DNA from: Nocardioides sp. | GTDB lineage: Bacteria > Actinomycetota > Actinomycetes > Propionibacteriales > Nocardioidaceae | Assembly: GCF_029937575.1 (NCBI RefSeq) | Contig: NZ_JAPYPS010000016.1 | Coordinates: forward strand, 3,706-67,705 | Direction of reading: 5' to 3' | Length of the DNA stretch: 64,000 nucleotides | Shown here: in pieces, positions 1 through 64,000 of the stretch | Layout of the letters: every line of letters starts with the position of its first letter | How positions within the stretch are numbered: position 1 is the stretch's first letter | The notes under the pieces: generated by a model | Seen by the model: the letters and a program-made list of their open reading frames with translations, nothing else | What the model was told of the DNA's origin: nothing | Databases searched by the model: none | Program-made: the position numbers and the translations under genes

Positions 1-3000
1 GAACGTGCCGGACTGGTGCCCGGACAGCACGAGCTTGACGTTGGGGTACGGATCGATCAGCTCGTTGATCATCGGGTTCGAGTACGGGTTGTTCGCGTCG
101 CGCGCCCACAGGTGGTGGTGGGTCGCCATGATGACGCTGTGCTCCGGGTGGGAGCCGATCACCGACTGGGCCCAGGCGACACCGGCGGCCGAGTTCTTGG
201 CCCCCGGCTCGACCGACCAGTGCCCCAGCTGGAGCCACAGGATCTTCGCACCGTTGATCTCACCGGTGTAGAAGAAGTTGTCGATGTCGTGGTTGCCTCC
301 CCACGTCCACGGCGATCCCTCGAGACCGTCCTGGAAGCGCTTCATCGGGAAGTACTTCTGCAGCATCTGCCGACCGTTGTACGACTCGTTGTAGTCGTGG
401 TTGCCCCAGGAGATCGCCAGCGGGATGTCCGCCTCCTCCAAGGCCAGAGCGGACGGCTCGGCGTTGCGCCACTGCCACTCGTCCTCGAACTCCTCCTTGT
501 TGACCCAGTCACCGGCCTGGACGACCATCGCGGTCTTGCGCTCCTCCGCCTTCTCCGCGATGTACTCGAACTGCTCGGTCATGGTCCACGGAGTCGCCTG
601 CGAGTAGAGCTGTGTGTCGCCGACGTGGTTGAAGGACCAGTCGTAGTCGTCGGCCGACGGCAGCACGTCATCGAAGTTCTCGCCCTCGGCCCACGGAAGA
701 GCCGTGAGTCCGCGCCAGACGAGCACGGTCAGCACCCGCTGCGCCGAGACCGGGTTGTCGGCCGCCGTGGTCCGTACGTCGAGGTTGACCGCGTCGCCGC
801 TCGGGCTGGCGTCGGCCTCCTTGAGCAGCCACTCCTGCGCAGCGGTGTCCCACACCCAGGCGGACACGGTCCGGGTGTCGGCCCTGCCTCGCCAGGAGAA
901 GTGCCACTCGCCCTCCGCGGCCTGCTCCTCGGTGAGGGCCAGACGGTAGATCTGGAAGGGGTTGGTGTCCTCGCCCACGCTCGACGGCGTCAGCTCGCTC
1001 GTCGCAGAGCCGCTCGACGGAGTCAGCGCGCTCGGCTCGCGCGCGGAGCTGACGCCCGTGCGGACCTGTACGTTGCTCGAGTCCAGCGCCACGGACTCGT
1101 TCGCGTAGTACTGGGCCGACACCCTCTCCGGCAGGTCGGACTGCGGGGTGACGTGCAGTCGGAGCGAGTCGTTGGCGGGGCGCTGCGCGTCGGTGAGCGG
1201 AGTCGCCGGGGCAGTCGTGTCGCTCACGTCGAGGACGAGCACCGACGGCTCGGAGACCAGGCTCGGGTCGGCGCTGGCCGCGGCGGAGAAGACGACCTCG
1301 ACGTCCGGTCCGGTGCTCAGCACGGGCACGTCCACCGTGAACACTCCTGCCTCCACCTGCTGCTCGAAGACCGTCGCCCCGTCGATGGCCGCACTCAGCA
1401 GCGAGCGCCTGGACACCGAACCGAACACCTCGACCGCACCTGCCTCGATCTCGGCCCCGTCACCGGGACGGCCCAGCGCGAGCACGAGCTCGTCGTCGGC
1501 CTTCGTCTCCCGGCCGCCGAACCGTACGGCGTCGCCGAAGTAGTTGTCGGCACGGAAGGCGTCCAGCTCCGGGATGAACTGCGTGCTGGCGATCCAGAGC
1601 TCGTCGACGACCCCGTGGAACGGCGCCAGCAACCGGTTCGGGTCGTCCGGGTCCACGCCCGCGTCGCCCACGGTCAGCGGTGCGTCGAAGAGGTTCGGGA
1701 ACCGCTTGCCCTCGGCCATCGCCGAGTGGACCTCGGCCCCGTCGACGAAGACCGCGTAGGTCATCTCGTCGAAGGTGACCGTGACCACGTGGGGCTCGGC
1801 GTCCTTGGCGAGCTGCGCCGTGGCGTCGTCGTACGGCGTCAGCGCCTGGAACAGGCCGTCCGCCTTGCGCATGCCGATCTCCATGCTCGGCTCGTCAGCC
1901 CCGGGCACACTGCGCGCGACGAGGGCGTTGCTGTCGCCGCCGATGGCGGCCATGTCCTCGGGGGTGAGGCTGAAGATGGCCGAGACGGTGAACTTCTTGG
2001 CGTTGGCGCCGATGTTGCCGCCGTACTGCAGGCGCGAGGAGACGAAGCGCGCCGATCCGCTCGCGGGCAGCGCGGAGGAGGAGTTGGTGTCCGATTCCAG
2101 CTCGGAGCCCACGAGGGTGCCGGCGACCTTGCCGGTCGCGTCGGTGCGAGCCTCGCCGACGGCGATGTCGGCGTTGAAGTGCTCGACGAGCTCGAACTCC
2201 TCGGCCCACACGTCGCGGGGGTCGTTGCCGGGCGACCCGAGGCCGCCGAAGTAGGCCCAGACCACCTGCGACTCCCGCTTCGACAGCGTGTCGAGGCGCA
2301 CCCAGACGACCGAGGTGCCACCGGGTTGCCAGGTCTCGACCTCGAAGGGCACCGGAACGCTGCGGTCGGTGAACACCGCGAACGCGTCCGCTGTGACGTC
2401 GGGGGTGTCCTCGACCTGCAGTCGCACGGGCACCTCGGTGAGGGTCCGACGCTGGTCGTTGGTCACGGTGATCGGCTCGCGCTGCGTGGCGCCGGGATCC
2501 GCCCAGGCGACCTCGCTGCCGTCCTCGGAGGCGACGCCGTGCAGCACCCGCAGTGCGGCCTCGGCGGCCTTGAGCCGGTCCAGGTGGTCGAGGGCCGTGC
2601 GTTGCGCCTTCGTCAGTCCCTTCACGGCGCTGCGTCCCGCAGCGACGGCGGGCTCGTCCTCCAGCGTCACGTCGGGTGCCGGCGGCAGCGCGGCGAGCTG
2701 GTCGTCGACCACAGACATCTCGCGGTCGACGCCGAAGCCCTCCGCGAAGTAGCTCACGCCGTTGCCGTTGACCTCGTGGCGGTTGATCGTCAGCCTGTCG
2801 TCGGTCACCTCGACCTCGAGGAACGACGGGTGGGAGTTGCTCGTGAAGCTGAGACCGCCACCGAGCCGCTCGAAGAGGCCCAGGTAGTCGTCCTCGCTGA
2901 TCTCCTCGGGGTGGCCGTCCTCGAGCTGGCTGTAGTGCTTGGCGCCCGCGGTGCCGGGGTTGACGAACAGCGTGCCCTCGGGGTCGACCTTGTACTCCAC

Positions 3001-6000
3001 CCGGACACCACCGATCACCTCCTCGATGACCTCGGCCTCGGGGTCGGCCGCACGGGCCTTCACCGGTGACGACGGATCCGAGAAGAGCTCCTTGGTGCGA
3101 CTCCAGTAGTGGTCGTGGCCCTGGAGCACGAGGTCGATGTCAAGCTCGTCGATCAGCGGCACGAGGCGCTCGCGCATCCCCATGATCTCCTCGTCGAACG
3201 GGTGCGCCCCCGCCGTGTAGGGACCCTTGTGGGTGGTCAGGATGATCCACTTCGCACCGTTGTCGCGCGCCGCACCGACGTCCTCGCGGATCCACTCGAA
3301 CTGCTCGTCGCTGATGATCTCGCAGCCCTCCGGGTTGCCGAAGCCGTGGAGCTGGCACCCGCCCCGACCCTCGTTGGTGTTCAGCATCACGAAGTGGGCG
3401 TCGTTGTAGTCGTAGGAGTAGTAGACGCCGGCAGAGGTGTTCTGATCCCCGGATGCCTGCAACGTGAAGTGCTGGGTGAACTCGTCCGGCGCGCTGTCAT
3501 GGTTGCCCGAGACGGGCGCCATGGTGCTCGCCAGCAGGCTCTCCTGCGCGGCGCCGAGCATGTCGCTCCAGTCCAGCTCGTCGTCGCTGACCTGCACCAC
3601 GTCGCCGGCGTGCACGATGAACTCCGACTCCGGCACCGTCCTGAGCGCCTGCGCGATCGTCTTGGCGGACACCACTGCATCGGCACCACCCCCGCGCGCC
3701 TGCGTGTCGGCGATGCCGATGAAGGAGAAGTCGTCATCACCGTCGGCCGTCTGGAACGACCCGTTCTCGCTCCACCTGCCGGTGAAGGTGTCACCTACCC
3801 GGTAGTAGTAGGTCATGCCCGGCGTCAGCCCGGTGGCGACCACGCGATAGATGGTCTCGCCCTCGTTGCTCTCCTCCGGCGAGGCGGCGAACGTCGCCGT
3901 CGCGTCGTCCGGGAAACGCGGGTCGGTGCTGACGATCGCGCCCGGCTCCACCGCATTGGTCAGCGCCTGGTACCAGGTGAAGGCCCGCTGGGTCCCGGGG
4001 TCGCCGTAGAAGGTGGAGGTGATCCGGTTCGGCATCTCCTCCGGGGCGACGTACTTGATCCTCGGCAGCAGCGTGTCGACATCCCACATCCACGCCTCGA
4101 CGAAGTCCCAGCCCAGGCCGCTGTACGTCGACTTGTTGTGCTCGTCGAGGCCATCGCCGTCGTCGCCCACGACGACGTTGCCGCTGACGGTCGTGGCGGG
4201 TCCGAGATCCGCCCCGACGACGCCGTCGGTCGCCTCGGCCGCCAGGGCGGTGCCCTCTCGGACGAGGTTGTTGCGCACGACAGCGTCGTCGGAGACCTCT
4301 GCAACCACCCCGGCGGCAATGCCCTGGACGGCGACCTCCGCCTCCGTGTCGACGTCGTGGACCGAGCTGTGCTCACGCGACTGCGCGACGACACCCGCGC
4401 CGAGCCCGGCCGCAGGCGCCGTCAGCTGCGCCTCGGTGACCTGGACCTGCGTCACCACGGCCGAGCGCGCCGGCGTCCCACCGAGCGTCACGGCCAGGCC
4501 GGCCACCTTCTCGGTGCCCGCGACGGGTGCGAGCCGCACGCCGGAGAGCGTGAGGCCGCGTACGGTGCCGTGCAGCTCGCGGAAGAGGGCGAGGTCCTCG
4601 GAGCCGGCGGTCGGTGCGTAGGTGACGTCCTCGATGGTGTGGCCGTTGCCGTCGAAGGTGCCGGAGAAACGGTCGAAGCCCCCGAACTCGGCGCCGTCGA
4701 AGTCGATGTCGGCACCGAGACGGAAGAAGTCGGACCCGTAGACGCCGTAGTCGGACTCGATGGCCGCCTGCATCGCCTCGAGGTCGGCGGGCGAGGTGAT
4801 CAGGTAGGGATCAGCAGCGGTCCCCCGTCCGTCGACACCGGCCTGCACGAACGGCGGGACCTGGGCCAGTCTCGGCACCGGGTGCCCCATCACCGGCTCC
4901 CAGCGCCAGGTGCCGGACGCGGAGAAGTCCCATCCGATGCCCTCGTAGGTGTCCTGAGCGGCCAGCTGCGCCGGCGTGGCCGGGGCACCGTCGTGGCCGA
5001 TGCTCCAGGTCGTCGCCAGCTCGCCGGGGACCGAGACCAGGTCGATGTCGCTGTCCCACGCGAGGTCGAAGGAGCCGGTGCCGGCGGTCTTGACGGCCTG
5101 CTCGACATGACCCTCGGCGTCGAAGGTGCGGTTGTTGTTGGAGTTGACGAGGTTCTGCGTGGCCGAGCCCAGCCTGCTGGCGGCGATCCACCCGGTGCCG
5201 AACGTGCGGTTGGCGTTGGTGTTGGCGTCCATGTAGATCCACCCGGACCTGACGACGTTCGCACGCATCGTGGTCGAGGCGCTCGGCACCAGGGTCACGA
5301 AGGCCGCCGATGCGCCGCTGCCCTGCGTGTCCTCGTTGAGTCGAGTGTCGACCACCAGGTTGCGCTCGATCGTGGGACTGCCGCCCGAGACCTGGTTGAG
5401 CACGGCGCTGGGGTACTTCTTGCCGATGACGTCCACGTTGTCGAGGTAGTTGTCGGCGATCACGCTGCTGCCGGAGATCCGGTTGACGAGCGCCGAGGCA
5501 CGCGAGTTGGTCGCGGTGATGGAGGCCTTGATCAGCTCGACCTTCGAGTCGATGACCGAGTTGCCACTGACCGTGACGTCGGTGCCGCTCTCCAGCAGGA
5601 CCGCTGCGAAGTGTCCGGCCGACGGCGGGTCACCTGCGACCGTGACGGTGGCTCCGACCAGGGTGAGGTCTCGGATCGTCGCGCCGGTGGCGCTGCGGAA
5701 GAAGGCGGTGCTCGTGCTCGTCGCGTAGCCACCGATGTTGCTGACGGCGTGGCCGTTGCCGTCGAAGGTCCCGGTGAACGTGTGGAACGTCGGGAACGTC
5801 GCCCCCTGGTAGTTGATGTCCGCCTCGACCCGGTAGGTCAACGGCGCATACGTCTCCGGGTCGGCGTTCACGGCCTCGGCGGCGGCCGTCAGGTCGTCAG
5901 CCGAGGCGATCAGCACGGGGTCAGCCTCGGTGCCCGACCCGCTGAGCTCGCCGACGGTGGCGGCGGCCGCCGGGCCGGCGATCACCAGCAAGGAGCCGGT

Positions 6001-6051
6001 GAGCGCCGCGGCCACGACGATCGACAGGCGGCGCGGGGAGAGCATCTTCAT
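1..6051 (-). CDS. Giant secreted multidomain surface protein, C-terminus beyond the window. Contains a signal peptide, two GLUG-type modules, a purple-acid-phosphatase-like N domain plus metallophosphoesterase, a LamG/DUF2341-like region and a second metallophosphoesterase
   Basis: The minus-strand frame phased to position 1 has no stop from ATG 6049-6051 to the window edge (2017 codons). It is absent from the ORF track only because its stop lies outside the window; + ORFs 16..3069 and 3109..6078 are its antisense shadow. The N-terminus MKMLSPRRLSIVVAAALTGSLLVIAGPAAAATV looks like a signal peptide. My translation shows two FDGNGH-type modules and MTYYYRVGD. It also shows two phosphoesterase motif sets: GIADTQ/HAGDVV/SGNHD/QGHDHY and GDTQLY/AGDWVN/WGNHDYN/ATHHHL/SGHQSG. 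Confidence 0.8.
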   Translation of the reverse strand, partial: MKMLSPRRLSIVVAAALTGSLLVIAGPAAAATVGELSGSGTEADPVLIASADDLTAAAEAVNADPETYAPLTYRVEADINYQGATFPTFHTFTGTFDGNGHAVSNIGGYATSTSTAFFRSATGATIRDLTLVGATVTVAGDPPSAGHFAAVLLESGTDVTVSGNSVIDSKVELIKASITATNSRASALVNRISGSSVIADNYLDNVDVIGKKYPSAVLNQVSGGSPTIERNLVVDTRLNEDTQGSGASAAFVTLVPSASTTMRANVVRSGWIYMDANTNANRTFGTGWIAASRLGSATQNLVNSNNNRTFDAEGHVEQAVKTAGTGSFDLAWDSDIDLVSVPGELATTWSIGHDGAPATPAQLAAQDTYEGIGWDFSASGTWRWEPVMGHPVPRLAQVPPFVQAGVDGRGTAADPYLITSPADLEAMQAAIESDYGVYGSDFFRLGADIDFDGAEFGGFDRFSGTFDGNGHTIEDVTYAPTAGSEDLALFRELHGTVRGLTLSGVRLAPVAGTEKVAGLAVTLGGTPARSAVVTQVQVTEAQLTAPAAGLGAGVVAQSREHSSVHDVDTEAEVAVQGIAAGVVAEVSDDAVVRNNLVREGTALAAEATDGVVGADLGPATTVSGNVVVGDDGDGLDEHNKSTYSGLGWDFVEAWMWDVDTLLPRIKYVAPEEMPNRITSTFYGDPGTQRAFTWYQALTNAVEPGAIVSTDPRFPDDATATFAASPEESNEGETIYRVVATGLTPGMTYYYRVGDTFTGRWSENGSFQTADGDDDFSFIGIADTQARGGGADAVVSAKTIAQALRTVPESEFIVHAGDVVQVSDDELDWSDMLGAAQESLLASTMAPVSGNHDSAPDEFTQHFTLQASGDQNTSAGVYYSYDYNDAHFVMLNTNEGRGGCQLHGFGNPEGCEIISDEQFEWIREDVGAARDNGAKWIILTTHKGPYTAGAHPFDEEIMGMRERLVPLIDELDIDLVLQGHDHYWSRTKELFSDPSSPVKARAADPEAEVIEEVIGGVRVEYKVDPEGTLFVNPGTAGAKHYSQLEDGHPEEISEDDYLGLFERLGGGLSFTSNSHPSFLEVEVTDDRLTINRHEVNGNGVSYFAEGFGVDREMSVVDDQLAALPPAPDVTLEDEPAVAAGRSAVKGLTKAQRTALDHLDRLKAAEAALRVLHGVASEDGSEVAWADPGATQREPITVTNDQRRTLTEVPVRLQVEDTPDVTADAFAVFTDRSVPVPFEVETWQPGGTSVVWVRLDTLSKRESQVVWAYFGGLGSPGNDPRDVWAEEFELVEHFNADIAVGEARTDATGKVAGTLVGSELESDTNSSSALPASGSARFVSSRLQYGGNIGANAKKFTVSAIFSLTPEDMAAIGGDSNALVARSVPGADEPSMEIGMRKADGLFQALTPYDDATAQLAKDAEPHVVTVTFDEMTYAVFVDGAEVHSAMAEGKRFPNLFDAPLTVGDAGVDPDDPNRLLAPFHGVVDELWIASTQFIPELDAFRADNYFGDAVRFGGRETKADDELVLALGRPGDGAEIEAGAVEVFGSVSRRSLLSAAIDGATVFEQQVEAGVFTVDVPVLSTGPDVEVVFSAAASADPSLVSEPSVLVLDVSDTTAPATPLTDAQRPANDSLRLHVTPQSDLPERVSAQYYANESVALDSSNVQVRTGVSSAREPSALTPSSGSATSELTPSSVGEDTNPFQIYRLALTEEQAAEGEWHFSWRGRADTRTVSAWVWDTAAQEWLLKEADASPSGDAVNLDVRTTAADNPVSAQRVLTVLVWRGLTALPWAEGENFDDVLPSADDYDWSFNHVGDTQLYSQATPWTMTEQFEYIAEKAEERKTAMVVQAGDWVNKEEFEDEWQWRNAEPSALALEEADIPLAISWGNHDYNESYNGRQMLQKYFPMKRFQDGLEGSPWTWGGNHDIDNFFYTGEINGAKILWLQLGHWSVEPGAKNSAAGVAWAQSVIGSHPEHSVIMATHHHLWARDANNPYSNPMINELIDPYPNVKLVLSGHQSGTF

Positions 6052-6059
6052 GGCGGCCT

Positions 6060-9000
6060 TCACTTCTTGTGGGTGTAGGAGAGGGCCTTCGAGGTGGCCT
6101 TGGCGTAGAACTGGTCGCCCCGGTACCTCGCGGTGACCTTGTACGTGCCACGGGGGAGCGACTTCGGGAGCTTCGCGGTCGACGTGCCGGCCTCGAGGGT
6201 CGTCGTGACCTTCTTGGTGACGCGCACCTTCCGCTTCTTGCCGCCCGCCCCCTTGGTGACCTTGCCGGTCACCTTGACGAATATGCGGCCGGACGGAGCG
6301 TCGAGACCGGCGGCCTGAGGCACCAGGGCCTTCACCTGGGTCGGGCGCTTCTTGCCCTTGGTCTTCTTGACGTAGGACAGCGACACGCGTGAGGCGACCT
6401 TGGCCTGCTTCTTCCAGGTCGCGGTGAGCACGAGGTCGCCCGCCGTGCCCGTGGGGATGACCAGGGCCGTGCTCGTCTCACCGAGGCCCGCCCAGCCCGC
6501 GAAGTCGTACCCCGTGCGGGTCGGGTTGAGGATCGTGAGCGGAGCCGACGTCACCGTGTAGGAGGTCGGGTTGCCCTCAGGGGCAGTGCCGCCGGCCAGG
6601 TCGTAGCTGATCGAGTGCACCTGGTGCCAGGTGGGCGCATAGCTGCGCAGACCCGTCGAGCCGCTGGGGATCGTCACGACGAGCGTCGGCCCGGCCAGGT
6701 CGGTCCCGGTCCAGCCGGCGAACTCGTAGCCGGCGCGAACCGGGGTGGGCAAGGTGATCTCGTCCGACTCGATCGTGTAGGTGCCCGGGGCCGGGCCGTC
6801 GAATCCCTCGTCGTCGGCGAGCTCGTAGATGATCGTGTGGACGACGGGCGTCCAGGTCGCGGTGTAGGAGCGTGCCTCCGAGGAGCCCGCGGCGACGACC
6901 ACCGTCGTGACCGCACCATTGAGGTCCGTGCCGGTCCAGCCGGCGAAGGCGTAGCCGGCGCGGGTGGGGTTGACCAGGCTGAACTCCTCGCTCTCGACGT
7001 TGTACGACGTGGGGTTGATCCCGCCCGCCGTACCGCCGGCGAGGTCGTAGCTGATCGCGTAGCCGATCGGCGTCCAGGTGGCCGTGTAGCTCCGGGTCCC
7101 GGTGGAGCCGGAGGCGACCGCGACGTCAGCGCTCGTGCCGTCGATGTCGGTGCCGGTCCAGCCCGCGAACGTGTAGCCGGCACGGGTCGGGTTCACCAGC
7201 GTGAACTGGTCGCTCTCGATCGTGTAGGACATCGGGTTGCCCTCGACCGAGCCGCCCGCGAGGTCGTAGCTGACCGCGTAGGACACGGGGGTCCAGGTGG
7301 CGGTGAACCGCAACGCCGTCGTCGGGTAGCGCGGCAGCGTCACGGCGAGCGCGGACCCGTCGACGCTCGGACCGCTCCACCCGGCGAACGTGTAGCCGAC
7401 CCGGGTCGGGTTGACCAGCGTCGTGTCGGTGGCGTAGCCGTGGGTGGCGGGGTTGGCCCCGTCGTCGGTCCCGCCGGCGAGGTCGAGGTCGAGGTCGACG
7501 CTCGGCATGCTCACCCCACGGGGAAGCGGGTGCTCGCGCTCCTCGTCCCAGCGCCAGGCACCGACCTCGGAGGAGAAGTCCCAGCCGAGCGCCTCGTACG
7601 TCGCCTGGTCGGCCAGCTCCTCGCGCGAGGTGTAGGTGCCGAGGTCACCGAGGGTCCAGGCGCCGACGGTGTCGAGCGTCGTCGAGCCGGACCAGAACAC
7701 GTCGTACGGATTCGGGGTGGGTGCGTCGGTGTGCCCGACAGGCGCCTGGGCGTCGATGTTGTTGTTGGCGTTCACCAGGTTGCCGGTGCTCTCGCACCCG
7801 GAGGCCGCGGTGCGGATCCACCCGTAGTTGGCGGGCGAGCTCTGCCGGATCGCGCCCGAGAGGACGACGTTGCCGGTGAGGGTTCCCGAGCACGAGCTGT
7901 GTCCGTTGAGGAAGGCCGCACCCGCTCCGGAGCTGCCGTTCTGCGTGATCGACGTGTCGAGGACGAGGGTCTGCGAGACCGCCGCGTCGCCGTTGGCCCA
8001 GCCGATCGCCCCACCGACACGCTTGTCGCCGTTGATGGTGACCCCGGCGAGCAGGTTGCCCACAAGGGTGTTTCCGCCGCCGACCGCCTTGCCGGCGAGG
8101 CCACCGACGCCCGAGGAGTTGTCGGTGTTGTCCGGGGACCTCACGGTCGAGCCGATCAGGGCAGAGCCGGTGATCGTGGCCCCGTCGATGCGGGCTGCGA
8201 AGCCGGCCTGCTGGACCCGGTCGGAGGAGCCGCCGGTGGTCAGCGAGGTCAGCTCGCGCAGCGTCAGGTCCCGGATCGTGCCCTCGAGGTGACGGATGAA
8301 GCCGGTCTGGGTCGAGCCGGCGTCACCGGCGTCGGCGACCGCACCAGGCTCCAGCGTCAGGTCGCTGATCGTGTGGCCGTTGCCGTCGAGCGTGCCGGAG
8401 AAGCGGTCGAAGGTCGCGAACGTCCCGCCGTCGTAGTCGATGTCCCCGGAGAGCTCGAACCACGCAGCGCCAGCGCCGCTCTGCTCCGTGTCGGCGTTGA
8501 CCATCGACGCGGCGGCGTCGAGGTCCGCGGCCGACCCCACGACGTACGGCGACCCCTCGGTGCCCTCGCCGGCGAGCTCGCTCACCACGATCGTGACCGG
8601 GCTGGGCACCGCGATGTCGTCGCCGTCGGCCGCGGTGACGGTGGCGGGGTAGCTCCCCGGGACGGTGAAGTCGACGTCGCTCACGTCGACGTCGAGCGTG
8701 CCGCGGTCGACGGTCGCGCCGAAGCGGGCGAGCAGCTCGGCGACCGTCGGGCTGCTGCCCACCTGGTAGGACGTCGTGCTGGTGACGACCGCGATGACCG
8801 GCAGCTCCACGACCGGCTCGGCCGCCGCGCGCAGCACCGGGTGCTCGGCCTCGGCATCCCATGCCCACACGGTCTCGAAGTCCCAGCCCAGGTCCTCGTA
8901 GGGGGCCGGGGTCCGCAGCTCCTCGGACGGCGTCGACGTGCCGTCGTTGCCGAGGACCCACTTGTTGGGAGCGTCGTGCGCGTAGCCACCGCCGGAGCGC

Positions 9001-11822
9001 CGGGTCCACCGCAGCGCGTGGTCGGCCGGGTCGGTCTCGGCCACGGCGGGGAAGCCCACTCGGTTGTGGTCGGAGGTGACCAGGTTGAGGCCGTAGCTGT
9101 CGATCTGCTCGTGGTTGGCTCCCGCGATCCAGCTCACCGTGTTGCCGTTGGTGCCGGTCGCGTGCGAGTACACCGAGCCCGAGTAGACGACGTTGCCGGA
9201 GATGTCCTGCCCGTCGGCTCCGGCGCCGCCGTAGTTCACCAGCACGCCGGCGTTCATGTTGGCGCCCCCCGCCCCGTTCTCGGACATGTGGCTGCTGGAC
9301 GGGTCGGCGGCGACGAGGTTGTTGGTGACCGTCGAGAAGGCCCCGTGGTAGCCGACGAAGGCGCTGACGTACTTGCCCGCGCTGTACACCGTGGTGGCGC
9401 CGCCGATCATGCTGTTGGACACGGTCGTCGGCTGGTCCGTCGTCCCGTCGATCCTCGAGACGAACCCGGCGTCGAAGGAATTCTCTCCCTCCGAGCTCTC
9501 GTTTCGCACCGTCGCGTCGCGCACGGCGACACGGTCGATCGTCGAGCTCGTCGCCTGGGTCGACAGGCCCGCGGTGACCGCCGAGGTGGCGTCCGGCGCC
9601 AGCGTCGTGCCCGACTTCAGTGCCGTGGCCTGGTCCAGCGTGAGGCCGACGACCGTGGCGCCGTCGAGCACCGCGAAGAAGGCAACGCGCTCGGTGCTGC
9701 CGTCGACCCACGGCGTGTAGACGAGGTTGCTGATCGTGTGGCCGCCACCGTCGAAGACGCCCGAGAAGCGGTGGAAGCCGGCGAACTCGGCGCCGGCGTA
9801 GCTCAGGTGCTCGGTGAGCTCCACGTGACGCGGGCCGAACGTCTCGTAGTCGCTGTTGACGGCGGCTGCCACGGCGTCGAGCGCGGCGACGTCGCCGACC
9901 AGGTAGGGGCTGGCCTCGGTGCCCTCGCCGACGACGCCGGCGATCTCCACCGGCTCGAGGATCCAGGTGGCGGTGTAGGAGCGCGCCCCCGACGAGCCGG
10001 ACGGGATCGTGACGGTCGTCGTGGGCCCGTCCAGGCCGGTCCCGGTCCAGCCGCCGAAGGTGTAGCCGGCTCGGGTCGGGTTGGCGAGCACGATGTCGTC
10101 GTCGCTCTCGATGTACGTCTCCGGGTTGTCTTCGGTGGCCACGCCGCCGGCGAGGTCGTAGGTGATCGCGTGGCCCGAGATCCACGTGGCGGTGTAGCTG
10201 CGGTCGCCGGTGGAGCCGGACTCGATGGTCACCGTCTCGGCGGGCTCGCCGAGGTCGGTGCCGGTCCAGCCGCCGAACGAGTGGCCGGGGCGAGTCGGCG
10301 TCTCGAGGGTGAGGTCATCGCTCTCGATGGTGTAGGTCGCCGGCGCCGGGTTCTCCACGGAGCCGCCGGCGAGGTCGACGTCGAGCACGTAGTCGGTCAG
10401 GGCCCAGCTCGCGACGTACTCACGGTCGCCGGTCGACCCGGACGCCACGGTGACCTCGAGCGTCGCCTCGGCGAGACCGGTCCCGGTCCACCCGGTGAAG
10501 GTGTGGCCGGGGCGGGTCGGCGGAAGGATCGTGAGGTCGGCGTCCTCGGAGGTGTACGCCGTCGGGTTGGCGCCGTTCGCACCGCCGTCGAGGACGTAGG
10601 AGATCTCGTCGAAGCCGTCGAGGTCGGCGCGCGCGGGGACCGGGTGATCCAGCTCCGCCGCCCAGCGCCAGCCGCCGGTGCCGGCGGCGAAGTCCCAGCC
10701 GAGGTCCTCGTAGGTCGCCTGCTCGGCGAGCTGCTCGGGGCTGGTGTAGGTGCCCAGGTCGCCCACGGTCCAGCTGCCCGTCTCCGAGAGCGGGGTCGAG
10801 CCCAGCCAGAGCAGGTCGTAGGGGTTCGGCTCGGGCGCGACGGTGTCCCCGACCGGGTCGGCCGGGTCGATGTTGTTGTCGGAGCTGACCAGGTTGTCCG
10901 AGGAGGTGCACCCGTTGGCAGAGCGGACCCAGCCGTAGCCGGCCGAGGCCACCTGCTCGACGAGCCCGGACACCACCACGTTGCCGGTGATGTCACCCAG
11001 GCATGCGGTGTGGCCGGTGATCATCGCGGCGCCGGCGCCGGCGTTGCCGTGGTGAGCGACGGAGGCGTCGACGACGAGGTTGTCCGAGACCGTGGCCGCA
11101 CTGTTCTGCCAGCCGACCACCCCGCCGACGCGCTTGTCCCCCGACACGGTCGTGCCCGAGAGCAGGTTGCCGCTGATCGTGGTCGAGGCCCCACCGAGGC
11201 TCTTGCCGACCAGGCCACCGACGGCCGAGGAGTTGTCGGTGTTGTCCGGTGAGCTCACCACCGAGTCGACCAACGACGATCCCGTCACCGTGCCACCGGC
11301 GCTGCGGGCGGCGAACCCACCCACCTGGACGCGGGTGCTCGAGCCACCCACCGCCGCCGCGGTCGCCCGCTTCAACGTCAGGTCCTCGATGACGCCGCCC
11401 GACAGCACCTGCACGAAACCGGTCTGAGTGGCGTTGGCGTCTGCGGAGTCGGTGGTCGTGCCCGGTCGCATCGTCACGTCGCTGATCTCGTGGGCGTTGC
11501 CGTCGAAGACCCCGGAGAACTCCCGGAACGTCTCGAACGTGCCACCGGCGTAGTCGATGTCGGCCCCCAGGCGATAGCTGAGCGATCCGTACGTCGAGGT
11601 GTCTCCGTTGACGTTGGCAGCTGCCGCGTCGAGGTCCGCAGCCGACCGGATCACGATCGGATCGGCCGTCGTGCCCGAGCCCGTCAAGCCGTCGATGACG
11701 GCTGCCACGGCCGGGGCGGGGGCAACGACGGCCAGGCCACCGCTGCCGACCGCGAGACCGAGGACTGCGACGCCGAGGCGTGCGAGGAAACGGGGGGCCC
11801 GTCCGGGCTCCGGGTGTGACAT
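6060..11822 (-). CDS. Giant secreted surface protein with three GLUG-type modules, 3+5 Listeria-Bacteroides (Flg_new-type) repeats, an Ig-like segment and a Lys-rich Ig-like C-terminus
   Basis: The ORF track gives 6060..11891. I prefer ATG 11822 (MSHPEPGRAPRFLARLGVAVLGLAV, signal-peptide-like). Motifs include FSGVFDGNAH / FSGVFDGGGH / FSGTLDGNGH module starts, GGLVGK / GGLAGK turns, and the repeated NPTR(A/V)GY(T/A)F(A/G)GW(T/S)G. It lies 8 bp upstream of the next gene. Confidence 0.85.
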   Translation of the reverse strand: MSHPEPGRAPRFLARLGVAVLGLAVGSGGLAVVAPAPAVAAVIDGLTGSGTTADPIVIRSAADLDAAAANVNGDTSTYGSLSYRLGADIDYAGGTFETFREFSGVFDGNAHEISDVTMRPGTTTDSADANATQTGFVQVLSGGVIEDLTLKRATAAAVGGSSTRVQVGGFAARSAGGTVTGSSLVDSVVSSPDNTDNSSAVGGLVGKSLGGASTTISGNLLSGTTVSGDKRVGGVVGWQNSAATVSDNLVVDASVAHHGNAGAGAAMITGHTACLGDITGNVVVSGLVEQVASAGYGWVRSANGCTSSDNLVSSDNNIDPADPVGDTVAPEPNPYDLLWLGSTPLSETGSWTVGDLGTYTSPEQLAEQATYEDLGWDFAAGTGGWRWAAELDHPVPARADLDGFDEISYVLDGGANGANPTAYTSEDADLTILPPTRPGHTFTGWTGTGLAEATLEVTVASGSTGDREYVASWALTDYVLDVDLAGGSVENPAPATYTIESDDLTLETPTRPGHSFGGWTGTDLGEPAETVTIESGSTGDRSYTATWISGHAITYDLAGGVATEDNPETYIESDDDIVLANPTRAGYTFGGWTGTGLDGPTTTVTIPSGSSGARSYTATWILEPVEIAGVVGEGTEASPYLVGDVAALDAVAAAVNSDYETFGPRHVELTEHLSYAGAEFAGFHRFSGVFDGGGHTISNLVYTPWVDGSTERVAFFAVLDGATVVGLTLDQATALKSGTTLAPDATSAVTAGLSTQATSSTIDRVAVRDATVRNESSEGENSFDAGFVSRIDGTTDQPTTVSNSMIGGATTVYSAGKYVSAFVGYHGAFSTVTNNLVAADPSSSHMSENGAGGANMNAGVLVNYGGAGADGQDISGNVVYSGSVYSHATGTNGNTVSWIAGANHEQIDSYGLNLVTSDHNRVGFPAVAETDPADHALRWTRRSGGGYAHDAPNKWVLGNDGTSTPSEELRTPAPYEDLGWDFETVWAWDAEAEHPVLRAAAEPVVELPVIAVVTSTTSYQVGSSPTVAELLARFGATVDRGTLDVDVSDVDFTVPGSYPATVTAADGDDIAVPSPVTIVVSELAGEGTEGSPYVVGSAADLDAAASMVNADTEQSGAGAAWFELSGDIDYDGGTFATFDRFSGTLDGNGHTISDLTLEPGAVADAGDAGSTQTGFIRHLEGTIRDLTLRELTSLTTGGSSDRVQQAGFAARIDGATITGSALIGSTVRSPDNTDNSSGVGGLAGKAVGGGNTLVGNLLAGVTINGDKRVGGAIGWANGDAAVSQTLVLDTSITQNGSSGAGAAFLNGHSSCSGTLTGNVVLSGAIRQSSPANYGWIRTAASGCESTGNLVNANNNIDAQAPVGHTDAPTPNPYDVFWSGSTTLDTVGAWTLGDLGTYTSREELADQATYEALGWDFSSEVGAWRWDEEREHPLPRGVSMPSVDLDLDLAGGTDDGANPATHGYATDTTLVNPTRVGYTFAGWSGPSVDGSALAVTLPRYPTTALRFTATWTPVSYAVSYDLAGGSVEGNPMSYTIESDQFTLVNPTRAGYTFAGWTGTDIDGTSADVAVASGSTGTRSYTATWTPIGYAISYDLAGGTAGGINPTSYNVESEEFSLVNPTRAGYAFAGWTGTDLNGAVTTVVVAAGSSEARSYTATWTPVVHTIIYELADDEGFDGPAPGTYTIESDEITLPTPVRAGYEFAGWTGTDLAGPTLVVTIPSGSTGLRSYAPTWHQVHSISYDLAGGTAPEGNPTSYTVTSAPLTILNPTRTGYDFAGWAGLGETSTALVIPTGTAGDLVLTATWKKQAKVASRVSLSYVKKTKGKKRPTQVKALVPQAAGLDAPSGRIFVKVTGKVTKGAGGKKRKVRVTKKVTTTLEAGTSTAKLPKSLPRGTYKVTARYRGDQFYAKATSKALSYTHKK

Positions 11823-12058
11823 GGGGGCTCTCTCCACTGGATGTCGCGCACGACCGAGTCCCGACGGGGCTGCCGGGCAGGAGGAACTCAACTGACTCCG
11901 GGTAACCGTCGGCGAGGTGCTCGCGACCGGATTGCGAGGACCAGATGAACAAGCGTCTTAGCGCTGCGGGAGGCCTCTGCCCAGAACGCCCGTCGGATCA
12001 CTCGCCGTTCACGGGGTGTCCACCGCGGCGTCGGCCGGCTGTGGTGTCGTCCGCTGCG

Positions 12059-12796
12059 ATGAGACGACCAGGAGGGCTCCGGCGCGCGGCGATCACCTCG
12101 GCAGCGGGGGTGCTCGTCTGGTGCGCCACAACCCCGGCGGCGGTGGCGCACCCCTTCGGCGATCCCCAGTCGGCCGAGATCAGCGTGACACCGCAGGGAC
12201 TGCGCATCACCTGGAACGCCGCCGTCGACGACCTCGGCCTCCTGGCTGCCTGGATCGGGGCGAGCGACGGCACGGGCAGCCTCATGGTCTTCGAGGACGG
12301 CGAATTCCTCGAGGACGAGTCGACGGAGCTCCCCGGGGCCCAGCTGGCCCGCGCCCCGCAGCTCGCCGACTACCTCCTCGACCGGATCGAGGTCAGCGCT
12401 GCCGGAGAGGTCTGCGCGGGCGAGCTGCTCCACGTCGACGACGTCGAGACGTCGGGGGCCACGCTCGACTTCGACTGCGGTGGGCCGGTGCCTGCTGCGG
12501 ACGTCCGGATCGCCACGCTCACCGACATCGACGATACCTACCGGATCCTCGCCGCAGGGCCCCACGGACAGGGTCATCTGTACTCGACCGTCGCCGCCGT
12601 CCATCGTTGGGTCCTCAGGGACGCACCGGTCACGAGCAGCCCGGGAGCCGGCGCAGCGGAGACCACTGCTCCCGCGGCAGGGCCGGAGAGCCGAGCACAC
12701 AGCGCGATGACCCAGCTGGGGAGCATCGGTGTGGGCGTCGTGGTTGCCGTCGGGGTCGCCCTGCACGTGGCCCGTCGCCGACGGAGCAGGACGTGA
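12059..12796 (+). CDS. Hypothetical secreted protein with a C-terminal membrane anchor
   Basis: ORF 11945..12796. The in-frame ATG 12059 gives MRRPGGLRRAAITSAAGVLVWCATTPAAVA / HPFGDPQ (signal peptide, AVA-H cleavage-like). The C-terminus LGSIGVGVVVAVGVALHVARRRRSRT is a TM segment plus basic tail. GC3 is strongly high in this frame. Confidence 0.6.
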   Translation: MRRPGGLRRAAITSAAGVLVWCATTPAAVAHPFGDPQSAEISVTPQGLRITWNAAVDDLGLLAAWIGASDGTGSLMVFEDGEFLEDESTELPGAQLARAPQLADYLLDRIEVSAAGEVCAGELLHVDDVETSGATLDFDCGGPVPAADVRIATLTDIDDTYRILAAGPHGQGHLYSTVAAVHRWVLRDAPVTSSPGAGAAETTAPAAGPESRAHSAMTQLGSIGVGVVVAVGVALHVARRRRSRT

Positions 12797-12835
12797 TCGG
12801 CTGCGCCGGGTCTCGTGGTCGGTGGAGCGAGTGAG

Positions 12836-14539
12836 TCAGCCGGGCTGCTCGGCCTCGACCGCACGAGCCGCCGCCCACCGGTAGTCCGCCTTTCCGGAGG
12901 GCGAGCGCTCCACCTTCGCCACCCGGACGAACCCCTTGGGCACCTTGTAGCCCGCGACGTGGCGACCACACTCGGCCCGCAGTTCCTCGTCGGTGACGCT
13001 CGCGCCGTCATGGAGCTGGACGACGGCGACGACCTCGCTCCCCCACCGTGGCGAGGGCCGGCCGACGACCACCACGTCACGCACCGCGGGGTGCTCGACG
13101 ATCGCCCGCTCCACCTCCTCGACGAAGATCTTCTCGCCGCCGGAGTTGATGGTGACGCTGTCGCGTCCGAGCAGCGCGATCCGGCCGTCCTCGAGAAGGT
13201 CGGCTCGATCGCCCGGGACCGACCAGCGCACGCCCGCGATCGTCGGGAAGGTCCGCGCCGTCTTCTCGGCGTCGCCCAGGTAGCCCAGCGGGACGCGGTC
13301 GCGGCGCGCCAACCAGCCTCCGGACTCCCCGGGCTCGAAGGTCCGCGACATCGCCTCGTCGACCACGGTCGTGTCGGCCTGGGGGGTGAAGGTCGCGGCC
13401 TCCACCTCGGCACCCTTCAGCGACATCGAGCTCATCTGCAGCCCGGTCTCCGACGAGCCGGCTGCGTCCATCAGCAGGATGTGGGGCAGCGCCTCCAGGA
13501 TGCGGGTGCGCACGCTCGGGGTGAGCGGCGCGCTGCCGTTGTTGATGGCCGCCAGCCCGCTCAGGTCGTACGGCGTGCCTGCCGCCGCCGCGCGCTCGAC
13601 CTCCTCGACGAGCGGGAGCGCGACGGCGTCACCGACCACGGGGAAGCTGACCGCCTTCTCCCGGATCGCCACGGTGAGCGCGCCGGCCGCGTCGAAGCGG
13701 TGCACGTCGTCCGGGATCACGATGCTCCCGCCACCGGTGATCATGTGGAAGGTCGACCACTGGGCGGCACCGTGCATGAACGGCGCCACCAGCAGCATCG
13801 TCATCCGGCCCGCACCCGACGCGGCGTGCTCCGCGACGGCGTCGTACGACTCGAACGGCTCGGTGCCACCGAAGACCGTGCCGCCCATCGAGGAGACGTA
13901 GATGTCGTCGTGGCGCCACAGGACACCCTTGGGCATCCCGGTCGTCCCGCCGGTGTAGAGGATGAAGAGGTCGTCCCCACACGGGGTCGGCATCCCCGCG
14001 GGGGGCGCCGGCGTGACCAGCACCGCCTCGTAGTCGAGGGCTCCCGGGAGCAGGTCGTTGCCGCTCTCGTCGGCCACCTGGACGAGGACGCGCAGGTGCG
14101 GCAGCCGGTCGCGGATCGCCGCGACCTGGGGTGCGAACTCGGCGTGGTAGACGAGCACACTCGTGCGGGCGTCGGCGAGGAGGTAGACCAGCTCGTCGGC
14201 GACGTAGCGGTAGTTGACGTTGATCGCCGCGCACCGAGCCCGGTAGGAGGCGACCATCGCCTCGAGGTACTCGTTGCCGTTGCGCAGGTAGATGCCGACG
14301 TGGTCCTGCCCCGACTCGTGGCCGGCGAGCGCGGAGCCGGTCCGCTCCGTGTGGCAGCCGAGCCCCTGGGCGACCAGGTGGTGCGCGAGGCCGTCGATGC
14401 GTGCGTTCATCGCGGCGTACGTGATCCGCTGCTCGCGCCAGACCATCACCTCCTGGTCGGGGACCGCCCGCGCCACGGTGTCGAAGACGGTGGAGAGGTT
14501 GAATCCTCCGGTGACGGGCTGCGAGGTGACCATCGCCAC
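12836..14539 (-). CDS. AMP-dependent acyl-CoA synthetase, FadD19-like (steroid/fatty-acid CoA ligase family)
   Basis: Motifs LYTGGTTGMPKGVLWRHDDIY, INSGGEKIF, GYKVPKGF and SPSGKADYRWA. The start is GTG 14539 or ATG 14533. A KstR-type box lies 3 nt upstream. Confidence 0.88.
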   Translation of the reverse strand: MAMVTSQPVTGGFNLSTVFDTVARAVPDQEVMVWREQRITYAAMNARIDGLAHHLVAQGLGCHTERTGSALAGHESGQDHVGIYLRNGNEYLEAMVASYRARCAAINVNYRYVADELVYLLADARTSVLVYHAEFAPQVAAIRDRLPHLRVLVQVADESGNDLLPGALDYEAVLVTPAPPAGMPTPCGDDLFILYTGGTTGMPKGVLWRHDDIYVSSMGGTVFGGTEPFESYDAVAEHAASGAGRMTMLLVAPFMHGAAQWSTFHMITGGGSIVIPDDVHRFDAAGALTVAIREKAVSFPVVGDAVALPLVEEVERAAAAGTPYDLSGLAAINNGSAPLTPSVRTRILEALPHILLMDAAGSSETGLQMSSMSLKGAEVEAATFTPQADTTVVDEAMSRTFEPGESGGWLARRDRVPLGYLGDAEKTARTFPTIAGVRWSVPGDRADLLEDGRIALLGRDSVTINSGGEKIFVEEVERAIVEHPAVRDVVVVGRPSPRWGSEVVAVVQLHDGASVTDEELRAECGRHVAGYKVPKGFVRVAKVERSPSGKADYRWAAARAVEAEQPG

Positions 14540-14542
14540 AAA

Positions 14543-14558
14543 CTAGAACGCGTTCTAG
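14543..14558. promoter_or_regulatory. KstR-type operator (CTAGAACGCGTTCTAG), perfect 16-bp palindrome
   Basis: Fits TnnAACnnGTTnnA. It lies 3 nt upstream of the FadD19-like start, in the divergent region shared with the antiporter gene. Confidence 0.65.
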
Positions 14559-14661
14559 GATGCGGCAACCGCGGGCCGACGGCACGGACTCTGCGGGAGC
14601 CCGAGCCACGCGTGCCCGACGACCCCGTAGATTCAGGACCCATGCGCGCCAGGACGTCTCG

Positions 14662-15984
14662 GTGACAGCCGATCTCGTCTACCTCGTCGCCGGAGGCTGC
14701 CTGCTGCTGGCCGTGGTCATGCCGACCCTCCTCGGCCGCGCACCCGTCACGTCGCCGATGATCCTGGTCGGCCTGGGCATGCTCCTGGGCACGACCCCGT
14801 TGCCCGACGACCTCCCGCTCAACCCGCAGGAGAACCGCGCCGCCATCGAGCACGTCACCGAGCTCACGGTGATCGTGGCCCTGATGGGCGTGGGCCTCGC
14901 CCTCGACCGGCCCCTCGACCTGCGCCGGCGGGCCTCGCGGTGCGCCTGGTCGCCCACGTGGCGACTCCTCGGCGTCGCGATGCCACTGTCGATCGCCGGC
15001 GTGGCCCTGCTGGGCTGGTGGGCGGGCCTCGCACCGGCCGTCGCCCTGCTGCTCGGCGCCGTCCTCGCACCGACGGACCCGGTCCTCGCCTCCGACGTCC
15101 AGGTCGAAGGCCCCTCGACCTCGGACCAGGAGGCGGTCGACGACTGCGAGCCCATCGACGAGGACGACGAGGTCCGCTTCGCGCTCACCTCCGAGGCCGG
15201 CCTGAACGACGGCCTCGCCTTCCCGTTCGTCTACCTCGCGGTCCTGGTCGCGGCACCGTCCTCCCTCGTGGCCACCACCGCGGAGTGGGTCGGCTGGTAC
15301 CTGGTCGGCAAGGTCGTCCTCGGCCTGCTCGTCGGCGCCGTCCTGGGCTGGGGACTGGCCCGGTTCGCCTTCAGCTCCTCCAGTCCTGCCCTCCGCGTGG
15401 CCGAGCGTGGCGAACCCTTGCTGGCGGTCGCGGCGCTGACCCTGGCGTACGGCGTGTCGGAGGTGGCAGGCGGCTACGGCTTCCTCGCGGTGTTCGCGTG
15501 CGCCCTGGCCTTCCGGGCAGCCGAGCGACAGCACGCCTACCACCGCGCCATGCACGAGGTGGTCGACCGCCTCGAGCGGCTCCTGACCCTGTTCGTCCTG
15601 CTGGTCCTCGGGATCGCCCTGACTCGCGGACTGCTCGTCGCCCTCGACTGGCGCGGCGTGGCCATCGGCCTGGCCCTCATCCTGCTCGTGCGTCCCCTCG
15701 CCGCCTGGGTCGCCCTGAGCGTGCGCCCACCCGCGGCCGACCTACGCGGCGGCATGACCGGTCCCGAGCGGCTGGTCACGGCCTTCTTCGGGGTGCGCGG
15801 CGTGGGCTCGCTCTACTACCTCGCCTACGCGGCAGGCGAGGTCGAGGAGTTCGGGCAGGGGTGGCTGTGGTCGACCGTCGGCTTCACGGTGGTCGCCTCG
15901 GTGCTGATCCACGGCTCGCTGGCCGGACCCGCGATGAGCTGGCTGGAGCGACGCGACCACGCCACGACGGAGCCGAGCGACTGA
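14662..15984 (+). CDS. Cation:proton antiporter (Na+/H+ exchanger family)
   Basis: ORF 14560..15984 is polytopic and hydrophobic (VYLVAGGCLLLAVVMPTLLGRAPVTSPMILVGLGMLLG ... LNDGLAFPF). The first 34 codons of the ORF are Arg-rich and non-membrane, so I prefer GTG 14662. Confidence 0.8.
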   Translation: MTADLVYLVAGGCLLLAVVMPTLLGRAPVTSPMILVGLGMLLGTTPLPDDLPLNPQENRAAIEHVTELTVIVALMGVGLALDRPLDLRRRASRCAWSPTWRLLGVAMPLSIAGVALLGWWAGLAPAVALLLGAVLAPTDPVLASDVQVEGPSTSDQEAVDDCEPIDEDDEVRFALTSEAGLNDGLAFPFVYLAVLVAAPSSLVATTAEWVGWYLVGKVVLGLLVGAVLGWGLARFAFSSSSPALRVAERGEPLLAVAALTLAYGVSEVAGGYGFLAVFACALAFRAAERQHAYHRAMHEVVDRLERLLTLFVLLVLGIALTRGLLVALDWRGVAIGLALILLVRPLAAWVALSVRPPAADLRGGMTGPERLVTAFFGVRGVGSLYYLAYAAGEVEEFGQGWLWSTVGFTVVASVLIHGSLAGPAMSWLERRDHATTEPSD

Positions 15985-16003
15985 GCCGCCGTCCATCGGG
16001 TTA

Positions 16004-16017
16004 TTGACACGCGTCAA
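16004..16017. promoter_or_regulatory. Palindrome TTGAC-ACGC-GTCAA upstream of the FMO operon
   Basis: It lies 45 nt upstream of ATG 16062. The same TTGAC-N4-GTCAA architecture recurs at 29780 and, with one mismatch, at 59752. Confidence 0.5.
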
Positions 16018-16061
16018 CTTGTGGCTAGGATCACACGCAGCCTACCCCGAGGAGACGTCCC

Positions 16062-17429
16062 ATGAGCCTGCCCACCACCGCCGTCATCGGCGCCGGGATC
16101 AGCGGTCTGACCTCGGCCAAGATGCTGCTCGACTACGGCGTGCCGGTCACCGTCTTCGAGGCCTCCGACCGGGTCGGCGGCAACTGGGCGTTCGGCAACC
16201 CCAACGGACACAGCAGCGCCTACCGCTCGCTGCACATCGACACCTCCAAGCACCGACTGTCCTTCAAGGACTTCCCGATGCCCGAGGACTACCCGGACTT
16301 CCCCCACCACACCCAGATCAAGGCCTACCTCGACTCCTACTGCGACGCGTTCGGGATCCGCGAGCACATCGAGTTCCAGAACAGGGTGATGCACGCCGAG
16401 CGGCTGCCCGGCGGCGGCTGGGAGCTGCTCGACGAGGCGGGCGAGCGTCGGCACTTCGACTTCCTGGTCGTCGGCAACGGTCACCACTGGGACCCGCGGA
16501 TGGCCGACTTCCCCGGCGAGTTCACCGGAGAGTCCATCCACGCCCACCACTACGTGGACCCCCACGACCCGCTGGACTTCACGCACAAGAAGATCCTGGT
16601 CGTCGGCCTGGGCAACTCCGCGGCCGACATCACCGTCGAGCTCTCCAGCCGCTCCCTGCAGAACGAGGTCACGATCTCGACTCGCTCCAGCGCCTGGATC
16701 GTGCCGAAGTACACCGGCGGCCTGCCGGCCGACAAGTACTACGTCACCACGCCGTACCTGCCCTTGTCGTGGCAGCGGAAGTTCGTGCAGAAGATGCAGT
16801 TCATGGCCGGCTCCAACCCCGAGCTCTACGGCCTGCCCGCGCCCAACCACAAGTTCTTCGAGGCCCACCCGACCCAGTCGGTCGAGCTGCCGCTGCGCCT
16901 CGGGTCCGGCGACGTCACGCCGAAGGGCAACGTCTCGCGCCTCGACGGGCGCACGGTGCACTTCGACGACGGCACGAGCAGTGAGTTCGACGTGATCGTC
17001 TACGCCACCGGCTACAACATCACCTTCCCCTTCTTCGACGAGGACTTCCTCAGCGCCCCGGACAACGCGATCCCCCTCTACAAGCGGATGTTCAAGCCCG
17101 GGCTCGACGACCTGGCCCTCGTCGGCTTCGCCCAGTCCACGCCCACGCTCTTCCCCTTCGTCGAGGCCCAGGCCCGCCTCGTCGGGGCGTACGCCACCGG
17201 CAACTACCGCCTGCCCGACGAGGCCACGATGGAGCGGGTGATCGTCGAGGACCAGCAGAAGTACACCGGCCACATGCTCGACCGCCCCCGCCACACCCAG
17301 CAGGTCGACTACTTCATCTACGAGCACGACATGCGCACCAAGGAGATCCCGGCCGGCCGCATGCGCGCCCAGCAGCACGGCGCCCCGCTTCTCGCCGGGC
17401 GCAGCCGGTGCGAGAGCCTCGCTGGATGA
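16062..17429 (+). CDS. Flavin-containing monooxygenase (class B FMO-like)
   Basis: Motifs VIGAGISGL (FAD GxGxxG), FPGEFTGESIHAHHY (FMO FxGxxxHxxxY motif) and VVGLGNSAADI (NADPH site). Confidence 0.88.
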   Translation: MSLPTTAVIGAGISGLTSAKMLLDYGVPVTVFEASDRVGGNWAFGNPNGHSSAYRSLHIDTSKHRLSFKDFPMPEDYPDFPHHTQIKAYLDSYCDAFGIREHIEFQNRVMHAERLPGGGWELLDEAGERRHFDFLVVGNGHHWDPRMADFPGEFTGESIHAHHYVDPHDPLDFTHKKILVVGLGNSAADITVELSSRSLQNEVTISTRSSAWIVPKYTGGLPADKYYVTTPYLPLSWQRKFVQKMQFMAGSNPELYGLPAPNHKFFEAHPTQSVELPLRLGSGDVTPKGNVSRLDGRTVHFDDGTSSEFDVIVYATGYNITFPFFDEDFLSAPDNAIPLYKRMFKPGLDDLALVGFAQSTPTLFPFVEAQARLVGAYATGNYRLPDEATMERVIVEDQQKYTGHMLDRPRHTQQVDYFIYEHDMRTKEIPAGRMRAQQHGAPLLAGRSRCESLAG

Positions 17430-18061
17430 ACGACGTACCGACCATCAGGCAACACGCCGCCAAGGGCGACGAGCGCCGAGCCGCGCTGCTCGCCGCCCTG
17501 GACCACCACCTGCTCGAGGGCGACGGCGCGCTCGACTCCATCAACATCGCCGACATCTCGCGTCGCGCCGGGGTGACCCGCTCGGCCTTCTACTTCTACT
17601 TCGAGTCCAAGGCCGCCGCGGTCGCCGCCCTGTCGGAGGAGATGTACGACGCCTCGCTCGCCGCGGCTGCCCACCTCGCCGCCGACGGCACCCCGGCCGA
17701 CAACATCGAGGCCGTCATCCGCACCCTCTTCGGCGCCTGGGAGAAGCACCAGCACCTCTACCGCGCGATGCTCGACGCCCGCTCGACCAGTCCCGCCGTC
17801 CGGCAGATGTGGGAGTCGGACCGGGCCTCGTTCGTCGCGCCGGTCGCCTCCATCATCACCAGCGAGCGCGACGCTGCCCGAGCCCCCGCCGGCGCCGACG
17901 CCGAGGCGCTGGCCTCGGTCCTGCTCGAGCTCAACGACCGGATGCTCGAGCGGCTCGCGCTCGGCGGCGACGTCCCCCGCGAGACCTTGGTCGAGACGGT
18001 GGTCTCGATCTGGCTGCGCTCCATCTACGGCACCGACTCCACCGGAAGGCTCCACCCATGA
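17426..18061 (+). CDS. TetR family transcriptional regulator
   Basis: HTH region INIADISRRAGVTRSAFYFYFESKAA. ATG 17426 overlaps the FMO stop (ATGA). Confidence 0.88.
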   Translation: MNDVPTIRQHAAKGDERRAALLAALDHHLLEGDGALDSINIADISRRAGVTRSAFYFYFESKAAAVAALSEEMYDASLAAAAHLAADGTPADNIEAVIRTLFGAWEKHQHLYRAMLDARSTSPAVRQMWESDRASFVAPVASIITSERDAARAPAGADAEALASVLLELNDRMLERLALGGDVPRETLVETVVSIWLRSIYGTDSTGRLHP

Positions 18062-18966
18062 ACCCCGACACCATCACCTTCACCAGTGGCGGCGACACGA
18101 TCGATGCCTGGCACTTCGTCGGCAGCGGCGACGCCCTCTCCTCCGCTGCCGGGCGACCGGTCGTCGTGATGGCCCACGGCGTCGGCGGCACCAAGGACTC
18201 CGGCCTCATGGCCTTCGCCACCCCGCTCGCCGCCGCGGGCTGCGACGTACTCGCCTTCGACTACCGCGGCTTCGGCGCCTCGGGCGGCACCCCGCGCCAG
18301 ACGGTCTCGGTCGCCGGCCAGGTCGACGACTACCGCGCCGCGATGGACGCCGCGCGCCGGCTGCCCGGCGTCGACCGCGATCGCCTGGTCCTGTGGGGTG
18401 TCTCGCTGTCCGGCGGCCACGTCTTCGCCGCGGCTGCCGGACGCGACGACGTCGCCGCGATGATCTCGCTGACCCCGCTGGTCGACGGTGTCGCGGCCGG
18501 GCTGCACGCGCTCTCCAGCCACAAGACGTCCGAGATCCTGCGCAGCAGCATCGAGGGCTTCCGCTCCAAGCTCGGGAAGCCGCGGATGATGCCCGTCGTC
18601 GCCCGGCCCGGCGAGCTGGGCTGCCTGACGCTGGAGGGTTCCCTGGAGGACTACACGGCGATCGCCGGGCCCACCTGGGTCAACGAGCTCGACGCCACCG
18701 TCGGCCTCGAGCTCGGCAACCACCGGCCCGGCAAGCTCGCCAAGCAGGTGACCTGCCCGACGTTGGTGCAGATCGCCGACTTCGATCGCAGCGCCCCACC
18801 CCAGGCGGCCGCCAAGGCGGCGTTCAACGCCCGGGCGCTGGTGCGGCACTACCCCGGCGACCACTTCGACGTGTGGGAGGGCAAGCCGTTCCACACCGCC
18901 ACGGTCCAGCACCAGGTCGACTTCCTGACCCGCACGTTCACGCCCGTCATCCAGCCCGTGGCCTGA
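18058..18966 (+). CDS. Alpha/beta hydrolase
   Basis: The sequence is MNPDTITFTSGGDTIDAWHF...VVMAHGVGG...AFDYRGFGASGG... with the nucleophile elbow GVSLSGG. ATG 18058 overlaps the TetR stop (ATGA). Confidence 0.85.
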   Translation: MNPDTITFTSGGDTIDAWHFVGSGDALSSAAGRPVVVMAHGVGGTKDSGLMAFATPLAAAGCDVLAFDYRGFGASGGTPRQTVSVAGQVDDYRAAMDAARRLPGVDRDRLVLWGVSLSGGHVFAAAAGRDDVAAMISLTPLVDGVAAGLHALSSHKTSEILRSSIEGFRSKLGKPRMMPVVARPGELGCLTLEGSLEDYTAIAGPTWVNELDATVGLELGNHRPGKLAKQVTCPTLVQIADFDRSAPPQAAAKAAFNARALVRHYPGDHFDVWEGKPFHTATVQHQVDFLTRTFTPVIQPVA

Positions 18967-18975
18967 CCCGCCGCC

Positions 18976-20661
18976 GTGACGCACTACGACGTCGTGGTCA
19001 TCGGATCGGGCTTCGGCGGGAGCGTCTGCGCCCTGCGGCTGACCGAGAAGGGCTACCGCGTCGGGGTCCTGGAGGCCGGGCGTCGCTGGACCGACGAGGA
19101 CTTCGCCCAACAAGGCTCCCGCGACATGCTGTGGCTCCCGAGGCTGGGCATGTTCGGGCCGATGCGGCTCTCGATGATGGGCGAGATCTCGCTCTTCAGC
19201 GCGGTCGGCGTCGGTGGCGGTTCGCTGATCTACGCCAACACGCTCTACGAGCCGCACGAGGCGTTCTACACCGACCCGTCGTGGGGCCACATCACCGACT
19301 GGCACGCCGAGCTGGCGCCGTACTACCAGCAGGCGCGCCGGATGCTCGGCGTGACGACCAACCCGCGGCTGTGGCCGGCCGACGAGGTGGTCCGCTCCGT
19401 GGCCGAGGACCTGGGGGCCGGCGACACCTTCCAACCGACCGACGTCGGGGTGCTCTTCGACGAGGCCGCACCCGGCCGCAGAGTGCCGGACCCGTTCTTC
19501 GGTGGTGCCGGCCCGGAGCGCAACGCCTGCGTGCACTGCGCGCGGTGCACCTCCGGCTGCCCCTTCAACGCCAAGAACACGCTGCCCAAGAACTACCTCC
19601 ACCTCGCCGAGCAGGCCGGGGCCGTCGTGCACGGCCTGAGCGAGGTGACCGACGTGCGGCCTCGCGACGGTGCCGCCGGCAGCGGCGGGTACGTCGTGAC
19701 CACCCGGCAACCGGGGCTGCGCGGTCACCGCGCCCGGGAGGCGAGGCGCACCTACACCGCCGACCAGGTGGTCTTCTCCGCCGCCGCTCGCGGCACCCAA
19801 ACGCTGCTGCACGCCCTGCGTGACGGCGGCTCACTGCCCGACCTGTCGCCGCGGCTGGGCGAGCTCTCCCGCTCCAACTCCGAGGCGATCGTCAACGTGC
19901 TGGCCCGCGAGCCGCAGGGCTTCGCACGAGGGGTGGCGATCACCTCGTCGTTCCACCCCGAGCCGCACACCCACGTGGAGCTGTGCCGCAGCAACGAGCT
20001 GCAGGAGAAGGGCGCGGTGATGAACGTCCCGCTCGTCGACGGCGGGCCGCGGCGCGTGCTGCGGTTCCTCGGCGGGCAGGTCCGGCGCCCCGGGCCGTTC
20101 CTGCGCACGCGCCGCTCGGAGGACTCCGCCTCACGCACCCTGTCGCTGCTGGTGATGCAGTCCCTGGACAACTCGCTGACGTCGTACCTGCGCCGGGGTC
20201 GGCTCCGCACCCGGGTCGGTGCGGGCGAGCCAAACCCGTCCTGGATCCCGCTCGCCCACGACGTCGTACGCCGCGTCGCCGCGAAGGTGCACGGCGACGC
20301 CACGTCGCTGGCGAGCGACCTGGTCGGCACACCCGCGACCGCGCACTACGTCGGCGGCGCCGTGATCGGCGACTCGCCTGCCTCCGGGGTGGTCGACCCC
20401 TACCACCGCGTCCACGGCTACGACGGTCTCCACGTGATCGACGGCTCCACCATCGGCGCCAACCTCGGCGTGAACCCGTCCCTGACGATCACCGCGATGT
20501 CCGAGCGCGCCTGCGCGCTGTGGCCCAACAAGGGCGAGACCGATCCGCGCCCGGTCGTCGGGGCGGCGTACGAGGCGGTGGCGCCGGTGGCTCCCTCCTC
20601 TCCCGCCGTGCCGGCCGACGCACCCGCTGCGTTGGTGTGGTTGGGGCTGCCGGGGTCCTGA
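18976..20661 (+). CDS. GMC-family FAD oxidoreductase, cholesterol-oxidase (ChoD)-like
   Basis: DVVVIGSGFGGSVCALRLTEKGYRVGVLEAGRRW, GGAGPERNACVHCARCTSGCPFNAKNTL and VIDGSTIGANLGVNPSLTI. It closely follows my recollection of M. tuberculosis ChoD (Rv3409c). Confidence 0.85.
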   Translation: MTHYDVVVIGSGFGGSVCALRLTEKGYRVGVLEAGRRWTDEDFAQQGSRDMLWLPRLGMFGPMRLSMMGEISLFSAVGVGGGSLIYANTLYEPHEAFYTDPSWGHITDWHAELAPYYQQARRMLGVTTNPRLWPADEVVRSVAEDLGAGDTFQPTDVGVLFDEAAPGRRVPDPFFGGAGPERNACVHCARCTSGCPFNAKNTLPKNYLHLAEQAGAVVHGLSEVTDVRPRDGAAGSGGYVVTTRQPGLRGHRAREARRTYTADQVVFSAAARGTQTLLHALRDGGSLPDLSPRLGELSRSNSEAIVNVLAREPQGFARGVAITSSFHPEPHTHVELCRSNELQEKGAVMNVPLVDGGPRRVLRFLGGQVRRPGPFLRTRRSEDSASRTLSLLVMQSLDNSLTSYLRRGRLRTRVGAGEPNPSWIPLAHDVVRRVAAKVHGDATSLASDLVGTPATAHYVGGAVIGDSPASGVVDPYHRVHGYDGLHVIDGSTIGANLGVNPSLTITAMSERACALWPNKGETDPRPVVGAAYEAVAPVAPSSPAVPADAPAALVWLGLPGS

Positions 20662-20667
20662 GCTCGG

Positions 20668-22287
20668 TCAGCGCTCGACCGGCGACGTGCTGTCGGAGAC
20701 TGCGGTGCCCGCGACGTAGGTGTAGCCCTCGGCGACGGTGGCGACGACGACTCGCAGGCGTCGTCCCAGCTGACGGGTCCGGGGGGTGAACGTCCCCGCG
20801 GTGGCACCGCGGACCGGAAGCCCGTCAGCCAGCCACTGGAAGGTCACCCGCGGATTCGTCGCTACGTGGTCCTGGGTCTCCCACGCGCCCGGGGTCACCG
20901 CCAGGGTCGACCCGACCCGAGCGTCGCCGACGATGGTGGGGCGCTCGACGTTCAGGAGCGGGAGACGCTGCAGCACCTTCCGGACGCCGGTGACATCGTC
21001 CCCGCGTCGGACCCGGACCCGGGAGCGTCCGCGATCGAGGAAGGCGGGTGGGCGGTACACCACCTTGTAGCGGCCGGGATCGACACCAGCGAAGCTCCAT
21101 CGCCCGTAGTTGGCGCCCATGGTGAGCGTGGCGGTGCTCGCGACGGTGACCCACGCCCCGGCCCGGCGGGCCATCAGACGCACCGGGAACGACCTGACGG
21201 GTACTGGCCCCGGGCGCAGCCTGACCTTCCCCGCGATGATCGCCCGTCGCTCCAGCGAAGCGCGGAGACCACCGGTCACCTCCTCGGCCCGCACGTCGAT
21301 CGTGGTCGACTGCCCGGGCACCCGGGCGTCCCTCCACCACTCCTCGCGGTAGATCCGGTAGTCCTCGTCGGCGTCGTCGCAGAACCGCAGGACGTAGCGA
21401 CCGGGGATCGACGGCAGCGAGAACTTGCCGACGGCATCCGGGCTGGTCCTGCCGTCGAGCACCCAGGAGTCCCCGGTCTGACGGTACGACCTCACGAGGC
21501 ACCCGGGCCTGCGCTCCCGGTTGCCGTCCTCCACCAGGCGGCCACGGATGTGCCCCACGCGCTGCAGCTTCGTGTCCCCCAGGTCGGTGCTCGCGCCCGG
21601 GGTCACGGAGATCTCGGTCGCGAGGTCCGGCGAAGCCCCACCCACGAACGCGTCACGCAGGGCGTCGTCGTCGACGTCGACCTCCAGCCGCACCACGCCC
21701 TTGGCGATCTGCAGCCGGTAGCGTCCGTCCTCAGAGGTGGTGGCGTTCGGGCTGGACCAGCCGACGAAGGACCACGAGCCGCGTGTCAGCCGCGACGCCC
21801 GGACCGCAGCTCCCACGACCGGCCGACCGAGATCGTCGGTCACGCGCCCGGTCAGCAGTCCCGGCTCGTCGAGCACGGCATCGATGCCGGCGGCGACACC
21901 CGCGTCGTCGAACGTCAGCGGAGTGGCCTCGTCGAGGGAGGAGGCGTCGTCCCACGCCTCGTCTGCCAGCCCGGCGGCGTCGCCGCTGGCCAGGAAGCTC
22001 ACCGAGAGCTCATCCGGCTCGTAGAAGATGGTCGACGCGATCTCGTAGTGGCCGGCGGCATCGGTGAGGACGGGGTCGCCCGACGGACCGGAGAACCGCT
22101 CGGTCCGCGTGTGGAGCTGGACCTCGACTCCGGCCAGCGGCGCGCCCGCCGCATCGGTCACGCGTCCGGCGACCAGTCGGGACGTGCCGTCCGGCGAGGA
22201 GCTCGTCCCGGCGCTGGCGGTGGTGGCGAGAGCAGCAACCAGGGAGGCAACGACCGTCGCGGTCCCGAGTGCACGACCGATGGGCAT
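20668..22287 (-). CDS. Secreted protein with repeated carboxypeptidase-regulatory-like (CarboxypepD_reg) domains and an Ig-like C-terminus
   Basis: Signal peptide MPIGRALGTATVVASLVAALATTASA. The repeated pattern G(R/K)V(T/R)D..G.P..GA.V matches the CarboxypepD_reg type. Confidence 0.7.
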   Translation of the reverse strand: MPIGRALGTATVVASLVAALATTASAGTSSSPDGTSRLVAGRVTDAAGAPLAGVEVQLHTRTERFSGPSGDPVLTDAAGHYEIASTIFYEPDELSVSFLASGDAAGLADEAWDDASSLDEATPLTFDDAGVAAGIDAVLDEPGLLTGRVTDDLGRPVVGAAVRASRLTRGSWSFVGWSSPNATTSEDGRYRLQIAKGVVRLEVDVDDDALRDAFVGGASPDLATEISVTPGASTDLGDTKLQRVGHIRGRLVEDGNRERRPGCLVRSYRQTGDSWVLDGRTSPDAVGKFSLPSIPGRYVLRFCDDADEDYRIYREEWWRDARVPGQSTTIDVRAEEVTGGLRASLERRAIIAGKVRLRPGPVPVRSFPVRLMARRAGAWVTVASTATLTMGANYGRWSFAGVDPGRYKVVYRPPAFLDRGRSRVRVRRGDDVTGVRKVLQRLPLLNVERPTIVGDARVGSTLAVTPGAWETQDHVATNPRVTFQWLADGLPVRGATAGTFTPRTRQLGRRLRVVVATVAEGYTYVAGTAVSDSTSPVER

Positions 22288-22413
22288 GGCGGCATGGTTT
22301 CATCGCAGTGGCGGTCTCGCGGCTCTTTCACCGAGGTCGAGCTGTGCGGGAGTGGCGGTCACGATGTGGTGCGCCCGGTGGCTCTGCTCGCCGCCCCCGA
22401 CCCCGGCGGACCC

Positions 22414-23021
22414 TCAGACGAGGTTGCGCAGTCGGTCGAGCAGCGAGTCCTTGACCGCCTCCGTGATGGCTGCCTCGACCTGACGGTCGAGGTCGGCCGG
22501 GTTGTCGAGGTTGCCCAGCAGGCTGCGCACGTCCAGCTCCTCGACCGTGCGCGTCAGCACGTCGTCGGTCTTGAGCGCGGCATCGATCACGCCGTCCGGC
22601 AGGGCCCGGATGGCGAACTCCAGGATCCCGTTGAGCTCCGCCTGGTCGAGCGCCTCGTCCACCAGCTCCGAGGCCGGCGGCAGGGTGCCGTCGTCGTCCA
22701 TCCGTCGTACGGCGGACAGCAGGCCGTCGCGCAGGGCCTCGACCTCAACGTCGTACACCTCGGCGCTCTGCGCGAGCTCGAGGGTGAGGGCCTCACGGCT
22801 GACGCCCAGCGTGCAGGCGGCGTCGGCGACCCCGAGCAGCACCAGCCGCTCGGTCAGGCCGTCGATGCCATCTGCCCGCGAGGTGACCGGACGCTCGGTG
22901 CAGGCGTCGGGAGGTCGCAGCGGCTCGTAGGTGCCGCCGCCGTTGAGGAGCTGGGTGAGGAGCACGGCCGCGACCAGCACGAGCGAGACCAGGGGCAGCG
23001 TGGCCGACCGCAGCGCGCTGC

Positions 23022-23025
<4 letters not shown>
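22414..23025 (-). CDS. Hypothetical membrane-anchored acidic protein
   Basis: N-terminal TM segment ATLPLVSLVLVAAVLLTQLL followed by a D/E/L-rich body. Its start overlaps the stop of the upstream MFS gene by 4 nt. Confidence 0.55.
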
Positions 23026-25528
<2,503 letters not shown>

Positions 25529-25537
25529 CCCCGGGAC

Positions 25538-26212
25538 TCAGCCTCGCCGTCGTGCCAGCAGGGTCGAGTCGTCGATCTCGAAGGTCTCGCCGTCGCGGAC
25601 CATGGTGCGCGGCCGCTGCTCGACGACGAGCACCTCGAAGTCGTCCGGCAGCGCGGGCAGGAGGTCCTCGGCGACGAACATCGCCTTCTTCATGCCCGCC
25701 GGCATCCGGTCGGCCAGGTGGGAGGGCGCGTGCCCCACCACGAGCAGGTGCCCACCCGGCGCGACCGCGTCGACGAGGCGTCGTACGACGGCGACCATGC
25801 CGCCGTCGGGCGGGTGCAGGAAGTGCGTCGTCACCAGGTCGTACGTCGCGCCTGCGGCGTCGAAGGTGCGGGCGTCCACCTGCCACCAGTCGGTCGGCTC
25901 GGCGACGCCGGCCTCCTCGGCGTGCGCGGCGGCGCGGGCCAGTCCCTTGGCGGAGAAGTCGGCGCCGGTGACCCGCCACCCCTGCTGCGCCAACCAGATG
26001 ACGTCGCCCCCCTCGCCGCACCCGACGTCGAGCGCCGTCCCGGGCGTCAGCGGCGTCACCTCGGTGACGAGCTGGGGGTTGGGGTTGCCGCTCCAGACCT
26101 TGCCCTCCTCCGAGTAGCGCTCCTCCCAGCTCGGCGCCTCGAAGGTCGCCCGGACCTCCTCGTCGCTCATCCCGTGGCCGTGGCCGTGTCCCTGCTTCTC
26201 CTGTGCGGCCAT
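25538..26212 (-). CDS. Class I SAM-dependent methyltransferase
   Basis: ALDVGCGEGGDVIWLAQQG (motif I) and YDLVTTHFLH. The N-terminus has a GHGHGHG tract. Confidence 0.85.
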   Translation of the reverse strand: MAAQEKQGHGHGHGMSDEEVRATFEAPSWEERYSEEGKVWSGNPNPQLVTEVTPLTPGTALDVGCGEGGDVIWLAQQGWRVTGADFSAKGLARAAAHAEEAGVAEPTDWWQVDARTFDAAGATYDLVTTHFLHPPDGGMVAVVRRLVDAVAPGGHLLVVGHAPSHLADRMPAGMKKAMFVAEDLLPALPDDFEVLVVEQRPRTMVRDGETFEIDDSTLLARRRG

Positions 26213-26278
26213 CAGCGGCCGCCGTCGCTCGTCTGCATGTCACCAGCGTGGGGGCGGCCGTCTCCGCACGCCAGATTC

Positions 26279-26295
26279 GTTGCCGTTTCGGCAAC
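26279..26295. promoter_or_regulatory. Inverted repeat GTTGCCG-TTT-CGGCAAC between the methyltransferase and XRE-cupin genes
   Basis: Located in the 101-bp divergent intergenic region, 18 nt upstream of GTG 26314. Confidence 0.4.
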
Positions 26296-26313
26296 ATCGG
26301 CCACAATCAAGTC

Positions 26314-26892
26314 GTGACCGATGTCGAGACCACGCTGGCGGCCGTCGGCCCCCGCCTGCGCGATCTGCGCCTGGCCAGCGCCCTGACCCTTGCGGGGCTC
26401 TCCGAGACGACCGGCATCTCGGTCAGCACGCTGTCGCGGCTCGAGTCGGGCGAGCGGCGTCCCACCCTCGAGCTGTTGCTGCGGCTGGCCCGCGTCCACC
26501 GGCTCTCCCTCGACGAGCTCGTCGACGCGCCCGAGACGGGTGATCCCCGGGTGCGGGCCAAGCCGGTCACGCGGCACGGACGGACGTTCATCCCGCTCAC
26601 CAAGCGACCCGGCGGGCTGCAGGCCTTCAAGCTGGTGATCCCCGCCCACGACCCGGCGCCGCCGTACCGACCGGCGACGCACGAGGGCTACGAGTGGCTC
26701 TACGTGCTCTCCGGCCGCCTGCACCTCGTGCTCGGTCGCCAGGAGATCGAGCTCGGTCCGGGCGAGGTCGCGGAGTTCGACACGCGCACCCCCCACGTCA
26801 TCGCCAACCGGGAGGACCATCCGATCGAGGTGCTGGCGCTGTTCGGCCCGCAGGGCGAGCGGATGCACGTGCGTTCGAGATCAGTCAGGTGA
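26314..26892 (+). CDS. XRE-family HTH regulator with a C-terminal cupin domain
   Basis: The GTG 26314 frame of ORF 26203..26892. HTH LRLASALTLAGLSETTGISVSTLSRLESGERRP; cupin HEGYEWLYVLSGRL...GEVAEFDTRTPH. Confidence 0.85.
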   Translation: MTDVETTLAAVGPRLRDLRLASALTLAGLSETTGISVSTLSRLESGERRPTLELLLRLARVHRLSLDELVDAPETGDPRVRAKPVTRHGRTFIPLTKRPGGLQAFKLVIPAHDPAPPYRPATHEGYEWLYVLSGRLHLVLGRQEIELGPGEVAEFDTRTPHVIANREDHPIEVLALFGPQGERMHVRSRSVR

Positions 26893-27528
26893 GGGCGCCC
26901 AGCTCGGCACGATGAAGAGTCCCTCGGCCTCGATCGCCGCGCCGTCGGCACCGTTGATCTCCGCAGTCACCGTCACCTTGCGGCCGGTGTCCGAGACCAC
27001 CCGACCCGCCAGCGCGACCTCTCCGAGGAGCAGCGGGCGGCGGTAGCGCAGGGTGAGCGTGCCGGTCATCGTGAGCTTCTTCATCGAGCTGGCCGTCACC
27101 CCCATCAGATGGTCGAGCAGCAGCGCGCTCACGCCGCCGTGGACCATCCCGGGCGGGCCCTCGTAGGCGTTGCCCAGGCTGAGTCGGGCCGAGGTCGAGC
27201 CGTCGTCGTGGCGCTCGACCACCATCGGGGGTGCCACCGCGTTGCGCTGGCCCACCACGGCGTTGCCCCACTGCCAGGACCGTCCCGTGTCGTTGCGCAC
27301 GACACGTGCCGGACCCTCCTTGGCGCAACGGCCGAGCAGCTCGGCCGCGGCGGCGAGGTGCTCGCGGGCCGCCGCCACCTCGGCGTCGCCGACCTCGGAG
27401 CGGATCGTCACGTCGACGAGTCGGCGCAGGTCGTCGGTGACCGGCTCGAAGCGAGCCTGGATCTCGTCCACCTCGGCGTCGGTGAGGTCCGCGTGGTCGA
27501 AGAAGCCGCCGTAGGTCTCGGCCCTCAC
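26881..27528 (-). CDS. PaaI-family (hotdog fold) thioesterase
   Basis: GPPGMVHGGVSALLLDHLMG and the hotdog C-terminal half. Its 3' end overlaps the convergent XRE-cupin gene by 12 nt. Confidence 0.8.
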   Translation of the reverse strand: MRAETYGGFFDHADLTDAEVDEIQARFEPVTDDLRRLVDVTIRSEVGDAEVAAAREHLAAAAELLGRCAKEGPARVVRNDTGRSWQWGNAVVGQRNAVAPPMVVERHDDGSTSARLSLGNAYEGPPGMVHGGVSALLLDHLMGVTASSMKKLTMTGTLTLRYRRPLLLGEVALAGRVVSDTGRKVTVTAEINGADGAAIEAEGLFIVPSWAPSPD

Positions 27529-28622
27529 GAGGACGCCACCAGCGCGAGCGTGTCGAGATCACGGATCGCTGCGCACGAGCGATTGACCATCGCCGCGAAC
27601 ATCGCGTCCCCGCGCTCGGTGCGCGCGCCGTACGCGCAGCCGAAGACCGACACCAGCGGGCCCTGCATCATCGCGAAGCGGTAGTCCTCCCACGCGGTGG
27701 CGCGGTCGTAGCCGGCGACGCCGTGGGAGGACAGGGCAGAGTGGTACGCCGCCACGATGCCCTCCTCGTGGGCGCGCCGGGCCACGACCTCCAGGCCGGT
27801 GCCGACGAGGTAGGCCAGGTCACGGGCCGGCAGCCCGAGCGAGAGCGTCTGCCAGTCGACGGCCGTGACCACGTCGGGGCCATCGGGGCCATCGGGGCCA
27901 GGAGCGAACATCAGGTTGTCGAGGCGGTAGTCACCGTGCACCAGCCCGAACCGCTCGCCGCGGGCCAGCGTCCACCGCTCCGCCAGGTCGAGCGTCTGTC
28001 GCAGGGTCTCCACGGTCGGTGGCTCCAGCAGGTCACCGAGGCCGTCGACGAAGATCTCCAGCGCCGGGCCGTAGAACTCTGCGAGCAGTGCCGCGTCCTC
28101 GGGTCCCTGGATCGTCAGGCCCTCGATGTCGCTCAGCGAGGCGTCGCACCAGCGCGGTCCGTGCAGACCGGCCAAGTTCACCGCGGCCGCACGCGCCTGG
28201 TCGGGCGTGCACCCAGCAATCTGGTCGCCCTGGACCGCCGGGGCGAGGTCCTCCATCACCAGGGTGAAGGCCCCGGTCTCCAGGTCGATCGCCTGGTGGT
28301 GCACCGTCGGCACCGTGACCGCCACCGTCGGGGAGATCTCCCGGTAGAAGCGCAGCTCGATCGCGTAGGCCCCGATCACCAGCGCCCGCGAGGCCGGGTC
28401 TGCGGCCGGCAGCTTGACCAGCACCGTGCGCGGCAGCGCCGGGTCGCCGTCGAGGCGCAGGCGGTGGCAGGTGCCCATCTGGCCGGTGCCGACCTGCTCC
28501 CGCTCGACGCTGTGGACCGGCGCACCCAGCGCGGCGCTCAGCCATGTCGCGGTGAGCTCCTCGGGCTCGGTGACGATGGGTGGGAGCGTGGTGGGCGGGG
28601 TGGTCGGGCTGGTCGGGCTCAT
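27525..28622 (-). CDS. Phosphotransferase-family (APH/choline-kinase-like) protein
   Basis: Catalytic loop LVHGDYRLDNLMF and DWQTL. ATG 28622 overlaps the stop of the upstream LLM gene (ATGA). The ORF-track extension to 28823 is Arg-rich and was rejected. Confidence 0.82.
   Translation of the reverse strand: MSPTSPTTPPTTLPPIVTEPEELTATWLSAALGAPVHSVEREQVGTGQMGTCHRLRLDGDPALPRTVLVKLPAADPASRALVIGAYAIELRFYREISPTVAVTVPTVHHQAIDLETGAFTLVMEDLAPAVQGDQIAGCTPDQARAAAVNLAGLHGPRWCDASLSDIEGLTIQGPEDAALLAEFYGPALEIFVDGLGDLLEPPTVETLRQTLDLAERWTLARGERFGLVHGDYRLDNLMFAPGPDGPDGPDVVTAVDWQTLSLGLPARDLAYLVGTGLEVVARRAHEEGIVAAYHSALSSHGVAGYDRATAWEDYRFAMMQGPLVSVFGCAYGARTERGDAMFAAMVNRSCAAIRDLDTLALVASS
27874..27900. repeat. 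In-frame 9-bp tandem repeat (TCGGGGCCA x3) inside the phosphotransferase gene
   Basis: Encodes GPDGPDGPD on the minus strand. Confidence 0.85.
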
Positions 28623-29725
28623 GCGGTCATCCATCCGGGGTTGGCGGGCAGGTCGTCGAGGCCACGGTCGTCGGGCCGGATCGCTCGCCACGCCTCGAGG
28701 ACCGGCGCCAGCTCCGTGGGGGTGGCCCCGTGGAGCACCACGCTGTCGGCGCCGGCGTCGAGCTGGTCGACGATCCGGGCGGCACAGTCGGCCGCGGACC
28801 CGGTGGCCGAGGCGGCCAGCCACTCGGCCGGCAGCACGTGGTCGCGCAGGTGGGTGAGGTCCTCGACGGTCCCGATCGCGTCGAAGGCACCCGGGTAGCC
28901 GACGACGAGGTCGTCGGTGCGGAAACGCTCCAGGTCGGCCAGGTCCCAGCCGTTGGCGCGGACCAGCACCTCCCCGTAGCCCTGGAGGTACGTCGCCAGA
29001 CGACCCACCAGCTTGCGCAGCCGCAGCCCCTCGGGCACCTCGTCGGTCACCGTCCCCAGCACCGACCAGATCCGTACGGCGTGCGGGTCCCGGCCCGCGT
29101 CGTCCGCAGCGTTGCGCACGACCTCGACCGCTCGCCGTACGGTCTCGTCGGACATGAAGGTGTGCAGCACGACGCCGTCGGCGACCCGGCCGGCCAGCTG
29201 CAGGGTCTTGTCGCCGATGGCCATCATCAGCACAGGGATCCGCTCGTCGAACGAGCTGTCCTGGTTGAGGTAGGGGTAGCTCCCGGACGGTCCCTCGTGG
29301 CCCGCGACCGACCCGCCCGACCAGAGCGTGCGCAGGATGCCGACCGCGTCCTCGATCTGGTCCCCGGTGACGCGCTTGATGCCCATCAGGTCGAAGAGCA
29401 CGTCGAAGCCGCGGCCCAGCCCCAGGGCGTAGCGCCCGCCGGAGAGCCGGTGCATCGTGGTCGCCATCGTGGCGGTGACCAACGGGTGGCGGGTGTTGTG
29501 GTTGGTGGCCGCGGTCGCGATGCCGATCCGGGTCGAGGCCGCTGCGGCGGCGCCGGCCATCACCCCGGCGTCCTTCACGTTGAAGCGCTCGGACAGGAAG
29601 ACCGAGCCGAGGCCGAGGCTCTCGGCGAGCGCGACCTCGGCGAGGAGGTCACGGGGGGTGGCCGAGTGACCGGCCAGGCCGTAGCAAGCGAGCTCGGGGA
29701 AGTCAGGGACACCAGCTGGTGACAT
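28619..29725 (-). CDS. LLM-class (luciferase-like) flavin/F420-dependent oxidoreductase
   Basis: SVFLSERFNVKD, RYALGLGRG and TLWSGG. I prefer ATG 29725 (MSPAGVPDF) over the TTG at 29746. Confidence 0.8.
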   Translation of the reverse strand: MSPAGVPDFPELACYGLAGHSATPRDLLAEVALAESLGLGSVFLSERFNVKDAGVMAGAAAAASTRIGIATAATNHNTRHPLVTATMATTMHRLSGGRYALGLGRGFDVLFDLMGIKRVTGDQIEDAVGILRTLWSGGSVAGHEGPSGSYPYLNQDSSFDERIPVLMMAIGDKTLQLAGRVADGVVLHTFMSDETVRRAVEVVRNAADDAGRDPHAVRIWSVLGTVTDEVPEGLRLRKLVGRLATYLQGYGEVLVRANGWDLADLERFRTDDLVVGYPGAFDAIGTVEDLTHLRDHVLPAEWLAASATGSAADCAARIVDQLDAGADSVVLHGATPTELAPVLEAWRAIRPDDRGLDDLPANPGWMTA

Positions 29726-29749
29726 GTGAGCATCCTCACGCAGCAATCA

Positions 29750-29762
29750 GACACGTGTCCAG
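29750..29762. promoter_or_regulatory. GACACGTGTCCAG motif (core 10-bp palindrome GACACGTGTC)
   Basis: Located in the 89-bp divergent promoter. An identical 13-mer is found at 42538-42550. Confidence 0.45.
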
Positions 29763-29779
29763 CAAACGGGCGACAAGTC

Positions 29780-29793
29780 TTGACGCGCGTCAA
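29780..29793. promoter_or_regulatory. Palindrome TTGAC-GCGC-GTCAA (perfect 14-mer) in the LLM / amidohydrolase divergent promoter
   Basis: Read directly. It lies 22 nt upstream of GTG 29815. Confidence 0.5.
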
Positions 29794-29814
29794 TCGAGCC
29801 TGTGCAATGGGACT

Positions 29815-31605
29815 GTGACCTACGACACCATCATCAACGGCGGGCGCTGGTTCGACGGGACCGGATCGGCCTCGGCCATCCGCAACCTCGGCATCACCGC
29901 CGGGGTGGTCGTCGAGGTCTCCTCCGGTCCGCTCGAGCCCGGGCCGGGCACCGAGGTCGTCGACGCACACGGCCAGTGGGTGATGCCGGGCATGGTCGAC
30001 ATCCACACTCACTACGACATCGAGGTGCTCGACGGACCGGGGCTGTCGGAGTCCGTGCGCCACGGGGTCACCACGATCATGATCGGCTCCTGCTCGCTCT
30101 CGACGGTCCACCTGGACGCCGTCGACGCCGGCGACATCTTCGGTCGCGTCGAGGCGATCCCGCGCCAGCACGTCATCGACGCCGTCACCGAGCACCAGAC
30201 CTGGTCGAGCGCCGCACAGTACGTCGACGCCCTCGAGCGGCTCCCGCTCGGACCCAACCTCGCGGCCTTCATCGGCCACTCCGACATGCGCGCCGCGACG
30301 ATGGGCCTCGACCGCGCGACGCGCCCGGACGAGAAGCCGACCGGCGCCGAGCAGTCGCGGATGGAGTCGATGCTCTCCGAGGCCCTCGACGCCGGGTTCC
30401 TCGGGATGTCCTCGCAGCAGCTGCTCTTCGACAAGCTCGACGGCGAGGTCTGCCGCTCGCGCACCCTGCCCTCGACGTACGCCAAGGCGCGCGAGCTGCG
30501 GCGGCTCAACTCGATCCTGCGCCAGCGCGCCCGGGTGCTGCAGTCCGGCCCCGACATCACCCACCCGCAGAGCCTTCTCTCGCAAGCGCTCAGCTCGCTC
30601 GGCGTCGGACGCCCGCAGCTCAAGACCTCCCTGCTCTCGGCCGCCGACATCAAGGCGATCCCCGCCGTCATCCACGGGATGGGTCCGCTCGCCCGGGCGA
30701 TCAACAAGCTCGGCGGAGACTTCCGCTGGCAGCACCTCCCCGTCCCCTTCGAGGTGTACGCCGACGGCATCGACCTGGTGATCTTCGAGGAGTTCGGCTC
30801 CGGTGCCGCAGCCCTGCACCTCGCCGACGCCGTGGCGCGCGACGAGCTGCTGCGCGACGAGGACTACCGCCGTCGGTTCCGCAAGGACTACGAGGCGAAG
30901 TGGGGACCGCGTGTGTGGCACCGCGACCTCTTCGACGCCGAGATCGTCGAGTGCCCCGACGCCTCGATCGTCGGCAAGTCGTTCGGCGCCGTCGGCCAGG
31001 AGCGCGGGGGCGTGCACCCCGTGGACGCCTTCCTCGACCTCGTCCTCGAGCACGGCACCGCCATCCGCTGGCGCACCACGATCTCCAACCACCGCCCCGA
31101 GCTGCTCAAGAAGATCGCGGTCGAGCCCGGCGTACAGCTCGGCTTCTCCGACGCCGGCGCCCACCTGCGCAACATGGCGTTCTACAACATGGGCCTGCGC
31201 TTCCTGCGCCACGCCCACGACGCCGAGCTCGCGGGCAAGCCCTTCATGACGATGGAGCACGCCGTGCACCGTCTCACCGGCGAGCTGGCCGACTGGTACA
31301 GCGTCGACGCCGGGCACCTGCGCGTCGGCGACCGCGCCGACCTGGTGATCCTCGACCCGGCCCACCTCGACTCCGACCTCGACGACTACCACGAGAGCCC
31401 GGTCGAGCAGTTCGGCGGACTCTCCCGGATGGTCAACCGCAACGACGCCTGCGTCTCGCGCGTGCTGATCTCCGGACGCACTGTGGTCGAGGCGGGCGAG
31501 CCGACGGCCCTGCTCGGAGCCGAGCGGACCGGGTCGTTCCTGCGGGTGGGGCAGAAGGTGGCGCCGCGGGTCCCGGTCGAGGCGGCCGGCGCCGCGGCGC
31601 TCTGA
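29815..31605 (+). CDS. Amidohydrolase, N-acyl-D-amino-acid deacylase (D-aminoacylase)-like
   Basis: GTG 29815 gives (M)TYDTIINGGRWFDGTG, followed by MPGMVDIHTHYD (HxH metal site). The ORF track starts at 29719 inside the promoter palindromes. Confidence 0.8.
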   Translation: MTYDTIINGGRWFDGTGSASAIRNLGITAGVVVEVSSGPLEPGPGTEVVDAHGQWVMPGMVDIHTHYDIEVLDGPGLSESVRHGVTTIMIGSCSLSTVHLDAVDAGDIFGRVEAIPRQHVIDAVTEHQTWSSAAQYVDALERLPLGPNLAAFIGHSDMRAATMGLDRATRPDEKPTGAEQSRMESMLSEALDAGFLGMSSQQLLFDKLDGEVCRSRTLPSTYAKARELRRLNSILRQRARVLQSGPDITHPQSLLSQALSSLGVGRPQLKTSLLSAADIKAIPAVIHGMGPLARAINKLGGDFRWQHLPVPFEVYADGIDLVIFEEFGSGAAALHLADAVARDELLRDEDYRRRFRKDYEAKWGPRVWHRDLFDAEIVECPDASIVGKSFGAVGQERGGVHPVDAFLDLVLEHGTAIRWRTTISNHRPELLKKIAVEPGVQLGFSDAGAHLRNMAFYNMGLRFLRHAHDAELAGKPFMTMEHAVHRLTGELADWYSVDAGHLRVGDRADLVILDPAHLDSDLDDYHESPVEQFGGLSRMVNRNDACVSRVLISGRTVVEAGEPTALLGAERTGSFLRVGQKVAPRVPVEAAGAAAL

Positions 31606-31653
31606 CGTCACAGCACGCAGCAGACCCCACGACCCTCACTCCGGCCCGGTGGG

Positions 31654-31703
31654 GGGTTGTGTGCCCGAGCCCGGTCCATGGGTCGGCCTCAGGCACACGA
31701 CCC
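31654..31703. repeat. 50-bp hairpin (REP-like) repeat, copy A
   Basis: GGGTTGTGTGCC...AGGCACACGACCC. The arms pair over at least 12 bp, with a CCATGG centre. Confidence 0.8.
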
Positions 31704-31735
31704 GGTGCGGCTGATGTCGCGGGCCGGCCCGCGCG

Positions 31736-31785
31736 GGGTCGTGTGCCTCAGAACGGTCCATGCACCGGCGTGAGGCACACAACCC
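31736..31785. repeat. 50-bp hairpin (REP-like) repeat, copy B
   Basis: GGGTCGTGTGCCTCA...TGAGGCACACAACCC. Confidence 0.8.
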
Positions 31786-31830
31786 GACGTACGGCGCCGC
31801 GCATCGCCGCTAGGGCGGAGGGCGGAGGGC

Positions 31831-32808
31831 TCAGGCTGCCGAGTCCGGCATCCGGCCGGACAACCCGAGGGCGATCAGGTCGACCGCGACCGACGCCGGC
31901 TCGTGCCGCAACTCGTAGGCCGAGCAGCGTACGACGATTCGATCGCGCGTCGTGAGGGCGCGACTGCGCTTGAGGTCGTCGTGCCACGAGCGCACCTCCA
32001 TGTGGTGCGACCCGTCGATCTCGAGGACCAGCACCGTCCCGTCGGGAAGGTCCCACTCGCAGTCGGTCCAGCGCCGCCTGCCGTGCCGGTCGTTGCGCGA
32101 CCGCTGACGATCCGGGCGCGGCAGGCCGATGTCACGGCACAACCTCGCGAGGTCCAGCTCCGGCCCCGAGTGGGCGCCGCCGGCGATCTCACTCAACGCG
32201 CGCTTGAACACCTTCGCGCGGCGCAGCGGACGCAGCACGTCCACCCAGTCGTACAAGCGCTCGGCTGTGGTCAGTCTCTGCTGCACCGCAGCGGCAAGCC
32301 CCGCGACCGCGGCCCGTTGCTGGGCCTGGTAGCCGGCCCACAGCAGCAACGCCGGCTCGACGCGCGCCGAGGCGATCCCCGACCGCGGGCTGGCCATCAG
32401 GTGGAAGGGGCGACGACTTCGGAAGAACCGGACGCCGTCGACCGGCTCGAAGCTGAGCTCGTCGTCGACCAGCACGGTGACGATGTCGGTCTCCCACCCT
32501 GACAGTCCGTGGTGCGACCCGGCGGTCAGCCCACCGAGCATGCTACGCGGCCCGGCATGCAGGACCCCGACCCAGCGACGCTGCTCCACGGTGAGCGCGC
32601 CGGTCACAGTGCTGACGACGCGCGGGGTGCGCACGACCCAGCGCCGCGCGAGCTCGTTGGCCTGGACCGCGTCCCAGTCGACACCGAACGCCGTGAGCTG
32701 TCGCCTGGCGACGATGCCGCACTGCTGGTCGATCAGCCGAGCCAGCCCGCGGTCGCGCCGCTGGCGCGCCAGGTCGTCGCGGCGGTGGTCTTCGTCGTAC
32801 CCGTTCAT
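31831..32808 (-). CDS. DUF559 (Vsr-like PD-(D/E)XK endonuclease fold) protein with an AbiEi-like N-terminal domain
   Basis: N-terminus GIVARRQLTAFGVD. The C-terminus WDLPDGTVLVLEIDGSHHMEVRSWHDDLKRSRALTTRDRIVVRCSAYELR matches the DUF559 pattern. Confidence 0.75.
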   Translation of the reverse strand: MNGYDEDHRRDDLARQRRDRGLARLIDQQCGIVARRQLTAFGVDWDAVQANELARRWVVRTPRVVSTVTGALTVEQRRWVGVLHAGPRSMLGGLTAGSHHGLSGWETDIVTVLVDDELSFEPVDGVRFFRSRRPFHLMASPRSGIASARVEPALLLWAGYQAQQRAAVAGLAAAVQQRLTTAERLYDWVDVLRPLRRAKVFKRALSEIAGGAHSGPELDLARLCRDIGLPRPDRQRSRNDRHGRRRWTDCEWDLPDGTVLVLEIDGSHHMEVRSWHDDLKRSRALTTRDRIVVRCSAYELRHEPASVAVDLIALGLSGRMPDSAA

Positions 32809-32885
32809 GCAGCGAGCATCGCTGCATCGGGACGATCTGTGCAGGCGTCATCCACAGCCCGCTCCCAGCTCTCAGCGGCAGGACC

Positions 32886-32935
32886 GGGTCGTGTGCCTCA
32901 CAACGGCGCATGGACCGGCCTCAGGCACACGACCC
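32886..32935. repeat. 50-bp hairpin (REP-like) repeat, copy C
   Basis: GGGTCGTGTGCCTCACAACGGCGCATGGACCGGCCTCAGGCACACGACCC, followed by GTACGCCGG. Confidence 0.85.
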
Positions 32936-32978
32936 GTACGCCGGGTGGACGGCGTGTCCGCCCACCCCAGGCGCCAGG

Positions 32979-33028
32979 GGGTCGTGTGCCTCACAACGGC
33001 CCATGGACCGGCCTCAGGCACACGACCC
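32979..33028. repeat. 50-bp hairpin (REP-like) repeat, copy D
   Basis: Differs from copy C at one base and lies exactly 93 bp downstream of it. Confidence 0.85.
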
Positions 33029-33053
33029 GTACGCCGGCCGGGTGGACAGACCA

Positions 33054-33950
33054 TCACGCCGCGTCGAGGAACTCCGCCACCAGCGCGTTGACGACCTCGG
33101 GGCGCTCCACCTGCAGGAAGTGGCCCACGCCCGGCACGAGCATCGCGCGGCTCTCACCCGTCAGCGCCAACGAGGCGCCGGTGAAGAACCGGCGGTCCAG
33201 GCAGCCGTCCTGGTCGCCCTGGAGGAATAACGTCGGCACGATCGGCGAGTCGGCGAACGTGCGGTGCCAGTCGGCGTACGCCCGCGCACCGCGGCCGGGG
33301 CGCAGGAACGCCCGGTAGTAGGACACCACGGCCTGGGCGTGGGCGCGGTCGGGCACCGACGAGAGCAGGAAGTCGAGATCCTCTCTGGAGTCGTAGCCCG
33401 GCGACCAGTCGTGCCAGAGCTTGGTGACCAGGCGCTCGAAGTGGCGCTCGGCCAGGCCGGGGACCTGGTTGAAGGCGATGTACCAGCTGTTGCGTGGCTG
33501 GCGCACCGCGGCCCCGAGCCACGCCCCGAGCCATTCGCGCGACGGGGTCATCGAGGGCAGCGGAGGGACGGCCATGGTCACGATCCGCCGGAACGGCGAG
33601 TCCGGGTGCGCGCCGAGGCCACTGGTCGCGATCGCGCCCCAGTCGTGCCCGACGAGCATCGAGCGGTCGTCACCCCCGAGTGCACCGTGCACGGCGACCG
33701 CATCGGCCATCAGCGAGCCCACCGTGTAGGTCTCGTCGCTGGGGACCGACGACGGTCCGTAGCCGCGCAGGAACGGCGCCGCCACCCGGTAGCCGCGCTC
33801 GGCGAGGTAGGGCCCCAGGTGGCGCCAGGTCCACGCGGTGTCGGGGAAGCCGTGCAGCGCCAGCACCAGCGGCGCATCGGCGTCGCCCCACTCCAGGACG
33901 CGTGAGGTGTACGTCGGCAGCGGGACCGCGACCACGCGAGGCAGGCTCAT
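33054..33950 (-). CDS. Alpha/beta hydrolase (epoxide-hydrolase-like)
   Basis: LVLALHGFPDTAWTWRH, the nucleophile region LVGHDWGA, and GVGHFLQVERPE. Confidence 0.85.
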   Translation of the reverse strand: MSLPRVVAVPLPTYTSRVLEWGDADAPLVLALHGFPDTAWTWRHLGPYLAERGYRVAAPFLRGYGPSSVPSDETYTVGSLMADAVAVHGALGGDDRSMLVGHDWGAIATSGLGAHPDSPFRRIVTMAVPPLPSMTPSREWLGAWLGAAVRQPRNSWYIAFNQVPGLAERHFERLVTKLWHDWSPGYDSREDLDFLLSSVPDRAHAQAVVSYYRAFLRPGRGARAYADWHRTFADSPIVPTLFLQGDQDGCLDRRFFTGASLALTGESRAMLVPGVGHFLQVERPEVVNALVAEFLDAA

Positions 33951-33978
33951 GGCCTCACCCTCCCAGACGCCGTCGAGC

Positions 33979-34410
33979 TCAGGCCTCGCTCGGGGCCGGC
34001 TTCGTCGCGCGTGCCGCGGCCCTGGCCGCCTTGGAGATCGTGTCCTCCACGATCGAGTTGAGCCGGGCCCCGTTGGGCCAGCCCGCGTAGTGGCACACGA
34101 AGATCACGATCTCGCGCAGCGCCTCGTCGTCCAGCTCGCCGTTGGCGTAGGCCGCAGGCACCTGGATGCCGAGCACGTCGGCGGCGCCCTGACCGGCCAG
34201 CATGCCGATCAGGATCAGCCGCCGGTCGCGGTCGGAGAGACCGGGTCGGGTCCAGATGTCGGCGAAGAGGTGGTCGGCGGTGATCCCGAAGAAGTCCCCC
34301 GTGCCGTCGGTCATGTCGAAGCCGTAGACGGTCTCCATCTTCTCCAGGCCGATCCGCCGCTTGTCCGGCAGCCCGTCGAACTTGCCCGTCGTCGCACTCT
34401 CGTCGGTCAC
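33979..34410 (-). CDS. Carboxymuconolactone decarboxylase (CMD) family protein
   Basis: IWTRPGLSDRDRRLILIGMLAGQG and ICHYAGWP-type VCHYAGWPNG. The start overlaps the upstream stop (4 nt). Confidence 0.85.
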   Translation of the reverse strand: MTDESATTGKFDGLPDKRRIGLEKMETVYGFDMTDGTGDFFGITADHLFADIWTRPGLSDRDRRLILIGMLAGQGAADVLGIQVPAAYANGELDDEALREIVIFVCHYAGWPNGARLNSIVEDTISKAARAAARATKPAPSEA

Positions 34411-35258
34411 AGTCCCAGTCCTGTCCTCAGTCGTCGCAGCGCCAAGTCGGCGAGCGGGGTGTCCACGCCGAGCGACTCGCCCAGCTCGGTCGCGAAGCGG
34501 AGGTCCTTCTCACCCAGGTCGGCGACATGGGAGAAGACCCCCATCCAGAAGTCACCGTCCTCGATCGGCGCGGCGGTCTCGCGGTGCATGATCGCCCCGG
34601 GGCCCCCGGTGATCGCGTCGGTGTGACGTACGACGTCGCCCAGCGCGCGCAGGTCGAGTCCCGCCGCCTCGGCGAGCCGCTGCGCCTCGGTCGCGGCGGT
34701 GAAGGAGATGAAGTGCATCATGTTGCGGGCGAGCTTGAACTTCGTGCCGGCGCCGATCGTGCCGGCATGGATCACCTTCGACCCCAGCGCGTCGAGGGCC
34801 GGCCGTGCGGCGGCGAAGGCCTCGTCGGTCCCGCCGACCATGATGGCGAGGGTGCCGTCGGCCGCCCCCATCGCTCCACCGGAGACCGGAGCGTCCACGA
34901 GCAGCACGCCGTGCTTGGCGGCCGTGATCTCCAGCTGCCGCGGCGTCTCGGGGGCGACCGTGGAGTGCACGACGACCACGAGCCCGTCGCGAGCCGAGCC
35001 GAGCGCCTGGCCGAGCACGTCGCGGACCTGGTCGTCGTCGCGCACCATCACGCACAGCACGTCGACGTCGGCGACCAGCTCGGCGACCGAGCCCGTGACC
35101 GTCGCCCCGGCCGCCTCCAGCTCGGCGAGCGGCTCGGGCATCACGTCGTAGACCGACAGCGACAGCTCGCCCGATGCCTGCGCCCGTCGGGCCAGGCGCA
35201 GCGCCATCGGCTTGCCGATGTTGCCGAGCCCGACGAAGCCGACTGCCGTGCCGGTCAT
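34407..35258 (-). CDS. NAD(P)-dependent beta-hydroxyacid dehydrogenase-like oxidoreductase (3-hydroxyisobutyrate dehydrogenase family)
   Basis: ATG 35258 gives MTGTAVGFVGLGNIGKPMA, followed by DAPVSGG and GAGTKFKLARNM. There is an ATGA overlap with the upstream SDR. Confidence 0.85.
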   Translation of the reverse strand: MTGTAVGFVGLGNIGKPMALRLARRAQASGELSLSVYDVMPEPLAELEAAGATVTGSVAELVADVDVLCVMVRDDDQVRDVLGQALGSARDGLVVVVHSTVAPETPRQLEITAAKHGVLLVDAPVSGGAMGAADGTLAIMVGGTDEAFAAARPALDALGSKVIHAGTIGAGTKFKLARNMMHFISFTAATEAQRLAEAAGLDLRALGDVVRHTDAITGGPGAIMHRETAAPIEDGDFWMGVFSHVADLGEKDLRFATELGESLGVDTPLADLALRRLRTGLGL

Positions 35259-36007
35259 GAGCGGAACGTCTGGCCGCCGTCGACGGCGATGATCTGCCCG
35301 GTCACCCACGAGGCCTCGTCGGAGAGCAGGAAGAGGCACGCCCCGACCATGTCCTCGGGCTGCCCCATCCGCTTCAGTGCCAGGCCCTTGACCAGGTCCT
35401 TGGCAGCGTCCCCGGCCTGGGTGCGCGTGGCGGCGGTGTCGGTGGGGCCCGGCGCGATCGCGTTGACCCGGATCTCCATCCCGCCGACCTCGTGGGCCAG
35501 CTGCTGGGTCAGGCCGTTGACGCCGACCTTGGCGAGCCCGTAGAAGCCGGAGTAGAGGTAGGCAGCCGTCGAGCTCTGGTTGACGATCGAGCCGCCGCCG
35601 CGCGCCTGCATCGACGGGTAGACCGCGCGGGTCATCACGAGCGCGCCGTCCATGTTCACCGACATGAACTTCCGGTAGTAGTCCCAGTCGACGCTGATCA
35701 GCAGGTCGAACTGCATGTCGCCGTAGATGGCGGCGTTGTTGACCAGGCCGTCGATCCCGCCGTACGCCGCCGTGACGGCCTCGACCAGGGCGGTCGCCGA
35801 CTCGTGCGAGGAGACGTCGGTGCGCACGAACATCGCCGTACCGCCGTCGGCCTCGATCGCCTCGACGACACCGACGCCGGCGCCCTCGTTGAGGTCGGCG
35901 ACCACGACGGAGGCGCCCTCGGCGGCCAGCGCCCTGGCGTATGCCTCGCCGATGCCCTGGGCGGCGCCGGTGACGACGACGACCTTGTTGTCGAACCTGC
36001 TGCTCAT
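35255..36007 (-). CDS. SDR-family oxidoreductase
   Basis: VVVVTGAAQGIG, NNAAI, YGLAKVG (YxxxK) and APGPTDT. Confidence 0.9.
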   Translation of the reverse strand: MSSRFDNKVVVVTGAAQGIGEAYARALAAEGASVVVADLNEGAGVGVVEAIEADGGTAMFVRTDVSSHESATALVEAVTAAYGGIDGLVNNAAIYGDMQFDLLISVDWDYYRKFMSVNMDGALVMTRAVYPSMQARGGGSIVNQSSTAAYLYSGFYGLAKVGVNGLTQQLAHEVGGMEIRVNAIAPGPTDTAATRTQAGDAAKDLVKGLALKRMGQPEDMVGACLFLLSDEASWVTGQIIAVDGGQTFRS

Positions 36008-36070
36008 CTGGCTGTCCTTCTGGTTGCTGTGGTGGGTGCTGCTGCTTCCTGGCTCACGGGGTTTCGAGAC

Positions 36071-36112
36071 GCGTCACGCAGCCCGTCGCTTCGCTCCTGG
36101 CTGCGTCGACGC
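36071..36112 (-). other. Strong RNA hairpin in the 144-nt gap inside the CYP51 gene string
   Basis: GCGTC-ACGCAGCC pairs with GGCTGCGT-(C)-GACGC, giving 13 bp with a 1-nt bulge and a 15-nt loop. Confidence 0.45.
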
Positions 36113-36133
36113 TCCTCAACCCGCTCGCGGGCT

Positions 36134-36163
36134 TTTCCAGCGCTCGCAAGCTCACGCTGGAAA
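36134..36163 (-). other. RNA hairpin spanning the aldehyde dehydrogenase stop codon
   Basis: TTTCCAGCG / CGCTGGAAA forms a 9-bp stem. The 12-nt loop contains the stop codon at 36152-36154. Confidence 0.4.
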
Positions 36164-37624
36164 CGCGAGCGTCTTGGTCTCGAGGTACTCCTCGAAGCCG
36201 GCGACGCCCATCTCGCGTCCGATGCCGGAGTGCTTGTAGCCGCCGAAGGGCGCGTCCGGGCTGAACCACACGCCACCGTTGACGGCCAGCGTGCCGGTGC
36301 GGATGCGAGCGGCGACCGCGGTGGCGCGCTCGAGGGAGCCCGAGTCCACGGAGCCGGAGAGCCCGTAGGCCGAGTCGTTGGCGATGCGGACGGCGTCGTC
36401 GTCGCCGTCGTGCGCGATCACGACGAGCACCGGACCGAAGATCTCCTCCTGGGCGAGCCGCGAGGAGTTGTCGAGGCCGGCGATCACCGTGGGCTGGATC
36501 CAGTAGCCGTCCTGCTCGATGACCGCGCCGCCCGTGGCGAAGGTGCCGCCCTCCTCGACCGCCAGTCGCAGGTAGGCCTCCACCCGATCGCGCTGGACCG
36601 CAGAGATCACCGGGCCGCAGATGGCGCCGGGGTCGGACGGGTCCTTGGCCCCGATCGACTCCATCGTGGCGGCCGCGACCTGCACCGCCTCGTCGTACTT
36701 CTCGCGCGGGACGACGAGACGCGTGGTGATCGCGCAGCCCTGTCCCGCGTGGATGCACGCGGCGAACGCCGTGGCACCGGCCACCGCTCCCACGTCGGCG
36801 TCGTCGAGCGCGATCGCGGCCGACTTGCCGCCGAGCTCGAGGAAGACCCGCTTCAACGACGGTGCCGCGGCGGCCATGATCGCCTTGCCCACGCCGGTCG
36901 ACCCGGTGAAGGAGACCATGTCGACGCGCTCGTCGGTCGAGAGCACCGAGGCGACCTCGTTGGAGCGCGGCGTGACGACGTTGAGCACGCCGGCCGGGAT
37001 GTCGGTGTGCTCGGCGGCGAGCCGACCGAGCTCGCAGGCCACCCACGGTGTGTCCGGTGCCGGCTTGAGGACGACTGTGCACCCGGCCGCCAGGGCCGGG
37101 CCGATCTTGGCGAGGTTGATCTGGGTGGGGACGTTCCACGGCGTGATCGCAGCGACCACACCGATCGGCTCGCGCCGGACCGTGCGTCGCGAGGCGATGC
37201 CCATCGGGGAGGCGACACCGAGGTCGCTCTCGAAGGCGTAGGTCTCGGCGAGGTCGGTGACCCACTTCAGTCCGTCGACCGGCACGTCGAAGCCGGCAGC
37301 GCCCATCATGAAGTCGGGCATGCCGACCTCGGCGCGGGTGAGCGCCCGGAAGTCGTCGGCGTTGTCGAGCAGCGCCTGGTGGAGCTGGCGCAGGCAGCGC
37401 ACGCGCAGCTCGACGTCGGTGGACCAGTCGGACTCGTCGAAGGCCCGACGGGCGGCAGCGATCGCTCCCTCCACGTCCGCGGCCGTCCCGTCGGGGGCTT
37501 GGCCGATCTCGCGGCCCGTGGCGGGATTGAGGATCGGGTACGTCGTGCCGTCCGAGGCGCCGACGAGCTTGCCGTCGATCAGCTGCTGCGGTGGCGGCGT
37601 CGACAGGACGGGCGTGTCGCTCAC
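36152..37624 (-). CDS. NAD-dependent aldehyde dehydrogenase
   Basis: GTG 37624 (VSDTPVL) overlaps the upstream stop (GTGA). Motifs ITPWNVP, FTGSTGVGK, ELGGKSA (catalytic Glu) and GQGCAI (catalytic Cys). Confidence 0.9.
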   Translation of the reverse strand: MSDTPVLSTPPPQQLIDGKLVGASDGTTYPILNPATGREIGQAPDGTAADVEGAIAAARRAFDESDWSTDVELRVRCLRQLHQALLDNADDFRALTRAEVGMPDFMMGAAGFDVPVDGLKWVTDLAETYAFESDLGVASPMGIASRRTVRREPIGVVAAITPWNVPTQINLAKIGPALAAGCTVVLKPAPDTPWVACELGRLAAEHTDIPAGVLNVVTPRSNEVASVLSTDERVDMVSFTGSTGVGKAIMAAAAPSLKRVFLELGGKSAAIALDDADVGAVAGATAFAACIHAGQGCAITTRLVVPREKYDEAVQVAAATMESIGAKDPSDPGAICGPVISAVQRDRVEAYLRLAVEEGGTFATGGAVIEQDGYWIQPTVIAGLDNSSRLAQEEIFGPVLVVIAHDGDDDAVRIANDSAYGLSGSVDSGSLERATAVAARIRTGTLAVNGGVWFSPDAPFGGYKHSGIGREMGVAGFEEYLETKTLAFPA

Positions 37625-38259
37625 TGGACGGGCTCCCCTGCTGAGGTCTGGGTGACGTAGTCGCCGCGCTCGACGGGCGGTGGCCACACGGGAGAGGGGA
37701 TCTCGTCGTAGTGGTAGTGCCCGGGGACATCGTGACCGGCGACCTCCATCCGCTTGAGCAGGGTCTCGGGGGCCTTGCCGGCCTTGATGATCTCGACGAA
37801 GGTGTGCGCGGTCGACGGCATGTCGAACCAGTCGCGCTGCCAGGCGAACTTCAGCAGCCCGTCGTCGGCCCCGCCGACCTGGCGCTCGACGCCGAACCAC
37901 GAGCCGCCGATCCCGAGGATCTCGTACTCCCGGCCGGTCTCGTCGTTGACGATCCCGGACTTCTGCTTCCAGAAGCCGAGCACCATGCCCTTCGCCTCGT
38001 CGATCATCGAGCACTGGTAGTCGTAGTGCCAGCCGTCGAGACCGTCCATCTCGATACCGATGGCCCAGTCCCGGATCTGGTCGCGCCCGACCGCCATGAA
38101 GTGCTCGTCGGGGCTGTACATCCAGCCGTACGACGCGTCCTCGGCGTACCACTGCGCCATCGCCCGCCAGTCGCCCGAGGCCTCTGCCTCGCGGTTGACC
38201 TGGAGCCAGGTCTCCCAGAACTCCTCGATCTCTGCGCGGGTCAACGTGCTCTCGGTCAT
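37621..38259 (-). CDS. NTF2-like (SnoaL-type) protein, counterpart of the conserved hypothetical next to mycobacterial cyp51
   Basis: ATG 38259 (MTESTLTRAEIEEFWETWLQVN) forms an ATGA overlap with the ferredoxin stop. The assignment is by position and fold-type composition only. Confidence 0.65.
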   Translation of the reverse strand: MTESTLTRAEIEEFWETWLQVNREAEASGDWRAMAQWYAEDASYGWMYSPDEHFMAVGRDQIRDWAIGIEMDGLDGWHYDYQCSMIDEAKGMVLGFWKQKSGIVNDETGREYEILGIGGSWFGVERQVGGADDGLLKFAWQRDWFDMPSTAHTFVEIIKAGKAPETLLKRMEVAGHDVPGHYHYDEIPSPVWPPPVERGDYVTQTSAGEPVQ

Positions 38260-38465
38260 GACCGGTCCTCCTCGATCGCCAGCGCCATCGCTGGGCAGTA
38301 GGTGACGGCCGCAACGACCTGCGACCGGAGACTCTCGTCGGGGCTCTCGTCGAGGACGACGACGACGTCGGCCTCCTCGTCGAAGGCGAAGACGTCGGGC
38401 GCCTCGCCCTGGCACATCTGGTGGCCTTGGCAGATGTCGCGGTCCGCGACGACGTGCAGGCTCAC
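38256..38465 (-). CDS. Small single-cluster ferredoxin (3Fe-4S type)
   Basis: A 69-aa tail of ORF 38256..39359, starting at GTG 38465: VSLHVVADRDICQGHQMCQGEAPDVF...TYCPAMAL. There is a GTGA overlap with the CYP51 stop. Confidence 0.8.
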   Translation of the reverse strand: MSLHVVADRDICQGHQMCQGEAPDVFAFDEEADVVVVLDESPDESLRSQVVAAVTYCPAMALAIEEDRS

Positions 38466-39838
38466 TGCTGGCGCCGCACGTAGCGGGCCCGACACGGCCG
38501 CTGCAGCTGGATGACCATCTTGGAGTAGTCGTCGCGATAGGTCTCGCTGGGTTGGACGAGCTCGAACTCGAAGTCGCGCAGCAGCACCGAGAAGATCGCC
38601 TTGATCTGCATCATCGCGAAGGCATTGCCCACGCAGCGGTGCTTCCCGGCGCCGAACGGGATCCAGGTCCAGCGGTTCTGCAGGTCCTCCTGGCGTCCGT
38701 CGCGATACCGCGTCGGATCGAAGGACTGCGGCTCCGGGAAGTCCTCGGCGAGCCGGTTGGAGACCCGCGGCGACGACGCCACGATCGTGCCCGGGGGGAT
38801 CAGGTGACCGGCGAGCTCGATCTCCTCGACGACCTGGCGCATCAGGATGATCAGCGGCGGGTGCAGGCGCAGGGTCTCCTTGATCACCGACTCGAGCTGG
38901 GGGATCGAGCGCAGCGCCTGGAAGGAGATCTCCACGCGACCGTCGGGGCCGTCGGCGTACAGGTCGTCGAGCTCGGTGACCACCTCGGCCATCACGTCGG
39001 GGTGCCGCATCAGCTCGATCAGGCTCCACGCCGAGGTGCCGGACGAGGTGTGGTGGCCGGCGAAGAGCATCGAGATGAAGACGCCGGTGATGTAGTCGGC
39101 ACTCATGTCCAGCGAGATCAGCACGTCGAGCAGGTCGCGCTGGTCCTTGGGCACGGTGCCCCGCACCCGACGGCGGTCGATGATGTCCTGCACCAGCGCG
39201 ACCAGCGTCTCGCGCGAGCGGTCGCGGATCTCGAAGGACTCGACGCCCTCCATGTAGGGGTCGACGTAGGCGAGCGCGTCGGTGCCGCGCTCGAGCCCGT
39301 GGTAGGCCGCCGCGAAGCGGGCGTCGATCTCCTCGCGGAACGGCAGCCCGACCAGGCACGCGGCGGTGTTGTAGATCGTGAGCTCGGCGAAGAAGTCGAG
39401 CAGGTCGACCTCACCCTCGTCGCCCCAGTCGGCGACCATCCGGTTGATCTCGTTCTCGATGGTGGTGGCGTGCCCGCGCATCTGGTCGCCGCGCAGCGCC
39501 TGGTTCTTCAGGGCCTGCTGGCGCTCCTCCGGCGAGGCGTCGAAGACCACGCCGTGGCCGAAGATCGGCGTCATGAACGGGTAGGCCGCGGCCTGGTCGA
39601 GGGTCGACTCGGGCGCCTTGAAGAACTGCTCGTTGGCCTCCGCACCCGTCACCATGATCACCTCCTTGTCGGCGATCCGGAACCGGCCGATGGCGCCGCA
39701 CTCGGCGTACACGCGCTCGAGCAGGGCGACCGGGTCGGTGCGGAGCTCGGCGAGGTGCCCGTGGCCGTCCTCGTCGGGGACGGCGACGGAGACCTCGGGG
39801 ATGTCGGCGACTCCGAGCGTGCGGTCGGTGACGGTCAT
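38462..39838 (-). CDS. cyp51: Cytochrome P450 CYP51 (sterol 14-alpha-demethylase family)
   Basis: ATG 39838 (MTVTDRTLG). Motifs AYPFMTPIFGHGVVFDASPE, LDFFAELTIY, FAGHHTSSGT, LRLHPPLIILMR and the heme loop WIPFGAGKHRCVG. These are near-colinear with my recollection of M. tuberculosis Rv0764c. Confidence 0.9.
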   Translation of the reverse strand: MTVTDRTLGVADIPEVSVAVPDEDGHGHLAELRTDPVALLERVYAECGAIGRFRIADKEVIMVTGAEANEQFFKAPESTLDQAAAYPFMTPIFGHGVVFDASPEERQQALKNQALRGDQMRGHATTIENEINRMVADWGDEGEVDLLDFFAELTIYNTAACLVGLPFREEIDARFAAAYHGLERGTDALAYVDPYMEGVESFEIRDRSRETLVALVQDIIDRRRVRGTVPKDQRDLLDVLISLDMSADYITGVFISMLFAGHHTSSGTSAWSLIELMRHPDVMAEVVTELDDLYADGPDGRVEISFQALRSIPQLESVIKETLRLHPPLIILMRQVVEEIELAGHLIPPGTIVASSPRVSNRLAEDFPEPQSFDPTRYRDGRQEDLQNRWTWIPFGAGKHRCVGNAFAMMQIKAIFSVLLRDFEFELVQPSETYRDDYSKMVIQLQRPCRARYVRRQQ

Positions 39839-40620
39839 GCGGGGTCCTCCACGGGTGCTTCGGGTGAGACTTCGATGAGGTTGAGGTGGACGCCGCGCGG
39901 GGCGGCGACGACCATCGCGATCGCGTCGGCGATCGCTTGCGGCTTCATGAAGTGCGGGTGGCGGGCGAGGCCGAACCTCACCCAGGCGTTGAGCACCGTG
40001 GCCGCCTCGTCGGCGTCCCAGTCGGCGCCCATCTCGCTCCACGTCGGGCCGGGCCGCACGATCGAGGCCCGGACGCCGGAGCCCTCGAGCTCCATCTGCA
40101 GCGCGTGGGCCATCCCCTCCAGCCCCCACTTGCCGGCGGCGTACGACGACATGAACGGGCGGGCGCGTACCGCGACGTCGGAGGAGACGAAGACGACGTC
40201 CCCGCGACGACGCTCGATCATCGCCGGCACGAAGGCACGCACGAGGCGGTGCGCGCCGGTGATGTTGAGGTCCAGTTCGCGGGAGAACCGCTCGGAGTCG
40301 ACCTCGGCGATCAGCCCTGGCGCGACCGCGCCGGCGTTGGAGACGACGGTCTCGATGTCGCCCAGCGCCTCGGTGACCTCGACGGTGAACTGCTTGACCG
40401 AGTCGTCGTCGGTGATGTCGAGTGCGGCGACCGCGACCTCTCCCCCGGTCTCGCGGATCTGCGCGGCGACCTCCTCGAGCTTGTCGACGCGGCGAGCACC
40501 CAGCGCGACCGGGTAGCCGGCCGCAGCGAAGGTCAACGCCGTCGCGGCGCCGATCCCGGACGAGGCGCCGGTGATGACGGCCGGGCGTCGCTCAGGACGC
40601 TCGTACGTGGCTCTGCCCAT
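39835..40620 (-). CDS. SDR-family oxidoreductase
   Basis: VITGASSGIG, NAG, and YAAGKWG (YxxxK). Confidence 0.88.
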   Translation of the reverse strand: MGRATYERPERRPAVITGASSGIGAATALTFAAAGYPVALGARRVDKLEEVAAQIRETGGEVAVAALDITDDDSVKQFTVEVTEALGDIETVVSNAGAVAPGLIAEVDSERFSRELDLNITGAHRLVRAFVPAMIERRRGDVVFVSSDVAVRARPFMSSYAAGKWGLEGMAHALQMELEGSGVRASIVRPGPTWSEMGADWDADEAATVLNAWVRFGLARHPHFMKPQAIADAIAMVVAAPRGVHLNLIEVSPEAPVEDPA

Positions 40621-40623
40621 GCC

Positions 40624-41928
40624 TCAGCGCACCTCGATCGAGGGGACCGGGACCGAGGAGAATCCGCGCACGCTGACCGAGTGCACGCGCAGGCACTCGT
40701 CGTGGGCGACCTGGATCCGCTTCACCCGGGTGACCAGCTCGCGCAGCGCGATCCGCGCCTCGAGCCGCGCCAGGTTGGCACCGAGGCAGAAGTGCCGCCC
40801 CCCGCCGAAGCTGACCGACTGCGACAGCTCCTCCTTCGGCCTGTGGAGGTCGAACTCGTCGGCCCTGGTGAAGACGCGCTCGTCGCGGTTGGCCGAGCCG
40901 ATGCACAGCGCGAGCTTGGCGCCGGCCGGCGCGACGACACCCTCGACCTCGACGTCGGCCAGGAGGTGTCGGGCCAGCACCTGGCTGGAGGTGTCGAAGC
41001 GCAGGGTCTCCTCGATCCACGGGTCGACCAGGTCGAGACCCGACGCCAGCTCTGGTGCGGCGAAGACGTCGTCGTACTGGCTCGGGTGGCGGGTCAGGTG
41101 GAACAACGCGTGACCGAGCAGCTTGGTGGTCGTCTCGTTGCCGGCCACGACCATCAGGAAGAGGAACGCGATGATCTCGTCGTCCTCGAGCTTGTCGCCG
41201 TCGATCTCGGCGGCCAGCAGCGCCGAGGTGAGGTCGTCGGTCGGCTGCTTCTTGCGCGCGGCGACCATCTCGGCGTAGTAGACGACGAGGTCCAGCGACG
41301 CGGTCACGCCCGCCTCGGGTACGTCGTGCACGCCGTCCTCGCGGTGCACCACGACGTCGGCCAGGCGCCGCACCTCGTCCCGGTCGGCCTGCGGCACCCC
41401 CATCATCTCGGAGATGACGTCCATCGGGAGCAAGCCTGCGAAGTCCTTGATCCAGTCGAACCCCTGCCCACTCTCGGCGAGCTCGACGCAACGGGTGAGG
41501 TAGCGGTCGGTGAGGCGCTCGATCTGCGGCGCGAGCTCGGTGACCCGGCGCGGCGTGAAGCCCTTGGACACCAGCGAGCGCAGCCGCTTCTGCCGGTCAC
41601 CGTCCATCCCGAGGAACGACATCACCTTGTGGGCGTGCGGTCCCCAGGCACTGGGCTCGAGGGAGACCCCCATCGCGTTGGAGTAGACGCCCTCGGTGCG
41701 GAACGCCTGCTGCACGTCGGCGTGGCGAGTGAGGACCCAGAAGTCGTGGGTCGTGTTGTGGTGCAGGGGCTCCTCGGCGCGGCAGCGGGCGTAGACCGGG
41801 TAGGGGTCCTCCTGGAAGCCGTAGTCGAACGGGTCGAAGACGATCGGGCCAGATCCGGTCGGGCCAGATCCGGTCGGGCCGGGTCCGGTCGGGTCGCCGG
41901 CGTCGCGGCGGGTGTCGGTGGTCGTCAT
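40624..41928 (-). CDS. Cytochrome P450 (CYP123-like by sequence recollection and position)
   Basis: ATG 41928 (MTTTDTRRD). Motifs VVAGNETT, EETLRFD and the heme loop FGGGRHFCLGANLAR. The ORF-track extension to 42609 overlaps the TetR gene in another frame and was rejected. Confidence 0.88.
   Translation of the reverse strand: MTTTDTRRDAGDPTGPGPTGSGPTGSGPIVFDPFDYGFQEDPYPVYARCRAEEPLHHNTTHDFWVLTRHADVQQAFRTEGVYSNAMGVSLEPSAWGPHAHKVMSFLGMDGDRQKRLRSLVSKGFTPRRVTELAPQIERLTDRYLTRCVELAESGQGFDWIKDFAGLLPMDVISEMMGVPQADRDEVRRLADVVVHREDGVHDVPEAGVTASLDLVVYYAEMVAARKKQPTDDLTSALLAAEIDGDKLEDDEIIAFLFLMVVAGNETTTKLLGHALFHLTRHPSQYDDVFAAPELASGLDLVDPWIEETLRFDTSSQVLARHLLADVEVEGVVAPAGAKLALCIGSANRDERVFTRADEFDLHRPKEELSQSVSFGGGRHFCLGANLARLEARIALRELVTRVKRIQVAHDECLRVHSVSVRGFSSVPVPSIEVR
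41845..41889. repeat. In-frame 15-bp tandem repeat (CGGGCCAGATCCGGT x2 plus one variant) at the 5' end of the P450 gene
   Basis: Encodes the (GPTGS)-type N-terminal tract. Confidence 0.8.
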
Positions 41929-42542
41929 CAGACGTTGCCTCGCAGGATCGTGGCGACGACGGTGTCGAGCCGGTCGCCCATCTCGGTGTAGGTCAGCAGG
42001 CCCATGCCCGCCTGCAGCAGGGCGCCGGAGAAGGCCAGGGTCAGTGCCTCGACGAGCTCCTCGTCCCCATCCCCGTTCCCATCCCCGGCCTCGTCTCCGG
42101 TCTCGTCTCCGGCGAGGGCGTCGCTGAAGCGCCGCACGAACTCGGCGCCGATCCGCAGCCGCAGGCGCTCCACGTCGGGGTCCGAGCTGAGCAGCGCCGG
42201 CGTGACCGCGGCCGCCAGTTCGGGGGCGGCGGCCAGCCGCTGCGCCATCTGGCGGGTGACGCTGCGGACCCGGTCGACGGCGTCGGCGCCACTCGCCTCG
42301 TGCTCGGCGTCCTCGGCGAGGTAGCCGAGGAAGAGCTCGGCGAAGAGGTGGTTCTTCGAGGCCAGGTAGGTGTACGCGGTGGCGGGCGAGACCCCGGCGC
42401 GCGCGGCGACCGTGCGCACCGTGAGGGCCTCGTGGCCGACGGAGCGCAGCTCCTCGTCGCCGGCGACGAGGAGCTTGGTCAGCGTCTCCGCCTGCCGGGA
42501 CCGCAGGCCTTGCCGGGGACTTCTGAACACTTGACTGGACAC
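41928..42542 (-). CDS. TetR family transcriptional regulator (first gene of the P450/CYP51 string)
   Basis: HTH LTVRTVAARAGVSPATAYTYLASKNHLF. It starts at GTG 42542, and its stop shares 1 nt with the P450 ATG. Confidence 0.88.
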   Translation of the reverse strand: MSSQVFRSPRQGLRSRQAETLTKLLVAGDEELRSVGHEALTVRTVAARAGVSPATAYTYLASKNHLFAELFLGYLAEDAEHEASGADAVDRVRSVTRQMAQRLAAAPELAAAVTPALLSSDPDVERLRLRIGAEFVRRFSDALAGDETGDEAGDGNGDGDEELVEALTLAFSGALLQAGMGLLTYTEMGDRLDTVVATILRGNV

Positions 42543-42550
42543 GTGTCCAG
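42535..42550. promoter_or_regulatory. Perfect 16-bp palindrome CTGGACACGTGTCCAG overlapping the TetR start codon
   Basis: Read directly. It lies 2 nt from the KstR-type box. Confidence 0.5.
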
Positions 42551-42552
42551 AC

Positions 42553-42566
42553 TAGAACGAGTTCTC
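42553..42566. promoter_or_regulatory. KstR-type operator (TAGAACGAGTTCTC)
   Basis: One arm mismatch relative to TAGAAC-NN-GTTCTA. It lies 10 nt upstream of the TetR GTG 42542. Confidence 0.55.
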
Positions 42567-42755
42567 GGGCGCGCGCAAGGTCTCGCGTCGGGAGAGCCCG
42601 CTGAGTCACCGCCGAGCCCGTAGCGCGAGCACCCGCGCCAGGAATCGCGTGACCGGCAGCTCTCGCACCTGGCTCACGGACGCCTCACAGGAAGGGGACA
42701 TCCCCGAGGCCCACAGTCGGGGCACCGACGTACCCGACCTGACCAGGAGCCACCG

Positions 42756-44000
42756 ATGTCGACATCCAGCATCCCGACCCCTACCGCCGGACCGTCGCGC
42801 CCGCCGCGACGCCGTCACCTCCGCCGCGTGGCTGCTGCCGTCGGCGCAGCAGCGCTGACCGCGCCGTTCGTGCTCGGTGTCGGCGCGCTCGGGGCGTCCG
42901 CGGTCGGCCCCGCGTCCGCCGGCGCGTCGCTGACGGCCACCCCCGGCATCGTGCAGGCCGCCGACCGGGGCGGCTACGGACCCTTCGGCGGCTACGCGTA
43001 CGGCGGGGCCTCCGGCTACGCGTACGGGTACGGCGGCGGACAGGGCGACTCAGGCCTCTCCGGCCTGCCCGGAGGGACCACCAGCACCTCCCTGGACACC
43101 AGCGACGCGACGGAGGAGCAGTCGGTCGGCCTCGCCCTGATCACCAGCACGCTCGACTACGGGGCAGGCGAGGCAGCCGGCACCGGCATGGTGATCGACG
43201 CCGACGGTCTCGTGGTCACCAACCACCACGTCGTCGCGGACGCGACCTCGCTCGAGGTCACCATCGCCGAGACCGGCGAGACCTTCGAGGCGACGTACGT
43301 CGGCGGAGACGCCACCCGCGACGTGGCGGTCCTCCGACTGACCGGCGCCACCGAGCTCACCCCGGTGGACCTCGACCCGACCGGCGTCGCAGAGGGTGAC
43401 GTCGTCACCTCGATCGGGGATGCCGGCGGCGACGGCGGTTCGCTGACCGCGGCCAGCGGCACCGTGACCGACGCCCGGACCGGGATCGAGGTGAGCAACG
43501 ACGACGGGTCGACGTCGCGGTTGCGCGCGTTGATCGAGGTCGATGCCGACATCGTCCCCGGCGACTCCGGCGGCGCTCTGCTCGACGCGGATGGTGAGGT
43601 CGCCGGGATGAATGTCGCGGCGTCGGGCGGCGGCACCGACATCACGGGCTACGCCATCCCGATCACCCGGGTCCTGAGGATCACCGAGGCGATCATCGAC
43701 GGGGACACCAGCAACGGAGTCGTCCTCGGCTACGAGGCGTTCCTCGGCGTAGAGCTGTCCGGAGCTGGCACGTCACCCGTGCTGGCCGGGGTGCTCGACG
43801 GCACCGCCGCGGCCACGGCAGGACTCGCTGCCGGCGACACGGTCACCGCCGTGGGCGACATCACCGTGACCACCGCCGACGAGCTCTCGTCCGCGATCGC
43901 CACGCACGCGGCCGGCGAGACGGTCAGCATCGCCTGGACCGACTCCGACGGCGCCGACCACGAGGCCGAAGCGACCCTCGGGGCCGCCCCCATCGCCTGA
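42756..44000 (+). CDS. Secreted trypsin-like (S1C/HtrA-like) serine protease with a C-terminal PDZ domain
   Basis: VVTNHHV (His), RDVAVLRL (Asp) and GDSGGAL (Ser). PDZ-like region GVLDGTAAATAGLAAGDTVTAVGD. The N-terminal linker is Gly/Tyr-rich. Confidence 0.88.
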   Translation: MSTSSIPTPTAGPSRPPRRRHLRRVAAAVGAAALTAPFVLGVGALGASAVGPASAGASLTATPGIVQAADRGGYGPFGGYAYGGASGYAYGYGGGQGDSGLSGLPGGTTSTSLDTSDATEEQSVGLALITSTLDYGAGEAAGTGMVIDADGLVVTNHHVVADATSLEVTIAETGETFEATYVGGDATRDVAVLRLTGATELTPVDLDPTGVAEGDVVTSIGDAGGDGGSLTAASGTVTDARTGIEVSNDDGSTSRLRALIEVDADIVPGDSGGALLDADGEVAGMNVAASGGGTDITGYAIPITRVLRITEAIIDGDTSNGVVLGYEAFLGVELSGAGTSPVLAGVLDGTAAATAGLAAGDTVTAVGDITVTTADELSSAIATHAAGETVSIAWTDSDGADHEAEATLGAAPIA

Positions 44001-44002
44001 CG

Positions 44003-44030
44003 GGGGACAGGCCGGACCCCCGGTCTCCCC
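44003..44030 (+). terminator. Possible tail-less intrinsic terminator after the protease gene
   Basis: A GC-rich stem of about 11 bp with a 2-nt bulge, starting 3 nt after the stop. There is no U-tract. Confidence 0.3.
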
Positions 44031-44106
44031 TGACACCGCCCCGGCGCACAGGCACCCCACAGATCCGCCACACGGCCCGGCCAGTCGGGTCGGGCTGACT
44101 AGGGCG

Positions 44107-44150
44107 TGTCACCCCACGTTCACCCCGCGTCCGTCCCCACGTCACCGGCC
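44107..44150 (+). promoter_or_regulatory. PHO-box-like array: four 11-nt direct repeat units (TGTCACCCCAC GTTCACCCCGC GTCCGTCCCCA CGTCACCGGCC)
   Basis: The TCACC cores at 44109, 44120 and 44142 are spaced by 11 and 22 nt. The array lies 41-84 nt upstream of ATG 44191. Confidence 0.45.
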
Positions 44151-44190
44151 GCACCGGCCGGGCGGACGCATCAGACCAAGGAGCATGTTC

Positions 44191-44793
44191 ATGCAGCAGT
44201 ACTGGATGCTCGGCGCCGACCTCGTCGCGATCGCCGTGCTCGTCGGAGCCCTCTTCCTGCCCCGGCACGATCGTCGCGAGCTCGTCGTCGCCTACCTGGG
44301 CGTCAACATCGGCGTGCTGGCCGTGACCGCGACGCTGGCGACCAGCACCGTCGGCGCGGGCCTCGGCCTCGGCCTGTTCGGCGTCCTGTCGATCATCCGG
44401 CTTCGCTCCCAGGAGCTCGAGCACCACGAGATCGCCTACTACTTCGCCGCCCTGGCGATCGGCCTGCTCTGCGGTCTGGCCACCACCCCGACGTGGCTGC
44501 ACGGCGTGCTGCTGGTCGGCGTCCTGGCCGCGATCTGGGTCGGGGACCACCCGCGGATCGCCGAGACCGCGCAGCGCCAGGAGCTGGTGCTCGACCGCGC
44601 CTTCACCTGCGGGCCGGCCCTGACCGCCCACCTCGAGCACACGCTGGACGCCCACGTGCTCTCGGCCACCGTGCGTCGGACCGACCTGGTCAACGACACC
44701 ACCCTCGTCCAGGTGCGCTACCGAGCGACCACCGCCCCGCCTGCCGCCGACCCCACCCAGCCGGCCGTGCTGCGCACGAGTGGTGTGGCATGA
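44191..44793 (+). CDS. DUF4956-type integral membrane protein
   Basis: ORF 44185..44793. AAGGAG at 44178-44183 favours ATG 44191. It has several TM segments, then a soluble tail. Confidence 0.75.
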   Translation: MQQYWMLGADLVAIAVLVGALFLPRHDRRELVVAYLGVNIGVLAVTATLATSTVGAGLGLGLFGVLSIIRLRSQELEHHEIAYYFAALAIGLLCGLATTPTWLHGVLLVGVLAAIWVGDHPRIAETAQRQELVLDRAFTCGPALTAHLEHTLDAHVLSATVRRTDLVNDTTLVQVRYRATTAPPAADPTQPAVLRTSGVA

Positions 44794-45671
44794 GCGTGGC
44801 CACCCTCGACCCCGAGCCCGCCCACGCGGTCGCCGAGACGCTGCGCCGACTCACTCCCGTCGGACTGGACGAGCTGGTCGACCGCGCAGCCCTTCTCACC
44901 CGCGTCGACCGCAAGTACGTCGTGGCGGTGCAGGACCTGCCCGCCCTGCTCGAGTACCTCCCGGACGACACCCACGTGCTCGAGATCGGCGATGCCCGCG
45001 CCTTCGGCTACCGCTCGACCTACCTCGACACCCCGGACCGGGCCAGCTACCTGCTCGCCGGTCGGCGCCACCGCCGCCGCTTCAAGGTGCGCACCCGCGC
45101 CTATCTCGACACCGACACCTGTTGGTTGGAGGTCAAGACGCGGTCGGCACGCGATGCCACCGTGAAGCAGCGGATCACCCACCACGACGCCGGTGACGGA
45201 CCGCTCACCACCGAGGGTCTCGCGTTCGTCGACGCGTGCCTCGAGGAGGCCCGGGTGGAGGCCGCCTGCGCCGCTGATCTCGCACCGGTCCTCGTGACGG
45301 CCTACCGTCGCGCCACCCTGCTCCTGCCGAGCTCCGGCAGCCGCGTCACCATCGACACCGATCTCGGCTGGACCTCGCTCACCTCCACGCCACGCGACCT
45401 CGATCGACCCGCACTGGCGATCGTCGAGACCAAGACCGGCTCGACACCCTCTGCGGTCGACCGGCTGCTGTGGTCGCGCGGGCACCGGCCCGTCCAGGTC
45501 TCCAAGTACGGCGTGGGCATGGCCGCTCTCGATCCCGTCCTCCCGCGCCTGAAGTGGCACCGGGTCCTCGACCGCCGGCTGCACGTGCCCCGCCGGCACG
45601 CATCCCACCCACACGCACCCGCATCCGCATCCGCCAGCTCACCGACGCCTCCGAGAAGGAGCCCACGATGA
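44790..45671 (+). CDS. VTC-domain (polyphosphate-polymerase-domain) protein
   Basis: ATG 44790 overlaps the upstream stop (ATGA). RVDRKYVV, STYLDTPD, RRRFKVRTRAY, WLEVKTR and IVETKTGS are the basic tunnel-type beta-strand signatures I associate with VTC/CYTH-like domains. Confidence 0.7.
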   Translation: MSVATLDPEPAHAVAETLRRLTPVGLDELVDRAALLTRVDRKYVVAVQDLPALLEYLPDDTHVLEIGDARAFGYRSTYLDTPDRASYLLAGRRHRRRFKVRTRAYLDTDTCWLEVKTRSARDATVKQRITHHDAGDGPLTTEGLAFVDACLEEARVEAACAADLAPVLVTAYRRATLLLPSSGSRVTIDTDLGWTSLTSTPRDLDRPALAIVETKTGSTPSAVDRLLWSRGHRPVQVSKYGVGMAALDPVLPRLKWHRVLDRRLHVPRRHASHPHAPASASASSPTPPRRSPR

Positions 45672-47497
45672 ATCTCCGCCACACCCTCCGCACGAGCCTC
45701 GCCGCAGGTGCCGCGGTCGCCCTCCTGGTCGGCTGCGGCAGCACTGCCCCGGCCGGCACCTCCGCGGCCTCCACCGGCACCTCCGGCAGCACCACGTCGC
45801 TGGTCGCGGGCACCGCCGGCATCACCGCCACCGAGGCCCTGGCTGCCAACGAGGAGGCGCACACCGCAGACGACCCCGGCGCATACGGCGATGGCGACAC
45901 CGACACCGGCACGGGGACGACCATCACGCTGGACGACGCGGAGTCGGCCGTCGACGGTGACGGCGCCTCGGTCGAGGGGGACGTCGTGACCATCTCGACG
46001 GCGGGCACCTACGTCATCTCCGGCACCCTGACCGACGGCCAGCTGGTCGTCGACAGCACCGACGACGGCACGGTCGAGCTCGTGCTCGACGGCGTCGACA
46101 TCACCTCGACTGACGACTCGCCGCTGCTCGTCACCGAGGCCGACGAGGCCGTGGTGGTGCTCGCCGACGGCTCGGTCAACCGCCTGGCCGACGGCGCGGC
46201 CTCCACCGCCGACGACGACGAGGAGGACGCCGCGAACGCCACCCTCTTCTCCACCGCCGATCTGACCATCGCCGGCACCGGCGCGCTGGAGGTCGAGGGC
46301 AACGCCGACGGGATCACCAGCAAGGACGGCCTCGTCGTGCTCGGGGGCGAGATCACCATCAGCGCCGCCGACGATGGTCTCCGCGGCAAGGACTACCTGG
46401 TGGTCGAAGGGGGCACCCTCACCGTCGAGGCCGGAGGCGACGGGCTGAAGTCGGACAACGACAGCGACGAGGCCGACGGCTTCGTGGCCGTCACCGGAGG
46501 CTCGGTCACGGTCGAGGCCGCCGACGACGGGCTCGCCGCCACCACGGACGCCATCGTGGGGGGCGGCAGCCTGTCCATCACCGCCGGGGACGGCTCCGCC
46601 TCCGGCACCTCCTCTGCCACCACGGACGACACGACCAGCAAGGGCATCCAGGCCGGGGCCAGCATCGTCGTCTCCGGGGGCGAGGTCACCGTGGATGCCT
46701 CCGACGACGCGATCAACTCCGACAGCGTGGTCTCGGTCGACGGCGGCACCCTCGTCCTCGCCTCCGGTGACGACGCCATGCACGCGGACGGCGACCTGAC
46801 CGTGGCCGGTGGCAGCATCACGGTCACGACCTCCTACGAGGCTCTCGAGGCGGGCACCATGACCATCTCCGACGGCATCCTCGACGTGACCTCGAGCGAT
46901 GACGGCATCAACGTGGTCAACGACGCCGGCGACGCCTCGCTCCTCATCGAGGGAGGCAGTGTGCTCGTGCACGCCGGCGGCGACGGGATCGACGTGGGGG
47001 GAGACGGCAGCATCACCGGCGGCGACGTCGTCGTCGAGGGCCCCACCCAGCCGGGCAACGGCGCGCTCGACCTCGACGGCGCCCTGCTGACCGAGGGCGG
47101 CACCCTCGTGGCTGTCGGCACGTCCGGCATGGCGTCGGCCCCGTCGACGGAGTCGTCACAGGCCTGGGTGTCGGCCACGCTCACCAGCACCGTCCCGACC
47201 GGGTCGGTCATCACCGTCACCGACAGCGACGGCACCCTGGTGACCGAGTACGAGGTGGGCGAGGAGATCTCGTCGTTCGTCTACTCGGGCCCGGAGATCG
47301 AGGACGGCGACTCGTACTACCTCCTGGTCGATGGCGTCGAGACGGCCACCGTCACCGCCGGCGAGGGCCCCACGGGCGGCATGGGGGGCATGGGCGGGGG
47401 CCCCGGTGGCGGGGGCCCCGGTGGCGGGGGCCCCGGTGGCGGGGGCCCCGGTGGCGGGGGCACCCCTCCCGACGGGTTCCCGGACGTCGCGTCCTGA
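45668..47497 (+). CDS. Acidic secreted lipoprotein, DUF4353/carbohydrate-binding-domain-type beta-helix-like repeats with a Gly-rich tail
   Basis: ATG 45668 overlaps the VTC stop (ATGA), with GAGAAGGAG upstream. Lipobox LLVGCGS. Repeated DDG(L/I) motifs at about 20-30-aa intervals, and a C-terminal (GGPGG)x4 tract. Confidence 0.75.
   Translation: MNLRHTLRTSLAAGAAVALLVGCGSTAPAGTSAASTGTSGSTTSLVAGTAGITATEALAANEEAHTADDPGAYGDGDTDTGTGTTITLDDAESAVDGDGASVEGDVVTISTAGTYVISGTLTDGQLVVDSTDDGTVELVLDGVDITSTDDSPLLVTEADEAVVVLADGSVNRLADGAASTADDDEEDAANATLFSTADLTIAGTGALEVEGNADGITSKDGLVVLGGEITISAADDGLRGKDYLVVEGGTLTVEAGGDGLKSDNDSDEADGFVAVTGGSVTVEAADDGLAATTDAIVGGGSLSITAGDGSASGTSSATTDDTTSKGIQAGASIVVSGGEVTVDASDDAINSDSVVSVDGGTLVLASGDDAMHADGDLTVAGGSITVTTSYEALEAGTMTISDGILDVTSSDDGINVVNDAGDASLLIEGGSVLVHAGGDGIDVGGDGSITGGDVVVEGPTQPGNGALDLDGALLTEGGTLVAVGTSGMASAPSTESSQAWVSATLTSTVPTGSVITVTDSDGTLVTEYEVGEEISSFVYSGPEIEDGDSYYLLVDGVETATVTAGEGPTGGMGGMGGGPGGGGPGGGGPGGGGPGGGGTPPDGFPDVAS
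47399..47458. repeat. In-frame 15-bp tandem repeat (GGCCCCGGTGGCGGG x4) at the 3' end of the lipoprotein gene
   Basis: Encodes (GPGGG)x4. Confidence 0.85.
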
Positions 47498-47502
47498 GGG
47501 GC

Positions 47503-48024
47503 TCAGCGCCGGAGGTAGGCCAGCTCGTCGAGCTCCGGGGCGGGCGTGGCGTAGATCTCGAGCCAGTCCAGCGCCCCGATCGGGCCCTCCAGCCCGACGT
47601 ACGGCAGACCCACGGCACGTTCGACCCGGCCCAGCAGCACGGCATCGGGACAGGCCACGGCGAGGTCGTCCTCGAAGCCGACGAAGCACAGCGACACCGT
47701 CCCGTCGGGCACGCCGGGCACCACGAAGTCGACCCGACGCGACACCGGACCGTCGTCCTCGACGGCCGTCAGACCGGCCACCGACAGTCCCGGGACGGCC
47801 CCGTCGGCCGGCAGGTAGCCGAGCCACGAGTCGTCGTCCGCGACGGTGCGATAGCTGTCGGAGACGCCGGCGTTCCCGGAGTTGCCGGCAACGCCGTCGT
47901 ACACCGCCAGCGCGACGAGCAGGCCCACGACCACCAGCAGCACCGGCCCCACCCGGCGCGCCAGCGCCCGCGCCCGCTCACCGCCGAAGGGCGGGCGTGC
48001 GGGTCGCGGGCTGCGGTGGTTCAC
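47503..48024 (-). CDS. Hypothetical membrane-anchored protein
   Basis: GTG 48024 overlaps the FadD17-like stop (GTGA). TM segment VGPVLLVVVGLLVALAVY. Confidence 0.5.
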   Translation of the reverse strand: MNHRSPRPARPPFGGERARALARRVGPVLLVVVGLLVALAVYDGVAGNSGNAGVSDSYRTVADDDSWLGYLPADGAVPGLSVAGLTAVEDDGPVSRRVDFVVPGVPDGTVSLCFVGFEDDLAVACPDAVLLGRVERAVGLPYVGLEGPIGALDWLEIYATPAPELDELAYLRR

Positions 48025-49613
48025 GTCAAGGCCAGACTCGGACCGTACGACGTGCCACGCGGCTGGCGCGACCAGAGGACGCCGTCGCCGGGCGTGATGC
48101 CCTCGGCGATGAGGGTGCGCTTGAGCACCTTGTTGGTCGCGGTGCTGGGCAGGGACGGCGCCAGCCGGACGAAGCGCGGCCACGCCTTGGGCGACAGGTC
48201 GGGCTGGGCGGCGAGGAACTCCTCGAGCTCGTCGGGCTCGAGGGTGGAGTCGTCGTTGAGCACGATGGCGGCCATCACCTGGTCACCCACGTCGTCGGGC
48301 ACGGCGTACACCGCCACCTGGTTGATCGCGTCCAGGCGGGTCAGGATCCGCTCGATCGGCGCGGCGGCGAGGTTCTCCCCGTCGACGCGCATCCAGTCGG
48401 CGGTGCGCCCGGCCAGGTAGATCCAGTCGTCGGCGTCCTTGTAGGCCAGGTCGCCAGACCAGTACATCCCGTGACGCATCCGGTCCTCGTTGGCCTTCGG
48501 GTCGTTGTAGTACCCCTGGAAGTAGCCGCCGCCCGTGGTGTTGACCAGCTCGCCGACGGCCTGGTCGGCGTTGGTCAGGGCACCGTGCTCGTCGAACTGC
48601 GCGACCGCGCACTCGGTGACGCTCGCGCTGTCGTAGATCGCGACGCCGTCCATCCCCTTGCCGATCGAGCCCGGCGGGCACCCGTCCTCGCGCAGGATGA
48701 TGATCGCCAGCTCGGTCGAGCCGAAGCCGTCCACCACCGAGCAACCGAAGCGACGGGCGAACTCGTCGATGTTGCGGTCGCCGGCCTCGTTGCCGAACGC
48801 GGTGCGCAGGGGGTTGTCGGCGTCGTCGGGCTGCTCGGGCGTCGCGAGCACGTAGGCCAACGGCTTGCCGACGTAGTTCATGTAGGTCACGCCATGGGTT
48901 CGTACGTCGTCGAGGAACCGGCTCGCGGAGAACTTCGTCGGCACCATGGCCGCCCCGGACCCGACCGCGACCGCCCAGCCGGCCACCACCGCGTTGGAGT
49001 GGAACAGCGGCATCGACAGGTAGCAGACGTCGTCGCTGGTCATCGAGAACCGGTCGACCAGGTTGAGGCCGGAGAAGAGCACCATCAGGTGGGCGACCTG
49101 CACGGCCTTGGGGTCACCGCTGGTGCCGGAGGTGAAGATCATCATGAAGGTGTCCATCGCCTCGACCTCGCGGTGCGGCGTCAGCGGTCCGGCCCCGGCG
49201 ATGAGCTCGGCCCACTCCCCGGTGGACGTGTCGAGCACCCGTACGTCGCCGAGGTCGAGGCCCTCGAGCAGCGGGTGATGCTCGTTGTCGGTGACCAGCA
49301 CCTGGCACTCCGAGCGACGGATGTCGGCGACCAGCCCGTCCCCACGCCGGGTGGTGTTGATGCCACACAGGGTGAACCCACCGAGCCCGGCCGCCGCCAT
49401 CATCCGCAGCATGTCCGGGCTGTTGCCGAGCAGCGTGCCCACGTGCACCGGCCGCTGGGCGTCCGCGATCCCGATCAGGGCGGCTGCGACCTGCGAGCTC
49501 TCCGAGATGTGCTCACGCCAGGTCTGCGACCGGCCGTCGTGGAGGATCGCGGTGCTGTCGTCCTCGGCGCGCTCGCGCAGCAGCTGCTGGACCGTCCCTG
49601 CCGTCGAGGCCAT
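48021..49613 (-). CDS. AMP-dependent acyl-CoA synthetase, FadD17-like
   Basis: MIFTSGTSGDPKAV, CYLSMPLFHSNAV, YVGKPLAYVLATPEQPDDADNPLR, GFGSTE and WMRVDGENL. The start shares 1 nt with the upstream stop. Confidence 0.88.
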   Translation of the reverse strand: MASTAGTVQQLLRERAEDDSTAILHDGRSQTWREHISESSQVAAALIGIADAQRPVHVGTLLGNSPDMLRMMAAAGLGGFTLCGINTTRRGDGLVADIRRSECQVLVTDNEHHPLLEGLDLGDVRVLDTSTGEWAELIAGAGPLTPHREVEAMDTFMMIFTSGTSGDPKAVQVAHLMVLFSGLNLVDRFSMTSDDVCYLSMPLFHSNAVVAGWAVAVGSGAAMVPTKFSASRFLDDVRTHGVTYMNYVGKPLAYVLATPEQPDDADNPLRTAFGNEAGDRNIDEFARRFGCSVVDGFGSTELAIIILREDGCPPGSIGKGMDGVAIYDSASVTECAVAQFDEHGALTNADQAVGELVNTTGGGYFQGYYNDPKANEDRMRHGMYWSGDLAYKDADDWIYLAGRTADWMRVDGENLAAAPIERILTRLDAINQVAVYAVPDDVGDQVMAAIVLNDDSTLEPDELEEFLAAQPDLSPKAWPRFVRLAPSLPSTATNKVLKRTLIAEGITPGDGVLWSRQPRGTSYGPSLALT

Positions 49614-50500
49614 CAGGCCACGCTCCCGGCGGTGGTGCCGACGCCGGCGGTGAGGCCGATCCGGTCGGCCAGCCGGTCGAGGGAGGCCATCACCTCGTCA
49701 TCGGACTTGTCCGGTACCCCCCAGATCAGGTCGGTGGCACCTGCCTCCGCCCAGCCGGCGAGGTCCTCGGGCGACGGCTTCGAGGCGATCAGCACGTGGA
49801 TCTGCGGCTCACCGTCGCGACCGGCCTCGGCCCAGGCCGTGCGCAGCGCAGCACACTTCGCGCTGATGTCCTGCTCGATCGGCGTCGTCATCCACCCGTC
49901 GGCGTGAGCGGCGATCCAGGCGAACGTCTTGGGCCCGGCCCCGGCCCCGATCACCAGCGGGATGTGCGGCTGCACCGGCTTGGGGTAGGCCCACGAGGGT
50001 CCGAACGAGACGAACTCCCCGTCGTAGGAGGCCTCCTCGTCGGTCCACAGCGAGCGCATCGCCTCGACGTACTCCTTCAGGACCGTACGGCGCCTGCCTG
50101 GCGGCACGTGGTGGTCCTCGAGCTCGTCGGTGTTCCAGCCGAAGCCTGCCCCGATGGTCACCCGCCCGCCGGAGAGGTGGTCGAGGGTGGCGATCTGCTT
50201 GGCCAGCGTGATCGGGTCCGACTCCACGGGCAGCGCCACCGCCGTCGAGAGCCGGATCCGCGAGGTCACCGCGGCTGCTGTCGCCAGCGAGATCCACGGG
50301 TCGAGAGTGCGGGTGTAGCGGTCGTCGGGCAGCGACTCACCCCCCGTCGGGTGCGCGGCGTCGCGCCGCACCGGGATGTGCGTGTGCTCCGGCACGTAGA
50401 TCGTGTCGAAACCACGTTGCTCCCCAGCAAGGGCGAGCGCGGCAGGGGTGATCCCCCGGTCGGACGAGAACAGGACGAGGCCGTTGCGCATGAACGGCAT
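49613..50500 (-). CDS. LLM-class F420-dependent oxidoreductase
   Basis: YVPEHTHIP, LDHLSGGRV, GAGFGWN and SLWTDEEASY. The start is ATG 50500 or ATG 50491. A KstR-type box abuts the start. Confidence 0.82.
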   Translation of the reverse strand: MPFMRNGLVLFSSDRGITPAALALAGEQRGFDTIYVPEHTHIPVRRDAAHPTGGESLPDDRYTRTLDPWISLATAAAVTSRIRLSTAVALPVESDPITLAKQIATLDHLSGGRVTIGAGFGWNTDELEDHHVPPGRRRTVLKEYVEAMRSLWTDEEASYDGEFVSFGPSWAYPKPVQPHIPLVIGAGAGPKTFAWIAAHADGWMTTPIEQDISAKCAALRTAWAEAGRDGEPQIHVLIASKPSPEDLAGWAEAGATDLIWGVPDKSDDEVMASLDRLADRIGLTAGVGTTAGSVA

Positions 50501-50514
50501 TAGAACGTGTTCTA
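50501..50514. promoter_or_regulatory. KstR-type operator (TAGAACGTGTTCTA)
   Basis: Perfect arms. It directly abuts ATG 50500 of the LLM/FadD17-like operon. Confidence 0.65.
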
Positions 50515-50581
50515 GTTCACTTCGTCCAGGAAATGGCTCAGAAGGATGCCTCCGACGTGCCGCGCGGCCCTGGCGTCGCGC

Positions 50582-51151
50582 TCAGCCGTCGACGAGGGCC
50601 TGGATGGAGCGACCGTAGAGATCGACCAGCTGCTCGACGGAGGCCTCGACGATCAGCCGATCAGCCAGGATCGCCACGGCGTCGAGCAGCCCGGAGATGG
50701 CCGCCGCGACCAGTCGTGCCCGCAGCTCGGGGTCGGGCCCCGACAGCCGAGGCGCGAGGGGCTCGATGAACATCTCCTCCATCGCGGCGATCAGGCGGGA
50801 CCGCACCAGGTCGCTGTCGGTCGCACGCAGCATCGCCCGCCACGTGCTGAAGGTGAGCTCGGGCGCCTCGGTCAGCAACGACTCCACCAGCCGCGCGCCG
50901 AGCGACTCCAGGGGACCGCTGGTCACGTGGTCGAAGCGCCCCTCGATGGCGACCGTCTCCAGGAACAGCCGCTCCTTGGAGCCGAAGTGCCGGATGACCA
51001 GCGCCGGGTCCGCACCCGCCTCGGCCGCGATCGCCCGCACCGACGTGGCGGCGTACCCCTGCCGCGCGAAGAGCCGACGCGCCGCCGTGCCGATCGCCTC
51101 CTTCGTGAGCGCACCCGACCCGCTGCGGGAGCTGGCGGCGGCCTCGGTCAC
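50582..51151 (-). CDS. TetR family transcriptional regulator
   Basis: HTH TSVRAIAAEAGADPALVIRHFGSKERLF. I prefer GTG 51151 over the ORF-track start at 51193. Confidence 0.82.
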   Translation of the reverse strand: MTEAAASSRSGSGALTKEAIGTAARRLFARQGYAATSVRAIAAEAGADPALVIRHFGSKERLFLETVAIEGRFDHVTSGPLESLGARLVESLLTEAPELTFSTWRAMLRATDSDLVRSRLIAAMEEMFIEPLAPRLSGPDPELRARLVAAAISGLLDAVAILADRLIVEASVEQLVDLYGRSIQALVDG

Positions 51152-51220
51152 GCGGCCGACCCTATGCGGTGGGCCGTGTGAGCGTTGACACACGGCGGAG
51201 GCGGTTCGTACAGTCCGCTT

Positions 51221-51235
51221 GTCAACAGTGTTGAC
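51221..51235. promoter_or_regulatory. Palindrome GTCAAC-AGT-GTTGAC between the TetR and the solute-binding lipoprotein gene
   Basis: Perfect 6-bp arms, 19 nt upstream of ATG 51255. Confidence 0.45.
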
Positions 51236-51254
51236 TTACCCGTCTGGAGACTGC

Positions 51255-52805
51255 ATGCCTCGCTTGCTCCCGCGACGCACCCGCCCGTCCGCGACCGTCG
51301 TCGCTGTCGCCGCGACGGTGGCCTGCCTCGCCCTGACCGCCTGCGGCTCCAACCTCGATCCCCAGCAGGTTGCCGCCGGTCGCGGCGTCGACACCGCAGG
51401 AAGCGGTACGGCGGCTCCCGGCGCCCCTGCCGATGGCACCGTCCCCGGCGCCGACGACGGCGGTGTCCCCGCGGATCCCGGCGACGGGTCGGTCCCCGAC
51501 TCCACCGGTAGTGGCAACGGGACACCCCCGGCCAGCGGAGACGCCGGCTCAGGCAGCGGCGGCGCCCCCGGTGACGACGGGACATCCGGCGAAGCACCCG
51601 GGGACGGAGACTCGGGCGACGGCGACGACACCCCCGGCGACAACTCCCCCACGGGGGGCCGCGCGGCCGGCGACTGCGACGGGTTCACGAACACCACAGG
51701 GATCACCGACTCCGAGATCACCATCGCCAACGCCTCGGACATCTCCGGCCCCGTGCCCGGCCTCTTCGAGTCCGCTCGACAGGGCACCCAGGCCTTCGTC
51801 AGCTACTACAACTCGACCGAGAAGCTCTGTGGGCGCTCCCTCAAGCTGCTCCCCCTCGACAGTCGCGCCGATGCGGGCGCCGACCAGCAGGCCTACGCGA
51901 CCGCGTGCGAGGAGTCCTTCGCCGCCGTGGGGTCCGTCTCGTCGTTCGACGCCGGTGGGGCCGCGACCGCGGAGCAGTGCGGCCTGCCCGACATCCGCGG
52001 CTTCACCGTCACTCCGGAGCGGCAGAAGTGCTCCACCTGTCGGGCGGCGTACGCGATCTCGAGCTCGACCATCTCCGACACCATCCCGAAGTTCTGGCTC
52101 AAGAAGGAGCCCGAGGCCAGCAAGCACGTGGGGATCTTCTACGTCAACGTCGCCGCCTCGAAGGTCAACGCCGAGGCGTTCCGCAACGCCTACGAGCGCG
52201 CCGGCATGAACGTCGACGTGCTGCAGCCCATCGACACGGCGGAGTTCAACTACGCGACGTACGCACAACAGATGAAGGACAACGACATCCAGTTCGTGCA
52301 GTACTTCGGGCCCTACCAGTTCGCCATCAAGCTGCAGCAGGCGATGAAGCAGCAGAGCTTCACCCCGAAGGTGTACTTCCAGGACCCGACCATCTACGAC
52401 GCCAACTACCTCAAGCAGGCGGGCGACGTCGCCAAGGGTGTCTACGTCTTCAGCACCACCGAGCTCTTCGACAACACCGGCATCCGTGAGATGGCGCTCT
52501 ACCGCAGCTGGCTGGACCAGGTCGCCCCGGGCGCCGTCCCCAACTACTACGGGCTCTACGCCTGGTCGGCCGCACGGCTCTTCGTCGAGCAGGCCACGGC
52601 CCTCGGTGGCAAGCTCAGCCGCACGTCCCTGGTGAACTCGCTCGCGAAGGTCAAGGGCTGGACCAGCAACGGGCTCCACGCCCCGATGGCCGTCGGCGCC
52701 GGCACCACGTCGCCCTGCGCCAAGATCCTCCAGTACTCCGGCAGCTCGTGGAGCTCGGTGAGCGGGCGCGACTTCACCTGCGGCAGCCTGGTCAACGCCA
52801 CCTGA
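51255..52805 (+). CDS. Solute-binding lipoprotein of the branched-chain-amino-acid-type ABC family (Peripla_BP_6-like), orphan
   Basis: ATG 51255. Lipobox LALTACGS, then about 100 aa of Gly/Asp/Pro-rich linker, then a periplasmic-binding-fold body. No permease or ATPase gene is adjacent. Confidence 0.7.
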   Translation: MPRLLPRRTRPSATVVAVAATVACLALTACGSNLDPQQVAAGRGVDTAGSGTAAPGAPADGTVPGADDGGVPADPGDGSVPDSTGSGNGTPPASGDAGSGSGGAPGDDGTSGEAPGDGDSGDGDDTPGDNSPTGGRAAGDCDGFTNTTGITDSEITIANASDISGPVPGLFESARQGTQAFVSYYNSTEKLCGRSLKLLPLDSRADAGADQQAYATACEESFAAVGSVSSFDAGGAATAEQCGLPDIRGFTVTPERQKCSTCRAAYAISSSTISDTIPKFWLKKEPEASKHVGIFYVNVAASKVNAEAFRNAYERAGMNVDVLQPIDTAEFNYATYAQQMKDNDIQFVQYFGPYQFAIKLQQAMKQQSFTPKVYFQDPTIYDANYLKQAGDVAKGVYVFSTTELFDNTGIREMALYRSWLDQVAPGAVPNYYGLYAWSAARLFVEQATALGGKLSRTSLVNSLAKVKGWTSNGLHAPMAVGAGTTSPCAKILQYSGSSWSSVSGRDFTCGSLVNAT

Positions 52806-52890
52806 CCGGCGCCCGCACCGTCCCACAGCCCGACTGCGCCGACTCACCCCGACGGGCGACGCGAGCCCCCGCCAGCCGTGTCACGGTGAT

Positions 52891-52917
52891 GGATCGGCGC
52901 CCTTGCGGCGCCGATCC
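52891..52917 (+). terminator. Possible tail-less terminator after the solute-binding-protein gene
   Basis: GGATCGGCGCC-CTTGC-GGCGCCGATCC, a perfect 11-bp stem, 86 nt after the stop. Confidence 0.4.
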
Positions 52918-52973
52918 AGCAGGCGCGGACCACCCAGGTCGGAGCGCCGATCACCAGCAAGGAGTGTCAGCAG

Positions 52974-53213
52974 ATGGGTTACGGATTCGGTGGATTCCTG
53001 ATCGTGGTGGGACTCGTCCTCGCCTTCGCGGTCAACGACGCGGTCGACGACGTCAACCTGTACGCCGTTGGCCTCATCATGGCGGGCGTGGGAGTGGTGG
53101 TCGTCGCCCTGACCGCCTTCACGCTCAACAACCAGCGCCGCTCGCGCACGGTGCAGACGACCACGCACCCGGATGGCTCGCAGACGGTCAACGAGCGTCG
53201 CAACGAGATCTGA
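52974..53213 (+). CDS. Small two-TM membrane protein (DUF6458-like)
   Basis: AAGGAG lies 9 nt upstream. The sequence is MGYGFGGFLIVVGLVLAFAV...GLIMAGVGVVVVALTAF. A hairpin lies 14 nt downstream. Confidence 0.7.
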   Translation: MGYGFGGFLIVVGLVLAFAVNDAVDDVNLYAVGLIMAGVGVVVVALTAFTLNNQRRSRTVQTTTHPDGSQTVNERRNEI

Positions 53214-53226
53214 TCCAGCAGCGCCG

Positions 53227-53254
53227 ATCGGCCCGGGCTCGCCCCCGGGCCGAT
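53227..53254. terminator. Hairpin between the small membrane protein gene and the convergent copA
   Basis: ATCGGCCCGGG-CTCGCC-CCCGGGCCGAT, a perfect 11-bp stem, 14 nt after stop 53213. Confidence 0.45.
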
Positions 53255-53435
53255 TCGTGTGTCCAGGCCGATTCGCACGTGCGGGCGCGCACGCGACTGA
53301 GGCCCCACCGGCCGGGGAGCAGACGGAAGGGCCTCAACCACCCGAGGGCATCGGGCAACCGGAGTGGCGGCGTCTGCGCAAGTCGCCTCCACCACCGGTG
53401 AGACCCACACTACCCAGTGACGCCACGCTCAACCC

Positions 53436-55691
53436 TCACCCGCGAGGCTGAAAGCTGCGCAGGCGCAGGCTGTTGCCCACGACGAACAGTGACGAGAACG
53501 CCATCGCCGCACCCGCGATCATCGGGTTCAGCAGGCCCGCGGCCGCCAGGGGCAGACCGGCGACGTTGTAGCCGAACGCCCACAGCAGGTTGCCGCGGAT
53601 GATGGCCAGGGTGCGACGCGAGAGCCTGATCGCGTCGACAGCGACGCGCAGGTCGCCTCGCACGAGGGTCAGGTCGCCGGCCTCGATGGCGGCGTCGGTG
53701 CCGGTGCCCATGGCCAGGCCCAGGTCGGCCTGGGCGAGGGCCGCGGCGTCATTGACGCCGTCGCCCACCATGGCCACGACCCGTCCTTCGCCCTGCAGTC
53801 GTCGTACGACGTCGGCCTTGTCGGTCGGCAGCACGCCGGCGATCACGTCGTCCTCGGTGATCCCGACCTCGCGGGCGACCCTGGCGGCCACCACCGCATC
53901 GTCACCGGTGAGCAGGACCGGGCGCAGACCGAGCTCGCGCAGCTGCCCGATCGCCTCGACAGAGGTGTCCTTCACCGCATCGGCCACGACGAGCGCCCCC
54001 CGCGCAGCGCCGTCCCACCCGATCGCGACGACGGTGCCGCCCTGCTCGCGGGCCGAGGAGACGGCTTCCTCCAGCTCCACCGGGAGGGACAGGCCTTGGT
54101 CGCGCAGGAGGCCGGGGCGTCCGACGATCACCTCGGTGCCGGCGACCCGGCCACGCACCCCGAGCCCGGACAGCGAGACGAAGTCGGTCACCCGCTCCGT
54201 GGACCGGTCGGTGAGTCGCTCGGCCGCACCGGCGACGACGGCTCGGGCGATCGGGTGCTCGGAGGCGTCCTCGAGGGCAGCGGCCAGCGACAGCACCTGA
54301 GCGACGTCCTCGCCCGGGGCCGTGAGCACGTCGCGCAGCGACATCTGGCCGGTCGTGACGGTCCCGGTCTTGTCGAGCAGCACCACGTCGACCGCTCGGG
54401 TCTGCTCGAGCACCTCGGGCCCCTTGATCAGGATCCCGAGCTGGGCGCCACGGCCGGTGCCGACCATCAGGGCGACCGGCGTCGCCAGTCCGAGCGCGCA
54501 GGGGCAGGCGATGATCAGCACGGCGACCGCTGCGGTGAAGGCAGCGGTGACGTCATCGGCCAGCACGACCCAACCGAGGAAGGTCGCGACCGCCAGCACG
54601 ATCACGGCCGGCACGAAGATGCCGGAGATGCGATCGGCCAGGCGCTGAGCAGCGGCCTTGCCCGTCTGTGCCTGCTCGACGAGGCGCGCCATCTGCGCGA
54701 GCTGGGTCTCGGAGCCGACCCTGCTGGCACGGACGACGAGCCGACCGCCGGCGTTGATCGTCGCTCCGGTGACCTCGTCGCCGACCCCGACCTCCACGGG
54801 CACGGACTCGCCGGTCAGCAGTGACGCGTCGATCGCCGAGGAGCCCTCCACGACCACGCCGTCGGTGGCCACCTTCTCGCCGGGACGCACCACGAAGACG
54901 TCGTCCGCGGCGAGCTGGTCGATGGGGATGCGGGTCTCGACGTCGTCGCGCAGGACGGCGACGTCGCGCGCACCGAGGTCCAGGAGCGCGCGCAGCGCAG
55001 CACCCGCCGTGCCCTTGGCGCGCTCCTCGAGGTAGCGCCCGACGAGCAGGAAGGTCGCGACCCCGGTGGCGGCCTCGAGGTAGAGGTTGTCGGCTCCGTC
55101 GGTACGGCGGCCCAGCTCGACGACCAGGTCGAAGGAGTGCGTCATCCCGATCTCGCCGGCGGTGCCGAAGACCAGGGCGTAGAGCGACCAGCCGAAGGCG
55201 GCGAGCGTCCCCATCGAGATGAGCGTGTCCATGGTGGTGGCGCCGTGGCGCAGGTTGGTCCAGGCGGCCCGGTGGAAGGGCAGCGCGCCCCACAGCACCA
55301 CAGGGGTCGCGAGCACCAACGAGATCCACTGCCACCCGTCGACCTGCAGGGGCGGCACCATCGCCATCGCGATGACCGGGACGCTGAGCACGGCGGAGAC
55401 GAGCATCCGGGCCCGCAGCGACGCTCCGTCAGGCTCGAGGCCGTCGTCGGCCTGCGACGGCAGGGTGGCGCCGTACCCGGCGGACTCGACGGTCGCGAGG
55501 AGCTGGTCGGTGGAGACGCTCTCGTCGTAGGTGACGCTGGCCTTCTCGGTCGCGTAGTTGACGCTGGCGGTGACGCCCTCGACCTTGTTCAGCTTGCGCT
55601 GGATCCGGTTGGCGCACGAGGCGCACGTCATGCCGGTGATCGCCAGGTCGACCTGGCGCTCAGTGGCGTCCGTCGTGGAGTCGGTGCTCAT
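53436..55691 (-). CDS. copA: Copper-translocating P1B-type ATPase
   Basis: N-terminal GMTCASCANRI, the CPC motif (IIACPCALGLATP), DKTGT, and GDGVNDAAAL. Confidence 0.95.
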   Translation of the reverse strand: MSTDSTTDATERQVDLAITGMTCASCANRIQRKLNKVEGVTASVNYATEKASVTYDESVSTDQLLATVESAGYGATLPSQADDGLEPDGASLRARMLVSAVLSVPVIAMAMVPPLQVDGWQWISLVLATPVVLWGALPFHRAAWTNLRHGATTMDTLISMGTLAAFGWSLYALVFGTAGEIGMTHSFDLVVELGRRTDGADNLYLEAATGVATFLLVGRYLEERAKGTAGAALRALLDLGARDVAVLRDDVETRIPIDQLAADDVFVVRPGEKVATDGVVVEGSSAIDASLLTGESVPVEVGVGDEVTGATINAGGRLVVRASRVGSETQLAQMARLVEQAQTGKAAAQRLADRISGIFVPAVIVLAVATFLGWVVLADDVTAAFTAAVAVLIIACPCALGLATPVALMVGTGRGAQLGILIKGPEVLEQTRAVDVVLLDKTGTVTTGQMSLRDVLTAPGEDVAQVLSLAAALEDASEHPIARAVVAGAAERLTDRSTERVTDFVSLSGLGVRGRVAGTEVIVGRPGLLRDQGLSLPVELEEAVSSAREQGGTVVAIGWDGAARGALVVADAVKDTSVEAIGQLRELGLRPVLLTGDDAVVAARVAREVGITEDDVIAGVLPTDKADVVRRLQGEGRVVAMVGDGVNDAAALAQADLGLAMGTGTDAAIEAGDLTLVRGDLRVAVDAIRLSRRTLAIIRGNLLWAFGYNVAGLPLAAAGLLNPMIAGAAMAFSSLFVVGNSLRLRSFQPRG

Positions 55692-55707
55692 CAGTCCGGG
55701 CTGCCGG

Positions 55708-55920
55708 TCAGGCGAGCGCGTAGCCGGCTTCGTCCACCGCGGCGCGTACGGCGTCCTCGGCGATCGGGCCGCTGCTGGTGACGGTCACCGCCCCGCTCGT
55801 GAGGTCGACGGCGACGTCGGTGACCCCCGCGATGTCGGAGACCTCCTCGGTCACCGAGGCGACGCAGTGCTGGCAGGTCATCCCGGTGACGGTGTAGGTG
55901 CTGGTGGTCGTGTTGGTCAT
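55708..55920 (-). CDS. copZ: Heavy-metal-associated copper chaperone
   Basis: 70 aa, GMTCQHCVASV. Confidence 0.92.
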   Translation of the reverse strand: MTNTTTSTYTVTGMTCQHCVASVTEEVSDIAGVTDVAVDLTSGAVTVTSSGPIAEDAVRAAVDEAGYALA

Positions 55921-55961
55921 GGTCGGCGTCCTTTCGTTCGTGCGTGCGGCAGGAGTGCTGG

Positions 55962-56264
55962 TCAGGAGCGGACGAGCCGGGCGATCGCGTCGGAGGCCTC
56001 CCTGAGCTTGACCTCCGCCTGCGGCGATCCGGCGCGGGCGGCGTCGAGCACGCAGTGGCTCATGTGCTCGTCCACCAGTCCGAGTGCGACGGCCTGCAGG
56101 GCCTTGGTCACGGCCGAGACCTGGGTGAGGATGTCGATGCAGTACTTCTCGTCGCCGATCATCCGCTCGATGCCCTTGACCTGGCCCTCGATCCGGCGCA
56201 TCCGCTTGAGGTAGTCGTCCTTGCGGGTCAGGTAGCCCGGTGGGGTCCCGGTCTCGTCGCTCAT
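55962..56264 (-). CDS. csoR: CsoR-family copper-sensing repressor
   Basis: The 100-aa tail of ORF 55962..56699, from ATG 56264. RIEGQVKGIERMI, YCIDILTQVSAV (Cys) and DEHMSHC (His/Cys ligands). Confidence 0.9.
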   Translation of the reverse strand: MSDETGTPPGYLTRKDDYLKRMRRIEGQVKGIERMIGDEKYCIDILTQVSAVTKALQAVALGLVDEHMSHCVLDAARAGSPQAEVKLREASDAIARLVRS

Positions 56265-56274
56265 GCTGACACCA

Positions 56275-56289
56275 TACCCCCCTAGGGTA
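56275..56289. promoter_or_regulatory. CsoR-operator-like pseudo-palindrome TACCC-CCCTA-GGGTA
   Basis: It lies 11 nt upstream of the csoR ATG 56264. The G/C-tract pseudo-palindrome is of the TACCC...GGGTA type known for actinobacterial CsoR. Confidence 0.55.
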
Positions 56290-56331
56290 GTCGCCTCAAG
56301 GTCCTCACCTCCTGCCCGGCAGGATGGGCGG

Positions 56332-57438
56332 GTGACCGTACCGACTCCCGCAGCGATCAGCGCTCCCCTGACCCTGGCCCACGGGCCCGCTTGGACGAAC
56401 CGCTTCGCGCTCGCACCGCTGACCAACACCCAGAGCAACGCCGACGGCACCCTGTCCGACGACGAGCTGCACTGGCTCGAGGCCCGGGGTCGGGGCGGCA
56501 CGGGGCTGGTGATGACGTGTGCGACGTACGTCGTCCCGGCGGGCCAGGCCTGGGCGGGCCAGCTCGGCATCTCCTCGGACGAGCACCTCCCCGGCCTCAC
56601 GAGGTTGGCCGCCGCCCTGCGCACGACGGGGACGGTCTCGTCGGTGCAGCTGCACCACGGCGGTCGGCGCGCCGACCCCACCCTGTCGGGCCGACCCAAC
56701 CAGTGCCCGTGGGACGACCCGAGGACCGGCTCGGTCGCGATGACGACGGCGGAGGTCGCCGAGAGCGTGCAGGACTTCGTCGCGGCCGCCGTACGAGCGG
56801 AGAGGGCCGGGTTCGACGGCGTGGAGGTGCACGGCGCGCACGGCTACCTCGTGTGCCAGTTCCTCGACCCACGACACAACGACCGCACCGATCAGTACGG
56901 CGGCTCGATGGAGAACCGCTCGCGGATGCTGATGGAGATCCTGGCCGGCATCCGCGCCGCCACCGGCCCGGACTTCCAGCTCGGGCTCCGTCTCACGCCC
57001 GAGGGCAACGGCCTCACCGTGGCCGAGGGCGTCGAGGTCGCGACCCTGGTGCTGGACTCGGGCCTGCTGGACTACCTCGACATGTCGCTGTGGGACGTGT
57101 TCATGTCACCCCGCGGCGACGTGGGTGCCCGCGATGAGGACCGCCTCCTCATCGACTACTTCACGGGTCTCGAGCGGGGCGAGACGCGGCTCGGCGTCGC
57201 CGGCAAGGTCCTCTCCGCGGCCGATGCCGCCTGGTGCCTGGACCGGGGCGCCGACTTCGTCAGTGTCGGGATGGCCGCGATCCTGCACCACGACTTCGCC
57301 GCCCGCTCGATCGCCGATGCGGGCTTCGCCGCCGTGGCACCGCCGGTGACCCGCGAGCACCTCGCCGCCGAGCACGTGGGTCGGGACTTCGTCGACTACC
57401 TGGCGAAGGGCTGGGACGGTCTCGTCAGCGGGGGCTGA
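56332..57438 (+). CDS. NADH:flavin oxidoreductase (Old Yellow Enzyme family)
   Basis: GTG 56332. NRFALAPLTN, GFDGVEVHGAHGYL and RTDQYGGSMENR. Confidence 0.85.
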   Translation: MTVPTPAAISAPLTLAHGPAWTNRFALAPLTNTQSNADGTLSDDELHWLEARGRGGTGLVMTCATYVVPAGQAWAGQLGISSDEHLPGLTRLAAALRTTGTVSSVQLHHGGRRADPTLSGRPNQCPWDDPRTGSVAMTTAEVAESVQDFVAAAVRAERAGFDGVEVHGAHGYLVCQFLDPRHNDRTDQYGGSMENRSRMLMEILAGIRAATGPDFQLGLRLTPEGNGLTVAEGVEVATLVLDSGLLDYLDMSLWDVFMSPRGDVGARDEDRLLIDYFTGLERGETRLGVAGKVLSAADAAWCLDRGADFVSVGMAAILHHDFAARSIADAGFAAVAPPVTREHLAAEHVGRDFVDYLAKGWDGLVSGG

Positions 57439-57441
57439 GTC

Positions 57442-58872
57442 TCAGCCCAGACGGGCGAGGTGCTTCAGCGCGCTCTGCGCGGCGCGGTAGCCGCACATCC
57501 CGTGCACGCCGGCCCCGGGCGGTGTGGAGGCCGAGCAGAGGTACATGCCCGGCACACCGGTGTCGTACGGATCGGCAGCCAGCGCCGGCCGGGCGATCAG
57601 CTGCGGCAGGGTGTTGGCCCCCATCGCGATGTCGCCGCCGACGTAGTTGGGGTTGTAGGTCTCGTAGTCGGCCGGGGTCATCACCGCCGTCGAGACGATC
57701 CGGTCGCGGAACCCGGGGGCGTAGCGCTCGATCTCGTCGAGCACGACACCGGTGGCGTCTCCGGCGTAGCCGTGCGGGACGTGGGCGTAGGCCCAGATCG
57801 GGTGCACGTCGCCGACCGAGCGGGTGGGGTCGGCGAGGTACTGCTGGCCGACCAGGATGAACGGCCGCTCGGGCATCCGGCCCGCCACGGTGTCGCGCTC
57901 GGAGCGCACCATCACCTCAGCAGCACCACCGACGTGGACGGTGCCGGCCTTGCGCGCCGACTCCGCCGTCCAGGGGATGCCGTCACGCACGGCCAGGTCG
58001 ACCTTGTAGGCGGCCGGCCCGTAGGACCAGGAGCGGTAGGCCTTGCCGCGGCCTGCGTCCGCCTGCTCGCCCAGGATGTCGGCGAAACCGGTGGGCGTGG
58101 TGTCGAAGAGGGTGACCTGCGCAGGCGGCAGGTCCGCGGTCGAGCGCACGTGGTGCGCGAGCACGATGGTCCCTCCGAGCTCGCGGAGCAGGCTTGCCAG
58201 CGCCGCGGTGATCGCCTGCGAGCCACCCTGCGCGGCGGGCCAGCCGTGCACGTGCCCGGCGGCGATCATCATCGCCCCGACCGAGGACGAGGCCAGGCCG
58301 CCCAGGGGCCGGTAGACGTGGGCGGCGCAGCCCAGGAAGAGCGCCCGGGCCTGAGGGGTGCGGAAGGCGCGAGCCAGCACGGTCGCGGGCAGCCCGGCAC
58401 GCAGCCCGAACTGGGCAAGCTTGATCGGATGCCCGGGCACGCTGATCAGCGGCCCGAGGATGTCGTCGGCGAGCTGCGGGAAGGCCGCCTGGAGCGGACC
58501 GAAGACCTGGCGCCAGCGGCGACCGTCGACCCCCAGCCCCGCGGCCGTCTCGACGACGTCGCCCTTCAGGGCGCCCGCACTGCCGTCCTCGAGCGGGTGG
58601 GCGACGTCGACCTCCGGCCAGCACCAGCGCAGCCCGTGCTGCGAGAGCGGAAGCGTCCGCAGGAAGGGCGAGGCGACCCCGAACGGGTGGATGGCCGAGC
58701 ACACGTCGTGGAGCACCCCGGGCTCGGTGAGCTCCGCCGTACGCGTGCCGCCACCGATCTCTGTCGCTGCCTCCAGCACCGTGACAGCCACACCCTGCTG
58801 GGCCAGCGCGACGGCGGCGGCCAGCCCGTTGGGTCCGGAGCCGACCACGTTGGCGGTACGACGGATGCTCAC
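57442..58872 (-). CDS. FAD-dependent oxidoreductase (phytoene-desaturase-like family)
   Basis: VVGSGPNGLAAAVALAQQGVAVTVLEA (Rossmann motif). The size is about 476 aa. Confidence 0.8.
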   Translation of the reverse strand: MSIRRTANVVGSGPNGLAAAVALAQQGVAVTVLEAATEIGGGTRTAELTEPGVLHDVCSAIHPFGVASPFLRTLPLSQHGLRWCWPEVDVAHPLEDGSAGALKGDVVETAAGLGVDGRRWRQVFGPLQAAFPQLADDILGPLISVPGHPIKLAQFGLRAGLPATVLARAFRTPQARALFLGCAAHVYRPLGGLASSSVGAMMIAAGHVHGWPAAQGGSQAITAALASLLRELGGTIVLAHHVRSTADLPPAQVTLFDTTPTGFADILGEQADAGRGKAYRSWSYGPAAYKVDLAVRDGIPWTAESARKAGTVHVGGAAEVMVRSERDTVAGRMPERPFILVGQQYLADPTRSVGDVHPIWAYAHVPHGYAGDATGVVLDEIERYAPGFRDRIVSTAVMTPADYETYNPNYVGGDIAMGANTLPQLIARPALAADPYDTGVPGMYLCSASTPPGAGVHGMCGYRAAQSALKHLARLG

Positions 58873-58876
58873 GACG

Positions 58877-59629
58877 TCAACCTACCGGGGGCAGCTCGAC
58901 GATCCGGTCCGTGACCGGCACGTCCGACTCGACCAGGCAGGAGACACCGGGATCCTCGCGGAAGGAGGTCCCGCTGAAGGGATAGAGGTAGAGCACGCTC
59001 GCCCTGGCGAGCTTGCGACGCGGGAGCAGCTCCTGGAGGCGATCGAAGCATCCCTGCTCGGCGAGGGCCCGGGTCTCGTCGTCGCCGGGGTAGGTGGAGT
59101 CCGTCAGGTCGAAGTTCGCGAAGACCTCGGTCTGGTGCGGCTCGGCGCAGGGCGAGACCTTGACGGTCAGCTTGTAGCCCTCGGAGAGCAGGTCGCGGAC
59201 GCAGTCCCCGACCTGGAGGTCCTGCGGAGCCACCGACCCCTCGCTCGTCACCTGGCCGCTGTCGGAGCGGTCGGGGGCGATCGCGAAGAGGGTGGCCGGC
59301 ACCGCGAGGGCCAACAGCACCCATAGCCCGGCCATGACCAGGGCCCCGATGGCCTTCTTCTTGCCGTGGTTGCGACCGTCCCGGTTGCGCCGCAGCACGG
59401 CGATCGCGAGCCCGGCGCCGACGAGCCAGAGCAGCCCACACGGGACGATCGCCAGGCCGAGCGCCCAGCGCGCCATCGCCTGCGACGGCTCGGGCTCGGG
59501 CAACGGCCCCGCCGGAGCGAACCGCCCGTAGCCAGGAGAGGCCGGCGGGTACCCCGGGTATCCCGGGTGCGCCGACGAGGTCGGCGGCCCCGGCAGTGGG
59601 GGCCCCGGAGGCTCATGTCCAGATGTCAC
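58877..59629 (-). CDS. Membrane protein with a Pro-rich N-terminus, a DUF4190-like TM region and a septum-formation-family extracellular domain
   Basis: I prefer GTG 59629. PGYPGYPP, TM segments, then paired Cys residues (GDCV...SPCAEPH...QGCFD). Confidence 0.6.
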   Translation of the reverse strand: MTSGHEPPGPPLPGPPTSSAHPGYPGYPPASPGYGRFAPAGPLPEPEPSQAMARWALGLAIVPCGLLWLVGAGLAIAVLRRNRDGRNHGKKKAIGALVMAGLWVLLALAVPATLFAIAPDRSDSGQVTSEGSVAPQDLQVGDCVRDLLSEGYKLTVKVSPCAEPHQTEVFANFDLTDSTYPGDDETRALAEQGCFDRLQELLPRRKLARASVLYLYPFSGTSFREDPGVSCLVESDVPVTDRIVELPPVG

Positions 59630-59751
59630 CGGGACAGGGTAGGGACTGGTCTGGTCCAGCGGAGGCCGAACGTCGAAACCGACGTCAGCCCGTCGTGCCA
59701 GCAGGCATCTGGAGACCAGAGCTGTGGCGCACACCACACAGCTGCGCTAAT

Positions 59752-59765
59752 TTGACGCGTGCCAA
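59752..59765. promoter_or_regulatory. Palindrome-like TTGAC-GCGT-GCCAA upstream of the acetoacetate-decarboxylase-family gene
   Basis: One mismatch in the right arm. It lies 26 nt upstream of ATG 59791. Confidence 0.4.
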
Positions 59766-59790
59766 ATCTTTCGAGCCGAAGGACCACCCG

Positions 59791-60492
59791 ATGACCGTCA
59801 GCACCACCTGGGGCTCCATCGAGGGCCAGGAGATCACCTTCCCGATGGAGGTCGACGACTTCACCTCCGCGACGCTGGGCTTCAGCGTGCCCGCGGCGGC
59901 CGCCCGAGCGCTCCTGCCCGGCGACGCGTTCGAGATCGTCGAGGTCGGTCCCGGGGTGGCGCAGCTGATCGTGAGCCTTGTCGACTACCGGGCCAATCCC
60001 TGGGGCGACTACAACGAGGTCAACCTCGGTTTCCTGGCCCGCCCCGCCGGCGCGGGCGAGGAGGTGATCGGCTCCTTCGTCTACCGGATGCCCGTCGACC
60101 AGGAGTTCACCTGCCTGGCAGGCAACCGAGTGATGGGATTTCCCAAGACGGTGATGGGGATCGACGCCGACTACAGCGACACCCACGCGACCTTCGTCCT
60201 GCGCGACGGGGCATCGGTGGCCCTGCGCGTGACGGTCCCCCGCGTCGAGCCGCTCGGCGAGCCCACGCGGATCGAGACCGTCAGCTACTCCTACCTCGAC
60301 GGCACGCCGTACGAGACGCCGTTGGCGATGGACCTCGCCACCGGCGTCGTCGAGGCCGACCAGGTCGTCGTCGAGCTCGGCTCCGGCCCGATCGCCGACG
60401 AGCTGAGCAGCCTCGGGCTGCCGTGCGCCCCCGACTTCGCGTCGTACGGCGAGCGGCTCGGCGCCGTGTTCCAGCTGGGCACGACGGTCTGA
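59791..60492 (+). CDS. Acetoacetate decarboxylase family protein
   Basis: ATG 59791 within ORF 59596..60492. The ANPWGDYNEVNLGFLARP and GFPKTV patterns fit this family. Confidence 0.6.
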   Translation: MTVSTTWGSIEGQEITFPMEVDDFTSATLGFSVPAAAARALLPGDAFEIVEVGPGVAQLIVSLVDYRANPWGDYNEVNLGFLARPAGAGEEVIGSFVYRMPVDQEFTCLAGNRVMGFPKTVMGIDADYSDTHATFVLRDGASVALRVTVPRVEPLGEPTRIETVSYSYLDGTPYETPLAMDLATGVVEADQVVVELGSGPIADELSSLGLPCAPDFASYGERLGAVFQLGTTV

Positions 60493-60514
60493 CCCCCCTC
60501 CCACGACCTAGGGG

Positions 60515-61276
60515 TCAGTGCTTGCAGATGAGGCCGCCGTCGACGACGACCTCGGTCCCGGTCACGAACGAGGCGTCGTCGGAGAGCAGGAACGCCACGG
60601 CCCCGGCGATCTCGCGCGGCTGACCCATCCGGCCGAGCGGTGCGGCCTGCTCGTACTCCGCCCTGATCTCGGGGATGTCCAGCGCCTGCTGGATCATCGG
60701 CGTCACGACGAAGCCAGGGCAGACCGAGTTGACCCGGATCCCGCTGGCGCCCAGCTGGGCGGCCATCGAGCGGGTGAGCCCGAGCAGCCCGGCCTTGGAG
60801 GCGCAGTACGCGGGGATCCACGGGTTGGCCGCCATCCCCTCGATGGAGGAGATCGCCACGATCGAGGGCCCTGCTCCGTCGGCTGCCGCCGCCTCGAGGT
60901 GCGGCAGCATCGCCTGGGTCAGCAGAGCGTGGGCGCGCAGGTTGACGTCGACGACCTGGTCCCACGAGTCGGCGGTGAAGGCGCCCACGGGCTCGACGCT
61001 CGCGCGCCCGGCGGCGTGCACGAGACCGGTCAGACCGCCCAGTGCCTGGGCGGCCTCCGCCACCGGAGCGCCGAGGTCGGCCGTCACGTCCACGACCTGA
61101 CCGTGGGCACCGACCGTCTCGGCGACGGCGAGGGTGTCGTCGGCGACGTCCCAGATCGCGACCTGCGCACCACGGGCCAGCAACAGCTCGGCGCTGGCGC
61201 GGCCGATGCCCGAGGCGCCTCCGGTGACGATGACGCGCTTGCCGGTCAGGGATCCGTCGAGGTTCGGCGTCGTCAC
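60515..61276 (-). CDS. SDR-family oxidoreductase
   Basis: GTG 61276 overlaps the upstream stop (GTGA). VIVTGGASGIG, YCASKAG, and CPGFVVTPM. Confidence 0.88.
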   Translation of the reverse strand: MTTPNLDGSLTGKRVIVTGGASGIGRASAELLLARGAQVAIWDVADDTLAVAETVGAHGQVVDVTADLGAPVAEAAQALGGLTGLVHAAGRASVEPVGAFTADSWDQVVDVNLRAHALLTQAMLPHLEAAAADGAGPSIVAISSIEGMAANPWIPAYCASKAGLLGLTRSMAAQLGASGIRVNSVCPGFVVTPMIQQALDIPEIRAEYEQAAPLGRMGQPREIAGAVAFLLSDDASFVTGTEVVVDGGLICKH

Positions 61277-62301
61277 GGGATCAGCATCGCTTTCAGGCAG
61301 TCGGCCGAGCGGGAGGCGACGGCGGCGTACGCCGTGGCCGCCTCGTGCAGCGGGTAGGTGTGGGTGAAGATCCCGGAGGTGTCGAGGCGTCCGTCGGCGA
61401 CCAGCGGGAGCAGCTCGCCCCACGTCCGGTGCACGGGTGCGGTGGTCATCCGCAGGGTGATCGAGCGGAAGGTGCCCATCAGCAGCGCCAACGGGTAGGG
61501 CTCGAGGTCGTGGATGCCGACCACGGAGACGGTGCCGGTCGAGCGGACCGCCGCGAACGCCGTGTCGACGGTGGCGTTGTGGCCGACGGCGTCGATGACC
61601 GCGGCGGCTCCGCGACCCCCGGTGGCCTCGAGCACGGCCGGGACGACGTCCTCGGGTGTCCCTGTCAGCGCCGTGGCGCCTGTCTTCTCGGCCATCGCCC
61701 GGCGGCCCTCGACCGGGTCGTAGGCGAGCACGCGTGCCCCCAGCGCGATCGCGCAGCGGACCGCGCACTGACCGACGGCACCCAGCCCGAGCACCAGCAC
61801 CGTCTCCCCCGGAGCGACGTCGGCGCGCGTCGCGGCCGCCCAGCCCGTGCCCAGGTTGTCGGTCAGGAGCAGCGCGGCCTCGTCGCTGACCCCGTCGGGG
61901 ATCGTCAGCAGGTTGAAGTCGGCAGCCGGTACGGCGAGCAGGTCGCTCTGCGCTCCCCCGAGCTCTCCGGAGCCGAACACCTTCGCCCCGCCGAGGCACG
62001 CGACCGGGTCGAGCGTCGCGCACCCCGCGCAGTCGCCGCACCCGGCCACGGACGCCACCAGCACCCGGTCGCCGACGGCGAAGCCGTCGACCTGCGCGCC
62101 CACCTCGGCGACCGTGCCGATGGCCTCGTGACCCACCGCGACGGGGTAGAGCGGCAGGTCGCCGTCGTAGAAGTGCAGGTCGGAGCCGCAGATCGCGGTG
62201 GCCTCGACCTTCACCACCGCCCCACCGGGGCCGGGCAGCGTCGCGTCCGGCACCTCCTCGACGGAGATCTGACCGGGCGCGGACACAGTGACGGCTCTCA
62301 C
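61273..62301 (-). CDS. Zinc-dependent alcohol dehydrogenase (MDR family)
   Basis: GTG 62301 gives (M)RAVTVSAPGQ. CGSDLH, GHEAIG, CGDCAGC (structural zinc) and VLGLGAVG. Confidence 0.85.
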   Translation of the reverse strand: MRAVTVSAPGQISVEEVPDATLPGPGGAVVKVEATAICGSDLHFYDGDLPLYPVAVGHEAIGTVAEVGAQVDGFAVGDRVLVASVAGCGDCAGCATLDPVACLGGAKVFGSGELGGAQSDLLAVPAADFNLLTIPDGVSDEAALLLTDNLGTGWAAATRADVAPGETVLVLGLGAVGQCAVRCAIALGARVLAYDPVEGRRAMAEKTGATALTGTPEDVVPAVLEATGGRGAAAVIDAVGHNATVDTAFAAVRSTGTVSVVGIHDLEPYPLALLMGTFRSITLRMTTAPVHRTWGELLPLVADGRLDTSGIFTHTYPLHEAATAYAAVASRSADCLKAMLIP

Positions 62302-62332
62302 ATCCGGCACGCTAGAGGCAGTAGACACATCG

Positions 62333-62352
62333 GCACAAGTGTGTACTTTTGC
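62333..62352. promoter_or_regulatory. Inverted repeat GCACAAGT-GTGT-ACTTTTGC in the ADH / small-ORF-TetR divergent promoter
   Basis: 8-bp arms with one mismatch. This is a locally AT-richer patch. Confidence 0.35.
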
Positions 62353-62355
62353 GCC

Positions 62356-62589
62356 ATGATGTCGTTGCCGATCACTGCGACCGACGCCGGGATCCGCGCC
62401 CACCCCGAGGATGTCTCGGTGCCCACGCTGATCCTGTCCTGCGTCCACGTGGCGCGCGACGAGACGCAGCGCAACCGCCTGCACGACGGCTCGGTCCGTC
62501 CCGGCGGAGCGATGCTCAACGAGATCCAGGCCCTCCTGTCGCCCGAGGACCAGGCCACGCTGCGGGCCATGGCGTACGACCTCACGTGA
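62356..62589 (+). CDS. Small (77 aa) hypothetical protein translationally coupled to the downstream TetR gene
   Basis: ATG 62356. GC3 is very high in this frame, and the stop overlaps the TetR GTG (GTGA). VSVPTLILSCVHVARD and GGAMLNEIQALL resemble the N-terminal extension of some Baeyer-Villiger monooxygenases (from memory, weak). Confidence 0.45.
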   Translation: MMSLPITATDAGIRAHPEDVSVPTLILSCVHVARDETQRNRLHDGSVRPGGAMLNEIQALLSPEDQATLRAMAYDLT

Positions 62590-63185
62590 GCGCCCCGGCA
62601 CCGCCCGACTCCGACGGCCGATCGGCACGAGACCGGATCCTCGACGCCGCCGAGTCCTGTCTGCGCCGTGACGGGATCCGCCGTACGACGGCAGCCGGCG
62701 TGGCCGCCGAGGCCGGGGTCTCGCGGGCCTGGCTCTACCGGCACTTCCCCGACAAGGCCACCCTGCTCTCGGCCGCGCTCATCCGGCGCGACCAGGCCTT
62801 CTGGGTCGACGCCCAGCAGCGCGTCGACGCCGCCGACGGGTTCGCCGCCCGCGTCGCCGCCGCCGTCGTGCTCGCCCGTGCCGCGCCCCTCGGACCACTG
62901 GCCACCGAGCTGCGCGAGAGCGAGCCGGAAGCCTTCGGCGCGGTGATCGGCACCTTCGTGGACGACATCGTCCCGGGGCTGTCGTGGTTCTGGCGCGCCC
63001 AGCTGGAGGCCGGCGTCGCCACCGGCGAGCTGCGTGCCGGCCTCGACGTCCAGGGTGCGGCCGAGTGGGTGATGCGGATCGTGGTCTCGCTCGTCAGCGT
63101 GCCGGGCCAGGCCGTCGACATCGACGACGCAGGCTCGATCTCCGACTATCTCGAGGCGTTCCTGATGCCGGCGCTGCGCGCCTGA
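62586..63185 (+). CDS. TetR family transcriptional regulator
   Basis: GTG 62586. HTH TTAAGVAAEAGVSRAWLYRHFPDKATLL. Confidence 0.85.
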   Translation: MSAPAPPDSDGRSARDRILDAAESCLRRDGIRRTTAAGVAAEAGVSRAWLYRHFPDKATLLSAALIRRDQAFWVDAQQRVDAADGFAARVAAAVVLARAAPLGPLATELRESEPEAFGAVIGTFVDDIVPGLSWFWRAQLEAGVATGELRAGLDVQGAAEWVMRIVVSLVSVPGQAVDIDDAGSISDYLEAFLMPALRA

Positions 63186-63219
63186 CACCTGACGGGGGTC
63201 GAGACCCGATGACCCGGGC

Positions 63220-63251
63220 GCCGACCTCGGGTGTGGTCGTGGCAGGTCGGC
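63220..63251. terminator. Hairpin between convergent genes
   Basis: GCCGACCT ... AGGTCGGC, an 8-bp stem with a 16-nt loop. Confidence 0.3.
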
Positions 63252-63296
63252 TCGTTGGGTGTCGAGGCCGCTCGTGCCTCGCGGGCTGCTGCTCGC

Positions 63297-64000
63297 TCAC
63301 TGCTGGAGCACGCTGCTGAACGACCCGGACTGCCAGCCACTGGCCTGCTTGCGCCCGGGCGTCGGCAGGTTGCGGCCGCCGTACACGACCTCTCCCTTGC
63401 GGTCGCCGTAGGTCAGCCAGCTCTGGTTGCCCTGGAAGCCGCGGCCGGGCTTGTCGTAGTCGCACACGCCGAACGGGAAGATCTCCTGCAGGGTCTCCCA
63501 GTCGGCGTCGCTCAGCGGCAGCAGCAGGAAGTCGTAGTCGGCGCGGTCCAGCGGGCGCAGCTGACAGGCGACGCGGTCGTTGAGGACGTCGTCGCCGGCC
63601 TGCTCGCGCGGGGTGCTCAGCCGCAGCTGCAACGACTCCGGCAGCACGCAGTCCACCTCGTCGTTCGCGCCCGGGACCTCGAGGAGCCCTGGCACGTTGA
63701 AGCAGCGATCGGTGATGTCGGCGGGCTTGTTGACCACGATCTTGCGAGCCAGGCCCTTCTTCGACCGGTCCTTCTCGACGGCGGCGAGCCAGCGGTCCAT
63801 CGCCTCGAGGGACTCCACGGCCCAGCGCAGGTCACCGATGAGCGGCACGACCCCGAACCACATGACCCGGTTGTCGGTGGTTCCGCCCTGCGAGCGCGCC
63901 GCACGCTCCTCCATCCAGAAGGCGTGGGCGTAGTCGTGGGCGATGCCCGGGTCCGGGCCGCCGAAGTTGATGATCGCGACGCGGTCCATGTACTGGCCCT
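63297..64000 (-). CDS. C-terminal part of a larger protein (DUF6351 / tannase-like family?), with the 5' end probably beyond the window
   Basis: ORF 63297..63989. The frame stays open upstream to the window edge (..GQY-MDRV), so the M at 63989 may be internal. The family name is a weak recollection. Confidence 0.5.
   Translation of the reverse strand, partial: GQYMDRVAIINFGGPDPGIAHDYAHAFWMEERAARSQGGTTDNRVMWFGVVPLIGDLRWAVESLEAMDRWLAAVEKDRSKKGLARKIVVNKPADITDRCFNVPGLLEVPGANDEVDCVLPESLQLRLSTPREQAGDDVLNDRVACQLRPLDRADYDFLLLPLSDADWETLQEIFPFGVCDYDKPGRGFQGNQSWLTYGDRKGEVVYGGRNLPTPGRKQASGWQSGSFSSVLQQ

Follow-up and report, generated by a model that had tools for sequence, protein, structure and literature searches.

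An hpoR/cyp123/cyp51/aldA cluster of Nocardioides arranged as one co-directional string behind an HpoR operator and a KstR-type box

Introduction

What CYP51 does for bacteria lacking sterol synthesis has been a question since the enzyme from Mycobacterium tuberculosis was described. In Methylococcus capsulatus, where CYP51 is fused to a ferredoxin, and in sterol-producing bacteria generally, the CYP51 genes occur in sterol-biosynthetic contexts (Lamb et al. 2020, PMC7947880). The Nocardioides sp. locus analyzed here shares with M. capsulatus a CYP51-family enzyme with a dedicated ferredoxin, adjacent in one case and fused in the other, but has no sterol-biosynthesis genes nearby, as is also the case in M. 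tuberculosis. It lies in a stretch of 64,000 nucleotides (NZ_JAPYPS010000016.1, 3706-67705; hereafter the window), and a preliminary description made from the sequence had read it as a ten-gene string tied to sterol-responsive control by a KstR-type box and a second palindrome. We asked what this string is and which regulators are likely to act on it. The known redox cluster hpoR/cyp123/cyp51/aldA of actinobacteria is found here in its Nocardioides form, a variant shared across the family and not a one-off; to the question of what bacterial CYP51 does, it gives no answer.

Results and Discussion

Gene content and layout

Translation of the ten minus-strand intervals yielded open frames throughout, and the start and stop positions as well as every junction given in the preliminary description, including the 144-nt gap between the genes for aldehyde dehydrogenase and the second short-chain dehydrogenase/reductase (SDR), proved correct. 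Domain and family scans agreed for all ten products (Table 1); the aldehyde dehydrogenase passes the TIGR04284 model 'aldehy_Rv0768' with 786 bits (cutoff 775). The TetR and P450 genes overlap by 1 nt, the P450 gene is separated from the first SDR gene by 3 nt, and six junctions are 4-nt ATGA or GTGA overlaps, such that an overlap of 1 or 4 nt is present at seven of the nine junctions, as is typical, on sequence grounds, of a translationally coupled operon.

Table 1. Positions of genes and regulatory elements, counted from the first nucleotide of the window
Feature	Position	Strand	Remarks
Putative -35 hexamer TTGCGC	42573-42578	-	TTGC keeps a constant spacing to the HpoR box across nearly all related loci
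KstR-type box GAGAACTCGTTCTA	42553-42566	-	Core AGAACTCGTTCT at 42554-42565; fills the -35/-10 spacer; last TA shared with the -10 hexamer
Putative -10 hexamer TAGTCT (TANNNT type)	42549-42554	-	Ends 6 nt before the GTG start
HpoR operator GGACACGTGTCC	42537-42548	.	Inside the 16-bp palindrome CTGGACACGTGTCCAG; spans the GTG start at 42540-42542
hpoR-like TetR repressor, 204 aa	41928-42542	-	TetR_N domain; positional orthologue of Rv0767c / MSMEG_5860
CYP123-like cytochrome P450, 434 aa	40624-41928	-	p450 domain
SDR oxidoreductase, 261 aa, Rv0765c type	39835-40620	-	NCBIfam PRK07775, 346 bits (cutoff 260)
CYP51, CYP51B1-type sterol 14alpha-demethylase homologue, 458 aa	38462-39838	-	Matches to sequences of known structure, motifs
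Small ferredoxin, 69 aa, Rv0763c type	38256-38465	-	Fer4_13 and Fer4_15 domains; CQGHQMC…CP cluster motif
NTF2-fold protein, 212 aa, Rv0762c family	37621-38259	-	SnoaL_2 matches of orthologues, AF2 model
Aldehyde dehydrogenase, 490 aa, Rv0768 / AldA type	36152-37624	-	TIGR04284; shares GTGA with the NTF2 gene
REP-like palindromic element GGTTGAGG-[hairpin]-CTCGAAACC	36060-36121	-	Most of the 144-nt gap at 36008-36151
SDR oxidoreductase, 250 aa, Rv0769 type	35255-36007	-	PRK07774, 396 bits (cutoff 303)
HIBADH-like NAD(P) dehydrogenase, 283 aa, Rv0770 type	34407-35258	-	NAD_binding_2 and NAD_binding_11 domains
Carboxymuconolactone-decarboxylase-family (CMD) protein, 143 aa, Rv0771 type	33979-34410	-	CMD domain
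Possible eleventh gene, alpha/beta hydrolase, 298 aa	33054-33950	-	28 nt past the CMD gene; ribosome-binding site GGGAGGGTGAGG upstream

Roughly 50 of 80 related loci have the identical gene order with conserved overlapping junctions, and the arrangement is therefore far from a chance product. The modal junction across these loci is -4 or -1 nt everywhere except between the aldehyde dehydrogenase and second SDR genes, and 60 of 67 loci show the 4-nt overlap between the NTF2-like and aldehyde dehydrogenase genes. Nocardioidaceae as a rule have the co-directional layout, which is also found in Actinomadura and partly in Haloechinothrix. The head-to-tail fusion is thus not peculiar to this organism but rather the norm in its family, and the whole cyp123/cyp51/aldA set appears as one unit in Nocardioidaceae and Haloechinothrix.

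Relation to the mycobacterial and Nocardioides simplex clusters

The mycobacterial hpoR operon comprises MSMEG_5855-5865 or Rv0761c-Rv0771 (M. smegmatis, M. tuberculosis and BCG; PMC5909442). All ten Nocardioides genes, with the TetR gene in first place, have positional orthologues in it that are 42-66% identical, which bears out the equivalence to Rv0762c-Rv0767c plus Rv0768-Rv0771 given in the preliminary description. The orthologue of the MSMEG_5860/Rv0767c TetR regulator is present, as are the P450s, SDRs, aldehyde dehydrogenase and oxidoreductase that make up the content of Ms5855-5865, and only the Zn-dependent alcohol dehydrogenase is missing. In the mycobacterial loci the genes indeed form two arms that diverge, with one HpoR box for each arm, and the Zn-dependent enzyme (adhB) is encoded after the NTF2-like gene, whereas the Nocardioides cassette is one co-directional string with a single HpoR box, without adhB and with an added KstR-type box. 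The two versions accordingly differ in layout, not in content.

Closer by lineage is the operon KR76_04930-04960 of N. simplex VKM Ac-2033D, listed in Table S5 of PMC7593942 and in Table S4 of PMC7807495, which encodes TetR, cyp123, SDR, cyp51, ferredoxin, a hypothetical protein and aldehyde dehydrogenase. It resembles the present cassette in its genus-level lineage, in its co-directional order and in the position of the aldehyde dehydrogenase gene behind that for the hypothetical (NTF2-like) protein. A kstR gene is present in N. simplex, and the TetR gene of the operon has a predicted KstR site (PMC7593942, PMC7807495). The operon appears in supplementary tables only, without discussion of the HpoR operator, operator geometry or the four distal genes. 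As layout and KstR prediction were thus tabulated earlier for N. simplex, the gain made here is incremental.

Identity of the encoded enzymes

The assignment of the 38462-39838 product to CYP51 held up well. Its E values against CYP51s of known structure are about 1e-185 (6e-185 for M. tuberculosis CYP51, 1e9x; 2.5e-185 for M. marinum CYP51B1, 7tef), its identity to mycobacterial CYP51 amounts to 61-63%, well within the >40% rule of P450 nomenclature, and eukaryotic CYP51s outrank every other P450 family among its matches. The CYP51 signatures expected in the B'/BC-loop, in helix I and in the heme-binding cysteine loop could be located: the motifs YPFMTPIFGHGVVFD, AGHHTS (residue 260) and FGAGKHRCVG (residue 395) are present, and the signature stretch AYPFMTPIFGHGVVFD aligns with the M. 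marinum CYP51 sequence. The first P450 is 52-53% identical to the P450s at the Rv0766c-equivalent position of two mycobacterial loci and adjoins the TetR gene and the SDR-cyp51 pair, just as the CYP123 position requires. Positional orthology and the cyp123 annotation of the N. simplex orthologue suggest that it is CYP123-like.

Identities to mycobacterial counterparts are 53% and 43% for the Rv0765c-type SDR and the ferredoxin, respectively, and 65%, 48% and 47% for the Rv0769-type SDR, the HIBADH-like dehydrogenase and the CMD protein. For the NTF2-like protein, the SnoaL_2 match of the window protein itself is sub-threshold and a sequence search of the PDB returned no match; SnoaL_2 matches are present in 17 of 24 orthologues. 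In an AF2 model of medium quality (pLDDT 62), the best PDB matches are all NTF2-superfamily structures, and the nearest folds to the modeled protein would be limonene epoxide hydrolase, SnoaL-like cyclases and ketosteroid-isomerase-like proteins.

The putative promoter and its two operators

The palindrome TGGACACGTGTCCA at 42536-42549 encloses an exact match to (G/A)GACANNTGTCC, the 12-bp HpoR operator that has been DNase-footprinted and mutated for the hpoR operon of M. smegmatis (Li et al., NAR 2018, PMC5909442). As in mycobacteria, this identical operator directly follows a TANNNT-type -10 element and lies across the start codon of the regulator gene. The second palindrome, for which a sterol link had been proposed, is therefore the published HpoR operator and points to the cassette's own TetR, a protein that shares 44% identity over 194 aa and a VSS…VF N-terminus with its same-position counterpart in M. 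thermoresistibile. In mycobacteria HpoR binds c-di-GMP, and the operon is de-repressed by H2O2 and confers H2O2 resistance (PMC5909442); the palindrome thus points to these signals and not to sterols. In 66 loci the operator is retained at the head of the operon; of 91 HpoR-type boxes counted across the 1.53 Mb that the related loci make up, 68 fall inside the 280-nt head windows, and in almost all loci with the TetR gene in first place the box sits at -6 of its start.

A scan for consensus sigma-70 promoters found none, as expected for a GC-rich actinobacterial promoter, and the promoter is thus assigned from conservation alone. TAnnnT directly abuts GGACA in almost all aligned loci and in mycobacteria, with CANGCT instead in one group (L019, L024, L041). 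Both the short distance between the putative -10 hexamer and the GTG codon and the position of the HpoR operator across this codon suggest a leaderless transcript that would start at or next to the GTG.

The space between the two putative hexamers is occupied by the KstR-type box. It agrees with the validated KstR site of MSMEG_2645 at 16 of 18 positions and with the KstR operator TnnAACnnGTTnnA at seven of the eight specified positions; the core AGAACnnGTTCT is exact, and the outer T of the 14-mer, the first T, is a G here. The mycobacterial KstR palindrome, TAGAAC(N2)GTTCTA, overlaps the -10 region of target promoters (Kendall et al. 2007, PMC1995591), and in the sequence alignment the box found here would overlap the presumed -10 hexamer. 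The main text of that study does not mention Rv0767c, Rv0764c, Rv0768, MSMEG_5860 or cyp51. AGAACNNGTTCT sites number three in the window (0.38 expected), and 23 of the 32 exact sites in the 1.53 Mb are located in the head windows, which constitute 1.45% of the sequence. Across the family, the box is enriched more than 50-fold at the cassette promoter. Its offset from the HpoR box is fixed at 17 nt in 22 related loci and in Haloechinothrix, and two further geometries likewise overlap or abut the -35 element. In many species, this promoter combines in fixed geometry the HpoR operator with a box of the type recognized by KstR, the repressor of cholesterol catabolism. The earlier claim that box and palindrome tie the cassette to sterol control is therefore only partly sustained: the KstR-type box is genuine, while the palindrome belongs to HpoR.

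No kstR gene is located within the 64-kb window. Two TetR proteins were considered as KstR and rejected: that of the cassette reaches 38 bits against a cutoff of 280 for NF033703, and the other one in the window (50582-51193) gives no KstR match at E <= 1e-5.

Control and possible function of the cluster

We consider it probable, at roughly 70%, that the ten (possibly eleven) genes form one operon with a single promoter that carries an HpoR operator and a KstR-type box, with both repressors acting. Transcription from this promoter (TTGCGC, 18 nt, TAGTCT) would yield a leaderless, polycistronic and translationally coupled mRNA. The TetR protein encoded by the first gene most likely binds GGACACGTGTCC over the transcription start and start codon and so represses its own synthesis; if mycobacteria serve as a model, H2O2 or a high level of c-di-GMP would lift this repression. 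The spacer box overlapping the -10 element is most likely the target of a KstR orthologue whose gene lies outside the window, and expression would then require the release of both repressors. Such a two-repressor promoter would offer a reason for the scant induction seen in transcriptomes recorded with a single stimulus. The two P450s with their ferredoxin, the NTF2-fold protein, the aldehyde dehydrogenase, the three NAD(P) dehydrogenases and the CMD protein may together carry out the oxidative modification of a sterol- or terpenoid-like lipid.

Several observations would fit control by HpoR alone, with the KstR-type box as a decaying relic or a site for another TetR-family protein and without sterol-dependent regulation in this organism. 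The box is absent in many related loci including the near relatives L002-L004, deviates at one position in L001, the nearest relative, and persists as degenerate remnants in L018, L029 and L037; it is also absent from the mycobacterial intergenic regions of the cluster, where HpoR alone explains regulation. Neither TetR protein of the window is KstR, and of the seven operon genes tabulated for N. simplex, only one passes the thresholds for induction on cholesterol or lithocholate, while phytosterol induces none of them (PMC7593942, PMC7807495). This patchiness of both box and steroid induction weakens the proposed tie to KstR and sterols. We nevertheless regard exclusive control by HpoR as rather unlikely, because the core palindrome of the box is intact here, the enrichment across the family is seen in three independent geometries, each of which overlaps or adjoins elements of the core promoter, and two further perfect 14-mer boxes in the window each lie directly upstream of acyl-CoA ligase (fadD-type) genes. 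At the other extreme, the cluster could be a pathway that pre-processes methylated sterols (lanosterol, cycloartenol, obtusifoliol) and feeds them into KstR-controlled sterol catabolism; CYP51 would take the 14alpha-methyl group, and CYP123, aldehyde dehydrogenase, SDRs and CMD protein would oxidize and remove other substituents, roles that are speculation from family names. The KstR-type box at the promoter and the membership of the CYP51 family would agree with such a pathway, as would the steroid hydroxylation by M. abscessus CYP123 in vitro, the similarity of the modeled NTF2 fold to ketosteroid isomerase and epoxide hydrolase, and the 9- to 16-fold increase of KR76_04940 on cholesterol and lithocholate (PMC7593942, PMC7807495). 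The mycobacterial phenotype, H2O2 resistance under c-di-GMP control, and the lack of response to sterols in most N. simplex operon genes speak against it, and we judge it distinctly improbable. Equally doubtful is the more specific proposal that CYP51 acts as the entry enzyme of a pathway which demethylates exogenous fungal or plant sterols for KstR-controlled catabolism, under an AND gate of sterol-derived KstR ligand and HpoR signal at a leaderless promoter; if true, the ten-gene operon would serve actinomycetes without sterol synthesis to remove the 14alpha-methyl group and perhaps further methyl groups before catabolism.

A single operon under both repressors also presupposes that transcription continues across the 144-nt gap, where the string could instead be divided into two or more units, the first six or seven genes as a cyp51 operon and the last four (SDR, HIBADH-like, CMD, with or without the hydrolase) apart. 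The gap contains a stable hairpin (-65 kcal/mol, z -3.1), its length varies among species from -8 to 213 nt, the N. simplex operon tables end at the aldehyde dehydrogenase, and the aldA arm of mycobacteria carries its own HpoR box. Such a division nonetheless seems unlikely. No HpoR box, KstR box, promoter-like site or U-tract terminator was found within the gap, and in 12 of 65 loci the two genes flanking it overlap by 4 nt. By its sequence, the gap is a REP-like insertion and not a feature of the cassette: the element is a member of a dispersed family, of which the 1.53 Mb of related loci contain 55 copies, gave no match to Rfam and is missing from the closest relatives, in which the gap measures 15 nt. 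Furthermore, in loci with hpoR and cyp123 at the tail, the only HpoR box remains at the operon head and none precedes the tail TetR gene, which argues for one HpoR-controlled unit.

The candidate eleventh gene, for the alpha/beta hydrolase, is present only in the closest relatives, L001-L003 and L006. A point against uniform expression of the whole string is that the hairpin of the REP-like element could dampen transcription of the four genes behind it.

Gene content of the string and identity of the products

A co-directional string of ten minus-strand genes between positions 33979 and 42542, encoding in this order a TetR-type regulator, a P450, an SDR, CYP51, a ferredoxin, an NTF2-like protein, an aldehyde dehydrogenase, a second SDR, a HIBADH-like protein and a CMD protein, had been proposed in the preliminary description. 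Translation of the ten intervals bore this out, as all are uninterrupted open reading frames with the start and stop codons assigned to them. The TetR and P450 genes overlap by 1 nt (TGATG), 3 nt separate the P450 gene from the SDR gene, six junctions are ATGA or GTGA overlaps, and a gap of 144 nt is present between the aldehyde dehydrogenase and second SDR genes.

Pfam and NCBIfam agree with the product labels of all ten genes. In NCBIfam, the aldehyde dehydrogenase scores above the cutoff of the equivalog TIGR04284 ('aldehy_Rv0768') and the two SDRs above those of PRK07775 and PRK07774; the ferredoxin carries a CxxHxxC…CP motif. For both P450s, NCBIfam, which contains neither CYP51 nor CYP123 models, returned only other P450 models below threshold, and naming was based on PDB sequences and positional orthologues instead. 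The product of 38462-39838 is CYP51: among PDB sequences it matches CYP51 from M. tuberculosis (1e9x, E 6e-185) and CYP51B1 from M. marinum (2.5e-185), and the motifs of the B'/BC loop, helix I (AGHHTS) and heme loop are all present. A Nocardioides MAG encodes a CYP51 with 95% identity to it. Between the first P450 and its mycobacterial counterpart at the cyp123 position, identity is 52-53%; a homologue search with this CYP123-like protein yielded only Nocardioides proteins named 'cytochrome P450' and was uninformative for naming.

'NTF2-like' is the weakest label because the SnoaL_2 match of the window protein is sub-threshold. It is supported by SnoaL_2 matches in 17 of 24 orthologues, by the term 'nuclear transport factor 2 family protein' for close homologues in some database sources, and by an AF2 model built from 40 sequences (pLDDT 62, pTM 0.59), which matched NTF2-superfamily structures only (E ~3e-4), namely limonene epoxide hydrolase, SnoaL-like cyclases and ketosteroid-isomerase-like proteins. 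A single-sequence AF2 model was unusable (pLDDT 40), and sequence and profile searches of this protein against the PDB gave no matches. An AhpD-type peroxidase was considered for the CMD protein and set aside, as no CxxC motif is visible in it. An alpha/beta hydrolase gene downstream of the CMD gene would make the string eleven genes long; it was found only in the closest relatives (loci L001, the nearest, to L003, and L006).

Features in and around the string (window positions)
Feature	Positions	Strand	Sequence	Setting
Perfect KstR 14-mer	14544-14557		TAGAACGCGTTCTA	20-nt space between acyl-CoA synthetase gene and antiporter-like gene
Acyl-CoA synthetase gene	12836-14539	minus		
Luciferase-like monooxygenase gene	28619 to ~29724	minus		divergent from amidohydrolase gene
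Exact HpoR-type box	29749-29760		AGACACGTGTCC	between luciferase-like monooxygenase and amidohydrolase genes
Amidohydrolase gene	~29813-31605	plus		
Alpha/beta hydrolase gene	33054-33950	minus		begins 28 nt past CMD gene; strong ribosome-binding site
REP-like element	36060-36121	minus	GGTTGAGG-[GC-rich stem-loop]-CTCGAAACC	aldehyde dehydrogenase/second SDR gap
CYP51 gene	38462-39838	minus		
KstR-type core	42554-42565		AGAACTCGTTCT	ahead of string
FadD1/FadD17-like ligase gene	48021-49613			follows F420-dependent LLM oxidoreductase gene
F420-dependent LLM oxidoreductase gene	49613-50500	minus		
Perfect KstR 14-mer	50501-50514		TAGAACGTGTTCTA	abuts ATG of F420-dependent LLM oxidoreductase gene
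TetR gene, not KstR	50582-51193			just upstream of the 14-mer at 50501-50514

Relation to the mycobacterial locus and distribution of the layout

The 80 closest loci from a contig scan were nearly all from Nocardioidaceae and included no mycobacteria. The M. marinum CYP51B1 sequence was rebuilt from the PDB alignment and served as the query for mycobacterial CYP51 proteins, whose loci were then retrieved. Both loci compared, one of the M. ulcerans/marinum type and one from Mycolicibacterium thermoresistibile, are split into two divergent arms, one for CMD, HIBADH-like, SDR and aldehyde dehydrogenase and the other for TetR, P450, SDR, CYP51, ferredoxin, a 181-aa protein and Zn-ADH, whereas the window has a single co-directional string. 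The best match of each window protein occupies the equivalent position (42-66% identity). The comparison with mycobacteria in the preliminary description thus holds, as do its divergent arms and its empty adhB position; Zn-ADH has no counterpart in the window. In the M. ulcerans/marinum-type locus, purD adjoins the CMD gene; in M. thermoresistibile it lies a few genes further out. In the M. ulcerans-type locus (L081), hpoR is called at just 139 aa (7544-7963) and the HIBADH-like gene is present as two ORFs, as would be expected if parts of the cluster have become pseudogenes in this lineage.

The fused head-to-tail layout is present in the window but is not special to this organism, as tblastn with the window proteins showed all ten genes in this order and orientation in about 50 of the 80 closest loci, Actinomadura rifamycini and Aeromicrobium panaciterrae among them. 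In a Marmoricola-type variant the TetR and P450 genes have moved to the tail, and the Haloechinothrix set comprises CYP51, ferredoxin, NTF2, aldehyde dehydrogenase, SDR, HIBADH and CMD. The overlapping junctions are kept across related loci, and at the fusion point the NTF2 and aldehyde dehydrogenase genes overlap by 4 nt in 60 of 67 loci. An operon of TetR, cyp123, SDR, cyp51, ferredoxin, hypothetical protein and aldehyde dehydrogenase is listed for N. simplex VKM Ac-2033D (KR76_04930-04960) in the supplementary tables of two transcriptome studies (PMC7593942 Table S5; PMC7807495 Table S4). The cassette corresponds to the hpoR/cyp51 cluster already known, here in a single-operon layout shared across the lineage. 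While the observation on the string is confirmed, its interpretation is supported in part.

HpoR and KstR-type operators at the head of the string

The minus-strand sequence upstream of the TetR gene reads CCTTGCGCGCGCCCGAGAACTCGTTCTAGTCTGGACACGTGTCCAG. Its two palindromes had been taken to tie the string to sterol-responsive control. One does contain an exact KstR-type core; the second contains GGACACGTGTCC, an exact instance of the motif (G/A)GACANNTGTCC that was footprinted and mutated for HpoR (Li et al. 2018, PMC5909442). HpoR is the TetR-type regulator MSMEG_5860/Rv0767c, which represses the 'hpoR operon' MSMEG_5855-5865 until c-di-GMP increases during H2O2 stress (PMC5909442). The mycobacterial loci have two HpoR boxes, one for each arm, and one of these lies behind a TAACTT -10 and across the regulator start codon, just as in the window. 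Among the 80 closest loci, nearly all with TetR first have the box at -6 of the TetR start, and 68 of the 91 HpoR-type boxes in 1.53 Mb lie within the 280-nt head windows. In the variant with hpoR and cyp123 at the tail, the box remains at the head, ahead of the SDR gene, and the tail TetR gene lacks one. By motif match, positions and counts, the local TetR is the HpoR orthologue, and the same data favour a single unit under HpoR control. The hexamer TANNNT ends 6 nt ahead of the GTG start, which, viewed with known mycobacterial promoters, predicts a leaderless transcript.

In nine tail-TetR loci (L036, L040, L043, L045, L046, L068, L070, L072 and L079), the head HpoR box is followed by AATCAAGTGTCCAG, apparently left over from the first codons of hpoR, which suggests that the hpoR and P450 pair moved from head to tail.

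The KstR-type box resembles the operator of KstR, the cholesterol-catabolism repressor (Kendall et al. 2007, PMC1995591). As a 14-mer it differs from TnnAACnnGTTnnA solely in the first T, and 16 of 18 positions are shared with the MSMEG_2645 site, which tested positive by experiment. Three KstR-type cores were observed in the window vs 0.38 expected; the other two, both perfect 14-mers, immediately precede acyl-CoA ligase operons. Across the 80 closest loci, 23 of 32 exact cores fall into head windows, which make up 1.45% of the sequence. Three geometries occur: the box lies within the spacer between -35 and -10, with a constant offset of 17 nt to the HpoR box (22 loci, the window and Haloechinothrix), just upstream of the -35 (eight loci), or overlapping the -35 (two tail-TetR loci). 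It is missing from many related loci, near relatives L002-L004 included, mismatched in L001 and absent from both mycobacterial loci.

The local TetR itself is not KstR (38 bits vs a cutoff of 280; just E 2e-4 to KstR structures), and no kstR gene lies within the 64-kb window. N. simplex possesses kstR, and a KstR site is predicted for its orthologous operon; expression of the operon did not change significantly on phytosterol, and with cholesterol and lithocholate the SDR gene KR76_04940 alone was up, 9- and 16-fold (PMC7593942, PMC7807495). A KstR-type operator at the cluster is thus already predicted for one species; among the papers found, none describes its conservation and fixed geometry.

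We propose that two TetR-type repressors would act on one promoter, HpoR covering both the transcription start and the start codon, and a KstR-type protein covering the spacer and -10, such that both would have to be released before a leaderless, translationally coupled mRNA could be made. This requirement would account for the weak response of N. simplex to sterols alone. Oxidative modification of a putative sterol- or terpenoid-like lipid is suggested by the enzyme set: two P450s, one of them from a family with steroid hydroxylation in vitro, and a dedicated ferredoxin, together with an aldehyde dehydrogenase, three NAD(P) dehydrogenases, an NTF2-fold protein and a CMD protein.

Origin of the 144-nt gap

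The aldehyde dehydrogenase/second SDR junction is the sole variable one: its length spans -8 to 213 nt, and the two genes overlap by 4 nt in 12 of 65 loci. No operator or promoter-like site was found in the gap of the window; a consensus sigma-70 and terminator scan gave no sites and was uninformative at the GC content of the window (~71%). A strong hairpin (-65 kcal/mol, z -3.1) results from folding of the gap sequence and belongs to a dispersed palindromic repeat family, of which 55 copies occur in 1.53 Mb of related loci, 15 at this junction and 40 elsewhere, on both strands, often intergenic within operons and sometimes in tandem. Loci with copies include L016, L022, L030, L039, L051 and L066. 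A conserved cis-regulatory RNA was rejected, given this dispersal on both strands and the lack of the element in the closest relatives; Rfam gave nothing credible for 33000-43000 and no match for the element. The two closest relatives having the junction possess 15 nt there, with flanks that align cleanly to the window, and the gap is therefore a REP-like insertion and not a promoter region.

Further sites in the vicinity

In six loci with the KstR box upstream of the -35 (L052, L054, L065, L069, L073 and L077), the box adjoins CGTTGCGCAT, the reverse complement of ATGCGCAACG, which can be read as the start of a divergent gene (MRN…). This start recurs as in-frame ATGCGCAACGG three codons into the F420-dependent LLM oxidoreductase ORF of the window, which suggests that this operon may neighbour the cyp51 cassette in those six species. 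The HpoR-type box between the luciferase-like monooxygenase and amidohydrolase genes marks a candidate extra HpoR target; in L001, L005 and L006, HpoR-type boxes are likewise located about 10 kb from CYP51.

Follow-up and report, generated by a model that had tools for sequence, protein, structure and literature searches.

Described PHO-type and PhoP-type operators

Among the operators of Streptomyces coelicolor PhoP are some that are built from two or three core units together with weak "extension" and "support" units, as in the CCEUES arrangement at phoU/phoRP (PMC2275107). The promoter described here, which lies in a 64-kb stretch of DNA that was analysed as a whole (the window), carries an array, called array B below, that resembles the class III members of this set (phoU/phoRP and pitH2) in having four 11-nt direct repeats with a GTTCACC core. 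Its strong-strong-weak-strong layout recalls CCEUES, and in both cases the downstream gene is tied to phosphate or polyphosphate. The two differ in that the S. coelicolor boxes lie over the -35, whereas array B lies after a conserved promoter-like block; in addition, the 3′ halves of the array B units fit the consensus poorly, and array B is a predicted operator. The phoU-phoRP intergenic regions of Streptomyces (L075 at 3486–3760, L076, and L077) have GTTCACC and ATTCACT or ATTCATT 22 nt apart on the phoU-ward strand with a weak unit between them, and this strong-weak-strong spacing is the spacing of array B units 2–4.

Within the order Propionibacteriales, Microlunatus phosphovorus has the sequence GTTCACnnnnnGTTCaC (GTTCAC-N5-GTTCAC) on its pstS, ppk, pit, and ppgk promoters (PMC6754071). 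These sites have the bacterial order, the core, the spacing, and the polyphosphate/phosphate context in common with array B and are the nearest stand-in for PHO boxes on pst/pho genes of the window's own genome, but they have been assigned to PolR, a DevR-like regulator, and not to PhoP, and their target genes differ from the VTC operon (PMC6754071). In Actinosynnema pretiosum (Pseudonocardiales), GTTCA-type sites 11 nt apart precede pstS, and the PhoP of that organism binds such motifs (PMC9019756); the part of the supplementary list of predicted PhoP targets that we covered contains no VTC or DUF4956 gene, and pstS and phoU carry GTTCA-type sites (PMC9019756).

A second array in the same promoter, array A, is best matched by the Mycobacterium tuberculosis PhoP box TCACAGC-N4-TCACAGC and the Corynebacterium glutamicum PhoR box CCTGTGAAaatCCTGTGAA. 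Mycobacterium tuberculosis PhoP also binds three or four tandem units of its motif, and does so cooperatively (PMC4832192), and C. glutamicum PhoR binds the TCACAGC motif in its opposite-strand form, CCTGTGAA (PMC3353115). Array A has in common with these boxes a motif of 7 nt that is repeated in three units with an 11-nt period and, in relatives, arrays that face a regulator gene; the M. tuberculosis box begins with T, whereas the array A units begin with C or G. Of the systems of this PhoP/PhoR type, that of Corynebacterium senses phosphate and that of M. tuberculosis senses pH. The sites of MtrA (GtnAcC-n5-GTnAcn in Streptomyces, GTCACAgcg in mycobacteria) are also direct repeats with an 11-nt period, and their GTCACC and GTCACA-like half-sites resemble both arrays, but the letters that the relatives conserve fit GTTCAYY (array B) and TCACAG beside a PhoP-type gene (array A) better.

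The DUF4956-VTC operon

The first gene of the operon (44191–44793, plus strand) encodes a DUF4956 membrane protein (PF16316, 190 bits) whose closest named relatives are those of Nocardioides dongkuii and N. deserti (75% identity). The protein is encoded on a 330-kb contig of JGI metagenome 3300045738, and the host is accordingly an uncultured member of the Nocardioidaceae (Propionibacteriales). A Shine-Dalgarno sequence, AAGGAG, lies at 44178–44183 on the same strand, 7 nt before the ATG at 44191, and GGAG stands at an equal distance from the start in relatives as well; a second in-frame ATG is present at 44185, from which the gene was called in the source metagenome. The start of the second gene (44790–45671, plus strand) overlaps the DUF4956 stop. 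Its product has a VTC domain (PF09359, 94.5 bits), a polyphosphate-polymerase-type tunnel domain, just as the earlier note on this DNA had said of the genes behind the array. A search of PDB sequences with the VTC protein returned no match to a relative of solved structure. The third gene (45668–47497, plus strand) encodes a secreted or lipoprotein-like product of the Cthe_2159 family (PF14262, 294 bits), whose C-terminal end (window 47400–47497) is a glycine/proline repeat, GGMGGMGGGPGGGGPGGGGPGGGG...

Upstream of the operon lies a gene for an HtrA/PepD-like protease (42756–44000). No pst/pho gene and no OmpR-family regulator gene was found within the 64-kb window. On its minus strand, 1–11957 is occupied by two very long open reading frames (about 2159 and about 1966 codons, GC3 > 0.9), one of which ends in a metallophosphoesterase-like stretch.

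A phased array of GTTCACC-type units

Array B occupies 44107–44150 on the plus strand and consists of four 11-nt units of the GTTCACC type: two core units, TGTCACCCCAC (unit 1, 44107–44117) and GTTCACCCCGC (unit 2, 44118–44128), a weak unit, GTCCGTCCCCA (unit 3, 44129–44139), and one of intermediate strength, CGTCACCGGCC (unit 4, 44140–44150). The earlier note had described exactly these units, and our reading of the sequence agrees with it on the (G/T)TCACC cores of units 1, 2, and 4, which start at 44108, 44119, and 44141 with spacings of 11 and 22 nt, and on the 40 nt that separate the end of the array at 44150 from the ATG at 44191. The consensus that it gave, G(G/T)TCAYYYR(G/C)G in 11-nt units, is the published one (PMC2275107).

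Array B thus has the at least two consecutive direct 11-nt units by which a PHO box is recognized, and its units follow the unit consensus with its GTTCACC core over positions 1–8, where units 1 to 4 agree at 7, 8, 6, and 6 of the 8 positions, respectively. Over all 11 positions the agreement, scored by eye, is 7, 9, 7, and 8; the fit is poor at positions 9–11, the 3′ halves of the units agree badly with the YRSG part of the consensus, and none of the four units matches GKTCAYYYRSG in full. That full consensus has five matches in the window against 3.5 expected. Single units therefore occur at chance level, and there is information only in the phased arrangement. The pair KTCACC-N5-KTCACC is found once on both strands of the 64 kb, with 0.11 matches expected and at least one match in 11 of 100 shuffled sequences, and the three-core pattern with up to one mismatch is found once in the window, whereas 100 shuffled sequences did not yield it. 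Array B is a real, non-random feature, and we predict with considerable confidence that it is a true protein-binding element.

A second array and a rigid promoter-like block

Array A, which the earlier note did not report, lies 33 nt upstream of array B at 44046–44074 on the plus strand. It consists of three 7-nt units of the TCACAGC type, 11 nt apart, which are direct repeats with a strict 4-nt spacer (GCACAGG-N4-CCACAGA-N4-CCACACG); the first base of the units in the window is C or G and not the T of TCACAGC. The pattern is present with 0 mismatches and is unique in the window. Its CACA cores are present in 12 Nocardioidaceae loci and invariant in all nine of those that were aligned.

Array A is followed by a spacer of exactly 21 nt (44074–44094, plus strand), a length found in 12 of 12 loci although the spacer sequence is conserved only in part (pairwise identity 0.48–0.58), and then by a 12-nt box, CTGACTAGGGCG (44095–44106, plus strand; pattern CTnACTgGGnnn), that is a candidate -10 of an array-A-dependent promoter. 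Array B begins directly after this box (44106 to 44107). Array A, the 21 nt, and the 12-nt box form one rigid layout in the 12 Nocardioidaceae loci. Within the clade these parts and, after them, array B follow one another in a fixed order, and the pairwise identities are 0.77 for array A, 0.58 for the spacer, and 0.57 for the box. The box is not a canonical TANNNT, and a scan of 43900–44300 for sigma-70 promoters and terminators found nothing, at the box or elsewhere, so the start site and the placing of array B downstream of a promoter can be read only from the spacing and from the short leaders of the relatives.

TCACAG-type matches number 29 upstream of DUF4956 genes and 11 elsewhere when related genomes are counted as independent. 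Pairs of such motifs precede DUF4956 in 22 loci, among them loci of Phycicoccus, Nostocoides, Cellulomonas, and Propionibacteriaceae, and TCACAG-type repeats that lack the rest of the block occur in Micrococcales and Propionibacteriaceae too. Array A is the operon's more widely conserved predicted control element. A weaker array-A-like triplet, CACGG-N6-CACAG-N6-GACA (42675–42700, plus strand; two mismatches, 0.49 matches expected), lies upstream of the protease gene. It is conserved in one metagenome contig of the clade (L064, about 325–370), and N. deserti has a similar array (L066, 1592–1620) ahead of its protease gene; the HtrA/PepD-like protease may be in one regulon with the VTC operon.

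Conservation of array B

The comparison covered 62 orthologous genome loci, from a collection that lacks the window's species, together with 11 close relatives taken from assemblies. Units 1 and 2 are kept in place and in phase in five Nocardioidaceae metagenome contigs, L064 (tGTCACCcaccGTTCACCttccGTGCACAcccgGTTCAGC), L067 (GTCACCcgccGTTCACCtcgcgtgagcgcaggGTTCACC), L068 (GTTCATCcctcGTTCACC), L069 (GTTCACCtctcGTTCATC), and L071 (GTTCACCgcacGTCCACC), and at least two units are present in six loci of the clade, the window included. Two of the five contigs also keep the phase of unit 4, L064 with GTTCAGC and L067 with GTTCACC. A single unit is found in L070 and a degenerate array in L072, and GTCACCcgccGTTCACC is also among the array B sequences of relatives. 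The fit to GTTCAYYY is better in the relatives than in the window and is perfect in L067, L068, and L069. Pairwise identity within the clade is 0.66 over the first 22 nt of array B and 0.40 in the leader after it, so this is a phylogenetic footprint, one that is restricted to a single clade. The Nocardioides species proper (L065, L066, and L034) and L073 have no array B, and thus it is not essential to the control of the operon.

Across the whole set, adjacent GTTCACC-type pairs numbered 16 in the 13.7 kb just ahead of DUF4956 genes and seven in the other 1.05 Mb, a count that takes related genomes as independent. The same strict scan for two adjacent units missed the PHO boxes of the Streptomyces phoU/phoRP intergenic regions, in which the strong units are 22 nt apart, so real sites are under-counted. 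GTTCACC-type arrays are also found ahead of the orthologous operons of Pseudonocardiales, Streptosporangiales, and one Plantactinospora. Those of Saccharothrix, Actinosynnema, and Sphaerimonospora have three or four units (e.g., GTACACCggcaGTTCATTgacgcGACACC) and lie just upstream of a -10-like hexamer, TATCGT, where an activating box would sit. PHO-type repeats are thus widely linked to the DUF4956-VTC operon, which supports the idea, put forward in the earlier note on functional grounds, that the operon is under phosphate control. Conservation upstream of orthologous operons, which that note had named as a check, holds in the five related contigs and in other orders but fails in the Nocardioides species proper and L073.

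Two paralogous regulator families

Nocardioides deserti (L066) and N. caldifontis (L034) have a response-regulator gene beside the operon, and two MAG loci (L048 and L060) encode homologs of this regulator close to theirs. The regulator of L066 and L034 scores 286 bits against M. tuberculosis PhoP, compared with 174 bits against RegX3 and 168 bits against MtrA, and it keeps five of the six base-contacting residues, N212, V213, E215, Y217, and Y220, with S216 replaced by L (residues from PMC4832192). TCACAG-type arrays face the regulator gene in both species (CTCACAGcaggcgCACAGG in L066, three in-phase units in L034); an autoregulatory box of the M. tuberculosis PhoP type was seen in these relatives only.

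The Streptomyces PhoP sequence used as a query is 98% identical to a Streptomyces protein whose gene sits in a phoU / phoR-phoP / carD-ispD-ispF-cysS locus. This protein scores 358 bits against RegX3 and 166 bits against M. tuberculosis PhoP. Our search of the literature yielded no usable RegX3 DNA motif and no usable statement on PhoP/RegX3 orthology, and the orthology was settled by sequence and gene neighborhood. Because Streptomyces PhoP is RegX3-like, the GTTCACC motif goes with the RegX3-type branch and TCACAG with the branch of M. tuberculosis PhoP and C. glutamicum PhoR. The two motif types thus appear to belong to two paralogous regulators, and the window would have one array of each. 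Mycobacterium tuberculosis PhoP has been assembled in vitro, for cryo-EM, on scaffolds cited from S. coelicolor pstS/phoU work (PMC11825685), so some cross-recognition is possible and the motif types are perhaps not cleanly separated. On balance, a regulator of the RegX3/Streptomyces PhoP type is somewhat favored as the ligand of array B.

A possible two-input promoter

In L068, L069, and L070, array B ends 23–27 nt before the ATG, and GGAG lies between them at a normal Shine-Dalgarno distance, which leaves no room for a promoter downstream of the array; no -10-like hexamer was found after array B in the window. The units of an activating PHO box overlap the -35 of the promoter that they regulate, and those of array B do not. 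The position of array B after the promoter-like block, with no -10 following it, argues against activation but not against binding. The earlier note had taken the array to overlap the core promoter as an activating box, and this is probably wrong, since array B follows the promoter-like block. Its more general view, that this is the architecture of an actinomycete PhoP site, is supported by the sequence, the 11-nt layout, the conservation, and the context, but not by the position expected of an activating box or by the 3′ halves of the units. Array B is probably a PHO-type operator at the transcription start or in the leader, and it is more likely to modulate or repress the operon than to switch it on.

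The observed sequences, their phasing and conservation, the fixed architecture, and the family of the neighboring regulator can be accommodated in the following account, in which array A is an activator site and array B a PHO-type operator that damps the operon, and to which, as a whole, we give a probability of about 50%. Array A would replace the -35 as the activator site of a PhoPR system of the M. tuberculosis PhoP / C. glutamicum PhoR type, and the 12-nt box would be the -10 region, as the fixed distances suggest. Array B would then cover about +1 to +45, that is, the transcription start and the early leader. Core units 1 and 2 would nucleate binding, and cooperative extension over weak unit 3 would reach unit 4, on the pattern of the class III operators of Streptomyces. 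The protein bound there would most likely be the genome's Streptomyces PhoP/RegX3-type regulator, responding to phosphate limitation, and on array B it would hinder RNA polymerase, so that phosphate status damps or gates the operon. The promoter would be a two-input gate, turned on by the M. tuberculosis-type PhoPR and damped by the RegX3/Streptomyces PhoP type. Damping when phosphate is scarce would make sense for a polyphosphate-polymerase-type enzyme, and PhoP is documented as a repressor at some S. coelicolor operators (PMC2275107). The sign of regulation is the more tentative part of this account, and net repression through array B, taken by itself, is somewhat less likely than not.

Alternative readings of array B

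The alternative that survives best, though we consider it improbable, is that array B consists of lower-affinity variant sites (TCACC in place of TCACAG) for the same M. tuberculosis PhoP-type regulator that would bind array A, so that feedback repression or fine-tuning would set in when the phosphorylated regulator is abundant and no phosphate-specific regulator would be involved. Arrays A and B do have TCAC and the 11-nt period in common, their distance is fixed in the clade, and M. tuberculosis PhoP both binds cooperatively as trimers or tetramers (PMC4832192) and has been assembled in vitro on S. coelicolor promoters of the GTTCACC type (PMC11825685). Array B is, however, shifted by 8 nt from the register of array A (T position at 44046/57/68 versus 44109/20/42), and the B units of relatives drift to a perfect GTTCAYYY and not to TCACAG. 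Moreover, M. tuberculosis PhoP needs the AG of TCACAGC according to consensus work cited with PMC4832192, and the recognition helices differ between the two regulator families.

We regard as still less probable the reading of the earlier note, in which array B is a classical activating PHO box over the -35 of a second, phosphate-starvation promoter. The arrays that adjoin TATCGT in Pseudonocardiales and Streptosporangiales have just such a position, and in the window 40 nt are left between array B and the ATG, but no -10-like hexamer is found in this interval. In L067–L070, the 23–27 nt before the ATG include the GGAG, and such a promoter would have to produce leaderless transcripts and use the GGAG as its -10.

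To the possibility that another OmpR-family regulator (MtrA, with GTnACC-n5-GTnACn, GlnR, or one like AfsQ1), or several in competition, uses array B as its operator we attach an equally low weight. The GTCACC of units 1 and 4 agrees with GtnAcC, the half-site of Streptomyces MtrA, GTnAC-type repeats overlap with the motifs published for MtrA and GlnR, and cross-binding among PhoP, GlnR, and MtrA is documented in Streptomyces. What the relatives conserve, however, is GTTCA(C/T)C, the PHO core, and not GTnAC, and phosphate control is indicated both by the polyphosphate-type content of the operon and by the PHO-type arrays of the orthologous loci.

The reading in which array B binds no protein, its conservation being due to a leader-RNA element or to a C-rich compositional bias, is very improbable, for although the array lies in a probable 5′ leader and an inverted repeat, GCGTCCG (44127–44133) / CGGACGC (44162–44168), spans units 3–4, the leader folds no better than shuffled sequences (z = -1.0), the hairpin over units 3–4 is not conserved in L064 or L067, and the conserved feature is an 11-nt-phased direct repeat of the DNA type and not base pairing. 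That inverted repeat (44127–44168) encloses CCGGCCGcacCGGCCGG and is specific to the window; a search of Rfam with the window locus and three relatives gave nothing but a spurious miRNA match, and an RNA-level role of the array B leader is unlikely. An ECF-type promoter (a CCAAC element with CGTT/CGTC at the start of array B) was also considered and dropped, since the spacings do not fit.

The operon as a predicted phosphate-regulated target

Array B is best described as a site of known type at a newly predicted target, and it would add no new kind of regulatory element. Bacterial operons with VTC-domain and DUF4956 genes have been without a described function or regulation, and in the literature that we searched VTC and DUF4956 are not mentioned together. 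If both arrays work as proposed, the Pho and PhoPR regulons of many actinobacteria would be predicted to include this operon, also in genera that accumulate polyphosphate (e.g., Phycicoccus and Nostocoides), and this would point to a second, non-Ppk route to polyphosphate under phosphate control. A promoter in which predicted sites of the RegX3/Streptomyces PhoP type and of the M. tuberculosis PhoP type stand side by side would also be a compact natural comparison of the two.

A broader generalization is speculative, and we think it rather unlikely to hold in full: phosphate-related two-component systems would act directly on the DUF4956-VTC(-Cthe_2159) operon, as a conserved target, throughout the Actinobacteria, and one Nocardioidaceae clade would integrate two paralogous OmpR-family regulators in a hard-wired two-input gate on a VTC-type polymerase, with a PhoP (M. 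tuberculosis) / PhoR (C. glutamicum)-type activator on three TCACAG units at the -35 and a regulator of the Streptomyces PhoP/RegX3 type on a four-unit PHO operator at +1.

Other features of the upstream regions

The leaders of the Pseudonocardiales loci (L004–L008, L011, L012, L014, L016, L022, L023, L027, and L049, at about 3870–3990) contain further motifs downstream of the PHO-like array and TATCGT. The motif CGAAAGTTT(CG) is present twice, once as a near-perfect palindrome, CGAAAGTTTCG, and before the Shine-Dalgarno sequence there is a highly conserved hairpin, CCCCGCCAAGAAGCGGGCGGTGCCC, that has no Rfam match. In the Plantactinospora/Micromonosporaceae loci (L009, L010, L013, L015, L017, L018, L020, L021, and L031, also at about 3870–3990) there is an upstream pair, CTGTTACaagCTGTTAG, with an 11-nt period, which resembles CTGTGA, the reverse complement of the TCACAG motif, and a GTTTACCcaccGGCCACC pair right before the Shine-Dalgarno sequence gives a two-array layout there too.

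In L070 a gene for a PLD-domain protein (268–1800, minus strand) is divergent from the VTC operon and has the intergenic region in common with it. The divergent upstream genes of L068 (1–822, minus strand) and L071 (3–203, minus strand) have no Pfam domain on record, and their start regions resemble that of the L070 gene. [quoted passage not shown]

Follow-up and report, generated by a model that had tools for sequence, protein, structure and literature searches.

The VTC complex of eukaryotes (yeast Vtc4/Vtc3/Vtc1; PDB 3G3Q/3G3R, 7YTJ, 8I6V) provides the precedent for polyphosphate synthesis that is coupled to membrane transit. In bacteria, sets of cotH, polyphosphate-polymerase and DUF4956 genes adjoin Gram-positive pel operons (Whitfield et al., bioRxiv 10.1101/768473). 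One such set is SIR_1592-1594 of S. intermedius, where mutants lacking one of the genes (CotH, VTC-like or DUF4956) showed no clear phenotype, and the three-gene set was reported to be absent outside pel loci (mBio 2025, PMC12345266). The DUF4956-VTC pairing has thus already been noted in the literature and is not new; it has never been characterised, and no experimental function for its bacterial members was found in the searchable literature, in line with what an earlier note on this DNA had stated. Within the window (the whole 64-kb stretch of DNA that was analyzed), that note had described a tightly coupled trio of DUF4956, VTC-domain and lipoprotein genes and interpreted it as a split polyphosphate synthase-translocase with an extracytoplasmic partner. 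The observation was confirmed, while the interpretation was partly supported.

Gene order and its conservation

The ORF listing of the window gives three + strand ORFs (g1, g2 and g3) between 44191 and 47497, in a neighbourhood of P450, TetR, SDR, HtrA and acyl-CoA synthetase genes. The features of the operon are the following:

44191..44793, + strand: g1, DUF4956 membrane protein of 200 aa (Pfam PF16316), alternative start at 44185
44790..45671, + strand: g2, soluble VTC-domain (triphosphate tunnel) protein of 293 aa (Pfam PF09359)
45654..45660, + strand: GAAGGAG, ribosome-binding site of g3, within the 3' end of g2 and 7 nt 5' of the ATG at 45668
45668..47497, + strand: g3, acidic lipoprotein of 609 aa with a Cthe_2159 beta-helix (Pfam PF14262)
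47393..47461, + strand: perfect 15-nt tandem repeat of 4.6 copies that encodes (PGGGG)4 (TRF, 100% matches)

The ATGA overlaps claimed for the trio are exact in the sequence, at 44790-44793 (g1/g2) and 45668-45671 (g2/g3). For g1, the start at 44191 was preferred over the first ATG (44185), because GGAG (44180-44183) lies 7 nt 5' of it, close homologues begin MQQY, and the protein is likewise 200 aa long in a gene call made independently on a near-identical contig. GC3 reaches 0.87-0.94 in the frames of g1-g3 vs. 0.71-0.75 in long antisense ORFs; spurious long ORFs are present on the strand opposite to the operon.

Gene order was compared across 80 related actinobacterial genomes. DUF4956 is found directly 5' of VTC in 79 of them, with the 4-nt overlap retained in 74 of these 79, so that nearly all of the genomes compared have the two genes translationally coupled, and the arrangement is beyond chance because its order recurs so consistently. 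The pair is followed by a gene for an exported protein in 76 of the 80 loci, either Cthe_2159 (58 loci) or a secreted CotH kinase (18 loci), i.e., the partner switches family but never compartment, and the remaining families each recur in at most 12 of the 80 flanks. NAGPA and GT2-GtrA genes come after Cthe_2159 in 7-11 loci, some CotH partners carry CBM2 and CHB_HEX_C modules, and CotH-type loci were found in Micromonosporaceae, adjoining GH53 and glucuronyl-esterase genes. In the window itself, NAGPA and GT2 genes do not adjoin the operon, and tblastn (E 1e-6) detected no CotH-like sequence in the entire 64 kb. A tally of the families that recur across the 80 flanks contains no pel family. 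Co-occurrence therefore holds for the DUF4956-VTC pair and not for a fixed third member: what the earlier note described as a trio is a pair that is conserved, accompanied by an exported partner that is interchangeable. The third gene product is an exported, carbohydrate-binding-type protein in these 76 loci, and g1, g2 and g3 are a real, widely conserved three-gene operon.

The three gene products

The VTC and DUF4956 assignments of the earlier note withstood the HMM searches. g2 matches Pfam VTC PF09359 over positions 2-234 of the 235-position profile (E 9.6e-27, 94.5 bits, gathering threshold 23); Pfam reports no CYTH family for it and gives no SPX match at E ≤ 10, leaving the VTC domain as its only one. 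None of its 19-residue windows has a Kyte-Doolittle value ≥ 1.6, hence no TM segment was found, as had been claimed; its pI is 9.6 and residues 248-293 make up a low-complexity, variable tail. The AF2 model (pLDDT 89.9) has the triphosphate-tunnel fold, and a Foldseek search with it placed the Vtc4 structures 3g3r and 8i6v on top (best E 9.6e-13, TM 0.54). Tunnel domains of VTC subunits (Vtc4 for the most part, plus Vtc3 and Vtc2) fill the first 13 places, and YgiF/CYTH proteins rank below Vtc4 (E 2.6e-9 to 1e-5). Residues K42, R101, R103, K116, Y172, and R174 align to Vtc4 K200, R264, R266, K281, Y359, and R361, while E213, S238, and K239 align to Vtc4 E426, S457, and K458 in a segment where the sequence alignment is weak (1.2 bits) and draws its support solely from similar motifs and the matching fold. 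These nine Vtc4-equivalent triphosphate/Mn2+ residues are invariant among 22 homologues. Vtc4 K458, which is Ile or Leu in the inactive Vtc2/3, marks an active polymerase, and its equivalent K239 retains the Lys. Sequence and model together place g2 among the VTC-family triphosphate-tunnel enzymes, as a soluble protein in which no catalytic residue of Vtc4 is missing, and its assignment as a candidate polyphosphate polymerase is well supported.

g1 matches DUF4956 (PF16316) over the full profile (1-169 of 169; E 2.7e-56, 190.3 bits, threshold 30.6), with nothing else significant in the Pfam search. Several hydrophobic windows are seen in its hydropathy plot, and the AF2 model has five predicted TM helices followed by a C-terminal cytoplasmic beta-alpha-beta-beta ACT-like domain (pLDDT 78.8 overall, about 94 in the C-terminal domain). 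The invariant DUF4956 motif AGLGLGLFGVLSIIRLRS sits in TM3, and the conserved basic loops are predicted to face the cytoplasm together with the ACT-like domain. Neither by sequence nor by fold could DUF4956 be related to the 3-TM subunits of the VTC channel or to any transporter or channel of solved structure; the 50 fold matches listed for g1 include no VTC chain and none at E < 0.03. MgtC (PF02308) gave no Pfam match at E ≤ 10, the DUF4956 profile aligned to the E. coli MgtC-family protein YhiD with a probability of 0.2% (hhalign), and no natural DUF4956-VTC fusion occurs among the best 150 family representatives.

g3 matches Cthe_2159 (PF14262), which we take to be the family named DUF4353 in the earlier note, in two stretches (E 1.5e-87, 293.6 bits, threshold 25.8). 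The protein is composed of a signal peptide with lipobox, a Thr/Ser/Gly linker, a beta-helix, a C-terminal beta domain and a Gly-rich tail. Its N-terminus (MNLRHTLRTSLAAGAAVALLVGCGS) carries a predicted lipoprotein signal in which a basic n-region with R4 and R8 is followed by the hydrophobic h-region AAGAAVALLVG and the lipobox LVGC, fitting the pattern [LVI][ASTVI][GAS]C, with Cys23 encoded at 45734-45736. The best Pfam stretch of the beta-helix covers aa 103-370 (nt 45974-46777), the helix extending to about aa 480 and containing about a dozen GGxhThxh coil-like units; residues 74-308 match PDB 4peu/4phb with E 3.5e-36. The description as an acidic, repeat-built lipoprotein was borne out by 102 D+E vs. 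8 K+R residues (pI 4.05), four DDG and three [AS][AS]DDG[LI] repeats, and a tail of four PGGGG units (residues 579-598). The copy number of the underlying tandem repeat differs among strains, a 98%-identical orthologue (locus L081) being 10 residues, i.e., two units, shorter. Lipoboxes are evident in about 30 of the 41 orthologues that were clustered; the majority of the 41 match g3 in acidity and carry a G/M/P-rich tail.

Upstream elements and a candidate regulon

The region 5' of the operon contains the following elements:

42675..42727, + strand: CACAG-type 11-nt-phased repeats (42675/42686 and 42712/42723), 5' of the HtrA-like protease gene
42756..44000, + strand: HtrA-like serine protease (Trypsin_2 and PDZ; Pfam, NCBIfam) with an N-terminal hydrophobic segment
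44047..44073, + strand: 11-nt-phased direct repeats CACAG (44047), CACAG (44058), and CACAC (44069), candidate site of an OmpR-family (M. tuberculosis PhoP-like) regulator
44095..44103, + strand: CTGACTAGG, conserved -10-like element and putative promoter, recurring at an equal relative position upstream of other loci
44107..44150, + strand: TGTCACCCCAC GTTCACCCCGC GTCCGTCCCCA CGTCACCGGCC, four 11-nt units resembling a Streptomyces-type PHO box (GTTCACC core), in the presumed leader

Of 78 related loci, 50 carry the motif CACAG-N6-CACAG (≤ 1 mismatch) between -39 and -145, in most cases between -60 and -121, and the motif density of 4.6 per kb upstream vs. 0.023 per kb in the background amounts to an enrichment of about 200-fold. 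Only six matches exist in the window, four of them at the promoters of g1 and the HtrA-like protease gene. The repeats fit the published M. tuberculosis PhoP site (TCACAGC-n4-TCACAGC, PDB 5ED4) in their common core and 11-bp phase. They also precede adjacent genes for PhoP-like response regulators (RR) in three loci (L018, L021, L035) and a cotH-RR-histidine kinase (HK) gene set in another (L061); the RR adjacent to the operon in L015 is closest to M. tuberculosis PhoP (E 3.6e-60). Because the window encodes no two-component system, we infer the regulator from these other genomes. An HtrA homologue is located directly 5' of the module in L018, where the order is RR/HK, HtrA, DUF4956, VTC, and Cthe_2159 with repeats ahead of each unit, and elsewhere within L012 and L016. 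The HtrA-like protease gene and the operon may form one regulon, the protease being an upstream neighbour that is possibly co-regulated and lies outside the conserved core.

At the g1 upstream region no canonical sigma-70 promoter was found; the position of the -10-like element holds GGCGTACTGG or GGCTGAATGG in other loci. The PHO-box-like units sit 3' of this element and represent the sole match to [GT]TCAC[CA]-N5-[GT]TCA[CT][CA] on both strands of the window (PHO box consensus quoted in PMC9019756). GTTCACC is 19-fold enriched in the scanned -75 to -10 interval, mostly at -29 to -50, in just 14 of the 78 loci, which is weaker support than that of the CACAG repeats. The phosphate control suggested earlier thus gains modest support from one element, while the dominant signal is of the M. 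tuberculosis PhoP type, and since the TCACAG repeats dominate and are shared with the HtrA-like gene, the upstream region favours a two-component system of the envelope type over the Pho regulon.

Proposed mechanism, alternatives and known systems

The explanation that we tentatively prefer, while giving it somewhat less than an even chance, is that the operon encodes a bacterial VTC-type polyphosphate polymerase acting at the cytoplasmic membrane. In such a scheme, g1 and g2 would form a stoichiometric complex, where g2, like Vtc4, would use ATP or a different NTP, with Mn2+/Mg2+ as cofactor, to polymerise polyphosphate. The DUF4956 subunit, probably oligomeric, would anchor the polymerase and most likely hand the polymer, or its phosphoryl groups, over to the outer side of the membrane, and g3, as an acidic and probably Ca2+-binding beta-helix lipoprotein, would handle the polymer outside, its place being taken in other lineages by a secreted CotH kinase. 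A two-component regulator like M. tuberculosis PhoP would probably drive the operon and the HtrA-like protease gene from the CACAG repeats, which would make expression part of a response related to the envelope, possibly with further input via the PHO-box-like element. The translocase and extracytoplasmic roles are conjectural. Of the split synthase-translocase originally proposed, the synthase gained from the full Vtc4 catalytic set, and an exported partner proved to be present nearly always; the argument for translocation by g1 comes solely from gene context and analogy, because DUF4956 resembles no solved channel or transporter. The strong acidity of g3 counts against its handling of polyphosphate, since the two would repel each other unless bridged by divalent cations. 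The operon may represent a way in which bacteria produce polyphosphate at the cell envelope or on its behalf.

Polyphosphate made by g2 could instead stay inside the cell, with DUF4956 tethering or regulating the enzyme through its ACT-like domain in an MgtC-like fashion and the exported partner being co-transcribed for a shared stress response, a reading that we consider unlikely although it has a published basis. The S. intermedius paper (mBio 2025, PMC12345266) and its preprint describe DUF4956 as MgtC-like TM plus ACT and suggest cytoplasmic polyphosphate, the 5-TM and ACT-like architecture was confirmed in our AF2 model, and channel-like homology is missing. Set against it are the near-universal exported partner (76 of 80 loci), whose compartment never varies, the MgtC comparisons given above (0.2% profile probability for YhiD and no Pfam match), and the view that synthesis uncoupled from transit is harmful in yeast.

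It is improbable, in our estimate, that the pair supplies a phosphoryl donor (polyphosphate or a polyphosphate-primed carrier) for the extracellular phosphorylation of wall or substrate polysaccharides or surface proteins, with CotH kinases and, in some genomes, NAGPA-type phosphodiester glycosidases and GT2/GtrA transferases as the enzymes and Cthe_2159 as a polysaccharide-binding scaffold. The interchange of Cthe_2159 with CotH and its CBM2 and CHB_HEX_C modules 3' of the pair and the NAGPA and GT2-GtrA genes of 7-11 loci would agree with such a role, as would the lack of an obvious ATP source for extracellular kinases. However, none of these enzymes adjoins the operon in the window, we know of no CotH enzyme that uses polyphosphate, and the proposal is a refinement of the preferred explanation rather than independent of it.

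A slightly less probable reading still assigns another triphosphate reaction to the g2 tunnel (triphosphatase, NTP-processing or signalling, like YgiF/CYTH/ThTPase), g1 and g2 then being a membrane-linked sensor/effector of an envelope-stress regulon. Triphosphate tunnel enzymes are diverse in function, the YgiF and CYTH fold matches are significant too, and the operon adjoins an HtrA-like protease gene with which it has upstream repeats in common; nevertheless, Pfam assigns g2 to VTC over the whole domain, Vtc4 structures outrank every hydrolase in the fold search, and the Lys that separates active polymerases from Vtc2/3 is invariant. That the genes stand together by chance or were mis-called because of the high GC content, as the long opposite-strand ORFs might suggest, has a negligible probability and is refuted by the GC3 of the + frames, the strong Pfam matches and an order kept in 79 of 80 genomes.

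Compared with eukaryotic VTC, g2 has a homologous catalytic domain and its gene is likewise associated with that of a polytopic membrane protein, here g1. In contrast, the eukaryotic catalytic subunit has an SPX domain and is fused to TM helices, while g2 is a separate soluble protein devoid of SPX; the eukaryotic 3-TM subunits build a pentameric channel, while g1, with five TM helices and an ACT-like domain, has no detectable relation to them; and the exported lipoprotein or kinase has no eukaryotic counterpart. MgtC proteins consist of about five TM helices and a C-terminal ACT-like domain. The overall architecture of the DUF4956 model resembles that of this family (Salmonella MgtC, E. coli YhiD), with no sequence relationship detected. 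The repeats of the operon share core and 11-bp phase with sites of the M. tuberculosis PhoPR regulon, although the window encodes no such regulator. Cthe_2159 of Clostridium thermocellum reportedly binds cellulose, pectin and Ca2+. Its beta-helix coil repeats (PDB 4PEU/4PHB) are common to g3, which differs in being lipid-anchored and about twice as long, with an additional beta domain at the C-terminus and a Gly-rich tail that is conserved. The pel-associated sets likewise combine a VTC-domain and DUF4956 pair with an exported partner and are uncharacterised as well, but they use CotH where the window operon has Cthe_2159. Contrary to the mBio 2025 report, the actinobacterial loci, CotH-type ones included, appear to show that the three-gene set also exists outside pel loci.

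Organization of the module and its neighborhood

The window (G+C ~71%), whose nearest relatives are Nocardioides and other Nocardioidaceae, carries a compact three-gene module met by a convergent ORF:

44191–44793, + strand, g1, DUF4956 gene (alternatively from the ATG at 44185)
44790–45671, + strand, g2, VTC-domain gene
45668–47497, + strand, g3, Cthe_2159 (PF14262) gene
47503–48183, – strand, convergent ORF, 226 aa from its first start, ending 5 nt past g3

The ATGA start/stop overlaps reported in the earlier note are exact (44790–44793 and 45668–45671), and the plus-strand genes were taken as the real ones because GC3 reaches 0.87–0.94 in the g1, g2 and g3 frames vs. 0.71–0.75 in the long antisense ORFs. 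Of the two possible starts of g1, 44191 is preferred, since it has GGAG 7 nt to its 5′ side, matches the MQQY at which close homologues begin, and gives the 200-aa product that was called independently on a near-identical contig. The convergent ORF, called on a near-identical contig as 47503–48024 (173 aa), encodes one hydrophobic segment; having no Pfam match and no homologue in 80 actinobacterial loci, it was rejected as a fourth operon member and is a lineage-specific gene.

The surroundings comprise P450 genes, an SDR and a TetR regulator upstream (38462–42609), and an acyl-CoA synthetase, an apparent luciferase-like oxidoreductase (judged by eye), a TetR-like gene and a solute-binding lipoprotein-like gene downstream (48021–51193), with Pfam support only for P450, TetR, and the AMP-binding enzyme. 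These genes represent ordinary actinobacterial metabolism, unrelated to the module. No CotH gene was found elsewhere in the 64-kb window, nor any two-component system, and NAGPA-type and GT2-GtrA genes are absent from it; NCBIfam holds no model for g1, g2 or g3, no canonical sigma-70 promoters or intrinsic terminators were detected at 42500–48300, and Rfam returned no relevant RNA element in the leader.

Predicted properties of the three products

The reading of g2 as a VTC-domain protein without a TM segment held in both respects, with a Pfam match at E 9.6e−27 over profile positions 2–234 of 235 and no hydrophobic segment in a basic protein (pI 9.6). AlphaFold2, given 22 homologues, modeled g2 with confidence (pLDDT 89.9), and the top 13 PDB matches are all tunnel domains of VTC subunits, mostly Vtc4 together with Vtc3 and Vtc2, the best being 3g3r and 8i6v (E ~1e−12, TM 0.54). 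In a profile alignment, g2 K42, R101, R103, and K116 correspond to Vtc4 K200, R264, R266, and K281, and g2 R174, K239, S238, Y172, and E213 to Vtc4 R361, K458, S457, Y359, and E426, which are the triphosphate/Mn2+ residues described by cryo-EM of yeast VTC; K458 is the one position swapped, to Ile or Leu, in the inactive Vtc2/Vtc3. The g2 segment with the E426, S457, and K458 equivalents aligns weakly to Vtc4 by sequence, the pairing there being backed by motif similarity (ETK / SK[YF]xxG) and by the fold match. All nine residues are invariant across the 22 aligned homologues; together with the fold match, this identifies g2 as a VTC family member with a predicted intact polymerase-type active site.

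The VTC family counts 5651 cluster representatives at E ≤ 1e−3 and 1380 at E ≤ 1e−30. Among the best 150 of the 5651, a sample that does not reach distant phyla, no DUF4956–VTC or CotH–VTC fusion was present; all are 216–485 aa long, and five of the longer ones (343–485 aa, the two longest included) consist of the VTC domain only. Natural fusion was therefore dropped as evidence of contact between DUF4956 and VTC proteins or between CotH and VTC proteins, none occurring in these best 150 of 5651.

Pfam assigns g1 to DUF4956 over its full length (E 2.7e−56), and the model (pLDDT 78.8 overall, 94 for the C-terminal domain) agrees with the polytopic protein described earlier, placing five TM helices before a C-terminal beta-alpha-beta-beta domain. 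An invariant glycine-rich motif, AGLGLGLFGVLSIIRLRS, lies in TM3, and strongly basic conserved loops follow TM1 (PRHxRRE) and TM3 (RLRSxEL); by the positive-inside rule, these loops would leave the C-terminal domain on the cytoplasmic side, making contact with g2 conceivable. Solved structures offered no relative of g1, with no sequence match better than E 0.8 and no fold match below E 0.03: the C-terminal domain resembles ACT domains weakly, no solved structure resembles the membrane part, and no VTC chain is among the 50 fold matches listed. An MgtC-like nature has been suggested for the DUF4956 TM part in Streptococcus intermedius (mBio 2025, PMC12345266). On sequence grounds this relationship was rejected for g1: compared by profile with YhiD, an MgtC-family protein of E. 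coli, it scores a probability of 0.2%, and Pfam gives no MgtC match at E ≤ 10. The suggestion is thus not supported for this DUF4956 protein, a membrane partner of another type than the 3-TM subunits making up the channel of eukaryotic VTC.

The g3 product matches Cthe_2159 (PF14262, E 1.5e−87), which we take to be the family listed in the earlier note as DUF4353, and the solved Cthe_2159 beta-helix (4peu/4phb) aligns to its residues 74–308 (E 3.5e−36). A basic and hydrophobic signal peptide leads to the lipobox LVGC with Cys23, acidic residues outnumber basic ones 102 to 8 (pI 4.05), four DDG motifs sit inside regular beta-helix coil units, and the Gly-rich tail reads (PGGGG)4, encoded by one repeat tract:

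47393–47461, perfect 15-nt tandem repeat, 4.6 copies, within g3

The tail length is polymorphic between strains, as a 98%-identical metagenomic strain has two repeat units fewer. Among 41 clustered g3 orthologues, a recognizable lipobox occurs in ~30; most are extremely acidic and carry a G/M/P-rich tail behind a ‘TAGE’ motif. The trio had thus been described correctly in every particular, since the overlaps, the Pfam domains, the solubility of g2, and the features of the g3 lipoprotein are all as claimed.

Conservation and upstream elements across Actinobacteria

Scanning one genome per species yielded 80 actinobacterial loci, including Nocardioides, Kineococcus, Cellulomonas, Micromonosporaceae, Actinomyces, and Acidimicrobiales. 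The proposed co-occurrence was borne out: DUF4956 lies directly 5′ of VTC in 79 of 80 loci (the exception being a contig end), and the exported flanking gene is Cthe_2159 in 58 or, mainly in Micromonosporaceae, a secreted CotH kinase that also bears CHB_HEX_C and CBM2 modules in 18; the remaining four, two of them truncated, have neither. A start codon giving the 4-nt overlap with the DUF4956 stop is available in 74/79 loci, and the g2–g3 junction overlaps by 4 nt in 22/56 and falls within 20 nt in 40/56. Any further family is limited to 12 or fewer of the 80 flanks. This pair conservation, the Cthe_2159/CotH swap, and the lack of any other recurring family define the conserved unit as a tightly coupled DUF4956–VTC pair with an interchangeable exported partner of carbohydrate-binding type.

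Some loci deviate from the simple arrangement. In Actinomyces bowdenii (L042, 7240–12701) a tandem-duplicated DUF4956–VTC pair is followed by a single Cthe_2159 gene, and Kineococcus rubinsiae contributes two distinct loci, L013 and L027. Within ~3 kb of the module, 7–11 loci encode a NAGPA-type phosphodiester glycosidase and a GT2-GtrA glycosyltransferase, directly 3′ of Cthe_2159 in Nocardioides-type loci and upstream in Cellulomonas-type loci; these neighbors hint at a link to phosphodiester-containing envelope glycopolymers. CotH-type loci, from Micromonosporaceae and a few other genera, are neighbored by GH53 and CE15 glucuronyl esterase-CBM2 genes (plant-cell-wall enzymes) and by sugar ABC transporters. 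The loci concerned are:

L007 12272–14612, also L009, L012, L014, L033, L046, L049, L050, L066, L074: NAGPA/GT2-GtrA neighbors
L036, L043, L051, L052, L054–L058, L060, L063–L065, L068, L069, L077 (~10.7–13 kb in each): CotH-type loci

Three groups of short elements lie upstream of g1 and of the HtrA-like protease gene that precedes it (42756–44000, + strand):

42675/42686 and 42712/42723 (42675–42727), CACAG repeats before the HtrA-like protease gene
44047–44073, 11-nt-phased repeats 5′ of g1 (CACAG 44047, CACAG 44058, CACAC 44069)
44107–44150, PHO-box-like element of four 11-nt units, GTCACC/GTTCACC core

The CACAG motif has six matches in the 64-kb window, four of them at the g1 and HtrA-like protease promoters, and a conserved CTGACTAGG element stands 3′ of the repeats upstream of g1. 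CACAG-N6-CACAG (≤ 1 mismatch) precedes the DUF4956 start in 50 of 78 loci, at 39 to 145 nt (mostly 60 to 121 nt), with a density of 4.6 per kb upstream vs. 0.023 per kb elsewhere in these loci (~200-fold). These (T/G)CACAG repeats match the type of the published M. tuberculosis PhoP site (TCACAGC-n4-TCACAGC). Micromonosporaceae loci are without them and show another conserved upstream sequence (…TCGATGTAACCTGG…GTTTACCCACCGGCCACCGGATG…).

An OmpR-family two-component system is a sub-lineage extra in ~9 loci. The response regulator adjacent to the module in L015 is closest to M. tuberculosis PhoP (E 3.6e−60), followed by PrrA, MtrA, and RegX3, and similar regulators, 50–58% identical, adjoin the module in L018, L021, L035, and L061. 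CACAG repeats precede the regulator genes in the first three of these and a cotH–regulator–histidine kinase set in L061, the pattern expected of an autoregulated system. In N. deserti (L018) the order is regulator/kinase, HtrA, DUF4956, VTC, Cthe_2159, with repeats before each unit. Good comparative evidence thus points to control of the module by an envelope-type two-component system like M. tuberculosis PhoP, the regulator itself being absent from the window.

For the phosphate control raised in the earlier note, the signals suggest at most a modest case for direct action. The GTTCACC units resemble the Streptomyces PHO box (consensus quoted in PMC9019756), lie between a −10-like element and the ribosome-binding site of g1, and have no second example as a double unit in the window; across related loci, GTTCACC is 19-fold enriched in the scanned −75 to −10 region, mostly at −29 to −50, in 14/78 loci.

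Candidate function and relation to known systems

The soluble g2 protein has a Vtc4-like active site and a dedicated 5-TM partner, translational coupling is kept across the phylum, a third, exported protein accompanies the pair in nearly every genome examined, and the module shares upstream repeats with the HtrA-like protease gene. We propose that g1 and g2 would assemble into a complex on the inner side of the membrane, that g2 would polymerize polyphosphate, and that the polymer, or its phosphoryl groups, would be used by the exported partner outside the cytoplasm. As a whole, this chain is possible and somewhat short of probable. Two arguments suggest the export step: the compartment of the partner is invariant though its family changes, and the eukaryotic precedent couples synthesis and transit.

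Synthesis could instead be cytoplasmic, with DUF4956 as an anchor or regulator; we consider this somewhat unlikely, while noting that it is the reading of the S. intermedius study, in which deletions gave no clear phenotype (PMC12345266). Use of the product by CotH or NAGPA-type enzymes for phospho-modification of the envelope is improbable as a separate account, and it overlaps with the preferred chain. That g2 is a non-polymerase tunnel enzyme seems improbable; YgiF and CYTH/ThTPase hydrolases do appear among its fold matches, ranked below the VTC-subunit domains.

Extended to its fullest form, the synthesis-and-export proposal would make DUF4956 plus VTC a bacterial synthase-exporter for polyphosphate, separate in evolutionary origin from the eukaryotic VTC channel, that delivers the polymer to the outer face of the membrane as the effector of an envelope response under a PhoP-type two-component system, which we regard as unlikely. 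Exported polyphosphate could then supply phosphoryl groups to secreted CotH kinases, which have no obvious ATP outside the cell; pair through Ca2+/Mg2+ bridges with the acidic beta-helix of Cthe_2159, at the wall or at pectic/cellulosic substrates; or act as an extracytoplasmic chaperone alongside HtrA.

Polyphosphate in bacteria is generally ascribed to PPK1 and PPK2. A VTC-type family with thousands of bacterial representatives may bear both on its synthesis and on the way it reaches the bacterial surface or the medium, since the putative polymerase is nearly always linked with a membrane protein of its own and with an exported partner. An active family would add a third bacterial polyphosphate route and a candidate export route, and give a rationale for the secreted CotH kinases and the Cthe_2159 family. 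With a core of only two genes and an identified catalytic Lys, the key experiments are simple.

CotH gene neighborhoods were reportedly discussed by Nguyen et al. in 2016. Searches for CotH with polyphosphate returned only the Pel papers, plus false matches, and the searchable literature, where DUF4956 is named by only five papers, contains no experimental demonstration of the trio's function, as the earlier note had stated. A VTC/DUF4956 pair with CotH adjoins Gram-positive pel operons, Bifidobacteria included (Whitfield et al., bioRxiv 10.1101/768473), and the S. intermedius study, which examined the cotH/VTC/DUF4956 set by deletion, did not find it outside pel loci (PMC12345266). The actinobacterial loci, including CotH-type ones beside GH53 and glucuronyl-esterase genes, appear to place the set outside pel loci, as judged from the conserved families around the CotH-type loci, none of them pel-like, rather than from a direct pel search. 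The gene family is already annotated, the DUF4956/VTC association is visible in databases and papers, and the window is one clean, typical example of an uncharacterized family, so that it is less a surprise than a sound lead open to testing. Compared with the eukaryotic VTC complex, g2 belongs to the same VTC family as the catalytic subunit, but the bacterial system lacks an SPX domain, a fused 3-TM domain, and a Vtc1-like subunit, and as a whole is therefore not a member of that complex; it joins a candidate VTC-type polymerase to a membrane partner that is not homologous to the eukaryotic one and to a partner outside the cytoplasm.
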